Made by a program: the position numbers and the translations under genes. Positions 1 through 64,000 of a stretch of DNA of 64,000 nt are shown here, piece by piece. Every line of letters begins with the position of its first letter. Positions within the stretch are counted from its first letter, which is position 1. Source of the stretch: Glycera tridactyla (Eukaryota); the NCBI GenBank assembly GCA_965644265.1, contig OZ286461.1:76694001-76758000 (forward strand), in the 5' to 3' direction. Under the pieces are notes generated by a model. The model did no database searches and had not been told where the DNA came from. It worked only from the letters and a program-made list of their open reading frames with translations.

Positions 1-713
1 GGATCAGAATTGTCACACAATTTGATCTTTTATTAGATGGAGCTATGATTCTTCTTCATTTGCTCTTTGTATATATCAAGCCAAGGTATGAAATTGCTGG
101 AACTTCAGCGAGATATGAAGGACCAAATTTTGCGTTTCATTATTCTAATAAAGGAAATGAAACATGTTACAGATGGAAATGGACACGATTAAGTGAACGG
201 CTGCCCATATCGAATGCTACCTTTCTAAGGTTTTCAATCCATCCATCACAAATGGCTAGAAAAGTAGTCTATCAGCGCTTCATAATCATAGAATCCTTCA
301 GGGGAATGAATATCATACTCCATACAAGAGCATTGCACACAGATGTGCACCTTCACCAAATGAATATTTACTTCCTCTGAATTTTGATCCGAGACTGAGA
401 TTGCAACTCTGAGAGAAACAGATAGCAAGAACAAATCAAAAGACAGAAGAAATTGGAACATTACAAGTACCATGTACCATGTGACGTGTGACAGATGTGA
501 TATAGAGGTGATATTATACTCTGTACAGAATACGTTATATTCAACACCACATGAGTATTCAATCATTCATAAGATCATAGCCAATATCGTATCTATGGTC
601 AATATCCACTCAGGGATCATTTCTATCAAGAACTGGTATTCAATTCACATTCGAGACAAATAATCATATCATGATGCTGGTTAATTGTCATTCTCCTCAT
701 CTGACCCACTGGA

Positions 714-715
<2 letters not shown>

Positions 716-761
<46 letters not shown>
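716..761. repeat. (TA)n microsatellite; a second (TA)n at ~1497-1548
   Basis: Dinucleotide runs read directly from the sequence. Confidence 0.97.
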
Positions 762-764
<3 letters not shown>

Positions 765-1494
765 TACATGCTGAGGGTTTCATTTGTGGAGGTATATCAG
801 CTAGCCCAATTTATCAGATGGCCTTCTACACGTTTAGTGCCAAATTTCCAGTCTGCGTATAGCTTTCGTATTCCTACATATCCCAACAGCATTCTGTACT
901 CATATCCATATCATATCATCATTAGCTTCTTTGCTTTTGTGCTCATATGCTTGCCATTAGCAATGCCAAAATCTCATCATCATCGGATGAAGCCGCTGAT
1001 TGCTTCCTTTTTGAGAATTTCACCACAGCTCAGCTGGTGTCAGCAGCCGCGTCATCTTATCAAGGCTGAGAACCCAGACGGTCTATCAAACTTCAACACT
1101 ATGCATACATGATGCCCGTGATGAACATGTCATCTTCGACAATTTTTCCCTCTGATACTTCGCTCATGAATGCAAAAGCAAACTTGTCAACAAGCAAGTG
1201 CTTGTGGAATTACTTATCATCATAGTCTTAATTCCACTTATTAATAAGTGATGATTCTATGAATCAACGATCTCTTGATGCATTGGGCCTGATTATGAAT
1301 AGAGGCAAGTCAGTAATTCGTCTCTAAATGCGACCAAATGATCTTCAATGTTTGATTTATGTTATCAGAGGAACACAACATGTGGAATACGTAACAGACC
1401 GTGCTCAAGAGTGATACAAATAGTTCATGCTATGATTTACTTGACAAGATGCTCATCAATCATCTATACCCGATAGGTAATGTATATTTCACAT

Positions 1495-1548
<54 letters not shown>

Positions 1549-2952
1549 GCAGCTAGTTCAGATTTGGCTCCTACGATGATCAGTATTGTGGATTGAATAC
1601 TCATAGTAAGTGACCTCCAGAATTGTCAATGAGAAAGTGTGTCTTAGGTGTACATTAACTTGGCATTTGTGTTCTGCCACATCGACAGCGATATGAACGT
1701 GTTGAATGGTCACATACATGTCCATGCATTTTTTACCAGTACATGTGAAGTGGAAGAATTGAATGACTCGATTTTTGTCATCGCGTTAGTGTCGTGAAAT
1801 CACGTAACAATGGTGACATCACGCTACTATCTGTCTACACTAAAGGAACATGGCTGCAGTGCACCACCATCCAAAGCATATGCTATTCTCAACTGTATTG
1901 CATACATGCACTATATGTCGACCATTACAACACTGTGAAAGGCTATTTCGATACACTGTATCTGCATTCTCACTGGCCTCCGGCCTTGCAAATTTGACAA
2001 CACGCAATACGCAATACAGCATCAAGAAACAGACTTTGGTGCATATCTCAGTCTACCATCACCAACATTGACTCTCTAGTATGTGCTAGACTATCAACAG
2101 TAATCCGATGTACTGATACAAACAACATAGAACACAAATGTCGACCCTTTTTGTCGTCAATCATCTTCTCTAATGCATATGGTTCATACATTTAGCATGG
2201 AAGCCAAGTGTCCAGATCGGATCCGGGTTGATGATCGGACTCCGATTCTTCAATAAGAGTTCATCGCCTGCATTCAGGATGTACCTCCAAACTCCCATCA
2301 TTGTTTCCTCTTATATTGAGATTGAGACAATTTGTCATATGTCGCAAGTACGAGTAATTTGTCGCAATCATTATGAAGAAGGACAGTGAGAGAGGTCTAC
2401 TGTCAAATAAACGGTGTAGGATTTCCAAATGGTTCTATAAAAGCGGTAAAATTCGGAGCCTGATGAATTTAGTTCTGATGATGGGCTCAGTTCATGATGA
2501 GATTACTCCACAGAGTCATCAGTTGAAACTTTAGGGGTCTTCTTGGTACCGAAGCACCCTGGAAGCTCTTGCAACGAGCTAGATCATAGGCTATCCCGTC
2601 TGAACCTTTCCTACATGCCCACGCTTTAGTAAAACGTATTTTTCAGATTTTTCATTTGTTGCTAGATGAAATTCCTACACATCCTATCGAAGTATCAGGT
2701 TCAGCGAGATGGATACATTTCAATCCAGAAGAAATCGGGGACAAATATTGCGTCAAAAATCATGAGGGGTACAGAATTGGAATTCTCATATGCTCAATGA
2801 TAGGTGAAGTGTTTGCTTCTCAATGGATCTGAATGCTGCAGATTGACCATGAAATCGTATTGATAAATCTTCGTCAGTGATAGGGCACATACATGGGAGT
2901 ATGCTGATGGTGATTGTGGCAGAGCGACATATATATAGGAAGGTGTACATAC

Positions 2953-3407
2953 CTAAGATCATTTTGGCAGGCGATTCCGGAGGCAGCCAGAATATTACCA
3001 GTGTTAATGATGATAAAAGCACGCAAGGCAATATCAGAATATAATTGTAAAAGGCTGCTATGCGCTTCAAGTTGAGCGTGAAAGTTAAATCAGGGTAAGG
3101 TTCCTCGCAGCAGGGATAATACTTGGTGTTCTTTTTCGCGGGGTGCTTCATTAAGCCCCACTCATTACTTTCGATATAATCACTGACATCAACTTCCTCT
3201 AAGGAATCGTAAAAGTTGATATCAAGTTTAAATCCATCATATGTCCAGGAGCCGAACTTGAGGTTGCACTCTTGTTCGTCGAATGGGAAATGTGTGATGT
3301 CTATACTACATGTGCTTTTGAAGATGGCCATTGGAATCCAAAGGACGGTACCGTCACTGGAGATGACAGCCAGAGCATCGCGCTGCTCTTTTAAACGGGT
3401 ATCGGCA
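2953..3407 (-). CDS. Nicotinic acetylcholine receptor alpha-type subunit, 455-bp exon (C-terminal half of ligand-binding domain, TM1, start of TM2)
   Basis: Translation (Y)ADTRLKEQRDALAVISSDGTVLWIPMAIFKSTCSIDITHFPFDEQECNLKFGSWTYDG...YYPCCEEPYPDLTF...YNYILILPCVLLSSLTLVIFWLPPESPAKMILG contains the Cys-loop (C-x13-C with FPFD), loop B WTYDG, vicinal CC of alpha subunits, and TM1. Acceptor tcttcctctgcag ends at 3408; donor G|GTATGT starts at 2952. Confidence 0.96.
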
Positions 3408-4397
3408 CTGCAGAGGAAGAAAAACACAAGGAGCATGTGATAAGACATCCAAGCAAAACATACGGTCAAATGCATTACATATGTATCACAATCATTTCAA
3501 TTATATATTCTCTATATTCATCTAGACATTCCTTACACACGAAGATGCATTCATAGGAGGCAAAATGTATCGCTTAATTCCCATTTTACAGTATTCACAG
3601 TGAAAAGCGACTAATAACTATTGCTTCAATTCCTCCGATGATCAGAAGAAGCTCAACATTTCTTTTAATTTGCCTGCATTATACTTATATTGGAAGTAAG
3701 AAGGATGATCAAAACATTTATGTTAGTAGCGTGTTACTGGGAAGAATAAAATACGTCGCCTTCATCTCAATAAACATATATCAGTAGGATAAGTACATTC
3801 AGGACAAGCATTATTTTCTAATATATTAACAAATTCGAGTTAACAGTCACACAGGGGCGTGAATGTTGTGCACATTGGATGGTCTATCATAATTTACACG
3901 AGACTTCAAAAGTAAACATCAATCGCTAAAAAGTTTGGCCTATATTTGAGGACAAATTGTTCCATCTTCAGAAAGGCACCATTGTCACACTATGCAGGAT
4001 GTTACATTGACATCGTTTCGACATCAAGATTGTCGGTACAACAGATCACAATATTCATATTGTTTGTATGTCTACTAATTCCGTCCGTCGATATCTGAAT
4101 GGCAGCATCATGAAATCTGAACTGTGGTTGAGTAATGCACTCAAATTTCGGGAACTCACCTATTGCAGGATTGTAGAGGGAACTCATGTTAGCTTATTTT
4201 CTCAATTGACCCAGAAGCATAATAAGACTTACCCCGAAGATTGAGGAGTGCCTACCTACTATGTATTAGCATCCAACTGTCATGTGGCCGTTGTGCAAAT
4301 AGAAGTACTAACCTTTGATGTACTAGTGTCGGGCATTCTATCATCTTTCAATCAGATAATATCAAAAAGGAGCAGTAGGGAGGTAGTCAACATGATG

Positions 4398-4564
4398 NNN
4401 NNNNNNNNNNNNNNNNNNNNNNNNNNNNNNNNNNNNNNNNNNNNNNNNNNNNNNNNNNNNNNNNNNNNNNNNNNNNNNNNNNNNNNNNNNNNNNNNNNNN
4501 NNNNNNNNNNNNNNNNNNNNNNNNNNNNNNNNNNNNNNNNNNNNNNNNNNNNNNNNNNNNNNNN
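4398..4564. other. Assembly gap (N run); further gaps at 52151-52458 and 56772-56914
   Basis: N characters in the sequence. Confidence 1.
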
Positions 4565-5199
4565 TGGCCACCACTAACAACCAAGATAATGTCTATCATG
4601 ACAGCAATGATGGACGTGACACCCCTTCTACTGACAGGAATGACTCTACTGTATAATCGGCCCAGTATGGAACGCCATTGGGGACTTTATTCACCATTTA
4701 GGGTTCTCCCTAATTCGATTTATGGAGAACCATATTTATTTAGGGAGATCCCTAAATCATTTACGGTATTCCCTAAATCGAATTATGGAGAACCCTAATT
4801 ATTCGAGTATTTAGTGATCTCCCTAATTCGAATTATGGTTCTCACTAAATCAGAATTATGGAGAACCATAAATCGATTTAGGGAAAACCATAATATGAGA
4901 AATGAGCTGGTCGAATTAGTGATTTCCCTTCTTGAATTATGGTGATCCCATATTGAATAATGGATTTTGGTATCAAACTGCAAGGATTGCCACGACATTA
5001 AGTGAGAACCATAAATCAATTATGGTATACCCTAAATCACGACTATATGCCAATATCCATATATCATTTAGGGAGTTCCATAAATGATTTATGGAACTCC
5101 ATAATTCAGTCATGTTGCAAGTCCACCAAATTTAGTGATCTCCATAAATTGATTTATGGTTTTCCATGATTCGAATTAGGGAACACCCTAAATCGAATT

Positions 5200-7030
5200 A
5201 GGGATCTCCCTAAATCGATTTATGGAGTTCCCTAAATTAGGCCAGCCCATGGTGCTGCCATCTTACTTCAAATGAGGGCATTTAGGGAGATCCCTAATTT
5301 GATTTAGTGATCTCCATAAATCGATTTATGGTATTCCCTAATTCAAATTAGGGATCACCCTAAATCGATTTATGGAGTTCCCTAAATCAGGCCATCCCAT
5401 GGTGCTGCCATCTTACTTCAAATGAGCGCATTTAGGGAGATCCATAATTCGATTTAGTGATCTCCATAAATCGTTTTATGGTATTCCATAATTCGAATTA
5501 GGGATCTCCCTAAATCGAATTAGGGATCTCCCTAAATCGATTTATGGAGTTCCCTAAATTAGGCCAGCCCATGGTGCTGCCATCTTACTTCAAATGAGGG
5601 CATTTAGGGAGATCCCTAATTTGATTTAGTGATCTCCATAAATCGCTTTATGGTATTCCCTAATTCAAATTAGGGATCACCCTAAATCGATTTATGGAGT
5701 TCCCTAAATCAGGCCATCCCATGGTGCTGCCATCTTACTTCAAATGAGCGCATTTAGGGAGATCCATAATTCGATTTAGTGATCTCCATAAATCGTTTTA
5801 TGGTATTCCATAATTCGATTTAGGGATCTCCCTAAATCGATCTATGGAGTTTCCTAAATCGGGTCATCCCATGGTGCTGCCATCTTACTTCAAATGAGCG
5901 CATTTAGGGAGATCCATAATTCGATTTAGTGATCTCCATAAATCTTTTTATGGTATTCCATAATTCGAATTAGGGATCTCCCTAAATCGATTTATGGAGT
6001 TCCCTAAATCAGGCCATCCTATGGTGCTGCCATCTTACTTCAAATGAGTGCATTTAGGGAGATCCATAATTCGATTTAGTGATCTCCATAAATCGATTTA
6101 TGGTATTCCATAATTCGAATTAGGGATCTCCCTAAATCGATTTATGGAGTTCCCTAAATCAGGCCAGCCCATGGTGCTGCCATCTTACTTCAAATGAGGG
6201 CATTTAGGGAGATCCCTAATTCGATTTAGTGATCTCCATAAATCGATTTATGGTATTCCCTAATTCAAATTAGGGATCACCCTAAATCGATTTATGGAGT
6301 TCCCTAAATCAGGCCATCCCATGGTGCTGCCATCTTACTTCAAATGAGCGCATTTAGGGAGATCCATAATTCGATTCAGTGATCTCCATAAATCGTTTTA
6401 TGGTATTCCATAATTCGAATTAGGGATCTCCCTAAATCGATCTATGGAGTTTCCTAAATCGGGTCATCCCATGGTGCTGCCATCTTACTTCAAATGAGCG
6501 CATTTAGGGAGATCCATAATTCGATTTAGTGATCTCCATAAATTTTTTTTATGGTATTCCATGTTTCAAATTAGGGATCTCCCTAAATCGATTTATGGAG
6601 TTCCCTAAATCAGGCCATCCCATGGTGCTGCCATCTTACTTCAAATGAGTGCATTCATGGAGATCCATAAATCGATTTAGTGATCTCCATAAATCGATTT
6701 ATGGTATTCCATAATTCGAATTAGGGATCTCCCTAAATCGATTTATGGAGTTCCCTAAATCGGGCCATCCCATGGTGCTGCCATCTTACTTCAAATGAGC
6801 GCATTTAGGGAGATCCATAATTCGATTTAGTGATCTCCATAAATCAATTTATGGTATTCCATAATTCGAATTAGGGATCTCCCTAAATCGATTTATGGAG
6901 TTCCCTAAATCAGGCCATCCCATGGTGCTGCTATCTTACTTCAAATGAGCGCATTTAGGGAGATCCATAATTCGATTTAGTGATCTCCATAAATCGATTC
7001 ATGGTATTCCATAATTCGAATTAGGGATCT
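5200..7030 (+). repeat. 150-bp tandem satellite (~12 units) inside the foldback element
   Basis: Marker GGTGCTGC(C/T)ATCTTACTTC recurs at 5251, 5401, 5573, 5723, 5873, 6023, 6173, 6323, 6473, 6624, 6774 and 6924. Units are built from ~21-22-bp quasi-palindromic subrepeats (TAGGGATCTCCCTAAATCGATT). Inverted units at ~7035-7130 and ~7975-8340. Confidence 0.95.
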
Positions 7031-7133
7031 CCCTAAATGCCTTCATTTGAAGTAGGATGGCAGCACCATGGGCTGGCCTGATTCAGGGAACTCCATGAAT
7101 TGATTCAGGGAGATCCCTAATTCGATTTAGGGT

Positions 7134-7134
<1 letters not shown>

Positions 7135-7183
<49 letters not shown>

Positions 7184-7452
7184 GTCATTCTCTCTTTCTC
7201 CTCCCCCTCTCTCTCTCCCCCGTCTCCGTCTCCGTCTCTGTCTCCCGCGTCTGCTCTCGCTCCTGCTCTCGCTCCCTCCCCCTTCCATTTCTCCCTCCCC
7301 TCTCTCTGACTCTCTTTCTCTCCCTCCCCATCTCCCGCTCCCATTCCCGTTCCCGCTTCATGACGTCACAATTGATCACATACTGATTGTGACGACCCAG
7401 AGCTTCCTTCATTATGACGTCATAACAGCAATCCCCGACTTCGTTTTCTCCC

Positions 7453-7519
<67 letters not shown>

Positions 7520-7790
7520 ACCTCACTCTCTTTCTCCTCCCCCTCTCTCTCTCCCCCGTCTCCGTCTACGTCTCCGTATCCCGCTCTTGCTCCAGCTCCT
7601 GCTCTGGCTCCCTCCCCTTCCCTCTCTCCCTCCTCCCCCTCTCTCTCACACTCTCTCTCCCTCTCCGTCTCCCGCTCCCGCTTCATGACGTCACAATTGG
7701 TTGTACCCTTGGTATCACACACTGATTGTGACGAGAATGAGCTTCCTTCATTATGACGTCATAAGAGCGACCCCCGACTTTGTTTTCCTA
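7135..7790. repeat. Duplicated (CT)n-rich cassette at the centre of the foldback element
   Basis: Two (CT)n runs (~7136, ~7455), each followed by a related pyrimidine-rich tract and CTTCATGACGTCACAATTG...CTTCCTTCATTATGACGTCATAA (at ~7356 and ~7681). Confidence 0.9.
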
Positions 7791-10472
7791 GATCAAGCCA
7801 GTGGTGCTGCCATCTTACATCAAATGAAGGCATTTAGGGAGATCCCTAATTCGATTAAGTGATCTCCATAAATCGATTTATGGTTTCCATAATTCGAATT
7901 AGGGATCACCCTAAATTGATTTAGGGATCTCCCTAAATCGATTTATGGAGATCACTAAATCGAATTAGGGATCTTCCTAAATGCCTTCATTTGAAGTAAG
8001 ATGGCAGCACCATGGGTTGGCCTGATTTAGGGAACTCCATAAATCGATTTAGGGAGATCCCTAAATAGAATTATGGAAAACCATAAATCAATTTATGGAG
8101 ATCACTAAATCGAATTAGGGATCTCCCTGAATGCCTTTGTTTGAAGTGAGATGGCACCACCATAGGCTGGCATGATTTAGGGAACACCATAAATCGAATT
8201 AAGGAGATCACTAAATCGATTTAAGGATCTCCCTAAATGTCTTCATTTGAAGTAAGATGGCAGCACTATGGACTGGCCTGATTTAGGGAACTCCATAAAT
8301 CGATTTAGGGAGATCCCTAAATCGATTTAGGGTGATCCCTAATTTGAATTATGGAGAACCATATTTCATTCAGGAAAAACCATAAATGATTTATGGTTCT
8401 CCCTATATCTTCGAATTAGGGATCTCCATTAATAATTTATGGAGAACCTTAAATAGATTTAGTGATCTCCATAATTATTTAGGGTTTACCCTAATTCATT
8501 TATGGAACACCCTAAATGATTTATGGATCTCCCTAAATAAATATGGTTCTCCATAAATCGAATTAGGGAGAACCCTAAATGTTGAATAAAGTCCCCAATG
8601 GCGTTCCATAGCCCAGGGCTGTACAATGGATACGGGAATTGACACATTGAGTGTCTGTGAATCCCCTGTTGGGGACCTTGGAAGAGGGATAACCCGTGTC
8701 AATCGCATAGGCCTCTCAGTATAGATCAGATGGTACTGAAAGAACGTAAAACAATCAAGCAACCAAGTGACTAACAGTCTTCACTGAGTTGTTATCTCCC
8801 ATCATGAATCGAAGCAATACTCACCGACAACAATCACCACTGGCTAAGATGTTGGAGTTGCCGTGAGATGAATCATGAGAAAAGGTACATATGAAACAGT
8901 CAGGGTGTTAGACCAGCCCAATGTGTTTATTGATGGATCTATGCTGTCACTTCGTTGCCACAAAGATCCATTCTTGGAAAGAAGATGGCGATTACCAAAC
9001 AGAGAAACTCCGATATTTTCGATGTAATAGAACCAATCGCATAATGATTATGTCATTGGTGATGATGATCGTATCATATTGATGGTGAGTATGTCATTGA
9101 AAATGATAGTAACTAAGATGATGGTGGTGGTGGTAATGATGGTGGTGTAGGTGATAGTGTGGTGCTGGTGATTCAAGGTCGATTCACGTCGCTTCAAATT
9201 CATATACAGTGAATTCTGTTGATGATATGGCGCCCATATGTCGCGTATTTGTGGCTGCCAGTGTCCTTGCTATCGATTCAGAAAGAACGGGTTGTCACAT
9301 GAGAACACTGGGAATAGATAAACAATTTAATTAGCAGAGAGCTGCATTTTGTGGTCATCTCTATAGCAGGACACTTTTATTGAAAGCACTGGCATCTTGT
9401 TCATATCCATTTCAAACCAGTTCTCGTGGTTCAAATGCTCGATGAAAAGGGATCCATGTTACTCTGGACATCTCCAACCGTGCCTGAATCAACATCTATG
9501 AAGGCTGCATCCTGTGAATCATCATCAATATTCGAATATCTAACAGAGCTAAACATAAATCATAAATCTGCCAGAGCTATAATATCACGAGCATGGCCAG
9601 TTTGTTGTGCAATGATGTCTTCCCCATATGGTCGTCGCATTCTAATGGCTTGTATACTTTCAATAGATCGAAATCAGATACGATTCTAGTAAAAAAATAA
9701 AATTCAGAGTTCTCAACCATTCTGTGTTCAGGATTTGTGAGAGCGATAAACCTGACATCCATATATCTGACATTCATAGATCAGGAACCCATGACCAACA
9801 CATCCTTTTGGTTGACACATGCTTTCAAGCTTCAATTGATCGATCAATCAATCTGTCGATTAATCATTCAATCAGACAGTCAGTCAGTGAGCCAGCTGAT
9901 TAGTCAGTTTGTCAGTCAGTCAGTTATCCAGTCAGTTGATCTGTTAGCCTTTCAGTCAATCAATTAGCCAGTCTGTCAGTCTGTCAGTCTGTCTGTCTGT
10001 CTGTCAGTCCAATCAATCAATAGATCAATCAAGCTCACCATTTGCACGACCATTTGAATGCCAAACAGGACGAGGCAAGGACATCTCTTTCACCTCATGC
10101 TGGTAAGGTTCGAAATGAAGTTGTTTACATGTGACCGGTCACCGGTCACCAGTCGCATCAGTCACTAGATGGCACTGTGTCAATTGGTGACATCTAGTGT
10201 TTCCATAGTGATGCATTCTCCTGTGATGTCACAATGAGAGATGAGAGCCCATTCTCTCATCCCAGTCGAAATATTTGATTTAGGCTCAGGTTATCCAGAG
10301 TTTCGGCTTTATTCAGTCACCAAATAGCAATTTACAATTTCTGAGAAATTCCCCCCGACTTGGTTCAAAGATTGACGATCCAAAAAGTTTTCCACTTCTT
10401 TGTGTGGCCAAATACAACTAGAATTCATTTCGGAATTGATTCATCTCGATGTTAGTTTATATTTGACATTAA

Positions 10473-12279
10473 CCCTTTACTGCATACACCCCAGCGACAT
10501 GACGTGCATCTATGCACTTGCACCAGCTTACCGTGACCTGTTTCTCAAGGCAGACGTTGAACTACACTGTGTGCATGAAAAAATCACTACATGACGTGAT
10601 TTTGACACCTCCAACATGGATTGTAGAGAGTCTATTGTCAAGCCCTGTATCCATGATAATCCATCAATGACCACCAAAATATTCGTATAAGGCAAACAGA
10701 ACACGCAGAAAACGATGGTAAGTATGGATTTTCGATTGGAATCGCCATTTTATCCCAGATGATCGAAAGAGCAGATATGACAGACGTGGTGATCCCGGCC
10801 GTACACACTGAATACATGTCAGATGCCATGTCAACAAACCAGACCTTCTCGAGGAAAAATATTTATCATGTCCGGAATACAAAGCCGATCTTCACACACG
10901 TGTGTGAAGACGTGTATGAAGACGGCATGCTGATATTTCAAATAGTTTCTTCACAAATACAAGTTGAGTACAGATTTATGCACCACTTTTGGGGGGATAA
11001 AAATTGCGCCACACTGACGGATGACTGCCAGATATTTTCCAAACCAAAACAGCAAAAAATACACAAAAATTTTGACCATCATTGAAAAAATCATTGGATA
11101 AACGTGATGCTTGTATTCTTTTTGTGTGTATTGGAAGAAAAAACTGTGGAAATACGACGAATATTTGCTGAATGGAGGTGGGATGAAGCGTGGCGTCTGT
11201 ATAACCACTCTCACTCACTTTGACAGGTCAATCGCGAGTTTTCATCAATGACTTTGCGTGGAATATCTGCAATCGCTTCAAGAATACGGGTCATAACTGA
11301 ACAAATCATGTACGTATATATTCACAAGGAGTTCCTCTACACGTCTATGCAAACGGAATGTCGATATTTTGAATAATTTCTTCATAAATGGAGTGAGAAT
11401 ATGGGGCCGGCTTTGACAACAAGAATGCTAACTGCGTCTCAATGTGCGGATTTCCCCGGGGAGGAGCACCACAACTTTATGGCAGAGTTAACCCAAGAAA
11501 TAACCGAAATCCATGAAACAGCATGTGATAAATGGATACCTCATGGCCTTTTTGTGTGTGTGGGGGGGGGGTGTAAGGTTAAAGTGTGAACATATGACGG
11601 ATATTCGCCAAATGAGAGCCGAATGAAGATTGAAGTCTGAATCAGCTGTGTGGAATAACCCCACCTCGTTCTGATTTGTCAATCCCGAATTTTCTATGAT
11701 AACTTTCATGTGGAATTTCTGCCATCTCGCCGAGAATCTTGGTATAAACTGCACAAATCATATACTGTTATGATCAAAAGAACTTTTGTGTAGACGGCAT
11801 GTCGATATTTCGAATATTTTCTTCACAAAGAGAGGTGCAAGTTGCCGGCCGGCGGTGACAACAAGAATGCTATACTGCGTCTCAAACACGTTGCTTCCGC
11901 GAATTCATACATGGCCTTACCAGCGAAAATACCATAGATATATTGAACTCACAGTGAAAACGATTGTACAATTAAATCTGCGGATATCCGTTTGTACATA
12001 CTCCATGTATAGATTCCGAAAATCCGTCGAATATTCGCCATAAACAGTGGAGATGTCAAGAGAGCAGCTACATCCCTATTTTTAGAATGTGTTTCGTTCA
12101 TATCGATATTCGCGGGGAAAGGCCTCCCAAAAATTATTTTCTGAAGTATGGCAATTCATTTTTTCCCGATATTTTCGTCAAGATGCGTCATACGGCGTTT
12201 CATGCACCAGGGGACACACGTGAATCGGCGTTTCATGCACACCAAGGTATGCGACAAACGGTGTCATATGCAGTAAGGG
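10473..12279. mobile_element. piggyBac-like non-autonomous DNA transposon (~1.8 kb)
   Basis: Left end TTAA|CCCTTTACTGCATA (TTAA 10469-10472) and right end TATGCAGTAAGGG|TTAA (TTAA 12280-12283): CCC...GGG termini with TTAA duplication. Subterminal GTGCATGAAA / TTTCATGCAC motifs at both ends. No long ORF. Confidence 0.65.
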
Positions 12280-12575
12280 TTAAGTATGTTTGTATACTTT
12301 TTTACCCCAGGCTTAGAAAATTGAATTATTCTAAAGTTCAGTGTCTGTTTCAAAATAACCTTCAGCTGTGGAGTTTCTGTGTATTTGAAATGAAAAGCCC
12401 CTTCCCCCAGTGTTGGCTGAATAGTGTCACTCTGTAAACATTCACCCAGGGGCCGGTGTATGTACCAGTCCACTGGGTCGAGGGATCCTTCGTGTTGGTG
12501 GTCACATACGTGTAAATGTCCTCAGTTAGAGTCAATCAAGTGACCTATTGGAGTATTTATTATCAATCTTCAGTG

Positions 12576-13942
12576 ATCTCATTTCTGTCCTGGTAGAATC
12601 TCCACTTCATACTATTCTTATAGAGTGATATTCTATCCTTGGTATTTAGTTCATTAGGCAGCATGTTTCTATGGATCTAATTGAATATGATCTCTAGTCC
12701 AAAGGTGATGTCATGGCTGCTGGTTGGATGAACATAGATGGAATGAAGGACTTGTGAGAGCTCCCTAAGAAGTAGCGAAAGAATATCATGCTATGTTCGA
12801 AGTAGTATAGTATGATATTTCTCTATTCGAGTTCGTCAAAAACAGTGTACATCAACACGTATGTACAATTACCCCAAGACCAAGGGGGCTTTTTCGGATT
12901 GACAAATACAGTAGTGATACTCAGCTAGCTCACTCTATGAGTATGAATATGATTATGATCATGATTATGAGATGAAAAGAGCAAGGTATGAATGAATGAG
13001 AGATGAGGATGCACCATGACACATGTGTTCCACTAAATCTAAGAAGGATAACTTCAACATATGAGTGGATAATATTGGCATGTCTTCATTGACATATCAC
13101 ATACAGTTTCTGGTGCTGGAAATGAACAATGGTTGGGAACCGATAATAAATGACGCACATAAATGACGAATTGGATATGATCCACATCGAGTATATCAAG
13201 TAGTCAATACTTCTCTTGCAAATCCTTTCAATACGTCGAAGTATTGAGTGGACAATGCGAAACATAAGTCTGGTGCGATGTAAGGGATGATCAAAATATA
13301 TGCCGAGACGGAGTCGAGGATTGATCAAACAAGAGAAAGAGAAGGAACATGCTCACTGAGCAGTCAACTGACAGTCAATCATCATACCGACGCTAAGATG
13401 TTATCAGCATGACTAGGAAAGATAGCGGGACTATTGGAGAACTACCCGAACGCCCGAACGACCCTTCAATGCTAGCGATTTCCATAAAATTACTCCTCAC
13501 GTTATGGCCTCAGAAAGAAATATCTCAAATTGCTGATCAGTCGAGGACCGCCGCACAATCCCTGATTCAGATCATGGCGCAACTACGATGAAGCACCAAC
13601 AGTGGGTGATTGATATGGACAGTGCATGAAAACAGCTTCATAGTCACTAATGAGAAACAAATGGATGGTAGGTTACGCACCATCTGGATCATCCAAGATC
13701 AATTCTGTGTATGCTTGTATTTGGATGGAGTGACAGGAGAGGGCATGTCTGGTAAGTGATGCGGTACTCACAGGAGATAAACCTGGGGTGTGTACACTGA
13801 TCTACATAAATGAAACTATAATGTAATATACACAGAAACAAGGTTCTCAGGATAATATGAGCGGATGTTCTACAGGAGTCTGGTCAACTTTTTGTGTTGG
13901 TACCAGGGCTCCATCCTTTCTATAGGCCTTGTTTGGTGACTC
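12576..13942 (+). repeat. 1367-bp direct repeat, copy 1 (abuts the LINE 5' end)
   Basis: Identical to 21985-23351 (offset 9409) except 4 transitions, by manual comparison: 12828/22237, 12904/22313, 13305/22714, 13516/22925. Confidence 0.97.
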
Positions 13943-14056
13943 TTTTTTTCCATACAAGGACATGCCGAGAGAGTAAGACGTACGTTTCGAGGGAGAGCAA
14001 AGTCGTTATTTCCTAGACATTGATGCCAGTGCGATAGTTAACCACGACACGAAAAT

Positions 14057-16675
14057 ATGAGTAAGAAGTCAAAGACTACGCTGAAGAAGGATGAATCTCC
14101 AGGTATTTTGGATTCAAGTAATATTAGACATTATTTCACACCGCTGGGAGCGGAACACAGTGTGAGCGATAAAGCAGCTAACGAAGCCCTTTCACCTGCT
14201 GTATTTTCATTACCTGGGGGTGATCTACCCCCGGCCGGGTTCGAACCTAGCACTTCACGGTCGACTGGACCGCAGTCTAGAGTAGAATCAGGTGTGCTCG
14301 CAGTCTCCTTGTCCGGGGATTTAGCGTCTCCGTCCATGCGTTCAGTCTCATCTCCTACCTCACCAGGCCCATTTGTCACCGCAGACTTGGCACAGGGTAC
14401 CGACACCACTCTCCCCACATCGAGTGGGGAGGAACATACACCACTTTACATTAGTACTGGTGTTGAAAATGATGATGAAACTGCGTTCTCCACATCGAGT
14501 GGAGATACCCCTTCATCAAGCAGAATCACCATTACCTCCACCATACTAGACACAATTGGCACCCCGAAGCTCGAGTCAAATAGCATTGATATTGCTGGTG
14601 AAACCTCCTCATCGTCTATAATCATTTGCTCCACCATGTCCTCCACATCGAGTGGAGAACCACCATGTTCAAATTTAACGGCCTGTGATGACCCAGACCA
14701 GAACCAACACACTCCTATCGACATGCAAGCTAACGATGCTGAATGTAGTTCGCGCACAATGAGTGGTAATCAACTGACGGATGTATCACTGAACTTCCTC
14801 CAAAAGTCTAGCATTGACGACCAGCGGGAGAATATACCAAATGAAAGTATGGTGATAATCAAAACACCTAAAAAGAAACAGGCTCCCCCCACAGCAGTAA
14901 AGAACAAAATTTTCGATTTCTTCAAAAACATTAATTTCATTCCCTCGGCGGATGATGATAGATTGGAACCTAACGATATTATCAATTCTGTCTCGAAAGT
15001 GAAACCTGTAAAGTATCGCTTTCCAGTAGATAATCTTTCAGTATCACCAGGAGTGAAGCGTAGGAACAAGAGCTCTTCACCTGATGCTAATGATGTCAAA
15101 GAAGATATAAAACGCCTGAAAGATGCAGGTGCCTCACCACCGATGGAAAATGAAACCATATTTTCAGCGAGTGCAACAGAGATGGACTATGAACCATCTA
15201 ATCCGAATCTACTTACCAGTCCCCCCAATCCAGCACTTATAAATCGTTCACTGACTTCACTTCTGGGGTCGGAAGTTAATCTTGACACTAATCCAGGTGA
15301 GAGTCCTTCGAATATGGATACCTTGAAGGACCTTAAGCAACTACTTCGGGATGAATTATGGACTGATCTGCGCAAAGAGCTTATGTCTGACCTGAAGTCT
15401 GAAATTTCAAATATGCACAAAGACCTAACCAGTCAGTTAAGTCGAGCACTTGACAAAAAAAGTAAAGGGCTTGAGAATGAACTGAAGGACTATATCAAAG
15501 GTGAGATCACGTCAGAAAGGATGTCGGTGTTGAAAGTAAGTGAAAAAGAAGTTATGTCAGCCACCATGTCTGAAGTGTCCAAAGAATTGGTTTCGGTTGA
15601 ATTGAAGGTCAAGAACCTTCAAAGGGATGTGAAATCTCTTTTTGCGAAGGTCAATAATGATGTGATAGTGCAGCATGTTAATGAAAATATACCTGACATA
15701 GTCATCCCACCTAAAACGGACAACTTGATCCGCTCAAATGATCTTGAAAAAGTTCATGCTCGATTAGAACAACTTGAGCTATCGGATCGCCTTAGTTGTA
15801 TTATTATAGAAGGTGTTGATATTGATCCGCAATATTCTCTGACAGAGAATATAACATTTTGCCTGAATACCAATCTTGATGTGTGTTTGTATGACTCAGA
15901 TATAGTGAAATGTACCTACCTAGGCAAATCAAAACGTGATCCCAGGCAAATCCTTGTAAGATTCAAAGACGTTGAAAACAAAAGGAAAATTCTGAAGCAA
16001 AAAAGTAAATTAAAGGGTGGTCGTATCTTTATCAAGGAGTTTCTCACTGCTAAGAATAATAATCTATTTTATCGAGCAAGAGAGTCCAAAAGGAGTAAGA
16101 ACTATAACAGGGTTTGGTCCTATGATGGCCTCATCTGGGGGGCCAAAAACTTTGACAGTCAACCAGAATTGATAAATGATGACAATCCTCCTACAGTGCC
16201 CACTGACATGAATAAAAAGAGACCAACTACCACTGAAAATCCACCGGTCTTCTCGGTCAATCCCAGGAATAATGGCACAAATCGAGCTCATAATTATAAT
16301 AATCCGCACCAAGTTTACCAGATGAATCAACCCCAGCCCCCACCCCCTCCTATACCGTTTCCACCTGTATGGCATCAACCACCACCAGGTTTTCCCTCGA
16401 AAACTCTACCAAGGTTCAATCATTTCCATGTTCCGCCGCCAGACTATCACCCGCTCGCATTTGTTGAGTCAGACAATTACAGGGAGAATTTTCCTGATAT
16501 AAATGGCCGACTACGCCCATCTGCCCCAGCCTTTAATCCTATTTGCCCGCCAGGGGCAGCCCAACCACCACATGAATCGAACTTCCCTCTTGCGCAACAC
16601 AATGGTAATACATTCCACCGTCCAGTGATACAACCGCTACGTGCAAATCAGCAACAACAACGCTTGTGGCGATAG
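14057..16675 (+). CDS. LINE ORF1 protein (872 aa): S/T-rich N-terminus, coiled coil, L1-type RRM + CTD, P/Q/N-rich tail
   Basis: Heptad-like region from ~aa 420 (TLKDLKQLLRDELWTDLRKELMSDLK...), then LEQLELSDRLSCIIIEGV...PRQILVRFKD..KRKIL..K.KLKG..IFIKEFLT..NNNLF..AR..K....VWSYDGLIW, which follows the L1-like RRM/CTD pattern of LINE ORF1 proteins. Confidence 0.85.
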   Translation: MSKKSKTTLKKDESPGILDSSNIRHYFTPLGAEHSVSDKAANEALSPAVFSLPGGDLPPAGFEPSTSRSTGPQSRVESGVLAVSLSGDLASPSMRSVSSPTSPGPFVTADLAQGTDTTLPTSSGEEHTPLYISTGVENDDETAFSTSSGDTPSSSRITITSTILDTIGTPKLESNSIDIAGETSSSSIIICSTMSSTSSGEPPCSNLTACDDPDQNQHTPIDMQANDAECSSRTMSGNQLTDVSLNFLQKSSIDDQRENIPNESMVIIKTPKKKQAPPTAVKNKIFDFFKNINFIPSADDDRLEPNDIINSVSKVKPVKYRFPVDNLSVSPGVKRRNKSSSPDANDVKEDIKRLKDAGASPPMENETIFSASATEMDYEPSNPNLLTSPPNPALINRSLTSLLGSEVNLDTNPGESPSNMDTLKDLKQLLRDELWTDLRKELMSDLKSEISNMHKDLTSQLSRALDKKSKGLENELKDYIKGEITSERMSVLKVSEKEVMSATMSEVSKELVSVELKVKNLQRDVKSLFAKVNNDVIVQHVNENIPDIVIPPKTDNLIRSNDLEKVHARLEQLELSDRLSCIIIEGVDIDPQYSLTENITFCLNTNLDVCLYDSDIVKCTYLGKSKRDPRQILVRFKDVENKRKILKQKSKLKGGRIFIKEFLTAKNNNLFYRARESKRSKNYNRVWSYDGLIWGAKNFDSQPELINDDNPPTVPTDMNKKRPTTTENPPVFSVNPRNNGTNRAHNYNNPHQVYQMNQPQPPPPPIPFPPVWHQPPPGFPSKTLPRFNHFHVPPPDYHPLAFVESDNYRENFPDINGRLRPSAPAFNPICPPGAAQPPHESNFPLAQHNGNTFHRPVIQPLRANQQQQRLWR

Positions 16676-17256
16676 TTGATTCATCTCATAGTCTTTAATC
16701 ATGGCTTATGTTCCTATCTACCGAAGACATTATGACCGTGTTCAACCCCCGAAACTTGTAAGCATTATATTTTTCTTCTTCTAGATATACTGTCTATAAC
16801 ATTTTTTTACTTTGCAACCACCGCCCGCGGCAGAAGTGACATAGCCATATAGTTGCACTCTATATTTAGTCATGACTCGGTCACTGACCCTGTGTGTGAA
16901 CCAGGTGTCGAAGAGCTCAGGTGTGTGAACTACACGCTGGTTATGTCTAGCGACGTAAATCAGAACTAGAAGTTCATCTACTTGCCGCTGTACAGAAACT
17001 GGGAGTGTGAGCCAAATCTCATTGCTGAATTACCTCGTGCTGATTTGTCTTAACCTAGCGGCCCATGAGTGCACCACAGTCGTGGGCTTTTTCCGCCAGT
17101 GCAATGCTAAATTACGACGATATTACCTGCGGTGGTGCTGAGAACTAATGTTGTCTATTCATACCGCCAGGTAAAACTGAGCATTCTCAACCAACTTGGT
17201 GATTTCAAAAGTGATCCGTATATATCCTATCTAGTTCTGCTCTCTTTGTATTGTAG

Positions 17257-18096
17257 AAATGTACCCCTCAGGACACGAACCAGGCCAAACAGAGGTTGAA
17301 CTACGTAGGCCCAGACAAATTGTTCAACGCTAAAAACATCTATCGTAGACATGGCCCACCGAAAATTCTATTACTTGGGGACTCTCATGTCATCCATGCG
17401 TCCTGTGCCATAGAGGACGTCCCTGAAGAGAATGAAATATCTCGCTTCATGACAGATACCATGTACCATGGGGTCAGTTGCTCCAAAATCTGGCGCCTTA
17501 TGGATAATCTCAAAGGAACTGGCATGAGTGACGAAAAATGTGCCAAGTATGGGAACCAATGGCAACGAGTGATTGATGGATCCTGGCGTCCAGAGTACAT
17601 CATTTTACTAATCGGGTGTAATGATGCGGACGACCTCAACTCTCGTCAAAACGTCCTATATCCAAATTTGGACAGTAAGTGTGCAGCTAAAATGGCCAAT
17701 GAGGAAGTTGACATATGGATCAACGAGTTATACCCTTGTATGTATGACTTAGTTAGTGAGATTCATGATGCATTCCCAGATGTGCCAATAGGGCACATCC
17801 CAGCATTCCCAAGAAGCTGGTGGGAAAATCCAACCAGAAGGCTCCTAAATTGTATAAATTTCAGATTTTATGGCCATCTGAAAAAGGAGTTCAAGGTTCG
17901 TCAGCTTACTACTCGCAGCCTGTATTACGACACTGGAAAACTTCCTGTTGGGTCAGGATATGCAGATGACATTATCCCAGGCTTTATGGACATAGATAAT
18001 GTACACCTCAACACCATGGGCTACGAGGTGATGTTGCGGGATGTCATCCCGAAGGTGATGGCTGCGTGTGAAACCAAGCCTAAATCAAAGAAATAG
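17257..18096 (+). CDS. SGNH/GDSL-family esterase ORF (279 codons open from 17257; no AUG before the catalytic Ser)
   Basis: Block I LLLGDSH (Ser 17383-17385), block II Gly (YHGVS), block III IGCND (17611-17625), block V DNVH (17995-18006). First in-frame ATG is at 17449, downstream of GDS. The frame opens immediately after ...ctctttgtattgtag (17256). Confidence 0.88.
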   Translation, partial: KCTPQDTNQAKQRLNYVGPDKLFNAKNIYRRHGPPKILLLGDSHVIHASCAIEDVPEENEISRFMTDTMYHGVSCSKIWRLMDNLKGTGMSDEKCAKYGNQWQRVIDGSWRPEYIILLIGCNDADDLNSRQNVLYPNLDSKCAAKMANEEVDIWINELYPCMYDLVSEIHDAFPDVPIGHIPAFPRSWWENPTRRLLNCINFRFYGHLKKEFKVRQLTTRSLYYDTGKLPVGSGYADDIIPGFMDIDNVHLNTMGYEVMLRDVIPKVMAACETKPKSKK

Positions 18097-18581
18097 TTAT
18101 CTCATGTTGTCACCTGAGGGCCACTGGGATCCCATTCCCTCCCATTAGTACCCCCTCCCGACAACTCCATTACCCCTCTCTAGATACTCTCTGTATCTCG
18201 ACAAGTAATTATGAAAACTAACTGGTATACCTTAAATAAAAGATTAAATCAGATGTTTTGTTGTCTACCTATATACTTATTAGACATTTACATCCTGGGA
18301 TCACCCTGTTGATGGTATTATATGTGGCGAAATGAAGTGTGTGTTTTTGCTGTGTGCTGAGAGACAAGTAGATTCATCCTCGAGGATATGGTAACCACGA
18401 TGGTCGGTGATCTGTGAATGCCCACTGACCATCCATCTGCCAATATCCAAGGTCAGAACTGCTTTTATATCTATATTTCCAACTGATAATAAAATCTGCC
18501 ATGGTTGTTTATGAACATATATGCAATGCTCTCCCGAAATTCCATTAATTGTCTGCCAACATCTGAAATCTATAATCAAGA

Positions 18582-21548
18582 ATGCCAAGACCACGTAAGT
18601 ACAAATATATCTTTCCACTGAGCCATGAGACCAGTGTCAGCAGTTACTGTTCGATGGCGCTATCTAATCTGCCTGGCATTGCTACGGGTGCTCTAAACAT
18701 CCGTAGCATTATCAGGAAGCACGATGACGTCTCTTCCATCTTAAAAATAAGTGACTTGGATATAATGTGTTTGACAGAATCGTTCCTGAATGATAGTATT
18801 ACCGATGCGGAAATGTACATACCATCCTATAAGTTTTTCCGTCAGGATCGTACTATTAACTGTCATAAAAATGGGGGTGGTGGGATTATTGTGTATGTCA
18901 AGAGTCATCTGAATACCAAATTGAATGTTGAATTATGTCATTGCTCTCCTGATTTGGAAGTCCTGAGTTTCAGTTTGTTTTTGGAACAGACTAGGCCAAC
19001 GCACTATCTAACCATATACCGACCGCCAGATGGCAATCTCAAAAAGGCTTTAGACGTTCTTGAAGATATCCTTTCTCGACCTGTCTTTGTGTCATTGAAT
19101 GATACAATATTCGTGGGTGATGTGAACATTGACCTTCTAAATCCACGTAATCATAAGACTATCATGTATAACAAATTCTGTGAAGCTGTAGGGTTTTACC
19201 ATCTGATCACAGAGGCAACTCGCATCTCGTTAAATAGTAAAAGCTGCATTGATCATATTTTGGTCAATCGTCCTGAATATTACGCAAGTTATGGAATCTT
19301 AGACCCAGGGTTGAGTGACCATTGTCTTATCTATACCTCTAGACATAGATTCAAGAGCAAGAAACCAAAAGAAATGATAGAAATTCGTTCTCGTCGGAAG
19401 TTTGATCATAATACATTCAACAACAGTCTAATAAATCACAATTGGAGTAGGATCTACGATGCACCGAATACTGATGAGGCGTCAGAATCCTTCTCAAATG
19501 ATTTCGTAGAAATTCTAAATAAACACGCCCCCCTGAAACGTGTTCCATGCAGATCTGACCATCAACCCTGGGTCAACCATGAGTACCTGAGTATGATTGA
19601 TTACGTTGAATATAGATCGAAAATCTATAATAAAACGCCCACAAATCTTAATCTGGAAATGAAAAAAGAGGCCCTACGTAGCAAAAATCGCCTGAAAAAA
19701 TCACTAAAAAGATCTTTTATTTGTGACAGTCTGAACGACACAAAAGGAGACAGTAGAAAATTGTGGAAGCAATCAAAGCGCATCTGGCCGCTCACATCAA
19801 AGGAATCTGTGGTCCCAACATTAGGTGCTGATCAGTTTTCTGTGAACAATACGGATTATGTAAACCATGTAAATGAATATTTTTCAAATGTTGGTGCCAC
19901 CCTTGCTGAACGTTTTGAGAACCAAAATGACCCTATAATTGATGGAAATGATACAGATGTTAATATAATTGATAATGTGGATAGTTTTTGCCTAAAAGAA
20001 GTCGATGTTGGGAATGTCGAAAGTGCCATCTCTAGATTGAGCAATACCTCTGCCTATGGATCGGACGGAATCAGCAGTTTTTATGTGAAACAAGCTATCT
20101 CGTCTATCAGTTCGCTACTAGTCTATATATTCAATAAATCAATCAATGAAGCAACTTTTCCAAAAATCTGGAAGCATGCAACTATCAGTGTTCTACACAA
20201 AGGGGGGCTAACAAATGATCTCGGAAATTTTAGGCCAATATCATTGCTTTGTATCCTGGGGAAAGTTTTAGAACGCTTGATACATGATCAAACTACTGCT
20301 TTTCTGGAGAAATTTGGTGTCCTAAGTACTGCTCAATTCGGGTTCAGGAAGGGATACTCCACAGGCTCTTGTCTGGCCTCATTACTTGATGACATCTACT
20401 GCTCAGCAGACGCAGGCCTAGTGAGTGGAGTTCTCTTCCTGGACCTGAAAAAAGCGTTTGATACAGTAAACCACTCCATCCTACTAGCTCGTCTTGTTAG
20501 GAACAATTTCGGAGGCACCACCGTTAGATGGTTCAGTTCTTACCTGAGAGGAAGATCACAATCAACTCGAATCGGTCTGACTACATCGAGTCCTTTACCA
20601 ATCGAACACGGTGTCCCCCAAGGGTCCATCCTTGGACCATTACTGTTCATTGTCTATGTAAATGATATATTCAACTATGTGAACCACTGTCGGCCGCTAC
20701 TATATGCAGATGACACGGCACTGCTTGTGTCAGGGCCGAATAGTATGATTGTTGAAGAAAAATTAAATAATGATTTGGTCGGAATATCGAAGTGGTTTAA
20801 AGACCTGAAATTGACAGTCAACATCGTAAAATCAAAGACTATGTTATTCGGGACTAACAAGCGCTTGCTATTGAATGATGGTTTGAATGTCAAACTAGAT
20901 GATATCAGAATTGATCAGGTATCTAAATACAAGTATCTCGGAGTTCAGTTAGATCCATCCCTCAGCTTTGAGGCACATGTCAAATATATTGTTAATAAGG
21001 TACACTTTAGACGATGGGCATTAACTTATTCGAGACCGTCGATCACTAAAGACACGGCCCTTTATTTATTTAACAGTCTTATACAGCCTCTATATTATTA
21101 TGCTGACTACATCTATGGCGCTTGCTCAAAGAGAACGAGTAAACGACTCCAAATATCTCAGAATCGCTGTTTAAGTGTGATAAATGAGTCAGGCTGGAAC
21201 TATTCGGCCTCTGAACTACATGAGATACTGAAAGTGGACAACCTGGAGGTGACAAGGAAACAACACCTATTGTCTGAGGTATATAAGGCAGTGAAGGGTA
21301 CACAACACGGCCCGTTATCATATCTTTTCAGAAAGAAGGACAACCATGGAAAGCACCATGATACTAGACATAGTCGATCCCAGAACAATAATCTTACTGT
21401 CCCGAAGAATAAACTCCAATTTGCAGATAATAGCCTTCGATATCGGGGCCCAGTACTCTGGAATAAACTTGACCATGAGACGAAGAATTGTGAAAGCCTA
21501 TCATCATTTAAGGCAAAATTAAAATCCTGCCCATCGTTAGCTGGATAA
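18582..21548 (+). CDS. LINE ORF2 (988 aa): AP endonuclease + reverse transcriptase
   Basis: APE motifs LNIRS, CLTES, YRPP, GDVNIDL, IDHILV, SDHCLI. RT motifs FRPISLL, QFGFRKG, FLDLKKAFDTVNH, GVPQGSILGPLLF, YADDT, YKYLG. C-terminal S..YRG..LWN.L as in CR1/L2/Crack-type elements. Confidence 0.97.
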   Translation: MPRPRKYKYIFPLSHETSVSSYCSMALSNLPGIATGALNIRSIIRKHDDVSSILKISDLDIMCLTESFLNDSITDAEMYIPSYKFFRQDRTINCHKNGGGGIIVYVKSHLNTKLNVELCHCSPDLEVLSFSLFLEQTRPTHYLTIYRPPDGNLKKALDVLEDILSRPVFVSLNDTIFVGDVNIDLLNPRNHKTIMYNKFCEAVGFYHLITEATRISLNSKSCIDHILVNRPEYYASYGILDPGLSDHCLIYTSRHRFKSKKPKEMIEIRSRRKFDHNTFNNSLINHNWSRIYDAPNTDEASESFSNDFVEILNKHAPLKRVPCRSDHQPWVNHEYLSMIDYVEYRSKIYNKTPTNLNLEMKKEALRSKNRLKKSLKRSFICDSLNDTKGDSRKLWKQSKRIWPLTSKESVVPTLGADQFSVNNTDYVNHVNEYFSNVGATLAERFENQNDPIIDGNDTDVNIIDNVDSFCLKEVDVGNVESAISRLSNTSAYGSDGISSFYVKQAISSISSLLVYIFNKSINEATFPKIWKHATISVLHKGGLTNDLGNFRPISLLCILGKVLERLIHDQTTAFLEKFGVLSTAQFGFRKGYSTGSCLASLLDDIYCSADAGLVSGVLFLDLKKAFDTVNHSILLARLVRNNFGGTTVRWFSSYLRGRSQSTRIGLTTSSPLPIEHGVPQGSILGPLLFIVYVNDIFNYVNHCRPLLYADDTALLVSGPNSMIVEEKLNNDLVGISKWFKDLKLTVNIVKSKTMLFGTNKRLLLNDGLNVKLDDIRIDQVSKYKYLGVQLDPSLSFEAHVKYIVNKVHFRRWALTYSRPSITKDTALYLFNSLIQPLYYYADYIYGACSKRTSKRLQISQNRCLSVINESGWNYSASELHEILKVDNLEVTRKQHLLSEVYKAVKGTQHGPLSYLFRKKDNHGKHHDTRHSRSQNNNLTVPKNKLQFADNSLRYRGPVLWNKLDHETKNCESLSSFKAKLKSCPSLAG

Positions 21549-21891
21549 GTACACCGAGTACTTAAGCCCGGCTCTTGAATATGCTAATATAGGATAGTTA
21601 TGTTATGGTATTACTGTCATTGTCTAGTAAGCTGATGTGAACACTTTTGCCAGTACCTTTATGATATTTGATACTGTATAAGAAGAAATTGAATGTACGC
21701 GGTGAGGAATACGTAACTAAAAATAATGGGTATGTATAATTGGAATGAGGGTGTATAAAAGGTGTGCTGAGAGGTGGAAACTGATTGCAATTTTAGTTGT
21801 TGTTACTTTGAGAATGAAATGTGACCCAGTGTACAGTATGACGGAGATCTTCCGATTGCATCTATAACCAGTTTGCATAAGTTTGTGATAC

Positions 21892-21905
21892 GACCCTTCG
21901 GGGTC
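21892..21905 (+). promoter_or_regulatory. 3'-UTR stem-loop GACCC-TTCG-GGGTC of the LINE (candidate RT recognition element)
   Basis: 5-bp stem closed by C-G with a UUCG loop, ~55 nt upstream of the tail. L2-clade LINEs are known to use 3' stem-loops. Function here is inferred. Confidence 0.5.
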
Positions 21906-21984
21906 CTGAGTTATCTGTTATGTTATGTTATATATAATATGTTTACTTATGCAATAAACAATTCTTATTCTTATTCTTATTCTT

Positions 21985-23351
21985 ATCTCATTTCTGTCCT
22001 GGTAGAATCTCCACTTCATACTATTCTTATAGAGTGATATTCTATCCTTGGTATTTAGTTCATTAGGCAGCATGTTTCTATGGATCTAATTGAATATGAT
22101 CTCTAGTCCAAAGGTGATGTCATGGCTGCTGGTTGGATGAACATAGATGGAATGAAGGACTTGTGAGAGCTCCCTAAGAAGTAGCGAAAGAATATCATGC
22201 TATGTTCGAAGTAGTATAGTATGATATTTCTCTATTTGAGTTCGTCAAAAACAGTGTACATCAACACGTATGTACAATTACCCCAAGACCAAGGGGGCTT
22301 TTTCGGATTGACGAATACAGTAGTGATACTCAGCTAGCTCACTCTATGAGTATGAATATGATTATGATCATGATTATGAGATGAAAAGAGCAAGGTATGA
22401 ATGAATGAGAGATGAGGATGCACCATGACACATGTGTTCCACTAAATCTAAGAAGGATAACTTCAACATATGAGTGGATAATATTGGCATGTCTTCATTG
22501 ACATATCACATACAGTTTCTGGTGCTGGAAATGAACAATGGTTGGGAACCGATAATAAATGACGCACATAAATGACGAATTGGATATGATCCACATCGAG
22601 TATATCAAGTAGTCAATACTTCTCTTGCAAATCCTTTCAATACGTCGAAGTATTGAGTGGACAATGCGAAACATAAGTCTGGTGCGATGTAAGGGATGAT
22701 CAAAATATATGCCAAGACGGAGTCGAGGATTGATCAAACAAGAGAAAGAGAAGGAACATGCTCACTGAGCAGTCAACTGACAGTCAATCATCATACCGAC
22801 GCTAAGATGTTATCAGCATGACTAGGAAAGATAGCGGGACTATTGGAGAACTACCCGAACGCCCGAACGACCCTTCAATGCTAGCGATTTCCATAAAATT
22901 ACTCCTCACGTTATGGCCTCAGAAGGAAATATCTCAAATTGCTGATCAGTCGAGGACCGCCGCACAATCCCTGATTCAGATCATGGCGCAACTACGATGA
23001 AGCACCAACAGTGGGTGATTGATATGGACAGTGCATGAAAACAGCTTCATAGTCACTAATGAGAAACAAATGGATGGTAGGTTACGCACCATCTGGATCA
23101 TCCAAGATCAATTCTGTGTATGCTTGTATTTGGATGGAGTGACAGGAGAGGGCATGTCTGGTAAGTGATGCGGTACTCACAGGAGATAAACCTGGGGTGT
23201 GTACACTGATCTACATAAATGAAACTATAATGTAATATACACAGAAACAAGGTTCTCAGGATAATATGAGCGGATGTTCTACAGGAGTCTGGTCAACTTT
23301 TTGTGTTGGTACCAGGGCTCCATCCTTTCTATAGGCCTTGTTTGGTGACTC
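21985..23351 (+). repeat. 1367-bp direct repeat, copy 2 (starts right after the LINE tail)
   Basis: Matches 12576-13942; see copy 1. Confidence 0.97.
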
Positions 23352-23410
23352 AGCGGTAGCGTACTTGGCCGGTGTGCAATGGGTCTGGGTTTCAATCCCC
23401 AGTCCTACCA
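23339..23410 (+). pseudogene. Degenerate tRNA-derived sequence (tRNA pseudogene or SINE head)
   Basis: A-box-like TGACTCAGCGGTAG (23346) and B-box-like GGTTTCAATCC (23388) at tRNA-like spacing, CTGGG/CCCAG T-stem, ends in CCA. Acceptor stem does not pair. Confidence 0.5.
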
Positions 23411-24089
23411 TGCAGGTATGTTTCACCCTTCATCTTCGATCCTCCTTGACAGGTGGTCTGATTTAGCCTACTGAAGTGCAGAAAGTGGACCTCAAACCTC
23501 ACCATTTCCATTTCCAACCTTTCTATAGATGCATCAGCGTGAGCAGGATTCATTCTTTCACAACATATCATCCTCGTCATTCAAGAAATGGGATGTGATA
23601 TAAACTCGAGATGTGACTGTTGAAATGCTTGTTGGAGTGGGCACCCTATGTCAGTTAGAATTTTGTTGATCGTCATGTGTGATGATTACTACTGAACAGG
23701 TTGCCTCACGTATGACGGGCGCCATGCGACAGAAACTCAACAGGCTAGATACAAGACAACTGGTGAGAGAATTATTTTCAGATGTCACGAGCTGTCATCC
23801 TCAGGAGCTAATTTACTTTCACATACTGGAAAACACATTGAGAAAGTAACATTATATTTTCCAAGCCAAATCTACTACTGGCTCAATGTCCATACATATA
23901 GATTGTGATCTGACTTGTCCGTCACTCAATATTTACGGATTACGCATATAATTTTCTGCTGTGATGACGTGTCGATCATACAGGTCTAAAACCCATTGCA
24001 TGATGACCTTCTGTATGTGGCGTTGATATTTTCCATTTTGATAATGGCTTCGCATTAGGTTAGAAATCTTGACACACGTTTAAAAGGTT

Positions 24090-25900
24090 GAGAGGCGGTG
24101 TTGAATATATAAATGCCTTCCATGAACCAGTGACTCATACGTGTCAGCACATTCCCCCACGCTTGCTTGGCACGTCACACAAGCATTCGCTGAGACTCAG
24201 CTCCATATACTCGTTTTCACATCTGATAAGACAGAAGAATATAATCAGCTCTTTCCGATGGCCGAGTCAAACACTGCATTGAATGCATCCAATGTTACCT
24301 CTCCAGGGCAGGGTGGCGTTCATTATCAAACGCTGAAACACCTCCCAGTCTGCTCTTTGCAGCTGATGCTCAATATCATTAACCAGATATGGGAGCCTGG
24401 GCTCTTATTTTGGCACCATTTCGGAGCAGGTGGATCAATTTAAGTTCATTTAAGTACAACGCTATGAATTTCACCCATAAACAGTCAATGAGTAGTTGTA
24501 TGAATGGAAGCACTGTACTAATACTCTACAAATCCCTGATTATGCCCATACTGGATTACGGAGACATTGCCTATGGATGCACAGGTGTCGATAATCAGCT
24601 GCGACTCCAAAGAATCCAGAACGCAGTTTGTCAGGTTGTCTTGAGTGCTGAACCAATGACGTCAGTTGCTGACATGCACCGGACCTCTAAACTAAATTTA
24701 TTGTTTGCATGCAGGGATGACCATGTGTCCACTTCTGTTTATCAATGTATCAGGGATCTCAACCCGCCTCCTCTTAACAGCTTTTTTGAAACCAGAGTCG
24801 ATGATGAGTGACCAATGTCAAGGAGTCAATCGACAGGTGTCTTAATGATGCCATGCTCAATCCTTATCATAGGGGCCAAGAACATTGGTGTTGGGGGGGG
24901 GGGGCAGAATATAAAATGACATTCCATCCACAGCCTGCCAGTCTTCAAAAAACGTCTGCAGGATATAAGGCAGTCATTTTTTGTTTTTGGCAACAATTTG
25001 TGTGTGTTGTATATGCCTGATTGGTAATTATAATGTCATATCTGTCAATGTGTCACTCCTGGCGTTCGGTGAATGTGGTCCAACCCACTTCCTTGACCAA
25101 TTTGCATCGATTGACAAATCGTGCCGAAAGATCTTGGTATATAATTTATGGCTTTGCATGCCTTACAAACCTCAGAATGTTTGATGCAGGTCCTATTCAA
25201 GCTTCAGGTATCTGTCTCCGGGCCTTTCAGACATCACCTACTGGAAGCCTCAATGTGGAAGCCAATGAACCCTCACTTCATTTACGAAGAATAAAGTTAG
25301 GTCTCCAGTATTGTCTGACATTGAAGGTTACCCCCATCGAACCTAACACATGAGTGTCTTCCCGCCAGAATATACAAAAATATTTCAAGAACTTCCCAAC
25401 GTCATAGCTCCCCTTGAAATAAGGTTCGAGAATTATTTCGGAAGTTACGACTTAAATACACTCCCAATATCACAGATGGACCCTGCCCAGATTGCAGACT
25501 AGGACAAAATTCACTTGAATTTGGCCCAGTCCACAGAAGAGACCACAAAAGTCAGCTGATTGGTCAGTGCTTTCAGGCAAACTGAGGGTCTTACTGGTGG
25601 CTTCTAAATACATATCAAGGTCATAAAAGCAAGAGTATTCATTTTACCCAGATTCTCTGTCATCTCTGAAGGTCTTGCTGGGAAATCTCAAGAACAGTAT
25701 ACCTTTGCAAATTTTGGAAGAGTATCAAAGATCATCAGGAGACTGTCAGACTTTGCTGGATTCCAAGCCATATTGGTATTTCCGAAAATGAGGTAGCTGA
25801 TAAAGCAGCCAAATCTGCTCTAGGTTTGCCAATCACCGAAATGGAAATCCACTATTCAGACTTCAAACCAAGAATTAAGCTCTTTATTGACTAACTGTGA
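24090..25900 (+). mobile_element. Decayed I/Nimb-type LINE with RNase H
   Basis: Fragments TEEYNQLF...SPGQGGVHYQTLKHLP..LQLMLNIINQIWE (~24230-24395), GICLRAFQTSPTGSLNVEANEPSLHLRRIKLGLQY (~25205-25315) and RNase H CWIPSHIGISENEVADKAAKSAL (~25754-25822). Many stops and frameshifts. Confidence 0.8.
24440..24830 (+). mobile_element. CR1/L2-type RT C-terminal fragment nested in the Nimb remnant
   Basis: LYKSLIMPILDYGDIAYG...RLQRIQNAVCQVVL...MHRTSKLNLL parallels the C-terminus of the intact ORF2 (LFNSLIQPLYYYADYIYG...RLQISQN). Confidence 0.65.
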
Positions 25901-28068
25901 TGGAAAAGATGGGCAAAAAAAAAGGAAGATTAATCATATGGCATCAGACAGAAATTGGGGGACTAATTCTCAGTAAGACCGATGGGAATATGCGGATGCC
26001 ATATCACAGTCAAGAATTTATTGGTGGGCTGTAGAAAATGTTCACATATTAGAGTAAACCATTACAATGTGGAAAATATGACGAAACCTTTCATGGAAGT
26101 TGACCCAGCAGACATATTTCATCATTCGCATGAATCTGGAGCAACCAGACAAATATGAATCTTGTGCATGCTGACCCAGTACATGCAGACTGAGAAATCA
26201 AAGGTTGGTTGTGTGCATGGAAGTCTGTCCCTGTATGCCCTGAAAGAACCTCTCCTTTCTTTCGAAAAGAATAGGGATGTCCCCCCCCCCCCCAGAAGAG
26301 TTGTCTCCTTTCTGCAGCATTTCGATGTTTTCAGTCCAATATAAGCCAAGGTGGTTGAAAGGACGTTACACTTAAACAAACAAACTCAGGTTCATGTTGA
26401 AGTATCGCTGGATATCTGCAGCATGTTGTGCAGTCACTTGTGTGTGATTCGATCGTCACATATGTCGGTTCTTGGGTGTTGTGATCGACAAATGAGAGAG
26501 TCAAAAAGGTTAGGCAGTCAATCCATGGCTGCATGGGACGGCAAGCAAAATTGTCCAGTCTGTAGACAATTTTCTTTTGAGAAAGTGCTCTTCTGTTCTT
26601 TTTGCACCACCAATGAGAGACTGCTTGTCTGTTATTTCTGTGCCACCAATGAGAGACTGCGTGTGGATAGAAATTTGGGTGGTCACACATATGAGTTTTT
26701 ATCGTACCACCTGTGTCAATAAAACAAATCACAATGATATAGGAAATCTGATTGTCAGTATGAGGCACTGCAAAAGTCATCAGATCTCTTGCATTGTAGT
26801 CTAACCTGCTAGAGGCTATCTCCTTACAATGACCATCTCGTGCATTGACCACAACAGTATTCTATGGTGAAAAACTCGAAAATTGGCCACCTATCTAAAG
26901 AGATCTTTTTATGCGAGTAATGTCAGTCTGTCTAGACGGTTTTACTATATGCATCATTCAGGCGGGACATGATAGTTGACTGGCTATAGCAAAGCTCCTA
27001 GACACTGTAGTCTGCATTGGAGCGAGGACAATGATCCCTGTAGCAATTTTGGCTGAAGCCGTCAATACAATCATAATCAAATTAGTCACGCTTCACATAT
27101 TGGGTGATGACTTCAGTTTTCATTCAATATCTAGTCAAACTTGTGTATTAAATTACAGACATGTGGAATCTGTTCTGCAGCCTCCTGATGCCAACTTCAG
27201 TCTAATTTCTATTAGCCCGTTTTGTTAAAGAATTGTCCATTTTCCGTAGGATGAGAGCGATATTAGCCACTAGTTGACTGGCTAATGGCTATCACCAATG
27301 CAGGTAGCTGAGAGGTGAATGCATTTGGATGGTGGGGTGAAGGGAAGCTTCCTTCTATCTATAGGGGAAAAGATTATCACAACATTTGGTCAGTAGATGG
27401 GTAATATTATGTATACATTCCTCTCGGGAGGCATTCATTGTGATGAATGAATAAGTCAGATTTATATCACATGTCCTAAAACAAACTGATCAGCTGGGGA
27501 CAGTACAGATAAGTATCACGACGCAGTATTGTACTGTGTGGGTAGTATCACGATATCTTATCATGACCCACCCCTATAGTACCACCTCTGGATAGTACTG
27601 GTAAGGCAACTGAATTTGTTGCTTCCAATAGTCAGATTGTTTCTGTGGAAGTGCATCAGGTGGATACTTCATATCATAATATGGAGAAACAGATTAGACT
27701 GGATGAAAAACTATTGGGTTCTTTTTCTTCGCTTAGTGGAGCCCTGAGAAGAAGGCTAAACAAGTTGAAACAGAAGGAAGAGTAGACGGGGAAGACTTTA
27801 GCTAGTGTTAGCTAATCAATGTCTGAAGTTGGATCAGAGATGAGAGACAGAATTATTTTCAGAAGCCATGGTAGACATGGCAGGAAGAGACATGTACCTG
27901 TTTGGGAGTGTCTAGTTCCTCCTGCCGTGAAGAGAGCAATGACTTCCCTGGCATGCACAGAGGTCACCCCAGGGCAAAGAGCAGTAGTAAGTGCTGAAGT
28001 ACATTTGAATTGAGTGTCCAGTAATCAAAGGCAGGTCGATCTAGATTTCGGAAATAGGGATGATCAGC

Positions 28069-28070
<2 letters not shown>

Positions 28071-28110
<40 letters not shown>

Positions 28111-28560
28111 TTACTTTATCTTCGGTCGTCAAAGTGATACAGTACAGAATAAATACAATACTTGTAACACAAACACAATTACCCTATCTTGGGGTTTCCC
28201 CTGGTCGACGACAGATACACAGACAAATAATATACTCGACGAAAAAAGGATAAGAAATGAGAAAGAAATGAGATCAACTGACTGTGCTTACAAGGTCTGT
28301 CATTCTCTGGTTAAGGACTGATTTAGTATGCCATATACCAAGTTGCATTAGTGCATTAATATGTTAAAGAGTGATATTAGTAGGATTCTGAGATAATGGT
28401 AGACACCTTAGGCGAACTGTTCAGCTTACTTATGATTGTACAATCTTTGTTTGTGAACAAACAAAGAGACAAGGACATCACTGATGCAAACTGGTAATCA
28501 TACCGGCGGAGACTTGATTTTTCTTCAAATATTTGCTGTCGAGATGCTTCCGTTTTATAC
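28071..28560 (-). mobile_element. Probable 5'-truncated LINE 3' end with an (ATCT)n tail; (GATA)n on the + strand at 28071-28110
   Basis: The microsatellite is seen directly. On the minus strand a short decayed ORF end is followed by an AT-rich UTR and the tetranucleotide tail. The LINE assignment is tentative. Confidence 0.35.
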
Positions 28561-28899
28561 ATCTTAGCAAGGCAGTAGCTGATGCTGGAGTAGCTCAGAA
28601 TAGAGCCTCAGATATTTCTGAAGGTGAGGAAGTGAAAGAGGCAGATAATTTGGCGGAGGTAGCTTTACCTTTCTCTTCACCCTCATCACGACCCAGAACC
28701 AACTTGATGAGGACTCGCAAAGTCGGTATGGATGGCATGGTCGAATCTTCAGCCAAATATTTCAGAATTTCAACCCTATGAATTATTGCTACAATGCCAG
28801 TTTGTATCGCATCAGAAGTACAGTAGTCACCCTAGTTGGAAACAGAGATGTCAGAGATGGAAGGGTGACTGAGAGCGATAACTAAATATCGAATGATGA

Positions 28900-31800
28900 G
28901 TTGACAATCAGAGGGTGACTTGTTCAGGAGAATCCAGGGTTTGGGAGCACTCGATTTTGAGACCAAAGGACAGCTAAGGGATCTACCTCTCGGTGAGGAG
29001 GAGCTATATCCAGGTAAGCTCGCAGAAACTTCCGAGCTTTGTAATGAATATGGTCATATTTATCGAGAGCTGACCTTCGATTTTGGTTTGGTACTTCAGC
29101 CTAATACCACAGCGTCTAAGACAATTACCCAGATGAAACATAGAAGGGGACCCAGGGGTGATGGAAAAGGCCAGAGATAGAGAGGAAGAGGCCGAGGTAG
29201 AGGGGCTGGTAGGGAACATGCTAGATCTGAGAATATCAAAGAGAGAGAGTACCAGAATTACCAGCAGCAGCAAGAGGAAGCTTCTCAGCAGAAGCAGGAG
29301 GTGAAGGTAACTTTCCCTAGGGCTAGGAGTCATGGAAAGAGTCGCCAGCTTTGCTGAGACAAGCATCACTCCTTCGCTATTGCAGATAGTGTTTCCTGAA
29401 CCAATGGATACTGATAACCTCCAACTGATGTGTTCTGAAGATTGCAGAGGACGGCCTCACATTGTCTTTCAAGAAGCAGGCACCCCTCTCAATTTTCTCT
29501 CTTGCTTTCTCCATGCCCAAAGGTCAGGAGAAGAGAGAAGCGTTACTTCTGAAGATCAGAACAATGTTTCAAAATCAGGTACAGCCTAACATGTCTATAA
29601 AAACCGACTTCGGTTGCATCAAAAAGTGGTCTTTATAGGCAGGTGGTCTTTATAGAGAGGTCATTTACTGTTGAAAGTACTACCACGGTCGCAGCTCAGG
29701 TGGTCTTTATAGAGAGGTGGTCTCTATAGAAAGGTGTTCTTTAGAGCATATTTGACTGTAGTAGTTTCGTTGGAAACCGGTACTACTGCAACCCGCTCCT
29801 GGTCTCCAAGGCAAGGGGGACTTTCATCAAGTAATCAATCCAAGACCCCTGAATTTGTGTCTTCACAATCAGAAATTCAAGATGGAGACCACCTTGTGCA
29901 TCACAAAATCCGTGACACTGATGGACTGGACGGTTTCCATCAACCTTGAAGATGCATAATTTTTGTGCCGATACATCGAAGCTATCAAAGATATCTGCGA
30001 CCTGCCATTCCGAAGATGGAATCATACCTGATTCATTTGGGCGCTTCCCTTTCTTCAGCGCCCAGGGTTCTCACCATGGTGCTGAGGAAGGTGGTGCATC
30101 ACCCCCATCAAATGGGACTCAAGATTCACTTTTACTTGGATGACTGGTTGCTGAGGCACCAGGATCCAACTGTTCTATCATACCAGCTGCAGTACTTTTT
30201 TCATTCGATGTCCAGCTTGGGGTGGAAAGTGAAGGTCGATGAGTCAGGCTCGATCCCCAGTCAACAATTCACATGACCGGGGATCGCGTCCAACACAGAA
30301 ACCGTCTTGTGCACCCATTCTAGAGGATAGAAGAAAGGTTGGAGCTTTGTGTTCGATTTAGTTCCCTGAAAGCCTTGGCAACCAATCAGAGCCATCTCGG
30401 CCTGCTCGGCCACATGTCGAGCATGGCAGATTATGCCCACCTAGGACGGCTTCAGATGAGGCCTTTTGCATATTCCCTGGGAGAACTTTCGATACTTCCA
30501 AAGATTATCTAGACAGTCTAGTGGCGGCAGAGGATCGATTTTCAGAGTGGCATATCATTGAGACCTCCTAAGGGGACTATCACTCTTTCGATGGATGTCT
30601 CCTCGTCAGGTTGGGGAGCTTATATGATCATGAGGAATGAATGAGAGAGTGTGCAGGAAACTGATCAACATCACATGTGGGAAAGTTGATAAATGCACTG
30701 GAATTGGAGACAGTGGTATGTGCTCTTCAAGAGTTTATGATATTCCTTCACAACCAGGTGGTGTTTGATCGGGAGTTAGGCATAGAAGTATTCGACCGAA
30801 TAGTGACAATATTCGGTATCTCACCCATAATGGATCTCATGGCTACGCCAGCAAACACCGAACTTCTAGATTTCATTGTCCATTGTGGGGAGGAAAGGAG
30901 TGTACAACTTCAGACCTCAATTGCTTTGCGTCCGTCTGGGGGACCCTCTCAAGCCACAATTATTCAGCAAAGGTGGTCGAGTGGATTATTCGGTGCATCA
31001 GAGCCCTTTAGCTTCCATCTATGATAGTAGATTAGAGAACTGTTTTTTTCTGGTGCAGAAACCACAGAATGGAGCATGAGAACCCATCTGCACCAGAAAT
31101 GGCGAAATGCTCCATGGAATGTTTTGAATCAGGTTCTCAACCTGCTACAGTAAGATGCTATACAAATGCATTCAATCTGTGTTTGTGCACCCGGGTGGGC
31201 TATTCTGAACACCAGGAACTTGAAATCTTCACAGAATAACCTTGAGCGTGAGCTACCAGTGTTGCAGAAAGCAGTCCTTCAGTGGGACTATTTTTGACAA
31301 CTAATTTTGAGCCCTTGGAATCCTCTGGGATCATGAATACAACAGGGAAGGTAGTCTTTGACAACACTGAACTCGAGCAGGCGCCGTAGCAAGGCATATG
31401 CTTTTTTTTGGTGCTCCAGGAGCAGTCCGTTTTTCTGCAGACAGGTCTAGCATCAGATTAGGTCCTGGTCCAGGTTTCCTGGCTAAAAACCAGAAACCTT
31501 CAAGGGTAGTCCAGAGGTCCTCATTCCAGCTCTGACTCAGGGAAGAGAATCCTCACTAGACGTATCCTTATGCCTGGGGGGGGGGGCACTGAATATATAT
31601 TTGAAAAGAGTTTCAGATTTCCGTTCTTGGAGAGTCTGTTTTTTCCCTCCCAGCAGGGCAACTTCTATGAAATCTGACTTGACAGAGTTCATCATGGATC
31701 CAGCCGGTGGTTAAGCTGGCTTATGAGTCAGAGGATAGGTCGAATGAACTTTCATCGTCACAGCTCGTAAAGTGAAAGGTATTTCTTTTTGTTGGAGGTC

Positions 31801-31950
31801 TTTTGATCAATCTTCTACAGATGAGGAGCTAATGCAGGCAGCCTTTTGGAGGTCAGGAGATACTTTTGTGACCTATCATATACGTGATATGTGGGGTCAG
31901 GCACCTGATTTGTATCCGTTGGGGCCATTAGTAGTGACCTGATCTTCGGT
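28900..31950 (+). mobile_element. Decayed DIRS-like tyrosine-recombinase retrotransposon (element 1)
   Basis: Gag end (KGQLRDLPLGEEELYPG, RG-rich), RT (FKMET, PIHRSYQRYLR, LSSAPRVLT, YLDDWLL), RNase H (DVSSSGWGAY, INALELETV), methyltransferase-like (MDLMATPAN) and YR pieces (PGFLAKNQ, QAAFWRSGDTF, GPLVV), in DIRS order with frameshifts. Confidence 0.85.
29582..29758. mobile_element. 177-bp MITE with TA target-site duplication, inserted in the DIRS RT
   Basis: TA|CAGCCTAACATGTCTATAAAAACC...GGTGTTCTTTAGAGCATATTTGACTG|TA with imperfect TIRs and internal GTGGTCTTTATAG repeats. TA duplication suggests the Tc1/mariner-pogo superfamily. Confidence 0.7.
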
Positions 31951-34499
31951 ACAGCAGCGAAAACAGGTTGCTGCAATATCTGTGTCTTGCATTCGTACAT
32001 ATCAATAGTACCTTTTTGAATACTCGAGATGTTGTTCTTTTGTACCTTCAAAGAGGTACTAATAAGAGAGACATGGGGTGTCACATATGAGGGTTGTTCC
32101 TATACACCTTCCATCCATGTCACAATAATGCTCAATTTGAGGGAGAGAAGGCACAGGGAACCTCAGGTTGAATCAATTAACCTGTAGGAAGGGGATATAA
32201 TGGATGCCTATCCTAGTTGACATATTCTGATACAGTACAATTTGTTATTGAGATGTCCTGTGTCGGAAAGTGCCGGGATTCCAGACTAACCCATTGGTAT
32301 TGGCAGACTGCGTCCAGGGGTTGTTATGCCTGCTTTGTTATGGCGCGGAGGGTGACTGGAGAATGATCATGATTTCCAGTGGGGTATCGAGATCGTAATT
32401 GGAATGAATGCCAAAATCGTCAGTGATTTCTCTCTGTCATGTGTCACAATGTATCACAATATGTTTGCCACATTACATCCTCTGTCACATTTTGAGTTGT
32501 AGCTATAGCCAGTCAATCAGTGATGGATTATGATCTGTGAATGTTGGATGTAGATGATGATAGAAGCTTGGCTGGGCTATCATCTTACTCTTTGATAGTG
32601 GGTTCCCCAGCAGTCATGGTCATGTCATAGTTATTGTGTAGTCAGGTTAGCTCCCAAGCTTTGCGAAAATGAATGCGGCCAGTCTGTGTGTATGGGTAGT
32701 GGACATTGTACTGCATATGATAGAGCACAGGAATCTGTGGATTTCAATGTAGTACTGCATGCCACATATGCCCGGAGCCAACAGGATCATGCAGTTCTGC
32801 AGTCTCTGTAGGAAGTTCGAGGTGAAAGAATGCTCAGAGAGTCAGTGTCTGGATCTCCTGCATAAAAAAGAGTGTTAGTGGAATCTAGATGGAGCTCACT
32901 GACAGGATGAATAGAATGAATATATAGAAGTCGATGGGAGAGTTGAAGCTCCTCGTAACAGAAACTAGCTCTGGATCTGCACCTGTCATGTCACTTTGAC
33001 CTGGAAAAGCCCATGTAACAGGAAACGGTGATCTTGCGTGTTACAAGAAATACAACTTCCCTTGTTAAGTTGGAATGATTTCGAACTCATTGTCTTGAGA
33101 ATATCTTGGGACCACGCTGGACCAGGAGAGATTTCCTGCCTTTTGGAATCAAGTACCAATCGGTATTTGCATTTGTGGGATCGGCAATAGAGGTTGACAC
33201 CATCATACAACATGGTTTTTGCATCATCATATATCAATTATTACAGGTGAGTCATGACAGAAGAGGTGTACCCCACAAGATAATATGCCACGACAAATAT
33301 ATGTTGTAAAAGAGGTAAGAGCAAGATACCAGAATGTTCATATTTTGATGAATATTTTACAATCCAGCTGGTGGTAGCAAGATGGTGAAATCGAAGTAAC
33401 TGGTGGCAAAATGAAAACAGAATTATATGAAGAATCTCATGATGGGGTTCTCGATTGATTGATTGTGTGGACCAGGCCAGTGGCCTCCAATGGGAGTGAG
33501 AATTTTTTTTCCCTATAGCACCAATACTGAATCCGGTGAATATTATATGTTGACCTCTGATTATTGGTGGTTTTCTATTCCAGGTATAATGGAGGATGGA
33601 TCAACTGAGGTAGGAAATTGGGCCAGCTTCGGTCATCACTGAATGGGATGTCCCGAAAAGACTTTCATGAAGTAGCGATAGCTTCAACCTCGTGAGCTAA
33701 ATTGTATCAAAATTATCAGATTACTCATCCGGAAGTTTATTAACCCTCCAGATCCAGCAAGAAATATGATCATCCTTGGTCTCTCCTATGGATGTAGAAT
33801 TCTGAGGAACAAACAGAGAAAGTCTGTCTGTTTTTCCCCACTAGATAAGGTAATCCCTGAATTTATCAACCCAGCTGAATTACAAGTAGAATAACAGATA
33901 TTGCAGGGACGAGAAGGTGAGAGACTCGATTTGGAAATGAAAAGGATCAGTAAAGCTCCCCAGATTGGACAAACAATCCTGAGTATCTTTCTGTATCATT
34001 TCCCCTGAAATTCAGCATGATATACGACATCGATTGTGGATTGTCCAAGCTGTAACCAGCCATGTGACTTCATCGAAGTCCGAAGAAATCTATAACCACA
34101 GCTACTGGACAGGTGTTATTTGGAGGCCTTCATGAAACAGCTTCACCCTTGTTGGCTGGAATAGAATCAGGTGCCTCAAGAATTTCCAAATTCTCATACG
34201 TGAGCTTCATCCCCTGTACTCTGAAGCACGGGACACACAGTCAACCTTGATCTAGATACAGCATTCCGAGAGGCAGACGTACAAAATCTGTTTCTCAGAA
34301 AGGAAGCAGCACATTGCAAATACAACTTCAATATCAGGACCATGTACGACAATGCATATGCTTGGCAGGAAGCTTTCTGCTAAGACCACAGGGAAGTCAG
34401 GGCCTGTAACAATTGACCAAATGAATAGTCAGCTGTGGAGAGAGTGGTCTCCCTTGTCTAGATAACTATTATTAACAATAAAACTATGACCGTCAATAG

Positions 34500-37450
34500 T
34501 CCGGTTGGTGCTGATCCTGGGTGATTCCACATACTGCTACTAGTCGATTGGATGACCAGGTGGGATATGTTCAGTTCAATCCTTCCACAATGGTAATCTT
34601 GGCAAAGGTAGAAGCCTCGAAGGAAGAGGTGGAAAAGAGTCTCTGGGAATGGTGGCCCATCAGAAGAGTCTCTGGGAATGGTGGCCCATCAGAAGTGATG
34701 TCCCAACTCTACATTTTCATGTAGGCAGTTCTAAGAACTGTAAGATCAGGGCGAGTGCCATTGAGGCAGATTATTTGGTGTCACTTCCAGATATTGATCC
34801 TGAGTGTACTGGGGCTCAGCCTCTAAAAATGACCTCAAGCCATCATCTGTGGATGTCATGTTAAGGGTGTTTCTGAAGGTCATTCCCAATTTGGATGTGA
34901 TTTTGAGGTGATTCGTCTCACTGCCGCCTCGAAGTCACTCCCATTCAAAAAAAAAAAACGCAAGGCTCAGCTAACAGTCATGCCATTAGGCTATTCTTGT
35001 TGATATGGAAGTCTGAAAAAAGAGGGTTTCCCAGTCTTGACATGGTAGAGGCAGGGGTGGTCAGCAGAAGCCGATAATCTATCAATCAGTCCCAGACTAA
35101 GCAGATGTCTGAGGCAGGATATTTCTACAAGAAGAAGGTCAAGGGCAAGGCTGCCCAGCCCCAGGGCATTAGGCATCTTTTTCGTAGTACCAGTAGGGCC
35201 AAGGTTTCTGTGTTATGTGAAGCCTTAGCAGAATTTAACAGGAAACTGATTTGTCTTGGACATCGATTGAGAAGGGCTGACCTGGACCTTTCAAGATATG
35301 TGTGTTTGTTTGTTGGCTGGAAGAGGTTCAGTAAATGCCGACAAAGAAGGCCATTTCTCCATATCATTTGGAACAAGACTTTTGGATTATACAGGCATAA
35401 TATTTGGTCACCAAATCTATAGGGTGGTATCGACTGATAATCAGCTAGAAACCTCTGAATCGGTAAATCTACTATCAGAGGTTCAAGATAGAAACAACGA
35501 GATCAATAGTGAAAGCAATATCACCACGAGTTTGGACAGTGTCCATGGATCTCAAGGATACATACGGCCACATATCCATCAATGTGACTTGTGGATTGTG
35601 CTCTGCCCTTTAAATTCTTACAATGCTGGTTCGGGAGGTGGCACAATACTTACAGGCAAATGAACTAAAGTTTCACTATAACCCAGTTCACAAGTTAGAT
35701 TTGGATCATGACCAAGAGAATGTCGAACTTATTTCAAAGTCAGTCATTTATCTATCTGGGCATGGACTTCTACACTGCTTCCTATTCACTTCGTCCCACC
35801 CATAAAGGAGTACAGAAATAAGAGGCCAGGAGGCGCAAAGACAGCCAGCTTGTTCAGTTCTGAAGCTTCTTGGACATATATCCAGCCTTTCAGATATGAT
35901 TCACCTTCAATTAGCACTTCAAATCAGTTTGTCCTGCTGCCAGAGGAATATCTTCGGACCTACTGTGGTGGACACAATAGGAGCACAATCATCAAAGAGT
36001 ACCTCTGTCCAGAATCCTCCCTGACTTTGATGATGACAGGTGGGGGAGGGGGAGGGGGCTGGTGAAGACGGATCTTCATCACAAACATCAGGCACTTGGC
36101 AATACAAGCATCAAGACAGGTAAATCGACTGTCTGGAACTAGAGCCAATTCTGTTGATTGTTCAGAAGTTCAGCCCGATTCCAGATAGAGATGATGACAC
36201 TGCAGTAGCCTATACACCATTCAGGAAGACTGCCTCGATGTGTGGTCTGACCTGTATAGTGTTCAGAGACGGAGTCACTCAGGGTTACTCTTTGTGAGGC
36301 ACATGCCAAGCAATAGTAACATTTTGGAAGATTTCTCATCCAGGACATCTCTAGTCCAGACAGAATGGGAGTTCTTCCAATCAGTATTCCTAAAAGCCCT
36401 GCAGAAAGCCTCCTTCCCTCAGTGAGATTGATGGCCTCACCCCACAATACCAAATTGCCAGTGTTTGCCGTCCATATCTGCTGACAGCAGCCCTGGCAGT
36501 GAACGAACTATCAATGTCCTGTGAGGGGTTCGGGTTGGCATAAATCCCCCCAACAGCATTGCTTCGGCATGTCTTGAACAAGCAGAGGGGTTAGAGATGA
36601 AGCGCAGCTGCATAGCTCCATGGTGAAAGAACCAGTCATGATCTAGATTTAGATCTAGATTTATTGATCGATCTGCTCCTAGAGCTTTCTTTCTACAGGA
36701 TATATTCACTAAGGAAGTGAGAGGCAGGAGGCTCCATCATTACAGGCCCCAGGTGCTGTGTCTTCCCGCCTGGTGTTTATCCAGAATGCACTCTCCGGAG
36801 ATTCTGTCGGCAATGACTATCCAGAGGACCTCTTGACCAACATGCTAATCCACGAGCTGAGCCTATGAAATGTTGCGAGGCCTACTGCTCTGTTCACTGT
36901 GTGGATAACGAGCATCCCACTATGACCTCAGCAGCTGATTCTCTTCTGATGTTATGGGAAGGAGAGCATGTCCCTTGAAAATATCAGGAGCTACAGGTCT
37001 GCCATCAATATTTTGGTTTCTGACATCAAATCGCAGAGTTTGTAGAAATTGCAGAATTCGTGGAAATATGCTGGAGAACTTTGCTCTTGAGAGGCCAGTG
37101 CGATATAAGACTATCCTTGTTGAATCTTCTACTTGCTTTGGCATTTCTTAAGAACGCTCTGTTTGAGCCTAGAGAGGGGATTTCTCACCTGAATCTTGCC
37201 GAGAAAGCTGTCTAGGCGCCGGAGTGAAATACATTCTCTCTTGGGTCTTCCTGACACTGTTCGTCTCTCATGAGATATATCCAGGGTAACTTTGATTGGT
37301 GAACCATCCCGAGGTTTGTTTATCCAACCTTGGGATCTAATTCTGCATTCGAACATTACACCTATACAAAAGTAAAGTCGTGTATGACACCCCTGTCTAT
37401 CACTGCCTAATACCTGATAGCTGCTAGTGGTAACTTCTTCCTGTTCACCT
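34500..37450 (+). mobile_element. Decayed DIRS-like retrotransposon (element 2)
   Basis: Gag (RKAQLTVMPLG), RT (RFKIETTRSI...SMDLKDTYGHISI, FIYLGMDF), RNase H (DDTAVAY, HMPSNSNILEDFSSR), methyltransferase-like (TEWEF..VF, LMASPHNTKLPVF) and YR (RSYRSAI, SRRRSEIHSL). Its sequence differs clearly from element 1. Boundaries are approximate. Confidence 0.8.
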
Positions 37451-40400
37451 AGTATCGTCAAGAAGTGGACCTCTATAGCGGGGCGGATAAGAGGGGAAAA
37501 ACCATTTGAGGAAGAAATGGGTGAGTATGGCCACAGGTTGGATAAACAATTCTAGGGGGAACTAGGGGAATCAACACTGTACCATTCCCCCCTCAAATTT
37601 TGCATTGAATATGCCAGGGATTGGAGAATGGAGAAGTACACATATCAACTCACACGCTGTCTCTCTCAGGAACAAATACCTCAAAGAAAGGCGAATTGAA
37701 AACTAGTTCCCCAATTATTCATCTCGAACACAATGATATAATCAAGACAATTGTATACAACTAAATCCCTGACCTAATACAACTAAAGTCCACTGCTGGG
37801 TTCACTACAGCCTGGGCAGCAACACTTGTACCCAGAGAATATAGGTCAAGATACTGATTCACGAAAAATTCCTGAGGCGTCTTTTGACTACAGGCACCGC
37901 GGGACCAGAGTCATCATCAGAGTCAACTTGCCTCCCTAGCTGCTCTTCACTTTTAGCCAGTCTGCCCTCTGCCCAAAAAGGACCAACTTGTCTAAGAGGA
38001 CCCATAACCACTGTGTCAACAGGGGGGAGCAGCTGTATGTGGTATAGGAGGGCGTCCTACTGTATGTTGTACTACTGGTGGAGGATGAACAGTATCATGG
38101 TCATCATCTACAGGCACCTCATCATCTTCCTCAGATCTGACAACACTGGTAGGAGAAAAACCCAGAGGACAATCTACACAGATATGGATACTCTGTACGT
38201 CTGCCTTCACTTTAGCCAGCTCTCTGTCCTTGCTACTTGGGTCTTCATGTACAGAGAGCTGTCCACGCTTACTACCATGACATACACTCCCACAAAGTTT
38301 CTGTAACAATATAGACATAGCACTGCCACCCAGCCTCCAACTACTCATGTCAGTTATCATCAGACTGCCAGAAAGCAATGCCCCACTGGACATCGCCGTG
38401 GCACTGGACTGACAAGAAAGATTCACAGGAGGCACCGTCCTTCCTGACTCTCATCCTAAGTCGGTGGACATATCCGAGCTGAATAGCCGGGAAAGACAGA
38501 GTACCGAATGCCGGTTCGGAAACTGCATCAGAATGTTCACCAAGGCCTACTGATGACTGTCGGTCTGGATGCCACCCAGACCAAAAGTTAAATGTAGTAA
38601 GCTCAGTTGTCACATCATTTAAAGTATTGTACAGAGCCCCGGACCAACTGTCTCGAGCGCTGTATCCAACAACTTGCGATCATACTCTGGATTGCCACCA
38701 GACTCAGTATGAGCCGTATTGAGACACACACACATCGGCCCTGACATCAGTTTCAGCTGTGACAGCAGGCCGCTTTCTTTTTCTTTGATAGGAACGTGCG
38801 ACATCCGTAGTATTCTAAGTATTTTGCCTACTGATCAGGGGACCAACTCTCACAAGCTCCACTCGCTTCTTCACCCTCATCGGGATTTGGTGTATTACTG
38901 CAAGGTTTGCACGACAGTCTCTGATTGAGAGTCACGCAAGTATCTGAACATATTTGAACATCACAAGCGCTGCCCAGAGGGGTTTTCAACCTCGAACACA
39001 ACAATCACAGTGACCTCGCCACCATGCGAAAATCCACAATCCACAATATTTCAAAAGCCTCCACACCTGAGCGATTCAATAAAGAACAATGTACTCAATG
39101 TGTGTGAGCTCTCAGGGCAGTAGTCGACAAGAAAAGTGCAAGAAATCAAACTCTTTCTCAGAGCCTGGTTATATCTCAACTAGCTTATAATGAATGACAA
39201 GGTTGAAAAAAACGATATTAGGGGAACAGGAAGTGGCTAACTTCAATTAGGCGGTGACGGACTGGGATTTCATTCACACGTAGGCCTATCGACCACGGGA
39301 AATGAAGAATTTTAGAGAGACATGATACAGTAAGGACCGAGTTTCTCTCTGGAAAAATTAACATTCCGTCAGAGTGTGCTGTTATTAATACTCTTTCCCT
39401 TTCAGGGACCCCTGGGGTATCTTGGGGAATTTGTTTCCTTGTCCTGAAACAGTGCCATTTTGCATCAGGGACGGTTGTCATGTAATTCATAATACCAACT
39501 GACACCAAGTACGATAGATGGTGTTTATGAGTAACATATTAAGAAATCAAGCCTGATCATTACATTGCCAGGGATGTGTGGGAAAAAAATCAGGCATTTC
39601 TAATGTTGCAAATTAGCACTAGTGATACCAGCCAAAAGATATATTTTCCGGTGATATATTACGGGCGAGCCTGATGCGAGGAATAGTTATGGAAAAACAC
39701 CCAGCGGAGATAAAAACAAATCATCGAATATAATATTTCCGTAGATGAGGTAGAAACATAACTCTTGCAGGAAGAGGGATTTTACTAGCGATTCTAGATC
39801 CAAACGATTGACCTCTCAGAGAAGCCCAGAGCAGGTAGACTGCTGAGGCAGAATTTCGAAAGTAGCGGCATGGTGGGGGTCATACAATGTGACAAAAGAC
39901 AAAGTGGAAAGCCGACACCAACAATCGATGTACAGTAAATTTGACCAAACGATGATCCCGAACATCCAGTCGTTTTTATTGAGACATGAGATAGTTTGAA
40001 GTTGAAGAAAAACTGTTTAGCTTCAACTTCACAGAAGGTCATTCCAGCTTCTACCAAGGTTTTGGCCATAGAAAAATAATTCCTCTATCACAATCAATAA
40101 CATATTTCATTTTTGTAAATGTCATTTATTGCAATTTTGCGAGAGATAGATCATGGAAAAACGTCATATTAGATACACAATGTCATTATCGGCTATCGTG
40201 TATTTTTGTAATGAGTGGTGAAACTCGAGAATACATTGAATCCTTGACATTTAGGGCATTTTTGGTATATACTGGCTTCACATGAAGCACACCTTTTGGT
40301 CAATGCCCCTGGCCGGGTATGTGTGTTTCCACTGACCAAGACGAGGTGACTGTCGATAATTGGCAGAACCTACTCATTCAACATCTTCCAATATCGCTTC

Positions 40401-43290
40401 AGGAATGTCTTTGTCATGGAGGAGACTTTCAAGGTTGGTTCATCAATTTCAACATCTCAGATCGCAATTCAGTGAAGAAATTAGACTGCACTTTTCGGGG
40501 AAGCTGAACTCCCATATCTGCACAATCGATATGATTTCCCAGATGTTTGATGATCATGTTTGATGATCATGAAGTCCTTTTGAGGAAGTCCTTCTCTTTC
40601 TCTGTCTACCAGTGCTACTAACTGCTTCATCGGAGGCTGGTAATGTGTGAAAATGTCTACCATATACTTGGCCTGATGTATTTTGCTCCAATATACACTA
40701 GACATAAAATCATCGAACATGTATATGGACCTCTGATCACACTAAGAAGCTTACGAGACTCGACAGATCATTCAGCTGATGTTCATGAACGAGATTGGTG
40801 TTAGAGGTGGAAGTGTATATACATACATTAGCAATCACTTTTCAATGTCTCAAAAGGGAGGGGGGAGGTCTACATCATATAGCTTTTCCAACATGCAAGA
40901 GGGGATATTGAAATATAATTGTTTTATATATTTCTACTGCCCAGGTATTGTTTGTAATTTGTTTTGGAACAGTGAGAATATGTATGAGAACCAACCTTCT
41001 GCTCTCATTTGAATCCATCTGGTTTGGAGAGACATTGAGTTTCAAAAATAATGAAAAGTCTGGTCATGACTTGAGGGGGCTGGGCCGGGGATCGTATTAC
41101 ATGGTTTCACTTAATTAATCAATCAATCTCATGGTCAGTCTAGACATTCATCCCGATTCGTGCGGTTTATTGAATTGCAAATATGCAATTATTTTCTCCT
41201 CACGGGTATGGGATTGTTGGAGATGCAGATAATGAGCAGCATCAATCACAGCAGCTACTGATGGTGAAATCATGACTACATGGAATGATATCCAGAATGG
41301 AACATTCTGCCGGATCGATAAAGCCATTTAATTAAATGGGCGTTCTGCCGTCATCTGATGCACGCCAATCCCCTTAGATTCTACTGATACTAACCCTGGT
41401 CTCTCCACATCTCCACCCAGTATCTGTAATGATGAATACTAGTCTCTGGAAATGTGGCAGTACTCGTGCTTCCCTCATGAGACTGGTCTCTCAATCTATG
41501 ATCACCTTTAAAGGATAATGTATCGCAAGATGGTTTTATGGCTGGCATTTGATGGTATGTATCACACCAAAAGGGATGTGCTGATGGACAACACATCTAT
41601 ATAATTCGAAGAGTGTCATCCCTGAGGCATGATGGCAACAATAGAAATATGGAGGAAAATGCTTCAATACAGGGTCTATCCAATTCCGGCATTCAAATGA
41701 GCTTCATCGCTTGCCTGGTAAAACACTCTGACAGAGAAGGACAATAACTCGGCTATCATCGTCATCATACTAGAACAAAGGCCATCCTTGGTGATGATTT
41801 ACAGGACCTACATTGCAATGATAACATTAGTATCATCAGATGGTTTTGGGAAGGAATAAGGACTCGCTTAAGTGATTCATGATTCTCATGTACTCATGTG
41901 AGGAGATTCAATTATAGATAGTTTTATTCTAGCATTCCGGTCACATATGATGGCTTTTGTTGTTCATCCAATAATGCTATTTATACCAAATACAGTCATG
42001 ACCGCAGTCATTATAACCACTATCCAGGCCTTCATCGAAAACAAACGCAATATTAGAGCAAACCAACAGATAGAATCATCTGATGAGACGGTTATCCTGC
42101 TAATTCTATCAGGCCATAATGTGTCTCAAGTAGTGAATAGAAGACCCAAAACGCCATGGCGATAACTATCCCAATTGAAAGCTGAGACCAGATAGTTTCC
42201 GATAGATTTCACAGTATCAAGATATAATCTTTCTCATATACTGTCTACAGATAAAATTCTTGCTACTGGCAATGGAGTGCATATACCATAGATTCATCTT
42301 CGGTCACCTGTTACTTAATAATCACCATATATCTTGTGTATGGTTTCACGAGAAAGGTTCCGCTGTCCACCCGATCAGTATGAAGAAATGTGGCCCTACC
42401 AGTAGGTCACATGGAGAAAACATGTTATATCACCATATTGCCAAGCCAGGAGAAGCTCTAGATTTTTTTCCAGATGTATTTCAAATCAACTATTCTGACT
42501 GACCATAGATGCGTGATGTCAGATCCCATTCGGATGGTGCGAGAGGTTGTGCAGATTCCGTAGTGGTCATATCGACTAGGAATTATTTCTGTTAGAATCT
42601 TAGATTATCTTGGGCGGGACTTGATCCTCACAACATCGACAGGTATCAGTTGACACATGACAAATTGCAAATCAGCAAAATTTGCTTGATTAGTTCGTCG
42701 TATGTATTATGTAAAGTGAGCATCATCAGGGCTGAATTTGGATATGAATTAAATGGGCATGGGTGGAGGTCATCACGGACTATATATCATGGGTCTGCGA
42801 AGGAATGTACAAATTCGTGAAAGTCACACATTTCTCATGCATCTGCTAGACGATTTACTGATTACAATGGAATCCTCCTTTATTTTACTTCTTACTCTTG
42901 ACATTGAACATCAATATTCGCAGTCACCAGAATATCGAGTCATGATCATAGCATGTATGATTAGGCTCATAATAGTTGGTTCTCCATGAGTGATGGCTGC
43001 CCTGTCTACAGTGGTGTCGAAACCTAAACTGGTCGTATTCAGGGAGTTCCCTAAAACTTTTTGGAGAGAGTGTGATTTGCGACAATGACGAAGGGTATGC
43101 AAAGCTAGCAGCCTAGATTCTCATCCTATACATCAAAGTTCAGCTCATTATCGGTAACCTAGCAACACAGAATAAAAAAATAATGATCAGCAATCATGTT
43201 AGGGTTTGTGAGATGGAGTGGCATGCACGCCAGGAGTCAGGCGATGTTCGTGGAAACAGATAATGACACACGTGATGCAGCAACAGCACT

Positions 43291-45720
43291 ATTTGTTCAC
43301 TATCCTTTCCATTGCATTAGCCTCCCACTTCCTGCCTCATACATATTACCCAAGTATCAAACTCAAAAAACACATATCATCCTCATTTGTTCACTATCCT
43401 TTCCTTGGAATAGCCTCCCACCTCCTACCTTATACATATTACCCAAGTATTAAACTCAAAAAACATATATCATCCTCATTTGTTCACTATCCTTTCCTTG
43501 GATTAGCCTCCCACCTTCTACCTTATACATATTACCCAAGTATTAAACCCAAAAAACACATATCATCCTCATTTGTTCACTATCCTTTCCTTGGATTAGC
43601 CTCCCACCTCCTACGTTATACATATTACCCAAGTATTAAACTCAAAAAACACATATCATCCTCATTTGTTCACTATCCTATCCTTGGATAAGCCTCCCAC
43701 CTCCTGCCTCAAACATATTACCCAAGTATCAAACTCAAAAAACACATATCATCCTCATTTGTTCGCTATCCTTTCCTCAGATTACCTTCCCACCTCCTAC
43801 CTCATACGAATTACCCAAGTATCAAACTCAAAAAACACATATCATCCTCATTTGTTCGCTATCCTTTCCCTTGGATTAGCTTCCCACCTTCTACCTCATA
43901 AATATTACCCAAATATTAAACTACAAAAAAAAAATCATCTTCATTTGTTCACTATCCTATCCTTGGATAAGCCTCCCACCTCCTGCCTCATACATATTAC
44001 CCAAGTATCAAACCCAAAAAACACATATCATCCTCATTTGTTCGCTATCCTTTCCTTGGATTAGCTTCCCACCTCCTACCTCATACAAATTACCCAAGTA
44101 TCAAACTCAAAAAACACATATCATCCACATTTGTTCGCTATCCTTTCCTCGGATTAGCTTCCCACCTCCTACCTCATACAAATTACCCAAGTATCAAACT
44201 CAAAAAACACATATCATCCTCATTTGTTCACTATCCTTTCCTTGGATTAGCCTCCCACCTTCTACATTATACATATTACCCAAGTATTAAACTCAAAAAA
44301 CAAATATCATCCTCATTTGTTCACTATCCTTTCCTCGGATTAGCCTCCCACCTCCTACCTTATACACATTACCCAAGTATCAAACTCAAAAAACACATAT
44401 CATCCTCATTTGTTCACTATCCTTTCCCTTGGATTAGCCTCCCACCTTCTACCTCATAAATATTACCCAAATATTGAACTACAAAAAAATCATCCTCATT
44501 TGTTCACTATCCTATCCTTGGATAAGCCTCCCATCTCCTGCCTCATACATATTACCCAAGTATTAAACCCAAAAAACACATATCATCCTCATTTGTTCGC
44601 TATCCTTTCCTCGGATTAGCCTCCCACCTCCTACCTCATACAAATTACCCAAGTATCAAACTCAAAAAACACATATCATCCTCATTTGTTCGCTATCCTT
44701 CCCCTTGGATTAGCTTCCCACCTTCTACCTCATAGATATTACCCAAATATTAAACTACAAAAAAAATCATCTTCATTTGTTCACTATCCTATCCTTGGAT
44801 AAGCCTCCCACCTCCTGCCTCATACATATTACCCAAGTATTAAACCCAAAAAACACATATCATCCTCATTTGTTCGCTATCCTTTCCTCGGATTAGCCTC
44901 CCACCTCCTACCTCATACAAATTACCCGAGTATCAAACTCAAAAAACACATATCATCCTCATTTGTTCACTATCCTTTCCTCGGATTAGCTTCCCACCTC
45001 CTACCTCATACAAATTACCCAAGTATCAAACTCAAAAAACACATATCATCCTCATTTGTTCATTATCCTTTCCTTGGATTAGCCTCCCACCTTCTACATT
45101 ATACATATTACCCAAGTATTGAACTCAAAAAACACATATCATCCTCATTTGTTCACTATCCTTTCCTTGGAATAGCCTCCCACCTCCTACCTTATACATA
45201 TTACCCAAGTATCAAACTCAAAAAACACATATATCATCCTCATTTGTTCACTATCCTTTCCCTTGGATTAGCCTCCAACCTTCTACCTCATAAATATTAC
45301 CCAAATATTAAACTAAAAAAAAAAATCATCTTCATTTGTTCACTATCCTATCCTTGGATAAGCCTCCCACCTCCTGCCTCATACATATTACCCAAGTATC
45401 AAACTCAAAAAAACACATATCATCCTCATTTGTTCGCTATCCTTTCCTCGGATTAGCTTCCCACCTCCTACCTCATACAAATTACCCAAGTATCAAACTC
45501 AAAAAACACATATCATCCCCATTTGTTCACTATCCTTTCCTTGGATTAGCCTCCCACCTTCTACCTTATACATATTACCCAAGTATTAAACTCAAAAAAC
45601 ACATATCATCTTCATTTTTTCCTTATCCTTTCCTTGAATTAGCCTCCCATCCCCTACCTCATACATATTACACAAGTATTGTACTCGATAAACACATATC
45701 ATTTTCTTACTTTTCTGGAT
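43291..45720 (+). repeat. 93-bp tandem satellite, ~26 units
   Basis: ATTTGTTCACTATCC recurs at 43291, 43385, 43478, 43571, 43664... Unit is roughly ATTTGTTCACTATCCTTTCCTTGGATTAGCCTCCCACCTCCTACCTCATACATATTACCCAAGTATCAAACTCAAAAAACACATATCATCCTC. Confidence 0.96.
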
Positions 45721-48700
45721 AGCAAGCCTAACATGTGTATCACATCTACATATATCATAGACTGCATTAATCAGTACCTGTGGCAGTAAATAACGCCTCC
45801 GGAGGAATATCGGAAATTGGAATTCAGGCAGGGATCGCGTAGCATTTCTGATTTTTCACAGATGATAATTACAATCTAGATATAGCTGGTGTTTTTCAGG
45901 AAATGATTAATATTATTTCACCATAATATTTTTTCTCAGGCAGTGTAATGAGAATACTAGTGCTGCTGCAGCTGGTGCCAATGGGGTTGATGGTGATGAT
46001 GATTGTGCTAATAAAAATCATGGGAAAAGCAACAGGTTTTCACTGGCACGGACATCCTCACTGAGATAAATCTGTAACAATTCTTACCTGGAACTGGAGG
46101 TGACTCCGGATGTAGAGTGAAAACTAGTGCATATTGCTGAACAAAGTTGTATTAGGGACTATTGGTTGATTGGAAGTGCCAACTAATCTCAATGATTTAT
46201 TACCAATGTCTCAGTCACACCACAAAAATCTGTTCAAACACTCGTGATGACATATCTGTGTGAACGTCATACAATTTTATCACCCGGGCATGTAATGAAG
46301 ATGGATGCATCATAGTAATTACTATTACAGATATCCCAGAAATATCCCATGTGATATCACTACTGCTGTATTCATTCTATGTTAATGAGCATGGTGACCA
46401 CAACTTATCAATTCAAGTTCGATGAAAAGGTGTGAACAAAGTAACAAATTCACAAAAAGGAATGCAGATGTCACCAAACACAATCACAGGGGGGGGGGGG
46501 GACGCCATCGAAGTTGTGATGTTACGAATGGCTGAATCAAGATATATGCACACTTGTGTGGTCACAATTAGATTCATCACATGTGTGCGTGATTAAGCGT
46601 TTGTCTCGCTATATATCAAAGTGAGCTAACATCTTCCACTAGTGAGTGCAGTGGTGGGGAAATATGCAGAATCCGCATATTGTCATCTATCTTCTTTTGA
46701 ACTATAGGAGACATTCTTGACATATCTAGTACATATTTTTGGACAACTGGCATATCTCATTGAGTCACTCGAATGCCCTTTCAACTATTGCTGTCCTTTC
46801 ATTGCACTCATTGTTGGCGAATATGACAACACTCTGTTCCCTTTCTCTGTGTGTGAGTGTGGAAGATGATTCGTCCACAATCTGAACAGATGGCATAACA
46901 GGGGGGTTGAGGATTGGGGGATCGTTTGATGGATGGATGAATTGGTGGATGGATGGATGGATGGTTATGTGGATGGATAGATACACAGGCACAGGCACAA
47001 AAACCGAAGACAGACACAAATGAAGTGGAAGAGACCACACCTTTGTACCGACATTAAAGTGGTTGGTTGGTTGTTTGGTTGTTTTACCTCATGAGCATCG
47101 TCTGGACAATAAAGAGGCTCCTACTTCATGGAAATGTGTGGGATCATCAACGACTCTAATGGGGGCTCGGACAAAATTAAGGAATTCATGAACACCAAAG
47201 ACGTCATTTCCGACTAGACAAAAAGGAGGAGGGGGACGTGAAAGACAGTTAGGTAAGAAGAGATGAAAAGCACTGCAAACGAATAGACTGCGGCAACGTT
47301 CGAAAATCATAGGGCCTGTCTCACCAGTTGTTCACGTTGATGTCAGGGGTTGCTCCACGCAGCCTGTAGGCATGCATTCTGTGTACATCTTATCTGGGTC
47401 ATTCTTGAGTATCAAAGCTATATTTCATCAAGAATTACAACAATTTATTCATAGATATAAACCGATCCTGATTCCATTTTATAAGCATATCTTCGAAGAT
47501 AACACGCCCTGGTCCACATAGAAGTACCTTCGAATTCCTGTCAGTCATGAATATTCGAAAAATTCATATATTCACAGAAAGACCGTCCAGGTGCAGTATA
47601 CCAGATCATCAGGTTTTCATTCCAATATCAAACAAGGCGAGTGCTCGATGAAAAGAGTACCTGAATAGTTCCATCCTTTTGTAATCAGATCAGAGTGAAT
47701 TCAATTCACCATATTGGCTGGACTGGTGCAATATCCATCATCAGCTAGTCGGGATTACCCTACCACTCTGATGAGGTGAGGCACTCAATGCTCTCGTACT
47801 ATATGAGATTTCAGAAGAATGAACAGCACAGATGCATAGTTGGTCAAAGCAGTCTTCCACCCAGACGATCGCTCAAGCAAGTTTTATAATTGGCACAGGG
47901 AAAGTGAGCCTGATACCAGAATGACTAGATCTTTACCACACGATTACTGAACATCCTAAAGAAAGTGGGACATATTCCGGATCATTCAAGGGGAGGAATC
48001 TTCTCTCATCACTGGACTATTGTTGGGAGAGGTTTCACAATTGATCATGATAAGACTGGGCTAGAGTCCAGGTCAAATGAATGAATTCAATCAACCTAGT
48101 AGACAATCACTACGTTTTCACAATTTGATGTAAAAAAGATGGTGCCATTATTGGATATGTGTGCGACGTTGATGGATTAATTAGCCAGGTGAAAATATAA
48201 CGATGATTTTAGGAGGAATTATTCACTGTGCTGTGCTGTGTCCATTTTTGCGAATCAGTGACTCATCTCTTGAAAGCTATTCCTATCAGAGGTCCAATAT
48301 GTCAGCCAACTTGTTATTCAGCTAGAGGAACACATCACAAGAACTGATAAGACACACTCATAAATCACCACTGACGTTTTATCGACAGTATCTTCAATTC
48401 CATCACCATTGGTTTCGACATATATTTTGACGATACAAAGATCTTGTTGATAGTAAGATAAGTAACTCAGCCTCAAAGGAAACCCAATGATGGTAATCTG
48501 ACCTCGTCATGAGCGTTTCCCGGGTAGTTTGTTACGATTAGAATGGAAGCTGTCAACCTAGTGGATAAGATGTCGACACAAACTGGATGTCCAAGTCGGA
48601 GGCCGTTATTTGGTCTCTTTTGGAAATTTTATCCTCGTCTGCTGTGTCCTTGTAGACTCCGTTTGGTGCTTCCACGGGCCCCAAGGCAGATTTCTGCACG

Positions 48701-49559
48701 GGAAACTGACTGCATGGCGTTCATTGGTTACCATACAGAATACCGCGTTGAATAAAGACAGGGTTGACTATCTGGCCAGACTAATACATGATTACCATAA
48801 CAATGTCTTTTTCAGCCCTAGATTTGGAATGAAATTTTCACTGAGCCCACCCATATTTGCTGTTTTGCCCGTTCATGCCTTCAAGAATTTTAAGACTGAC
48901 TAGCCTCAATTATACAGACCTGACTGCATGGACAAATGACCACAGGATGACTGTAGCCAATACACGTTTTTCTCTGGATGGAAAATAGTTTCCATTCCGA
49001 ACTAGCCTTCTTCACCGCTGTATTTGTATTAATATATTCATCATTTCACAAGTATTCTTGCAGATTACCGCCGGTGGCACACTGGGTAAATTCGATCACT
49101 TACAGTGACAAGACTGGTACAATATTCATCATCAGCAAATTGGGATTACTTAACCACTCTTGTAATATGTCGCCCATGATGATCTCATACCACATGAGAT
49201 TCCAGGAGAATAAACATGGCAGGAGGCATCCATCACATAGCTGGTTTGAGGGACCTCCTACACGGACGATCGCTCAAGCCCGTTCAATAATTGGCACAGG
49301 AAATTAAAGCTGGTACTTGAATGACCAGATTTTTACCAGATGACCGCTAAATATGACTCTTTATCCTTGCAGATACCCTCTCGAATGGAGTCTTTTAAAG
49401 TCATGCCCTCTCCCGTCCGATACTTGAGATGACACTTTGGGTGTCTGAATGGCATCATTTTCCACTCTCCATTGGGGACTCACAAGGACTTGGATGACTC
49501 CGCCAATGTCCTGCGAATGGGCAACTCAATATAGCCAAGATGGTGATCAAGATACGCGA

Positions 49560-50120
49560 AGATTAACGAAGCAACGAGCCGACCAACCAGCAGACAATTT
49601 CTCGCACAGAAACTCGAGCATAGAGATGTTCACTACTGCGTGACCACATGATACATCGGCCAACCGATATGGGTACTTGGAAGTATTTACCTGGTAAGGA
49701 CCGATTATGAAGAAACTGAGGATGAGATGGGATGGTGCAGCTTGGGTCAGGGGTACCACACGGGCCCACTGGGACAGGTAATGGAGACCAGCCGTAATGT
49801 GCACATAGCCCTACCAGGACCCACCGACCTAGCTACATTCATGCGGAGCACACTAAGAGCTAATTGCATCACACATTTACCAGGGCCCTCTGGGCTCATA
49901 TGCACACTACATGGAGCACGAAGTACAACACTATTGACTGAGTCGTCTGATACATTCACCGAAATCTGACAGGCATCGTACGTTGGGATACAAACGAAAT
50001 CTTCCCTGTCCGGTTCTTCAGTCTATGATTGCACTGGCGACAAGGCCTGAAACAGGATCTGTTTGTGCATATGTAAGGATACATCCCGGTAAATGACAAG
50101 AGCATCTTTGCATATCACTT
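49560..50120 (-). mobile_element. Possible highly decayed Ty3/gypsy integrase fragment
   Basis: Minus-strand IGPYQV...PYRL....GHAVVNISML resembles the GPY/F integrase C-terminal module. Upstream FTGMYPYICTNRSCF only loosely resembles the integrase core. Confidence 0.3.
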
Positions 50121-53100
50121 AAGCCACTTAACATTTGCAGGTGTATTCATAGTTGCCTGTCGCATTCATGTCCTCACAGAAATCAATAATTTCTGTGTGT
50201 GTGGATCCAAGATTGAGTCCGTCACAGGTGGACGGACATATTTTTTTCGCATTTTTTTGAGTGTATGTCTCCGGACAATCCATTTCTGAAAGAGTGCTTC
50301 TGATTGCCACCAGCAACATTTTCTATCCCGAAATGGATCAGACGAATAGATCCTCATATTCAATACGCTATAGCCAGACCTTAAAATAGAATTTTCATTT
50401 CTCCAGACATACTCCCAGACAGCGCATTCAAAATATCTCGATGAAAAAGATCTCAATATCCCCTGTGGCTTTCATGTATCTTTACAATTCCTTCTGTCTG
50501 TCCGTCTATCTACACACCCTCTCTATCTCTCTTTCACTCTCTTTCTTTATTTTCTCTCTCTAAATCTCCTTCATTAGAGTGCAGGAGGTTGCGGCGAAGG
50601 CGGTTTCAGACACGAACTCATGACATCTGAGTGGCCAGGCAGAAGCCTTATTTTAAAGGATACCTGCCTCTCAGGCAGCCTTCTTTTTACCATCGCCACT
50701 TGGGACTGCAGTTTACAAGACAAAAAATGGCAATATTTTAACAATTTTTTTGGCATGCTCATAGATGGTGATAAACTGCTCCATGATTTCCATGTAATCT
50801 GGTAGGAATGTTGTGAAAGTCTATCTGCTTTGTACGGATTACTCTGATAGATCTGTATCTCTCTACTTTTCATGGAAATGGTTCCTTCTCCTGGAATTTT
50901 CTTGCCAGCTCATGACCGATGTTGAGTCGCCATCAGGTTCGACACTGGTGATGATATGAATACTCTCTACCTTTTTCTGTTCATTTCAAAATCGTATGAT
51001 TGAGTGATTCATGAGTGAAATTCACATGTTTAATGATTGGGTTTTGAGAGTGAGATATCCCCATCTTGGCCATTTCAAACAGTGAGCAACTGGTGGACTG
51101 GATGAATGTGGCACCCACTTGACAGTGGAAAATTCAAATTGATTGCTCTCACACTCACCAGCAGAGTAGATGTCTATTACCAGGCATCCTTTTTATGGCA
51201 TATATGCCTAGTTTCTTCTGGTCACACTGGGTTGATAGACTAGTACTGTGACTTGTTGAGTGGTATATGCCCCCTGTACTGCCACTGCCACTCGCCCTGC
51301 CTAAATAATTTTCAGTCACGTTGGGTCATTAGAATAACCCCGCGATTTCCCTCGGTATTCATTCAAAATTAGCATTTGTGCCCCCTTCCATGGAAATGTC
51401 CCAACTTGAACCAGCAAGCAAAAGCTCCATTACCCCCAGAATCATATGGATGTGTACCAATATACATTCCACGCACATTCCTCCTTTTGGGAAACAGGGA
51501 TTCAAAACAGCAATCCTTTACCATAACAATGCTATCACTTGCCATATTTATTATTCAATAATCTACTCGTTGTCAGGTCATGAGTGGGGGTTACGGCCAC
51601 CGCGATAACACCAGATGGCAGTATTGAGACTGTTACACTTGCAACAGCCACCTCACTGATGCTACAGCTACACAATTCACACTGACAACAATTCACACTA
51701 TCCACTGTACACCCTTAATTGAAAATCGCATTGAATGTCCGATCAAACCATCGTTGCTATATCATGCTATATCAATTTTGAGTGTGTTGTCGCATTCATG
51801 CAGATTCAATATTAATACTAAATCCACACTTGCCTTCTTCACCCATGTATACCTCGTACCATGTTGTCACACTAGCTATGTACCTTGTTTCTTTAATGGT
51901 GGTATTTTCACGTGCAGTATTCTTTTGCATGAGCGAAAGCTGTTGATATGACCCTACGGGGTTATTGTATCTTTTGCAGTAATGAAAGTTTTTTTTTACA
52001 GTTTTTACAGTTTCACAGTTATGCCCATACGGGTTGATTATCTGATTTTTGTGGTCGACGCTGAATGATGATAAATTGTGATATTTGACAACCTTGTACA
52101 GATACTTTTGTTCTCGGAATTCACTATTTTTGACATCAGTTCCGTGCACGNNNNNNNNNNNNNNNNNNNNNNNNNNNNNNNNNNNNNNNNNNNNNNNNNN
52201 NNNNNNNNNNNNNNNNNNNNNNNNNNNNNNNNNNNNNNNNNNNNNNNNNNNNNNNNNNNNNNNNNNNNNNNNNNNNNNNNNNNNNNNNNNNNNNNNNNNN
52301 NNNNNNNNNNNNNNNNNNNNNNNNNNNNNNNNNNNNNNNNNNNNNNNNNNNNNNNNNNNNNNNNNNNNNNNNNNNNNNNNNNNNNNNNNNNNNNNNNNNN
52401 NNNNNNNNNNNNNNNNNNNNNNNNNNNNNNNNNNNNNNNNNNNNNNNNNNNNNNNNNNTGCACGAGCTGTTCGTGTTTGGCATGCCACGTGTCAAATCTG
52501 ATCAAAGTAGAACTCGCAGCTCGAGAAGGAGTCCGTTTAACAGAGCTTGAGGTGTGGCCCTCGTCCATGATCTCTCAATTAATGAGCAACCCATCTAACC
52601 TACAGCTAACTCTTCCCATTTGGTAAACGGTCCATCTAAGTCTCCGCGATATATTGACGACACTTTCCTTAATGGGGTGCGGTGAATACACTAGCTTTTT
52701 ATCAACTTAAGCCCCAAGAGTGATTACATAGATTGCTTTTTAATGAGATTTGAATGCACCGCGAGAAAGCTGGTGTTTCTAAGAATGAGTGGACCCCTTC
52801 ATCGCAGAAGACTTCCTATTATACTGCATAGCAACGCATATTTGATGCCGACGTCTCCTCTTGATTACATCAGCTGAAATATCTGAATCTGGGTCAGCTC
52901 ACGACTCCGTGATAACCAATCACAGTATGGTTAATGTAGGGCAAGTGTAATATCAGTTGTCTCCGTTACATGCAATATGAAGTCCGTTGAGGGATAACAA
53001 CATATCTCACCAGGTGGCACTATGACGCCGAACGTGGTTCACACTCAGGTGGATTGGAAGACAATTTTTCGAGGATAATTAATATTGACGATTTCATCCA

Positions 53101-56100
53101 AAATCCTGATGCCTGAAACTTTTGCCCTTCTTGCCTGATTCACATATAAGTATTCTGTAATCTGCATCACCTACAATTTCGAAACCTCTCGAATATTCGT
53201 GATTCTATTCTCACATTATCAATATCGCAATATATTTGGATACTTTCTCACTCAACCTGACGTCTATATTTCATAGTCGGCACTGCGCAATATTGATTAT
53301 ATCATATCAACAATCACGAGAATCATCCTCGAGCTAATGCTGATAACACTTATATCTTGGATTTCCTGATAAGAACATACAAAATCAGGGTGAATCGAGG
53401 CAAACTCTATGACATAACACTGACGTTCACTCGATGAACCACTGATGTCAAAGCATATGACATTCACAGAACATCCCTTGAAATTCATTATTGACAATAC
53501 CATCCACGATATCCAACGATACTTGCTGGAGGTCATACGAACGTGTGACCATCGTAAACGCAACGAAAACGCTTCGTGTCTTCACGAATCAATCATCCTT
53601 ACACACGAGACCGTACGTATGAGATCGAGAGTAGCATCATTTCCGGAACCAATTTCAGAGTTCACGGGGTCATCCTCAACTGACTCAATACTACTCGAGG
53701 TGGAGGAAATTCTGAATGAAAAAAACCTGCCGGCCAAGTGCTGACTGCGCTGTATGAATTTTGCATCGACGCAGCTGTGCGGAGACGTTGACTCTTTAAT
53801 GGAAACAATAATGGAATGCTCGTCTACTTTCCACGACTCATCTGCCTAATCTTGACGGCAGATTCATCAACTGGAATGTAAGTCAATTGCCGACAGATGC
53901 AATTACTACTATTTCTTTCGGGTATTGCACCCCATAATCGGTATGCGAAGAAGTCCAGGTTTGTTACTAGGATACGTATGTATCCTGCAATCCCTCGGAA
54001 ATCTTAGTAGACATCTAAGACCTCATTTTTACTTCAATAACTTTAAATCTGTGAATTCTGTGATTTTCCACCTTCCATCGTACATCAAGTGAGAGTAGTG
54101 TTGATAAATAGAATCATGCTCATCGCAAGGGCTCATCAATACAGTTCAATTGATGCTGACACAAGCAGACACAATTGAATCATCAGCTTTGGGAGGAATA
54201 TCCACCAGGCTGACATTCTCAGTCACACACCATCCGCAAGATAATTTTGGTGCCAAATGAAGATCTTTCACCAAATCAAAGACTGGAGTCGACAGCCGTC
54301 AATACTACAGTCTTAGTCTATAGGACTCCTACTCGGTCGGGTCAGCATAGCATCTAGGATCTGCTTCACGAAAGGGGTTTTCACATTCACAGTGACATAG
54401 GTGCTTTACCATGGATTTCTCAAAGCATGATTGTTTTGAGCGAACCTACTTGTGCACTCGATCTTTAGTGATTTGGGTCCAATGACCGCTGCATTGAAGT
54501 TCATAAGCTGCCAGCCTCACACAGAACGTAAACTTCCATCTCGTTCATGCAGAATTTGACAGATCGCACACTGTGCTTTATGGTTTCATGAACACATCAA
54601 TAAATAACCACTTGATCCGGAACTGATATTCAGGACGACAGCAAGTCATCCATAGTTTCGCTAGAAGTGGCACATTCCACAAAGTGTCTGGAGGGATTTG
54701 GTTGAGTCGCATGACCTTGATTTGGGGATCATTTGATTGACAACTCGTCACGCTAAAAATGTGCTGTCAAAGACTGCGGGTTGTGATCTGTGTTCAGAGT
54801 CAGGTATCATTCTGGTGATGCACTTATGGCATTGTCAAGCTCCGTCCAGATTAAGTAGGATGAGGGCGGTTGAATGATTATCACTTTTCTAGTGACGGCA
54901 GCTGTCCAGCGCTTATCCCAATCGGCTAACTTGTAGAAGTGCAATGATGATGATGATTCTAATAGTATCATCGGATCCAGTCATCTAGAGGGTTGAAGTG
55001 ATCGCACTTGTAACATTCCATTTCATTTACTTCACCTGGTGGATGGCAATTGTAGAATTATACCCTACTCAGTTCACTAAATGATTAGGCTGAACTAGGT
55101 TTGAATGAGAATGTATTACGTAGTCGTCATACTGAGGAAATTTTTTGAGTAAACACGATTGGATACGGGTGAATTTACATCCAATTCACAAAACTGTGGC
55201 CTCACATGGAAAACATCGATTAGAATAAATGCAGAGTGGAGTGACCTTATATAGAACTCAAGTCATTCACCTGCGAGGTATTGCCACCAGAATGGATAAA
55301 TGTGATATCGAGCAGGCGGTTTCTACCATCATGTGCGAGGGGCTTTGCGTAATATAGGGATTGGTACAAGGCGGGTAGAGTGCATGTAGTGTAGCAGACC
55401 CATCCCAGTTAATGGTGTATTGGGATCGATGCAGATTCATTTACACTGCATTCTCTTCACCATTGTCCCTGGAATAGCAGTCCCCTGCGAGAAGTGAGAC
55501 TTTCAATAGGTTCACCCAACGTCGCACATTCGATTCTGGACAATTTCCGAGCCCAAAACACATCCTCCGACAACCGAAACAATACTCTTGCTCGCCATTG
55601 TGGCATCGACTGTCGCTGAGAATCATAGCAGAATTTAGGTCCGTGCAAGTTGAAAACTAGTCATTCACATTGATTATGATTCAAAGGTAGTAACGCCGAA
55701 GAATAGGAAATAACACTGATATCAATATGATGACATGATATGCTTGCTGATTGACGATGAAATGTATGATGAGATGATGTCAATGTCTATGGGAGATGGG
55801 AACACGATGGAGATGGTGTGGATAAAAATGATGAGGTTGATATCGACAAAATGATAAATACATGTCGGATCTCTCTCTCTCACTCTCTCTTCCCCCTCTC
55901 TCTCTCTTTCTCTCTCTCACTCTCTCCCCCTCTCTCTCAATATATGTGTACGTGTGTGTGCTTGTAATCTCCAAGAGCAAGATGCAATATTTCCTGGCTT
56001 CTGTCTTGGAAGAGTGTATTGTTGCAATGATTGGAAAGTATGATAAAAGGAAACACGAAATTGTCTAGATGGAATGGCCTGTAACAGCGGCACACTGACA

Positions 56101-56121
56101 AACACACCCGCACCCCCCCCC

Positions 56122-56123
<2 letters not shown>

Positions 56124-56187
<64 letters not shown>
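56124..56187. repeat. (CA)n microsatellite
   Basis: Seen directly. Confidence 0.98.
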
Positions 56188-56189
<2 letters not shown>

Positions 56190-56531
56190 ATTGTCACATA
56201 TCTGTGGGTGTCATCACCTGTCATAAATACAAGCGGCCAATTTCCAGACGATTTCGAAGTAAATGTCTTGAAACAGGGTTAAAAAAGGTGAAAAACTTAC
56301 CTCGACATGAATGCATCCGTGGTCATTAATACTCATGAATTCAAAGTGGTTATCATTAATACACAATCAGGCAATTTGCATATGAGAATCCCGAAACGCC
56401 GGTCAAAATTTGTGACACAACAGTGATTGTGAAGACAGTGGCCCCAATACAAGATATCGGCAACGCTGGTGATGATGGTTACGACGATATATGAAGATGA
56501 TGATGAAGGTGCTGCTGCTGCTGCTACTGCA

Positions 56532-56597
<66 letters not shown>

Positions 56598-56771
56598 ATT
56601 CCCTGTGGTGGTGGTAGTGAAGGCGGTGGTGGTGGGATGATGATGTATCGATGGTGGTAGTGTTGGTGTTGGTGCTGGCGTTGGTGATAGCAGTTGTGAT
56701 GTCAGTCGTGGTGTTGATGGTGTAGGTGGTTGTGGTGATGATTGTGGTGTTCGTATAGTTGGTGGTTGTGG
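56532..56771. repeat. (GAT)n microsatellite (56532-56597) followed by a GGT/GTT-rich low-complexity tract running into a gap
   Basis: Seen directly. Confidence 0.95.
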
Positions 56772-57464
56772 NNNNNNNNNNNNNNNNNNNNNNNNNNNNN
56801 NNNNNNNNNNNNNNNNNNNNNNNNNNNNNNNNNNNNNNNNNNNNNNNNNNNNNNNNNNNNNNNNNNNNNNNNNNNNNNNNNNNNNNNNNNNNNNNNNNNN
56901 NNNNNNNNNNNNNNGCGGCTACGGTGAAGAAGACAGTGTTCAAGACGAATAGTCTGCCTGGGTGATACTTTCGTGATGTGATGGTGAATATAGACTGCTC
57001 TAATGGCAGTGTTGATCCTCGGGGACGCCAGTGTGACTGATGATACTACGGGATAGAGTGATGTAAATGATGGCGACTCATCTTACAGGGGGTTATGATG
57101 TAGCGCTGCCTGAGCTGAACCCCACACGTAACATAACCACTATATTACTTCCAGCAAAAATATCAGTAGCCCATTAGCTCTTAATCTTCGGGATCCAAGG
57201 CCATTGAATGCACTCCTTGAATCTCAAATGGTTTAACAACTATGGTTGGTTGCATGAATCAATACGATTTTCAAATTACGATGATCAATGGAGTGAGTAG
57301 TCATCAACCTCAGTACATTTCGAACCCGCACTTATGGTGTATTCCAGAATATCATACAAATTCCTATGAAGTACAGATTGTTGTCTCTGCAACATTATAC
57401 AAGATCAACCCATCCTGTCTGATAGGTGATATTAGTATATATTATGTACTGTTCATAGCCATCA

Positions 57465-57465
57465 T

Positions 57466-57498
<33 letters not shown>

Positions 57499-57518
57499 CT
57501 ATAGATATATATATATAT
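57465..57518. repeat. (TA)n microsatellite
   Basis: Seen directly. Confidence 0.95.
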
Positions 57519-59623
57519 AACCACACTAGACGTGTGCATTTTGAAAACGCACCAATAGTGTATTTCAGAATATTATATGGATCAATGTGAAATTCACATT
57601 GTTGTCTCCGTATCAGTATGTATTGAGCCCATCCAATATGATAGGCAATATCACCATGGATAATTTTAGTTTGTTATTGGAATATTATTGTTATTTCATA
57701 TAGTTGGTTATGCTACGGAGGAGTATGTGAATGTTAAATGTGGATGAAATTAAATCTCTGAGATGAGGAGAGGGCAAGGGCATGATCAAATACAATATGA
57801 CCATTCTGCTGTCCTGTGATACAGTGTATATTATTCGACAACGTCTACTGTTACTGTTATACTGCTAGCAACGTCATATCAACGTCAATTCTAGTAATAT
57901 CTATGTTCACACGTCAACAGGCAATAATGCCTCATGAAAATGAACACGGTCATGCGTTGTTATGGTATAATTACAGCGTCATGCGACATTGTGACGTCAT
58001 CTGCGTAGCGTCATGCGTATTTATGTCAAACTAGCATCATGCTTGATAGGCTGCCTGTGATTGTCATTGGTGTTAACATCGTGCATGTCATGACCGCTTG
58101 GTGAGATGAGTTCATCGCATCCTCTCACAGCACACTACGTACAACTCCATCATTGCGTCACTAAACAGCAGGTTCCAATAACAAAAATAATATGTGTCCT
58201 CTTCGAAGATCTCTCAAGATCAAAGAGTTGAAAACTTATATTTCTTTCAAATATGTGTCGGTATAGGCAAGCAATCCAAATGGTAGATGGCTTACTTCAC
58301 TGGGTAGACACCAGTTGATCTCCTCAGAAATTCATCTAGCGAACAAATCCTAGAATTGTGTATGTTTTCTAGGAAGCATATGATATATTTGAACAAGCTT
58401 TCCAAAAGTTCGCATATTTCTATGATTAAGTAAAATCAGATAGTCGACACTTCGAATTGCTCAATATTTGTGAGCCATCACAAGCAATTCTGTGAGTTTT
58501 GACACAGTTTTACTTCATGATAATTTTTCATCATTTCCGACAAGTTGATGGATGAAGAAGGCAACGTGATCTATTTCAGACAGCGTTTGAAACATAATCG
58601 AGAAAGTTTGCAGCAGAATAGACAGCTAGGTTGGATCAGTTTGTTATGGTGCTGGATATATCACAGAATAATCGAGGTGTTCGTAGTGCTCTATGTGAGA
58701 AACGGGAATATTTTTGACTTTGGTAAACACATTTTCATCACCGACTTCTTCAGACAGTAACTGTCTGAATTTATCTCGCATAGTGTGACGTGCCATTCTT
58801 TTTTTGACCTCACATTTTTCATCTGGACGCTCAATGCTTTCAGCAGCATTGCACCATTTGATACGACCCTCAAAAAAGGATGAAGATATTTTTATGCAGT
58901 TGACTTGTGCCTCAACTCCAGGATTTATGACTCTACAGAGATTTTTGTAGCTATGGTGGTCACAATAATCACAATCATTAGTGTCCAAATGACCAGTCAT
59001 TATCCATTGCGAGATGTCTGGTTTATTGGTTATGGCCTTTGATGGGATTACAAACCAGAATATATATGGCAATACAATGAGCCAATATATGTATCAACTT
59101 CAATCTCCTCAAATTGCAAGGAATACAATTGCAGGGCAACAAAAAGGATATGCACATATGCCATGATTATCCTTTTTTACTATAGTTCTTTATTATCAAT
59201 TTCGACACTGTTATCATTCTTATTAGAAGTTACATAAGCAGGGAACGTGATTGAAATTCTTGAAAGTTCAATACTGAATAGAATCCATTTAGTTTCTCAG
59301 AGTTTGAACCAGAGAAATATTTCCAGGATACTGCGGAAAGATTTGCAATTCTGCATTCGGCACAAGATCTATATGCTACACAGGAAAGTGGAATCTGTAT
59401 CTAAAAAACGCCCCATAATGTGATTTTTCTGCAGATAATGAGTAAACCCACAAATCCAAACTGTCAAAATATCTTCATCTAATTCAAGGGCTTCCAACTG
59501 AGGAATTATCCAATCTGGGGGAAAACAGGACTTGACGTTAAGAAGTACCGCTAAAGAAATCGTGCTTGAGTGACAAACGGACATGGACACGAGATATGGA
59601 CTTATATGCACAGAAATACTTAC

Positions 59624-59733
59624 TAATTATATAAGACTATATCTGGGGTCCATATTTTTGTCGCAGGAACGCGCACGTGGTCTACTCCGCCAAAGTCCTC
59701 AGGGTCCCATCGAAGAAGGATATCTTTCCACAG
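59624..59733 (-). CDS. nAChR 110-bp exon ([36 protein letters not shown])
   Basis: Conserved W.D..L.W.P...GG...VR.P...IW.PDIVLYN motif. Acceptor tcatttcag ends at 59734 and donor GTAAGT starts at 59623. A 110-bp exon with these phases is a conserved feature of nAChR genes. Confidence 0.95.
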
Positions 59734-62700
59734 CTGAAATGAATGAATGTCATGGATGTAACATAATGCACGTCGTTTAGGACGTCCGAAGACGTCGTAC
59801 TCCATACCTTGTCGCATTTGTTTTTTCTATCATATGAGTGTTATCTTTAGTATGTGTGTTTTGATCTGAAGTGATCTAGATGGTTGTCGTGTGTGTGTCT
59901 TCGGGATGATGATAAAAAGAAAGAAACGGAAAAAGATGCATGAGGTTGGATGAGTTGTAGAGTAACGGAAGTGGAGGTTGGGTAGGAGTAATGGACTCTG
60001 TCGAAATGAATGGCGGGTGGGGTGGAGGGTTCGCAGGACTGAGTCTGGCGTTTCAAGATGTAGGGGCTGGCGTTCGTGAGGTATTTTTCTCAGAGTGACA
60101 TATTCACTGGTAGATGCATTGGCCAGCTTGAATTCATGACCAATTCCTCTCAAGTCACCTGAAATATTGAGAAGACCTATTATTCACAGAACACAATCTT
60201 AGTATTATATATCCATAAATATCCATCTTACATCCTTGAGGAAGATCAGCAGCTGTCTGATTTCCAATTTCATGTTGACAACGACCTTCGTGAGGAAATT
60301 GATTATCAACATTCTAAGATAAATTAACTGCACAATGAAAGACTGAAATATCGCAATCTGGATAGGATAACGTGTTCCAAGTTTGCTCGAAAACAACCGA
60401 ACTTGACCTCCCAAGTACATAGGATGCACATGAATTTAGCTAGAGAGAACAGCATCAATGGAAATAGTTTGTGACAGATTACCGAATGCGGCTGAAAGCA
60501 GGAGTAAGGAGCATGCATGCGCATAGATATCACGCTTCTTTCATACACAAACATACTCATACATACATATGTATACATACATCTTCTTCGATATACATAT
60601 GTGGGAACATGACGTCCTGAGCACACATCGCATCAGTGGTGGTATACTGATCAGCGGCGACTTTATAATTCGAAACACATCTGTCTCCTTCTCTACATAA
60701 CCAACACTTTTTAAATATCTCTATCGCTATTTACATCACATGTGATCAAAACAGACAATTTGTAATAGTATTCACTGCCTTATGCAACTCCGACGAGTAT
60801 CAAATCTCAAAAATGCTGACTGTGATCTGAGATTGTTTCAGAGAACATGATATTTTAGATGGATAGTCGAATGAATATCATGCACTGCTCGTGCCTATGC
60901 TTTGGTCTGACCAAGATGGGTCACTTTTCAAATGAATTGTTGTAAATATTCTGCAGAGAAGACTCCATATTGATGATATGTTGCAAAGATGGCTACCGCT
61001 GTCATCCTCACTGACGTTGTTATCCATTTGATAGACATCTTCTATAGATACTTTCTAACACCATTATGATGTGGATTGACCATGAAACATATGCATGATT
61101 GTCTGCCTGTCCGAATGTCTCCCCTCTTTCAAACTTTCTCCAGTGATCCAATTGAAGAAGTGAATAGAAAATCAATACTTCTTCAAACTAGCCGTAATGA
61201 TGGTGAATAGTGTAGCAGATCTTCGTGATTTGACAGAGTATTTGGCAAATGTGGAGTATTATCATTTATCCACATATATCGTATCGTAATCGTAATGAAA
61301 GATGACTTGGGGTGCTGGTTTTGTATACACAATTGACAGGGACGGAAGTAGTATACGGATGTATGTGTATGGTGATATCAGTGTGCAAGGAGATGTGTCA
61401 CAGGTGAAGGGGTGAATGGAATAAGAGTAGGTAGTGTCACAGTAAATGATATCAGGCCTTAGGTACGCATTCGCTGACTGGATTCGCAAATCATGGAGTA
61501 TATCCCAGTCGCGTGACCAAGATTTGAAATGGGCTGAATATTATCTCCATTCAGTGCCATATCCGGATCAGTAACATTTTACATTACCATTACGAGATGT
61601 TGGAATTCCTGAAAGATATGTACATGTTGTAGACATGCAATCTATCATTATCGAACCTATACTCGTTTCTGCACCGAATTCAGAGCAGCCACTGTCATTG
61701 GGTGGAGATTTGAAAATCACACAACACTCAACCACACACGTTCTTCCACACACTGTATCCAGATCCCCGCATTTCCTATCAAGTCAACCTACACTATTTC
61801 GATCATGCTCGATGGAAGCGTTCGCAGAAAAGATTGTGAGATTCTATGTGATATATCAATTAGTGCACATGGTCGTATGCCGTTTCAATTACATTAACTC
61901 GTGTGATTTTTTTAGTGAATATCATCTGTGAACGCTCATGAGGATTGGGCTATTGATATGCCCTGAGCGTCTTTACATCAAAGAGAGACAATACTTATCG
62001 AAAAAAAAAACAATTCGGAGAAAAAAGGGACCTATCAAATTGAAACATCCAGTACTTTGGTGATGCTGGAAGATGGGTACATCGACACATTTTATGTGTA
62101 CTCTACTGTCTCGATTACAATTAGAATGTTTGAAAACGGTATGCATATTTCAAAATCATATATGAGCATGCATGGATCCATACACTACCACCCCTTATCA
62201 AGCTTATCAACTCATAGTATCTTGGAGCTGAACGGATTACATATAAATGGCTTGATAGTTATATTTAGAAGTGACAATATTGTATCTGGAGATATATATA
62301 TATACAAGATGTTCAACATGGATGAGAGGGACTGCTCCAATCTCGACACTGACATCATAAGTATACAGGATATTGATATGCCTCATCATGAGTAAAACTA
62401 CTAGATTCTAGTAGTACAACTGCATAATTTGAAATGAAAACAGCACTCTCTTGTTACATAGTCGAAGCGAGATACGACAAAGTGTTGCAGACATTCATAC
62501 AACATTCCACACAGCACATTCATGCTACAGACTCCTCACAATGCACGCATCGGTTAGGCATGACCAAATGGATGTGAAGCAGAGTGAAAGGGCTAGTAAA
62601 GCCATTCGATTATCGATTAAATTCAGGCTGTAGTTTGTCTAAACGTATGAACTGTTATTGGGATATAATCATGGACTAGATTGCTATTCTCACCTAAAAG

Positions 62701-64000
62701 CAAATGACTGCATTGAACAGTGATGAATCGATAAATCCTGCAGTAGCATGTGTTCGAGATTCACTAGAACATTCTTAGTATCCTGATTACATGATCACAA
62801 ATACTGTTTTAGTACACATGGCCAGATTATGTGGCATGGAGAAGAAGTGGTGCATGTTTTAATCATGCATCACACTTCAAACACTGATATACCAATCATC
62901 GTAGTCATTGACATATTTCCTGAATAAATGAACACCAATATGACGCCTCATTTGTGAAGGCGGTGGTTGGCATAGAAACCAGTGTACATTCAGTTTACAC
63001 ATCGCAGAGGATTAGGAATGCTATTGACGATTCTGAGCTGCGCGTTTATGATTGAATATTGATCATGAAGGAAATCTAACTCAAACAGGAGTCATGTTAC
63101 TTTCCGAAAACTGTTCGCACAATGTGAAAATGCCATTTCAAATTCTGATGTTCGTCCATTTGAGTGGATTCCCTCAGTTTGAAGATGTAGCAATCAAATT
63201 ACTTTTCCTCAATTGTGAACGCAACACTCGGATAAAGTGTCGTATATCAAAGATCACCGGAATGTAGGTCCAATATCATGAGTAGCGAACTCATGATGAT
63301 GATTGACTCGTTCATGATGGGGAGCACAGACATGTACAAAATGGTCGAATTTGAGTCACATTGAAGCTTCATAGTTTCAAAAGAGGGGAGGGACGGGAGA
63401 AAAAGGGAGGTGGCTGGTCGAATGACAATATGGGATGGTAAAAGTAGGGGCTTTAATGTTAATGTGCATTGTGAATTCAGGGAAGATGCGGCAGGTATGC
63501 GTGTCTGAATAGGTATTCGCATATACACAAATGAGTTGGCAGGTGAGTATTCGTATATGTGTGTGTGTACATGGTTTTGGATATGGTTGAGTAGATGTGT
63601 GATGTATTGTTCTTTAACGATACAATATACGATTCGACAAAAAGAAATGCTTTTTCATAATGGGACTGAGATAAATATACTCCACAATTTCTTACAAATT
63701 ACTCTCAAATGCTTCACATACCATTACGAGGGTCATTTCACTGGGTTTTTCCAGCATGATTATTCTCTGTCACTGATTCGGACAGATCTCATGTTCCTAT
63801 AATATCCCGCAACTACCAGGAACGTGTTTATTTGATTTCAGAAACATGGCAAGAGTGTACAGAATTAAATTCTCAGGCTACTACAAAGAATTTCGAAAAG
63901 GGATCAGGCAAATTGCATATTCGTGATAAATACATATCAGACCTGCATTCGGTCATAATTGTGTACATACATTGTGATCAACAATCCAAAAGATCAAACT

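What the first reader, a model, noticed from the sequence alone, without database searches (positions are those of the whole stretch)
12576..23351. 1367-bp direct duplication flanking the LINE exactly like a giant target-site duplication
Seen: copy 1 (12576-13942) ends at the LINE's first base and copy 2 (21985-23351) begins right after the (ATTCTT)4 tail. The copies have equal length, 4 mismatches, and no gap at either junction. Established: target-primed reverse transcription normally gives TSDs of a few to tens of bp, and CR1/L2 elements often have none. Inference: second-strand cleavage ~1.4 kb from the first nick, or repair-associated duplication. A simple haplotype mis-merge would not by itself explain a copy flush against the 5' end. 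The direct repeats would also let the LINE be excised cleanly by recombination.
Basis: partly seen in the sequence, partly recalled or inferred. Interest (0 to 1): 0.8.

Follow-up and report, generated by a model that had tools for sequence, protein, structure and literature searches.

The report
LINE insertion flanked by 1.4-kb duplication
A full-length, apparently young LINE retrotransposon in an animal genome sits between two near-identical 1367-bp copies of ordinary host DNA, which is most likely a rare but already documented "very long target-site duplication", provided the assembly is correct.

Summary
Bases 12576-13942 and 21985-23351 are an ungapped 1367-bp direct repeat with 4 mismatches, all transitions. 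The repeat abuts an 8042-bp LINE (13943-21984) that has an APE endonuclease/RT ORF2 and an (ATTCTT)4 tail.

New evidence shows the repeat is host DNA and not part of the element. A small tRNA-derived SINE (23335-23517) has its own 11-bp target-site duplication. It straddles the right end of copy 2. Copy 1 holds only that SINE's first 17 bases before the LINE begins. The locus before the event was therefore left flank + 1367 bp + right flank, and the present structure is exactly a target-site duplication.

This is not new in kind. Kilobase target-site duplications are published for human L1 (median 1495 bp in repair-deficient cells; 1-10 kb tandem duplications in cancers). One is also published for an L2-clade fish LINE: one 1228-bp duplication among 25 insertions in wild-type cells.

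Three things could not be tested here. The first is whether both copies lie on one DNA molecule, as opposed to an assembly or haplotype-switch artefact. The second is whether 13943 is the family's true 5' end. The third is whether long duplications are a family trait. No other copy of the family was found in any accessible collection.

Verdict: a probable natural germline example of a known rare outcome, of moderate to low interest.

The parts
12576..13942 (.). Copy 1 of the 1367-bp duplicated host segment (U2). It is contiguous with the left flank.
   Evidence: ungapped, 4 mismatches to copy 2; identity is lost immediately to the left of 12576
13915..13942 (+). In copy 1: the SINE's 5' TSD (13915-13925) plus the first 17 bases of the SINE (13926-13942). 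The LINE then interrupts it.
   Evidence: coordinates are the copy-2 positions minus 9409
13943..21984 (+). 8042-bp non-LTR retrotransposon (LINE), the only copy in the window
13943..14056 (+). Putative 5' UTR (114 bp), starting with a run of seven T. The native 5' end of the family is not independently known.
14057..16675 (+). ORF1, 872 aa. It is intact and has no Pfam or PDB match. The N-terminal half is Ser/Pro-rich, followed by a charged, heptad-like stretch and a basic C-terminal part.
17257..18096 (+). Open frame of 279 codons with a GDS(H) motif and a weak SGNH/GDSL esterase match. There is no ATG upstream of the motif. The 580 bp between ORF1 and this frame contain only short frames.
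   Evidence: a distant relative (L006) has a GDSL-like ORF directly upstream of its ORF2
18582..21548 (+). ORF2, 988 aa, intact: APE-type endonuclease plus reverse transcriptase
   Evidence: RVT_1 E=2.8e-35; Exo_endo_phos E=1.3e-10; best relatives 37-40% identity
21953..21984 (+). AATAAA (21953-21958) followed by the (ATTCTT)4 microsatellite tail (21961-21984)
21985..23351 (.). Copy 2 of the duplicated host segment. It is contiguous with the right flank.
23324..23528 (+). tRNA-derived SINE (23335-23517), with a tRNA-like head at 23332-23409 and a (CCATTT)2.5 tail at 23502-23516. It is flanked by its own 11-bp TSD CCTTTCTATAG (23324-23334 and 23518-23528). The copy-2 boundary (23351|23352) lies 17 bp inside it.

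Best explanation
One retrotransposition event of a full-length or near-full-length CR1/L2-type LINE created the whole structure.

Proposed steps:
1. First-strand nicking and target-primed reverse transcription began on the bottom strand at 12575|12576. The microsatellite tail therefore abuts the start of the segment.
2. The top-strand break used to finish integration lay about 1.37 kb downstream, 17 bp inside a resident SINE.
3. Fill-in or displacement synthesis across the staggered region duplicated 1365-1367 bp of host DNA on both sides of the insert. This is a very long target-site duplication, which amounts to a LINE-bridged local tandem duplication.

Shown: the anatomy, the host origin of the repeat, and the pre-event order left flank - segment - right flank.

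Inferred: that a single event made it, and how the distant second break arose. The published options are a pre-existing or unrelated nick used in place of a nearby element-made cut, or break-induced/replicative synthesis from the reciprocal end.

The 0.29% divergence and the intact ORF1 and ORF2 indicate a recent event.
For: - The repeat is exact in register and flush with the tail on one side and with the start of the insert on the other.
- The insert is a bona fide LINE with intact ORFs. Its ORF1 start lies 114 bp from the junction, so it is not grossly 5'-truncated.
- The repeat is host DNA. A SINE with a tRNA-like head and its own 11-bp TSD spans the copy-2/right-flank boundary and is truncated by the LINE in copy 1. 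The 11-mer is expected 0.01 times per window by chance.
- No other copy of the repeat or the LINE exists in the 64 kb.
- All four differences are transitions and two are at CpG. That is what real base substitutions look like, not read errors.
- There is precedent. ZfL2-2 (L2 clade) gave one 1228-bp TSD among 25 insertions in wild-type DT40 cells (PMC2666801). L1 TSDs over 100 bp occur in under 10% of HeLa events. In NER-deficient cells they reach 5.3 kb, with a median of 1495 bp (PMC5223499). Tandem duplications of 1-10 kb with L1 at the junction are 'regarded as large TSDs' (bioRxiv 10.1101/2024.12.14.628481).
Against: - There is no read-level evidence that both copies exist on one molecule.
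- The native 5' end of the family is unknown, so 'flush with the 5' end' is not independently verified.
- The similarity of the target to the tail repeat at the first-nick site is weak (10 of 18 bases, background p about 0.06).
- The window has three N runs, so the assembly is not gap-free. None is near the locus.
- The tRNA-like call needs a relaxed ARAGORN threshold at which shuffled windows give about 5.5 hits, and Rfam finds no tRNA. The SINE argument therefore rests mainly on its 11-bp TSD plus the A and B boxes.
Confidence: 0.6

Rival explanations
1. Assembly artefact. The locus is heterozygous for LINE insertion(s) and the assembler stitched haplotypes together so that the 1367-bp segment appears twice. 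The version that reproduces both flush junctions needs two things: one haplotype carrying the LINE at the right end of the segment and the other carrying an independent copy at its left end, plus a haplotype switch inside the LINE. The four mismatches would then be allelic SNPs.
For: - The window comes from an assembly with gaps (N runs at 4398-4564, 52151-52458 and 56772-56914).
- A difference of 0.29%, all transitions, is also what allelic variation looks like.
- Nothing in the sequence can show physical linkage of the two copies.
Against: - There are no Ns at or near either junction.
- No other near-identical duplication exists in the window apart from satellites.
- With a single heterozygous insertion, one junction would have to be invented exactly at the end of the tail or exactly at the start of the insert.
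- The two-insertion version needs two independent, same-orientation, full-length insertions of a family that has only one copy in this 64 kb, placed 1.4 kb apart. That is much rarer a priori than the few-percent frequency of long TSDs seen in assays.
Confidence: 0.22
2. The structure is real but arose in two steps. Two independent insertions of the same LINE family occurred at the two ends of the segment, on homologues or sister chromatids. Unequal homologous recombination within the LINEs then gave segment-LINE-segment, with a reciprocal deletion product.
For: It produces exactly the observed arrangement. Another, unrelated LINE fragment at 24482-24796 shows that the neighbourhood has accepted LINE insertions before.
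Against: It requires two rare coincident insertions plus an unequal crossover. There is no trace of a second copy or of separate short TSDs. The family has only one copy in the window.
Confidence: 0.04
3. The 1367-bp sequence belongs to the element. It would be an LTR-like terminal repeat, or the true 3' end of the LINE with a 5'-truncated tandem copy lying upstream (head-to-tail LINE array made by template jumping).
For: Direct repeats of this size bracketing an RT-coding region look superficially like LTRs. Tandem non-LTR copies are known (own knowledge).
Against: - The repeat's right end falls 17 bp inside a SINE whose remainder and 3' TSD lie in the flank.
- The LINE has an AATAAA signal and a microsatellite tail just before copy 2, which marks its real 3' end.
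- ORF2 has an APE endonuclease and no integrase or LTR-type genes.
- No LINE-like coding remnants occur in the repeat.
Confidence: 0.02
4. A tandem duplication of the segment existed first. The LINE later inserted, by chance, exactly at the junction of the two copies without any target alteration.
For: None specific. It is formally compatible with the structure.
Against: It requires a hit on one particular phosphodiester bond out of about 2.7 kb, with no TSD or deletion of its own. One event explains the same data.
Confidence: 0.02

Closest known systems
Long target-site duplications of the L2-clade LINE ZfL2-2 in retrotransposition assays (PMC2666801)
   Same: The element is a microsatellite-tailed APE/RT LINE of the CR1/L2 group. 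One of 25 insertions in wild-type chicken DT40 cells had a 1228-bp TSD, almost the size seen here. The paper attributes TSDs to a second-strand break downstream of the first nick.
   Different: That was an engineered element in cultured somatic cells. Here it is a natural genomic copy of a family only distantly related at the protein level (best database relatives 37-40% identical), full length, and with about 0.3% divergence since the event.
Kilobase TSDs and local tandem duplications made by human L1 (PMC5223499; bioRxiv 10.1101/2024.12.14.628481; Gilbert 2002/2005 and Symer 2002 as cited there)
   Same: Host DNA of 0.1-6 kb is directly duplicated on both sides of a TPRT insertion. A distal nick or break-induced replication has been proposed as the mechanism.
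   Different: L1 has a poly(A) tail and belongs to a different clade. Those events are frequent mainly in NER-deficient cells or tumours. Fixed germline examples of this size are not described in the papers read here.
CR1-like LINEs with an esterase (SGNH/GDSL) domain upstream of ORF2 (Kapitonov and Jurka 2003, recalled from memory, not read here)
   Same: ORF2 has APE plus RT. The tail is a microsatellite instead of poly(A). A GDS-motif frame with a weak GDSL match lies directly upstream of ORF2. A relative (L006) shows the same order.
   Different: The esterase match is below Pfam's cut-off (19.6 against 32.9 bits). That frame lacks an upstream ATG. An additional 872-aa ORF precedes it. Clade placement by phylogeny was not done.
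LTR retrotransposons and Penelope-like pseudo-LTRs
   Same: Kilobase direct repeats bracket an RT-coding body.
   Different: Here the repeats are host DNA that cuts through a resident SINE. The coding content is APE-RT, and the body ends in its own tail.

Membership tests
Target-site duplication generated by TPRT | Direct repeats in the same orientation, immediately abutting both ends of the insert with no intervening bases | tested here: met
   12576-13942 ends where the insert starts, and 21985-23351 starts right after (ATTCTT)4
Target-site duplication generated by TPRT | The repeated sequence is pre-existing host DNA, not part of the element | tested here: met
   A SINE (23335-23517) with its own 11-bp TSD straddles 23351|23352, and copy 1 is cut 17 bp into it. 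No LINE-like coding occurs in the repeat. Other family copies could not be obtained for the complementary test.
Target-site duplication generated by TPRT | The 3' junction lies at the element's tail, with the first-strand nick site resembling the tail or the endonuclease target | tested here: inconclusive
   The tail junction is clear. Target similarity to the tail unit is 10 of 18 bases, background p about 0.06. The endonuclease preference of this family is unknown.
Target-site duplication generated by TPRT | The 5' junction lies at the native (or a truncated) 5' end of the element | tested here: inconclusive
   The ORF1 ATG is 114 bp inside the insert, so the copy is essentially full length. 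No other copy was available to define the family's first base.
Target-site duplication generated by TPRT | An empty site exists with a single copy of the duplicated segment, and both copies are present on one molecule in the filled allele | not testable with these tools
   No reads, no second individual and no related genome are available. Scans of metagenome, prokaryote-genome and viral collections found nothing related.
CR1/L2-group non-LTR retrotransposon | ORF2 with an N-terminal APE-type endonuclease and a central reverse transcriptase | tested here: met
   Exo_endo_phos residues 38-247 (E=1.3e-10); RVT_1 residues 542-790 (E=2.8e-35)
CR1/L2-group non-LTR retrotransposon | 3' end formed by a short tandem repeat, not poly(A) | tested here: met
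   (ATTCTT)4.3 at 21961-21986, preceded by AATAAA
CR1/L2-group non-LTR retrotransposon | Esterase (SGNH) domain in the ORF upstream of ORF2 (present in a subset of the group) | tested here: inconclusive
   Lipase_GDSL_2 scores 19.4-19.6 bits, below the 32.9 cut-off. A GDSH motif is seen. There is no PDB match. BLASTP against the GDSL-like ORF of relative L006 is not significant.
CR1/L2-group non-LTR retrotransposon | RT phylogeny places it within the CR1, L2 or a neighbouring clade | not tested
   No labelled reference set was at hand. Database relatives are unnamed, or named only 'reverse transcriptase domain-containing'.
LTR-type element (the repeat as a terminal repeat) | The terminal repeats are part of the element and travel with it; the flanks show a short TSD outside the repeats | tested here: not met
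   The repeat boundary cuts a resident SINE. The bases outside the repeats share no short TSD. The coding content is APE-RT.

The most novel reading that the evidence does not exclude
The event is real, and the position of the distant second break is not random. It lies 17 bp into the tRNA-like, Pol III-promoter head of a resident SINE. In that reading, this LINE family would complete integration at pre-existing nicks or stalled-fork/R-loop sites such as Pol III units, and not by cutting the second strand itself. Kilobase TSDs would then be a recurrent family trait and a natural germline source of small tandem duplications.
Probability: 0.08. Interest if true: 0.6.

Novelty: new member of a known kind. 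Interest (0 to 1): 0.35.

Why it matters
If reads confirm it, this would be a clean natural germline example of a kilobase target-site duplication made by a CR1/L2-type LINE. It is young enough that both junctions, the tail and the duplicated DNA are almost unmutated. So far such events are documented mainly in engineered assays, repair-deficient cells and tumours. A natural case would show that LINE integration also seeds small tandem duplications in normal genome evolution. It would also leave a substrate (1.4-kb direct repeats) for precise loss of the element by recombination. It does not reveal a new mechanism or a new kind of element.

Tried and rejected
1. Search for other copies of the LINE, to fix its 5' end and see whether the repeat travels with it. 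All attempts failed:
- The exact ORF2 is not on record.
- The protein word search found nothing closer than 37-40% identity.
- A 32-mer from the 5' end gave 0 hits in metagenome contigs.
- A 28-mer from the 3' end gave 0 hits in genome contigs.
- ORF2 against viral contigs gave no relative.

2. Search for other copies of the junction-spanning SINE. An 18-mer across 23351|23352 hit four metagenome contigs. Alignment showed these are chance matches in unrelated DNA.

3. tRNA and Rfam detection of the SINE head at normal stringency was negative. It was found only at 85% of the ARAGORN threshold, whose false-positive rate I measured. The MFE fold is not better than shuffles. The SINE call therefore rests on its 11-bp TSD, the A and B boxes and the short tail.

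4. The fourth occurrence of the 11-mer (29724-29734, minus strand) sits in an unrelated repeat and is not a SINE copy.

5. PDB sequence searches with ORF1 and the esterase-like frame gave nothing significant.

6. Two distant relatives (L001, L006) were checked for long flanking repeats. None was found, but they are different families and too few to give a base rate.

7. A literature search for the accession of the nearest relative's assembly found no paper.

8. Models rejected on logic: 3' or 5' transduction, a tandem duplication made after insertion, and insertion into a pre-existing tandem duplication. Each needs extra coincidences or predicts a second tail or a second LINE that is absent.

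I did not identify the species. The costly protein searches were not spent on that.

Full report
**1. The observation**

The repeat finder seeded the pair at 12576 and 21985. A base-by-base comparison shows 1367 aligned bases without gaps and four mismatches, at 12828, 12904, 13305 and 13516. Identity collapses at the first base beyond each end. BLAST of the window against itself gives 99.7% over 1367 bp. It finds no other copy of this segment or of the sequence between the copies. This is far beyond chance. The four differences are all transitions, and two are at CpG.

**2. What lies between the copies**

Bases 13943-21984 (8042 bp) make up one non-LTR retrotransposon on the + strand.
- ORF1 runs 14057-16675 (872 aa) and has no Pfam or PDB match.
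- An open frame at 17257-18096 has a GDSH motif and a sub-threshold GDSL/SGNH esterase match. It has no ATG before the motif.
- ORF2 runs 18582-21548 (988 aa). It has an APE-type endonuclease (E=1.3e-10) and a reverse transcriptase (E=2.8e-35).
- AATAAA lies at 21953-21958, followed by (ATTCTT)4 at 21961-21984.

The nearest proteins in the large database are only 37-40% identical. A more distant relative on a long contig (L006) also has a GDSL-like ORF directly upstream of its ORF2. By architecture the element belongs with the CR1/L2 group. I did not place it by phylogeny.

ORF1 starts 114 bp inside the insert, so the copy is essentially full length. The statement that copy 1 ends at 'the LINE's first base' cannot be checked independently, because the end of the repeat is the only thing that defines that base.

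**3. Is the repeat host DNA or part of the element?**

Other copies of the family would have answered it directly, but none could be found. The exact ORF2 is not on record. There is no close protein relative. DNA scans with the 5' end and the 3' end found nothing, and neither did a protein-guided scan of viral contigs.

The window itself supplies the answer.
- Just inside the right end of copy 2 begins a small SINE at 23335-23517.
- Its head has tRNA-like A and B boxes (TGACTCAGCGG ... GGGTTTCAATCCCC). ARAGORN folds it as a cloverleaf with 6 of 7 acceptor pairs at 85% of its normal threshold (23332-23409).
- It ends in (CCATTT)2.5.
- It is bracketed by an 11-bp direct repeat, CCTTTCTATAG, at 23324-23334 and 23518-23528. 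That 11-mer is expected 0.01 times per window by chance.
- The relaxed ARAGORN setting alone is weak. It gives about 5.5 hits per shuffled window and 12 in the real one. Rfam and default ARAGORN are negative. The fold energy is unremarkable.
- The combination of head, tail and own target-site duplication is nevertheless the standard signature of a SINE insertion.

The boundary of copy 2 (23351|23352) lies 17 bases inside this SINE, and the SINE continues undisturbed into the right flank. Copy 1 contains the SINE's upstream TSD and its first 17 bases (13915-13942). The LINE follows at once.

Three conclusions follow. The segment is ordinary host DNA. Before the event the locus read left flank - segment - right flank. 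One breakpoint of the event was inside the SINE. A terminal repeat of the element, or a tandem LINE array, is not compatible with this.

**4. How the structure arose**

The tail abuts the first base of the segment. The start of the insert abuts its last base. The pre-event order is known. The structure is therefore formally a target-site duplication of 1365-1367 bp. The two-base uncertainty arises because both the tail unit and the segment begin with AT.

In TPRT terms, the bottom strand was nicked at 12575|12576 and primed cDNA synthesis on the tail. The top-strand end that primed second-strand synthesis lay about 1.37 kb downstream.

I read the relevant literature.
- For the L2-clade fish element ZfL2-2 assayed in wild-type chicken DT40 cells, 24 of 25 insertions had target alterations of 20 bp or less. 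One had a 1228-bp TSD, and 80% had TSDs overall (PMC2666801).
- For human L1, TSDs over 100 bp occur in under 10% of HeLa events.
- In NER-deficient cells L1 TSDs range from 5 bp to 5.3 kb, with a median of 1495 bp. The authors propose that a distal, unrelated nick is used (PMC5223499).
The size seen here is within the documented range, including for an element of the same broad group. Which of the two routes operated cannot be told from the sequence.

**5. Rivals**

- *(a) Assembly artefact.* With a single heterozygous insertion, one of the two junctions would have to be created by the assembler exactly at the end of the tail or at the start of the insert. There are no Ns nearby, and no other false-duplication signs in the window. 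One version reproduces everything: two alleles with independent insertions at the two ends of the segment, and a haplotype switch within the LINE. It needs two same-orientation full-length insertions 1.4 kb apart from a family that has one copy in this 64 kb. I consider that much less likely a priori than a long TSD, which occurs at the percent level in assays. It cannot be excluded without reads.
- *(b) Real unequal crossover.* The same two insertions could have been followed by a genuine unequal crossover. This is possible but needs even more coincidences.
- *(c) Prior tandem duplication.* The duplication came first and was later hit exactly at its junction. This is negligible.
- *(d) Transduction models.* These predict a second tail or a second LINE, and neither is present.

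I put about 0.6 on the single-event long TSD and about 0.2 on artefact. The rest is spread over the other rivals.

**6. Comparison with what is known, and novelty**

The structure works like, and passes the testable criteria for, a TPRT target-site duplication. The criteria that need reads or an empty allele could not be tested. It is a new example of a known, rare outcome and not a new kind of event.

Such an event would restore the empty site exactly.

One speculative extra concerns the distant break. It lies in the Pol III-promoter head of a SINE. It would be worth asking genome-wide whether second breaks of this family favour such sites. With a single case this is only an idea.

**7. Housekeeping**

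No N run was filled or looked up.

Noticed in passing
window 23324-23528: A small tRNA-derived SINE (about 183 bp). It has an A/B-box head and a (CCATTT)2.5 tail, and is flanked by an 11-bp TSD CCTTTCTATAG. It is the only copy in the window, and its family and partner LINE are unknown.
   Followed up: partly
window 24482-24796 (+), inside ORF 24389-24811: A fragment of a different, older LINE. It matches the C-terminal part of ORF2-type proteins (35% identity to P0002; 29% to residues 825-919 of this window's ORF2). It lies about 1.1 kb downstream of copy 2 in the same orientation.
   Followed up: partly
window 16676-18581: The LINE has an unusual middle region. It contains 580 bp of short broken frames, then a 279-codon GDSH-motif (esterase-like) frame with no ATG ahead of the motif, all downstream of an 872-aa ORF1. 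Either ORF1 and the esterase were once one frame and this copy is damaged there, or translation uses an unconventional start or a frameshift.
   Followed up: partly
window 2786-3472 (-): A long exon encodes the end of the ligand-binding domain and the first transmembrane part of a Cys-loop (neurotransmitter-gated) ion channel (Neur_chan_LBD E=8e-34). This shows the window is from an animal genome. The species was not identified.
   Followed up: no
window 4666-8610: A satellite block with a period of about 150 bp (10.6 copies at 5452-7038, 93% matches). Inverted, more diverged copies lie at 7784-8580. The block adjoins the N run at 4398-4564.
   Followed up: no
window 43291-45702: A 93-bp satellite with 26 copies and 89% matches. 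It is strongly C-rich on the + strand (GC skew down to -0.56).
   Followed up: no
L006 12802-~14000: In a distant relative of the LINE, ORF2 is followed by roughly 1 kb of an 8-bp microsatellite (over 120 units). This is far longer than the four-unit tail here.
   Followed up: no

What the first reader, a model, noticed from the sequence alone, without database searches (positions are those of the whole stretch)
13943..21984. Intact three-ORF LINE carrying an SGNH esterase as a separate gene between ORF1 and ORF2
Seen: three non-overlapping, uninterrupted plus-strand frames (872 aa, 279 codons, 988 aa) separated by spacers of ~580 and ~485 nt. The middle frame has all four SGNH blocks with the Ser-Asp-His triad intact. 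Established: esterase domains occur in CR1, L2 and RTEX elements as a domain of ORF1p (e.g. zebrafish ZfL2-1: coiled coil + SGNH esterase, lipid/membrane-binding), usually in place of an L1-type RRM. Inference: this element encodes both an RRM-type ORF1p and a free-standing esterase, a layout I do not recognise. It could be a new LINE architecture with an env-like membrane accessory protein. Novelty is unverified.
Basis: partly seen in the sequence, partly recalled or inferred. Interest (0 to 1): 0.88.

Follow-up and report, generated by a model that had tools for sequence, protein, structure and literature searches.

The report
Three-gene LINE with intron-split esterase
This retrotransposon belongs to an apparently undescribed lineage that carries an extra, separate esterase gene, and that gene is interrupted by a conserved intron, something an element copied through its own RNA should quickly lose.

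Summary
Confirmed, with an important correction. Window 13943-21984 is an intact CR1-group-like LINE with three genes: an L1-type ORF1 (coiled coil-RRM-CTD; fold matches L1ORF1p), an SGNH-fold gene, and APE-RT ORF2. The middle frame has no ATG before its catalytic Ser. It is exon 2. Exon 1 is a 19-codon frame at 16701, 25 nt after the ORF1 stop, followed by a 499-nt phase-0 GT-AG intron (16758-17256). Exon 1 matches the uninterrupted N-termini of homologs (z 9.3). Five distant relatives have an acceptor at the same position (one shifted by 1 nt); others lack the intron. The separate esterase gene recurs across a well-supported ORF2 clade (ORF2 about 30-40% identical to the window's), so it is not a one-off insertion. 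The Ser-Asp-His triad is intact, but the near-invariant block II Gly is Cys in this copy. The protein has no transmembrane segment, so 'env-like' is not supported. The insertion is flanked by a 1367-bp, 99.7% identical direct repeat, best read as a giant target-site duplication. No paper found describes this layout; Repbase/Dfam could not be searched. Splicing is inferred from comparison only; there is no RNA evidence.

The parts
12576..13942 (.). Left copy of a 1367-bp direct repeat (candidate giant target-site duplication)
   Evidence: 99.7% identical to 21985-23351, 4 transitions, no indels
13943..21984 (+). Whole LINE insertion (8042 bp)
   Evidence: begins with T7 right after the left repeat; ends in (ATTCTT)4 with a 2-nt AT overlap into the right repeat
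13943..14056 (+). 5' UTR (114 nt; may be 5'-truncated)
14057..16675 (+). ORF1, 872 aa: low-complexity N-terminal half, coiled coil, L1-type RRM (about 15794-16012) and CTD (about 16022-16171), Pro-rich tail
   Evidence: Transposase_22 E 0.12, weak; AF2 model; Foldseek 2yko E 3.5e-5
16701..16757 (+). Esterase exon 1: ATG plus 18 codons, basic PIYRR motif; starts 25 nt after the ORF1 stop
   Evidence: best of 4480 peptides against 12 homolog N-termini, z 9.3; ends where exon 2 begins in homolog coordinates (gap 0 in P0123, P0124, P0134)
16758..17256 (+). Inferred spliceosomal intron, 499 nt, GT..AG, phase 0
   Evidence: GTAAGC donor; polypyrimidine + TAG acceptor ranks 8 of 462 AGs; stops in all three frames; same acceptor position in L005, L166, L169, L172 and 1 nt shifted in L167
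17257..18096 (+). Esterase exon 2: SGNH hydrolase fold, 279 codons
   Evidence: (77 homologs)
17383..17385 (+). Catalytic Ser (block I), invariant in 25 of 25
17479..17481 (+). Block II position: Cys here, Gly in the other 24 family members
17620..17622 (+). Block III Asn (24 of 25)
17995..18006 (+). Block V DxxH (Asp 18 of 19, His 19 of 19)
18097..18581 (+). Second spacer, 485 nt, 13 upstream ATGs, no Rfam match, folding z -1.8
18582..21548 (+). ORF2, 988 aa: APE endonuclease and reverse transcriptase; no RNase H or zinc-knuckle hit
   Evidence: Exo_endo_phos E 1.3e-10, RVT_1 E 2.8e-35
21549..21984 (+). 3' UTR with AATAAA (21953-21958) and (ATTCTT)4 tail (21961-21984)
21985..23351 (.). Right copy of the 1367-bp direct repeat
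23346..23399 (+). tRNA-like A-box/B-box head spanning the right repeat's end; shows that the right copy continues into native flank
   Evidence: only match in the window, 0 in 30 shuffles (pattern tuned on this site, so suggestive only)

Best explanation
This is a young, essentially intact copy of a CR1-group (probably L2/Crack/Daphne lineage) LINE clade that carries three genes. ORF1p is an L1-like RNA chaperone and ORF2p does target-primed reverse transcription (both follow from established knowledge of the folds). The third gene, probably captured from a host by the clade's ancestor together with an intron, encodes a soluble SGNH acyl-esterase with a basic N-terminal peptide. Shown: gene order, folds, the exon 1/exon 2 homology, and conservation of the acceptor position. 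Inferred: the intron is spliced; ribosomes finishing ORF1 reinitiate at the exon 1 ATG; unspliced RNA gives only a 27-residue peptide while spliced RNA gives the esterase. Splicing therefore works as an on/off or dosage switch for an accessory protein. The unspliced RNA is the usual template for retrotransposition, and occasional copying of spliced RNA explains the relatives that have lost the intron. By analogy with ZfL2-1, the esterase most likely helps RNP assembly or traffic on lipids or membranes, or removes acyl groups; this was not tested. The insertion made a 1367-bp target-site duplication through a distant second-strand nick. Confidence: about 0.9 for the three-gene layout with an intron, about 0.55 for the reinitiation route, lower for the enzyme's role.
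For: Three-gene order in L001 and L003. ORF1 end + esterase in L005 and L169; esterase + ORF2 in L008 and L167. All fall in one ORF2 clade: APE tree 99/96, RT tree 99/93. Exon 1 matches homolog N-termini (z 9.3) and abuts exon 2 in homolog coordinates. The acceptor AG lies 9 codons before a conserved Ala and 42-44 codons before the catalytic Ser in six elements whose esterases are 19-25% identical to the window's. Intron lengths are 118-521 nt (over 580 in L166) with no shared sequence, which fits an old intron and not an insertion. Intron-bearing genes sit in all four main branches of the esterase tree, mixed with uninterrupted ones. The exon 1 ATG lies -19 to +25 nt from the ORF1 stop in four elements (L005 assumes one internal TAG is a mutation). 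Catalytic residues are conserved across the family. A 1228-bp TSD is reported for ZfL2-2 (PMC2666801).
Against: No transcript evidence. The window's donor is only moderate (rank 25 of 448), and a stronger acceptor lies at 16784. The splice scores use approximate generic matrices, not ones trained on the host. L169 exon 1 shows no significant homology (z 0.9). Several uninterrupted relatives have a strong acceptor 0-16 nt before the esterase ATG, which points to a subgenomic spliced mRNA instead of reinitiation. How ORF2 is translated past 13 upstream ATGs is unexplained. The block II Gly is changed in this copy. Most relatives come from one metagenome sample; hosts are unknown.
Confidence: 0.72

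Rival explanations
1. Same three genes and same intron, but the esterase is made from a dedicated subgenomic RNA, as env is in retroviruses. A 5' leader (cis-spliced, or a trans-spliced leader) is joined to an acceptor just before the esterase ATG, removing ORF1. Such an RNA would lack ORF1 and be a dead end for transposition, which would help the intron persist.
For: Acceptors 0-16 nt before the esterase ATG rank 1/632 (L003), 1/181 (L004), 4/229 (L008), 5/78 (L173) and 39/453 (L001). In L003, L004 and L008 the ATG is over 100 nt from the ORF1 stop. A GTAAGA donor-like site lies in the window's 5' UTR near 13974.
Against: In the window the AG before exon 1 is weak (rank 89 of 462). No matching donor was identified. 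In intron-bearing elements the ATG sits right next to the ORF1 stop.
Confidence: 0.25
2. Alternative splicing joins an ORF1 donor to esterase exon 2, giving a coiled coil-esterase fusion like ZfL2-1 ORF1p. The esterase would then not be a separate protein.
For: A phase-0 donor at 15536, in the coiled coil, is in frame with the 17256 acceptor. The top donors in L001 and L003 ORF1 are in phase with their acceptors.
Against: The Met plus PIYRR N-terminus is conserved across the family, including uninterrupted members. The two strongest window donors (15297, 15501) are out of phase. A phase match has a 1-in-3 chance.
Confidence: 0.12
3. The esterase is a decaying passenger, broken in this copy by a 499-nt insertion, and is not expressed.
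For: No ATG in the long frame; block II Gly changed; long terminal branch of 1.6 in the esterase tree.
Against: GT..AG at an exact codon boundary, at the same position in five other elements. No terminal repeats or duplication in the insert. 279 open codons with the triad intact; all three genes unbroken.
Confidence: 0.06
4. The 1367-bp direct repeats are part of the element (LTR-like) or an assembly artefact between haplotypes, not a target-site duplication.
For: The length is far above the usual 20 bp or less; the four differences could be haplotype differences.
Against: The LINE tail joins the repeat with a 2-nt microhomology. The right copy runs into an A-box/B-box head that is cut in the left copy. 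No N gap lies nearby. L001 ends in a simple (ATCTTG)n tail; its contig stops there, so its flank was not seen.
Confidence: 0.12

Closest known systems
Esterase-type ORF1 LINEs (ZfL2-1, CR1, RTEX; Metcalfe and Casane type IV; PMC3905857, PMC4120745)
   Same: SGNH hydrolase with Ser-Asp-His triad upstream of APE-RT; basic peptide near the esterase; microsatellite 3' tail.
   Different: There the esterase is a domain of ORF1p after a coiled coil and replaces the RRM; PMC3905857 found no esterase-plus-RRM case in Repbase. Here it is a separate, intron-split gene next to a complete L1-type ORF1. The ZfL2-1 esterase structure is not among the sequence or top-50 fold hits, suggesting a separate capture.
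Type II (Transposase_22/L1-like) ORF1 elements of the L2/Daphne/Crack/Kiri lineage (PMC4120745, PMC13343379)
   Same: Coiled coil-RRM-CTD ORF1 with weak Transposase_22 similarity; APE-RT without RNase H.
   Different: They have two ORFs; no third gene or intron is described.
Bdelloid Vesta LTR retrotransposons with GDSL ORF3, and Terminon/Athena Penelope-like elements (PMC5408684, PMC6431247)
   Same: Stand-alone accessory GDSL/SGNH gene in a retroelement. ORF3s are typically made from spliced messages, and Penelope-like elements can contain introns.
   Different: Different retroelement classes. Here the element is an APE-type LINE and the gene lies between ORF1 and ORF2.
Spliced L1 RNAs (SpIREs, PMC5860796) and TART antisense introns (PMC1636488)
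   Same: Splicing of LINE transcripts occurs.
   Different: In L1 it is incidental and gives dead-end copies; in TART the introns are in antisense transcripts. Here a sense-strand intron in a coding sequence is conserved in position and needed to make the protein.

Membership tests
APE-type non-LTR retrotransposon (LINE) | ORF2 with N-terminal APE endonuclease and RT | tested here: met
APE-type non-LTR retrotransposon (LINE) | 3' simple-repeat or poly(A) tail and target-site duplication, no LTRs | tested here: met
   (ATTCTT)4 tail. Flanking 1367-bp repeat best read as a long TSD; empty site not seen.
CR1 group (CR1, L2, L2A, L2B, Rex1, Daphne, Crack, Kiri) | No RNase H and no C-terminal CCHC; microsatellite tail | tested here: met
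   Pfam finds only APE and RT; tails in window, L001, L171
CR1 group (CR1, L2, L2A, L2B, Rex1, Daphne, Crack, Kiri) | RT phylogeny with named Repbase/Dfam references places it in a named superfamily | not testable with these tools
   Trees contain only unnamed hits. Crack/Daphne-like placement rests on a recalled C-terminal motif and is a lead only.
Type II (L1-like) ORF1p | Coiled coil followed by L1-type RRM and CTD | tested here: met
   AF2 model; top 10 Foldseek hits are L1ORF1p; sequence-level hits weak
Type IV esterase ORF1p (ZfL2-1 class) | Esterase is a domain of ORF1p, preceded by a coiled coil, with no RRM in the element | tested here: not met
   Different frame, stops between ORF1 and esterase, RRM present. 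A spliced fusion is not excluded.
SGNH hydrolase | Flavodoxin-like SGNH fold | tested here: met
SGNH hydrolase | Ser (I), Asn (III), Asp-x-x-His (V) | tested here: met
SGNH hydrolase | Block II Gly of the oxyanion hole | tested here: not met
   Cys in this copy; Gly in the other 24 family members. The family meets the feature; this copy does not.
SGNH hydrolase | Ester hydrolysis or lipid binding | not testable with these tools
   Needs an assay
Env-like fusion glycoprotein | Signal peptide, fusion peptide and transmembrane anchor | tested here: not met
   Maximum hydropathy 1.08; soluble hydrolase fold
U2-type spliceosomal intron | GT donor, polypyrimidine tract and YAG, frame-restoring position | tested here: met
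U2-type spliceosomal intron | Removal shown in RNA | not testable with these tools
   No transcript data among the fetched loci

The most novel reading that the evidence does not exclude
This LINE clade has kept a splicing switch like that of retroviruses over deep time: unspliced RNA serves as the genome and spliced RNA makes an accessory lipid-acting enzyme. Lineages that lost the coding intron by reverse transcription kept or regained an acceptor in front of the esterase ATG. That would be a LINE with regulated subgenomic expression of a third, dedicated gene.
Probability: 0.35. Interest if true: 0.9.

Novelty: new variant of a known kind. Interest (0 to 1): 0.76.

Why it matters
LINEs are treated as one- or two-ORF elements without introns, because they are copied from their own RNA and splicing is reported to be harmful to L1. 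A clade that keeps a sense-strand intron at a fixed coding position, while sister lineages lose it, is a natural test of reverse-transcription-mediated intron loss and of how a LINE chooses which RNA to copy. It also contradicts the published observation that RRM and esterase ORF1 modules do not occur together. Because RNA chaperone and esterase are separate genes here, the esterase can be removed alone, which makes the open question of what retrotransposon esterases do directly testable. For annotation, ORF finders miss or truncate this gene.

Tried and rejected
Word-index homolog searches for the esterase and for the ORF1 RRM-CTD found nothing; the exhaustive HMMER search found the family. 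The ORF2 scans returned mostly elements outside the clade; none carried this esterase family except L008. L171, L006 and L007 are in the clade but have too little upstream DNA to test. No Rfam match in 11500-25000. No unusual folding in the intron (z -1.0) or spacer 2 (z -1.8). No sequence conservation among introns or spacers of relatives. No terminal repeats in the intron. The out-of-frame ATG at 17259 (24 codons) and the TTG at 17296 were rejected as starts because homologs extend upstream into the exon 1 motif. No conserved acceptor was found before ORF2: inconclusive. The sample accessions were not found in papers, so hosts remain unknown. Literature searches for three-ORF esterase LINEs and intron-containing LINEs gave no prior description; Kapitonov and Jurka 2003 was not held. 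dN/dS and a family consensus were not possible: no second copy in the window and no close relatives. As the operators instructed, exon 1 and exon 2 were compared separately and the joined protein was never built, searched or folded. N stretches were left alone (none lies in the element). No contig taken for human was met.
Full report
Observation. The three + strand frames are real: 14057-16675 (872 aa), 17257-18096 (279 codons between stops) and 18582-21548 (988 aa). ORF2 is APE plus RT with no other Pfam domain. ORF1 gives only weak sequence hits (Transposase_22 E 0.12; L1ORF1p E 0.4). A model of its C-terminal 296 residues shows a long helix, an RRM and a CTD, and its ten best structural matches are all L1ORF1p. 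The middle frame folds confidently (pLDDT 92.9) and matches GDSL/PAF-AH SGNH hydrolases. Ser, Asn, Asp and His are in place, but the block II Gly found in 24 of 25 family members is Cys in this copy. There is no hydrophobic segment.

Boundaries. The element runs from 13943 to 21984. It ends in AATAAA and (ATTCTT)4 and lies between two copies of a 1367-bp sequence that differ by four transitions. The tail joins the right copy with a 2-nt overlap. The right copy continues into an A-box/B-box head whose A box is cut in the left copy, so the site before insertion was probably one copy plus the right flank. This is best read as a very long target-site duplication; a 1228-bp case is reported for ZfL2-2 (PMC2666801). 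An LTR-like or assembly origin is less likely but not excluded without an empty-site allele.

The layout is a lineage trait. An exhaustive search found 77 relatives of the middle frame. Contigs show ORF1, a separate esterase gene and ORF2 in L001 and L003; ORF1 end plus esterase in L005 and L169; and esterase plus ORF2 in L008 and L167/L168. These ORF2s, about 30-40% identical to the window's, form one clade in both the APE tree (99/96) and the RT tree (99/93). Every member with enough upstream DNA has the esterase, and fetched LINEs outside the clade do not carry this family. Limits: most relatives come from one metagenome (ENA CHAS20-1, apparently the same sample as GCA_013332675.1), L001 comes from a second assembly, and no host is identified.

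The esterase gene has an intron. The 279-codon frame has no ATG before the catalytic Ser. Homologs begin about 20 residues earlier with a Met and a basic PIYRR-type motif. In the window that motif is encoded by a short frame starting at 16701, 25 nt after the ORF1 stop. Its first 19 codons are the best match among 4480 peptides from the region (z 9.3), and they end at a GTAAGC donor at 16758. Aligned separately, exon 1 ends exactly where exon 2 begins in P0123, P0124 and P0134, and within 1-2 residues in three more. Exon 2 follows a polypyrimidine tract and TAG at 17256. The same acceptor position, nine codons before a conserved Ala and 42-44 codons before the catalytic Ser, occurs in L005, L166, L169 and L172, and 1 nt shifted in L167. 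These acceptors rank in the top 1-5% of AGs in each contig. First exons and donors are visible in L005, L169 and L167, with introns of 521, 118 and 175 nt that share no sequence. Exon 1 homology is clear in the window, moderate in L005 and L167 (z about 3.3) and absent in L169.

History. In the esterase tree, built without the exon 1 region, intron-bearing genes occur in all four main branches, mixed with uninterrupted ones. The window's gene lies in a 98/98 clade whose other members with known N-termini are uninterrupted. An ancestral intron lost several times is simpler than repeated gain at one position, and loss is what reverse transcription of spliced RNA predicts (inference). L003 and L004, which have the uninterrupted form, are genomic contigs. 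Several uninterrupted relatives have a high-ranking acceptor 0-16 nt before the esterase ATG, suggesting that splicing is still used to express the gene.

Mechanism. Shown: the parts, their order, folds and conservation. Inferred: the intron is spliced. In intron-bearing elements the exon 1 ATG lies -19 to +25 nt from the ORF1 stop, which fits termination-reinitiation, a route known from my own knowledge for L1 and SART1 ORF2. Unspliced RNA would give a 27-residue peptide and serve as the transposition template; spliced RNA would give the esterase. Rivals are a subgenomic RNA lacking ORF1 (0.25), a spliced ORF1-esterase fusion (0.12) and a dead passenger gene (0.06). ORF2 translation across a 485-nt spacer with 13 ATGs is unexplained; no RNA family or conserved acceptor was found there. 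The esterase's role is inferred only by analogy with ZfL2-1, whose esterase hydrolyses p-nitrophenyl acetate and binds liposomes (PMC3905857). It is not env-like in structure.

Comparison and novelty. PMC3905857 states that no esterase-containing ORF1p in Repbase has an RRM. PMC4120745 and PMC13343379 list esterase and Transposase_22 as alternative ORF1 types and describe one or two ORFs. Stand-alone GDSL genes are known in bdelloid LTR elements and Terminons. Splicing of L1 is reported as a dead end, and TART introns are antisense. Searches found no three-gene or intron-bearing LINE of this kind, but Repbase and Dfam could not be searched, so prior cataloguing is possible. It works like a CR1-group LINE; its superfamily could not be tested. 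It fails the defining test for the ZfL2-1 esterase-ORF1 class.

Verdict. Real, and more unusual than first described: a new architectural variant of LINE with a conserved third gene split by a conserved intron, plus a probable giant target-site duplication at this insertion. Interest 0.76, limited by the lack of RNA evidence and of a Repbase check.

Noticed in passing
window 12576-13942 and 21985-23351: 1367-bp direct repeat, 99.7% identical with 4 transitions, flanking the LINE: a likely giant target-site duplication, and a sign of a young insertion.
   Followed up: yes
window 23338-23412: tRNA-like A-box/B-box head, probably a SINE 5' end; the LINE's 5' junction falls inside the A box of the duplicated copy. 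ARAGORN finds no tRNA.
   Followed up: partly
window 24512-24796 (+): Fragment of another LINE ORF2 C-terminus (29% to this ORF2, E 1e-8).
   Followed up: no
window 2786-3475 (-): Exon of a nicotinic acetylcholine receptor alpha-like gene (best PDB hits alpha-7); the host is an unidentified animal.
   Followed up: partly
window 4695-8581: Two arrays of a 22-bp/150-bp satellite in inverted orientation around a CT-rich core (arms about 350 nt, 85-89% complementary); possibly a foldback-like element.
   Followed up: no
window 43291-45702: 26 copies of a 93-bp tandem repeat with strong GC skew; 93 is a multiple of 3, so it gives an open repetitive frame.
   Followed up: no
window 16784 and 18595: The strongest acceptor-like site of the element lies 27 nt inside the intron, and a strong donor-like site lies 13 nt into ORF2; alternative splicing is possible.
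   Followed up: no
L003 3423-5774: The esterase gene in this relative has a 480-residue low-complexity C-terminal extension (P0122/P0200); its ORF1 has a frameshift.
   Followed up: partly
L038 337-1947: LINE ORF1 with a 2OG-Fe(II) oxygenase (AlkB-like) domain followed by an SGNH domain; outside the clade.
   Followed up: no
L009 417-6224: Single 1936-codon frame with an N-terminal SGNH esterase continuous with APE-RT.
   Followed up: no
L086-L165: Many bacterial MAGs in the genome collection (Sedimenticola, Ca. Thiodiazotropha and others) contain animal LINE contigs, most likely host contamination; L001 also comes from an NCBI assembly of unknown nature.
   Followed up: no
window 4398-4564, 52151-52458, 56772-56914: N stretches; left untouched; none lies in the element.
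   Followed up: no

Follow-up and report, generated by a model that had tools for sequence, protein, structure and literature searches.

The window, a 64,000-nt stretch of Glycera tridactyla DNA, contains a LINE that is an intact three-gene element with ORF1, an esterase and ORF2. As judged by comparison of copies, the esterase is a gene apart that codes for 298 amino acids, starts from an ATG of its own and contains a predicted intron. The explanation we favor, which we regard as fairly probable as a whole, combines this intron-bearing gene with a likely ribosome shunt to the reverse transcriptase. The comparison revealed exon-intron signals, an ATG belonging to the esterase itself, a kept intervening sequence, a short ORF, covarying complementarity and a depletion of AUG. 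The genes and RNA-processing signals are as follows:

14057–16675, forward strand: ORF1, 872 amino acids with a disordered N-terminal part, a coiled coil, an L1-type RRM-CTD and a Pro/Gln-rich tail with a PAM2-like motif
15536–15541, forward strand: GTAAGT proposed as donor, not conserved and judged a chance match
16701–16757, forward strand: esterase exon 1, own ATG and 19 codons (MAYVPIYRRHYDRVQPPKL), 25 nt past the ORF1 stop
16758–17256, forward strand: predicted spliceosomal intron of 499 nt, phase 0, from GTAAGC to a pyrimidine tract plus TAG
17257–18096, forward strand: esterase exon 2, 279 amino acids, SGNH hydrolase (Ser43, Gly72, Asn122, Asp247, His250)
18235–18264, forward strand: internal poly(A) signal AATAAA with a downstream GU-rich tract, predicted end of a short spliced RNA
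18582–21548, forward strand: ORF2, APE endonuclease and reverse transcriptase, with its own conserved ATG (MPRPRK)
21953–21984, forward strand: 3' end of the element, AATAAA and an (ATTCTT)n tail

ORF1 belongs to type II (L1-like), having an RRM, a CTD and a coiled coil that is recognized by sequence only; AlphaFold and Foldseek returned human L1 ORF1p (2yko, E 1.1e-6) as the top match of residues 556–713. ORF2 begins 1.9 kb beyond the ORF1 stop and carries the domains of an APE-type LINE (PF03372, E 1.3e-10; PF00078, E 2.8e-35). Further traits of this class are the lack of LTRs, the 3' repeat tail and the existence of 5'-truncated copies. A flanking 1367-bp repeat was considered as an LTR and rejected, being single-locus DNA found at full length at two places only. 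The best ORF2 matches outside share 29–40% identity and bear no clade label that would speak to the question of the CR1 group. A single-query protein search yielded no match, the viral contigs searched held no relative, a sequence search of the PDB gave nothing significant and an Rfam search gave zero matches. The predicted structure of the esterase (pLDDT 92) has its top Foldseek matches among GDSL lipases and PAF-AH and shows the SGNH fold of type IV esterases. Their catalytic residues (Ser, Gly, Asn, Asp and His) are present and retained in 69–74 of 75 copies, and matches in the ESM Atlas were generic SGNH clusters only.

The original prediction read the esterase frame as a spliced terminal exon, which the conservation of the acceptor supports. 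The frame opens directly after TTCTGCTCTCTTTGTATTGTAG (17256), the codon of the catalytic Ser (17383) does precede the first in-frame ATG (17449), and the acceptor AG, behind a T-rich tract, is kept in 79 of 81 copies (CAG 56, TAG 22, AAG 1; mutated in two). The partner exon, which had been sought in the ORF1 coiled coil, was wrongly placed: a conserved donor at 16758 follows a 19-codon exon whose ATG stands in a strong context. The original prediction had overlooked this first exon at 16701–16757. It is present in 75 of 81 genome copies, with the ATG in 72 of these 75, a purine at −3 in 71 of those 72 and the greatest variation at third codon positions. The donor GT lies exactly at +57 from the exon start in all 75 copies that have exon 1, and acceptor and donor are conserved across 33 clusters that were formed at 80% identity of the esterase and reach down to 31%. 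Between the two conserved exons, the intervening sequence is free in length (319–1533 nt) and frame (all three occur), and read without splicing, exon 1 of this copy runs into a stop after 35 codons. With a conserved donor, a pyrimidine tract, YAG and phase-compatible exons, the region has the features of a GT-AG intron, and we consider it very probable that 16758–17256 is spliced out. The branch-point motif YTRAY is not enriched (31 of 81 copies, compared with 33 of 81 in a control window). Of the outside homologues, 30 extend far enough at the N-terminus, and in six of them a single protein contains PIY-x-x, exactly 10 residues and x-Cys, the spacing expected from a 16757/17257 splice. The outside proteins may go back to transcripts, to gene calls or to DNA that lacks the intron, the DNA having been inspected only for L137, a relative in another organism. 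A search for an intronless esterase copy in the genome found none among 50 exon-1 matches, and a search for the spliced-junction pattern gave one match against one control match.

Since the conserved donor at 16758 closes an exon with its own ATG, the predicted product is a stand-alone protein of 298 amino acids and not the 772-amino-acid isoform of ORF1 that had been proposed. That fusion would join AAA|GTAAGT at 15536, correctly placed in phase 0 after codon 493, to 17257, and its stated length agrees with the sum of 493 + 279 residues. It has in its favor a good donor match in phase and, according to PMC3905857, the coiled coil ahead of the esterase in ZfL2-1 ORF1p. However, this donor occurs in only two of 40 intact ORF1s, namely this copy and a sibling of 92% identity, which is the lack of conservation among copies that had been named as counter-evidence in advance. 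Some phase-0 GTRAGT can be found anywhere in ORF1 in 17 of the 40, a nearer donor behind an exon that has its own ATG is kept by all 75 copies with exon 1, and outside homologues start with the exon-1 peptide instead of a coiled coil. We therefore regard the fusion as a highly improbable form of the working esterase; its splice product would at most be a minor by-product in this copy. GTRAG sequences that recur at ORF1 codons 36 and 634 were rejected as donors (they are replaced by non-GT sequence or follow Val-Arg codons), and no second acceptor is conserved ahead of exon 1, the weak AGs near −145 that were considered for it being accounted for by an ORF1 peptide motif. The alternative start at 17259 combined with a frameshift or indel fails as well: 39 of the 81 copies have this ATG, never in frame, and the others lack it. 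A trans-spliced leader supplying the esterase ATG became unnecessary once exon 1 was found. How ribosomes would reach this ATG is a separate matter. Re-initiation right after the ORF1 stop has, in our view, slightly better than even prospects. Re-initiation would be unnecessary if the esterase gene were a nested transcription unit, driven by a separate promoter where ORF1 ends, and the short first exon, strong ATG context, intron and poly(A) signal do resemble an ordinary gene. We nevertheless consider such a unit rather unlikely: the gap from ORF1 stop to esterase ATG is 1–49 nt across families (34 of 40 copies, the remaining six having premature ORF1 stops), and inspection of the 300 nt upstream revealed no common DNA motif beyond ORF1 coding bias. 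A nested unit is compatible with both intron and shunt and differs only in the step of access to the esterase.

The signals past the esterase, AATAAA at 18235–18240 and TGTTTTGTTGT at 18254–18264, are located where the original prediction had put them, and the conservation of AATAAA exceeds chance in part. In the nearest family, 13 of 15 members have it at +90 to +200 nt; in the next, 9 of 10 do. It occurs in 54 of 76 spacers compared with 34 in shuffles, while the antisense TTTATT is slightly raised too (38 versus 30); it is absent from the other 22 spacers and distant from the esterase stop in many remote families. The internal poly(A) signal past the esterase is upheld for this subfamily, and internal polyadenylation coupled to splicing seems somewhat favored. 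Five copies have no ORF2 start nearby; none of them proved to be a short retrocopy ending in poly(A).

We propose that a single promoter likely gives rise to two RNAs. The first would lack 16758–17256, likely end at the internal poly(A) site and carry ORF1 and the esterase; the second would be unspliced, full-length and the template for copying. The spliced RNA, without ORF2 and the 3' tail, would escape being copied back, and integrated copies would therefore retain the intron. The likeness to subgenomic splicing that had been pointed out earlier is upheld by this scheme. On the full-length RNA, the features with a predicted role in reaching ORF2 are:

13962–13976, forward strand: 5'-terminal short ORF (MPRE-stop), predicted shunt take-off
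13991–13999, forward strand: 5' strand of a predicted long-range RNA helix (GGGAGAGCA), 14 nt past the short-ORF stop, covarying with the 3' strand
18527–18535, forward strand: 3' strand of the predicted helix (TGCTCTCCC), reverse complement of 13991–13999
18536–18581, forward strand: stretch without AUG between the helix and ORF2, where shunted ribosomes are predicted to land and rescan

Ribosomes would translate the short ORF and halt before the helix, which would bring the leader together with a position some 50 nt upstream of ORF2. Part of them would cross the helix and scan the AUG-free stretch to the ORF2 start, and the rest would scan onward to ORF1. We judge such a shunt over the first two genes to be the probable route of ORF2 translation. 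The element starts within a few nucleotides of the short-ORF ATG, and an ORF of 4–6 codons with its stop at −18 to −13 from the helix core is present in 34 of 41 elements. Its peptide is unconserved; 37 of 40 ATGs in the short-ORF window are in frame with this stop, which keeps a constant distance to the helix while the ATG shifts by multiples of three. The complementary segments comprise 9–15 nt and lie 4.3–8.3 kb apart among elements, about 4,500 nt in this copy. What is conserved is the pairing rather than the sequence. For 38 unique elements the perfect helix averages 11.7 bp with their own partners compared with 8.9 ± 0.3 bp with swapped ones (maximum 10.0 of 5000). The 39 elements of this comparison were selected by eye through their core motif, and copies that are related to each other do not count as independent. 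One position is C-G in 26 and T-A in 12 elements, the next A-T in 18, G-C in 13 and T-A in two, and a tree read by eye suggests about 12 separate double-sided changes. A motif-blind search gave this helix the top rank in 33 of 41 elements; six additional ones proved to have a variant helix together with a short ORF. In L137, a MAE-stop ORF is followed after 13 nt by an 11-bp helix of different sequence, with 149 AUG-free nt between helix and ORF2. In this copy the predicted helix has 9 bp and is not the longest complement available; by computed energy, a site around 16385, within ORF1, forms the slightly stronger pairing (−21.8 versus −18.7 kcal/mol). The 3' strand is missing from a sibling, L064.

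The landing zones of 65 copies contain 61 ATGs compared with 172.7 (minimum 144) in dinucleotide shuffles, and the depletion is specific for AUG (ATG 61 versus 174, TGA 184 versus 173, GAT 153 versus 146), with at least one ATG left in 34 of the 65. These zones are poor in G (13% versus 17%) and equal to the upstream sequence in A+U (62% each). There is no splice acceptor upstream of ORF2, and splicing of the leader straight to ORF2 was rejected, since none of nine leader matches showed it and all were known full elements.

A 5' UTR would account equally well for the depletion of AUG. In this alternative the intron is real, ORF2 has an internal promoter that starts close to the pyrimidine-rich CTCTCC motif, the AUG-free stretch is the resulting 5' UTR, and the complementarity helps to fold or package the RNA or to protect it from being spliced. 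Such a promoter would fit the persistence of the 3' motif in 5'-truncated copies, and the helix is possible only in RNA that extends beyond the internal poly(A) site. We consider it unlikely because it accounts neither for a short ORF that keeps its distance from the 5' strand and whose ATG and stop share one frame (37 of 40), nor for a 3' motif that changes together with the 5' strand and is fully replaced in L137. The same covariation and depletion would also be expected if the helix were a bridge that carries initiation factors or the 40S subunit from the capped end to ORF2, with no need for the short ORF to be translated; the latter would tune ORF1 only. Shunts independent of a uORF, and the 5'-end-to-Pol shunt of duck hepatitis B virus, are on record (PMC5902531). 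The distance from stop to helix, fixed while the ATG moves in threes, speaks against the bridge, which we rate as quite improbable.

Neither an esterase intron nor a ribosome shunt was found described for a LINE in the literature searched. CR1-group LINEs with an esterase ORF1 (ZfL2-1, vertebrate CR1; type IV) share with this element an APE-RT ORF2 after an SGNH esterase with intact catalytic residues, and a short-repeat tail. In that type the esterase, preceded by a coiled coil, is ORF1 itself, and no such ORF1 in Repbase had an RRM (PMC3905857, PMC4120745, PMC13343379). In contrast, the esterase described here is a middle gene with its own ATG, without coiled coil and with a predicted intron, beside a full L1-type ORF1 that includes the RRM-CTD. 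An RRM-type ORF1 and an esterase can thus work in one element, a combination that is reported to be missing from ORF1 proteins and that makes it possible to test the esterase by itself. L2, CR1 and Daphne elements with a type II (transposase-22) ORF1 have the fold resembling human L1 ORF1p in common with our element, but two ORFs in the literature examined instead of three. Among LTR elements, the GAG of copia/EVADE, the env of ATHILA and the GDSL esterases of rotifer ORF3 exemplify subgenomic splicing, in which spliced RNA provides an accessory protein and unspliced RNA serves as genome (PMC7197481, PMC5408684); here the element is a LINE and the intron lies within the accessory gene's own coding sequence. 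A coding intron retained by a retrotransposon is a paradox noted so far for Penelope-like elements, which keep an intron, mostly in the 5' UTR, through retrotransposition for a reason stated as unknown in PMC8557442. These elements differ from the LINE in RT class and integration; the two-RNA scheme suggests a simple solution.

PMC3894237 describes the translation of ORF2 in LINEs as an important open question and names re-initiation and an IRES as candidates. A shunt in a large LINE family would be a third answer and makes predictions at the level of base pairs. If ORF2 requires the 5' leader, 5'-truncated copies would be unable to make reverse transcriptase, which amounts to a built-in bias for full length. 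We give even chances to the broader idea of a LINE lineage in more than one organism that runs a virus-like programme from one promoter, in which a conserved intron, linked to the internal poly(A) site, yields a short RNA for the stand-alone esterase and so survives retrotransposition, and a shunt triggered by the short ORF across 4–8 kb and two genes allows reverse transcriptase to be made only if the 5' end of the RNA is intact. The layout matches the pararetroviral shunt configuration described in PMC5902531: CaMV, RTBV, RTSV and foamy virus likewise have a 5'-proximal short ORF with an unconserved peptide, placed before a helix of swappable sequence and followed by rescanning to a long ORF, and the Pol shunt of duck hepatitis B virus also skips a whole gene to reach RT (PMC5902531). 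The loop is far larger here, 4.3–8.3 kb with two genes compared with a leader of ~0.5 kb in pararetroviruses, and is closed by 9–15 bp. The gap between stop and helix is mostly 11–15 nt, longer than the 7–8 nt of RTBV and RTSV.

The esterase gene of the intact LINE in the window is in all likelihood split by a conserved coding intron that is retained in a family of three-gene LINEs. The parts of the window copy are arranged as follows.

Features of the LINE (window positions, forward strand)
~13960-21984, intact LINE
14057-16675, ORF1, 872 aa
16701, ATG of esterase exon 1, 19 codons, then GTAAGC at 16758
17257-18096, esterase frame
18582-21548, ORF2 with APE and RT
after ORF2, 3' end with AATAAA, then an (ATTCTT)n tail

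The search for relatives in the genome gave 140 matches, from 139 scored of 3307 candidates, and 80 of these relatives, chosen for spread, were each compared over 10 kb of surrounding sequence alongside the window copy; the resulting 81 copies form 33 clusters at 80% identity. Alignment of the ORF1-esterase spacers revealed a conserved mini-exon, which a profile search detected in 75 of the 81 copies; the remaining six also lack an ORF1 match. A GT stands exactly 57 nt past the start of exon 1 in 75/75 copies (GTAAGT 41, GTAAGC 12, GTGAGT 12, GTAAGA 6, GTAGGT 2, other 2). Entropy at codon positions 1/2/3 of exon 1 is 1.09/0.84/1.66, and in the context of its ATG, position -3 is a purine in 71/72 and position +4 a G in 64/72. 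The intervening sequence measures 319-1533 nt with all three frames represented among copies, and is 52-56% identical between copies whose exon 2 is 74-81% identical. The acceptor of the original prediction was borne out, since the AG is kept in 79 of 81 copies (CAG 56, TAG 22, AAG 1, mutated 2, with a 1-2 nt register shift needed for two copies), a T-rich tract lies upstream, and DNA and protein similarity among copies starts at the first base past it.

The donor to which that prediction had joined it, at 15536 within ORF1, did not hold up: of the 40 copies whose ORF1 is long, only the window copy and its 92%-identical sibling carry GTAAGT at codon 494, and a chance phase-0 GTRAGT is present somewhere in ORF1 in 17 of the 40. 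The proposed coiled-coil-esterase fusion isoform is rejected because its donor is unconserved and the esterase has its own first exon instead. Initiation at ATG 17259 combined with an indel fares no better; this ATG is out of frame in all 39 of the 81 copies having it and is part of Lys-Cys codons.

The predicted spliced esterase comprises 298 aa. The enzyme is an SGNH hydrolase: its model reaches pLDDT 92, GDSL lipases and PAF-AH are the best structural matches, and of 75 intact copies 69-74 retain each of the residues Ser43, Gly72, Asn122, Asp247 and His250. From the best 150 of 205 outside homologues, 30 extend far enough N-terminally; six of these 30 have PIY-x-x, exactly ten residues and x-Cys, the spacing expected from the predicted splice, and the motif occurs in that register in 12. 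At the level of sequence, these homologues show contiguity of the protein across the exons, not splicing in Glycera tridactyla. Seven outside proteins (P0009, P0033, P0058, P0060, P0085, P0099, P0133) have a Gln behind Phe/Leu/Tyr-rich residues near the exon-2 boundary, as expected from a translated pyrimidine tract plus CAG; judged from protein alone, the same intron may be present in other organisms.

No intronless copy was found in the genome, where 0 of 50 exon-1 matches join exon 2. GTRAG lies directly behind 45 of them; in the other five the donor is variant or damaged, or an insertion is present. The exon-exon junction pattern gave 1 match versus 1 for a control pattern. A spliced full-length RNA, if made, would be copied back and lose the intron; the RNA that is spliced is therefore probably shorter than full length. 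The AATAAA that the original prediction had placed after the esterase stop lies 90-200 nt past it in 13/15 copies of the nearest family and 9/10 of the next, and is found in 54 of 76 esterase-ORF2 spacers versus 34 in shuffles. With the antisense control TTTATT also raised (38 vs 30), and with no signal close by in many distant families, support for an internal polyadenylation step of the spliced RNA is only moderate. In 34 of 40 copies the exon-1 ATG follows the ORF1 stop at a distance of 1-49 nt, and no conserved acceptor was found upstream of exon 1 among copies; re-initiation thus seems a likelier route to the esterase than a second splice. The spacer at 18117-18420 also holds a subfamily-conserved GGGC..GCCC hairpin-like motif behind the esterase stop, as well as CCTGGGATCAC and, later, GGTGATC, which could pair.

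ORF2 has its own conserved ATG 4.6 kb from the element's 5' end, and no acceptor was found in front of it. We lean, with reserve, towards a long-range ribosome shunt to the reverse transcriptase, across a predicted helix between the leader (13991-13999) and the region before ORF2 (18527-18535). CTCTCCC is the commonest 7-mer in esterase-ORF2 spacers (58/76), mostly 27-300 nt upstream of ORF2, and the 5'-leader motif GGGAGAG is its reverse complement. The mean perfect helix is 11.7 bp with own partners versus 8.9 +/- 0.3 with swapped ones (maximum 10.0 of 5000), in 38 unique elements that were selected by eye on their core motif, with kinship inflating the result. Double-sided, compensatory changes occur at several helix positions, about a dozen separate ones on the tree when counted by eye. 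A motif-blind search ranked the helix first in 33/41 elements and found variant helices in six elements without the usual core, each with an upstream short ORF. In 34/41 elements an ORF of 4-6 codons at the extreme 5' end stops 13-18 nt before the core; its peptide is unconserved, and 37 of 40 ATGs in this region share the frame of that stop. Between the 3' strand and ORF2, 65 copies contain 61 ATGs versus 172.7 in shuffles (minimum 144), with TGA and GAT undepleted. Between helix and ORF1, most families have another short ORF, whose context is weak (14023-14037); the ATG of ORF1 itself lies 64-65 or 127-130 nt from the core.

Against the shunt, the helix of the window copy has 9 bp and is not its longest complement, a site inside ORF1 pairing slightly better in silico, and the sibling copy lacks the 3' strand. 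The short-ORF stop lies farther from the helix than in RTBV/RTSV, AU content in the landing zone does not exceed that of its surroundings, and 34/65 copies still have an ATG there. The AUG depletion would also be expected if ORF2 had an internal promoter, but such a promoter accounts for neither the covariation nor the short ORF.

L137, a 10.4-kb record from a metagenome collection, likewise carries ORF1, here broken by a frameshift, the esterase and ORF2. Its 5' short ORF reads MAE-stop, its 11-bp helix, unrelated in sequence to that of the window LINE, shares the rank of longest complement, and the 149 nt ahead of ORF2 are free of AUG. The L137 esterase lacks the intron of the window LINE, and an acceptor-like pyrimidine tract plus TAG lies 11 nt upstream of its ATG (3381-3423); L137 possibly uses an env-like spliced RNA instead. 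A candidate donor CAG/GTGAGC is located at 571 within its ORF1, and its esterase bears a 480-aa low-complexity tail.

PMC5902531 describes the shunt layout, a 5'-to-Pol shunt in duck hepatitis B virus, and termination-reinitiation for LINEs; ORF2 initiation in LINEs is an open question according to PMC3894237. PMC3905857 places ORF1 esterases behind coiled coils, none with an RRM, whereas the window LINE has a separate esterase gene beside an L1-like ORF1. The elements of PMC4120745 and PMC13343379, which treat ORF1 types, have at most two ORFs, in contrast to three genes here. Spliced accessory RNAs are reported for LTR elements (PMC5408684, PMC7197481) and intron retention for Penelope-like elements (PMC8557442). 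The literature searched, largely at listing level, contained no account of a LINE whose esterase is a separate gene split by an intron, nor of one with a shunt; elements with three ORFs might be described beyond it, in Repbase/Dfam entries, in subscription papers, by Kapitonov and Jurka 2003 or in supplements such as, notably, Table S1 of PMC3905857. A three-gene LINE with a predicted, retained intron and a probable shunt is more unusual than the rejected fusion isoform.

The LINE is flanked by a 1367-bp direct repeat (12576-13942 and 21985-23351, 99.7% identical) that is full length at only these two genome sites; it is a target-site duplication of great length, and ~19 extra nt precede the element's 5' end. 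Residues 556-713 of ORF1 are predicted to adopt a human L1 ORF1p-like fold (Foldseek 2yko, E 1.1e-6). Its C-terminus holds L-x-x-x-A-x-x-F/Y-x-P (~16514-16543), which we take to be PAM2-like and a possible binding site for poly(A)-binding protein. In 25/34 intact ORF1s this motif is found 50-70 aa before the end of the protein, and Pfam PAM2 gave a weak match in 1 of 27 proteins scanned. At ORF1 codon 36 (14162-14172), (G/A/C)TGAGCGATAA is conserved at the nucleotide level across families, with a strong donor AAG/GTGAGC in one clade and no GT in others. A 3' UTR stem-loop, GACCC-TTCG-GGGTC (21892-21905), is likely the RT recognition site; at least seven other copies carry variants of it. Elsewhere in the window, tandem arrays occupy 5130-8400 (period ~150 bp, inverted copies present) and 43290-45700 (period ~93 bp).
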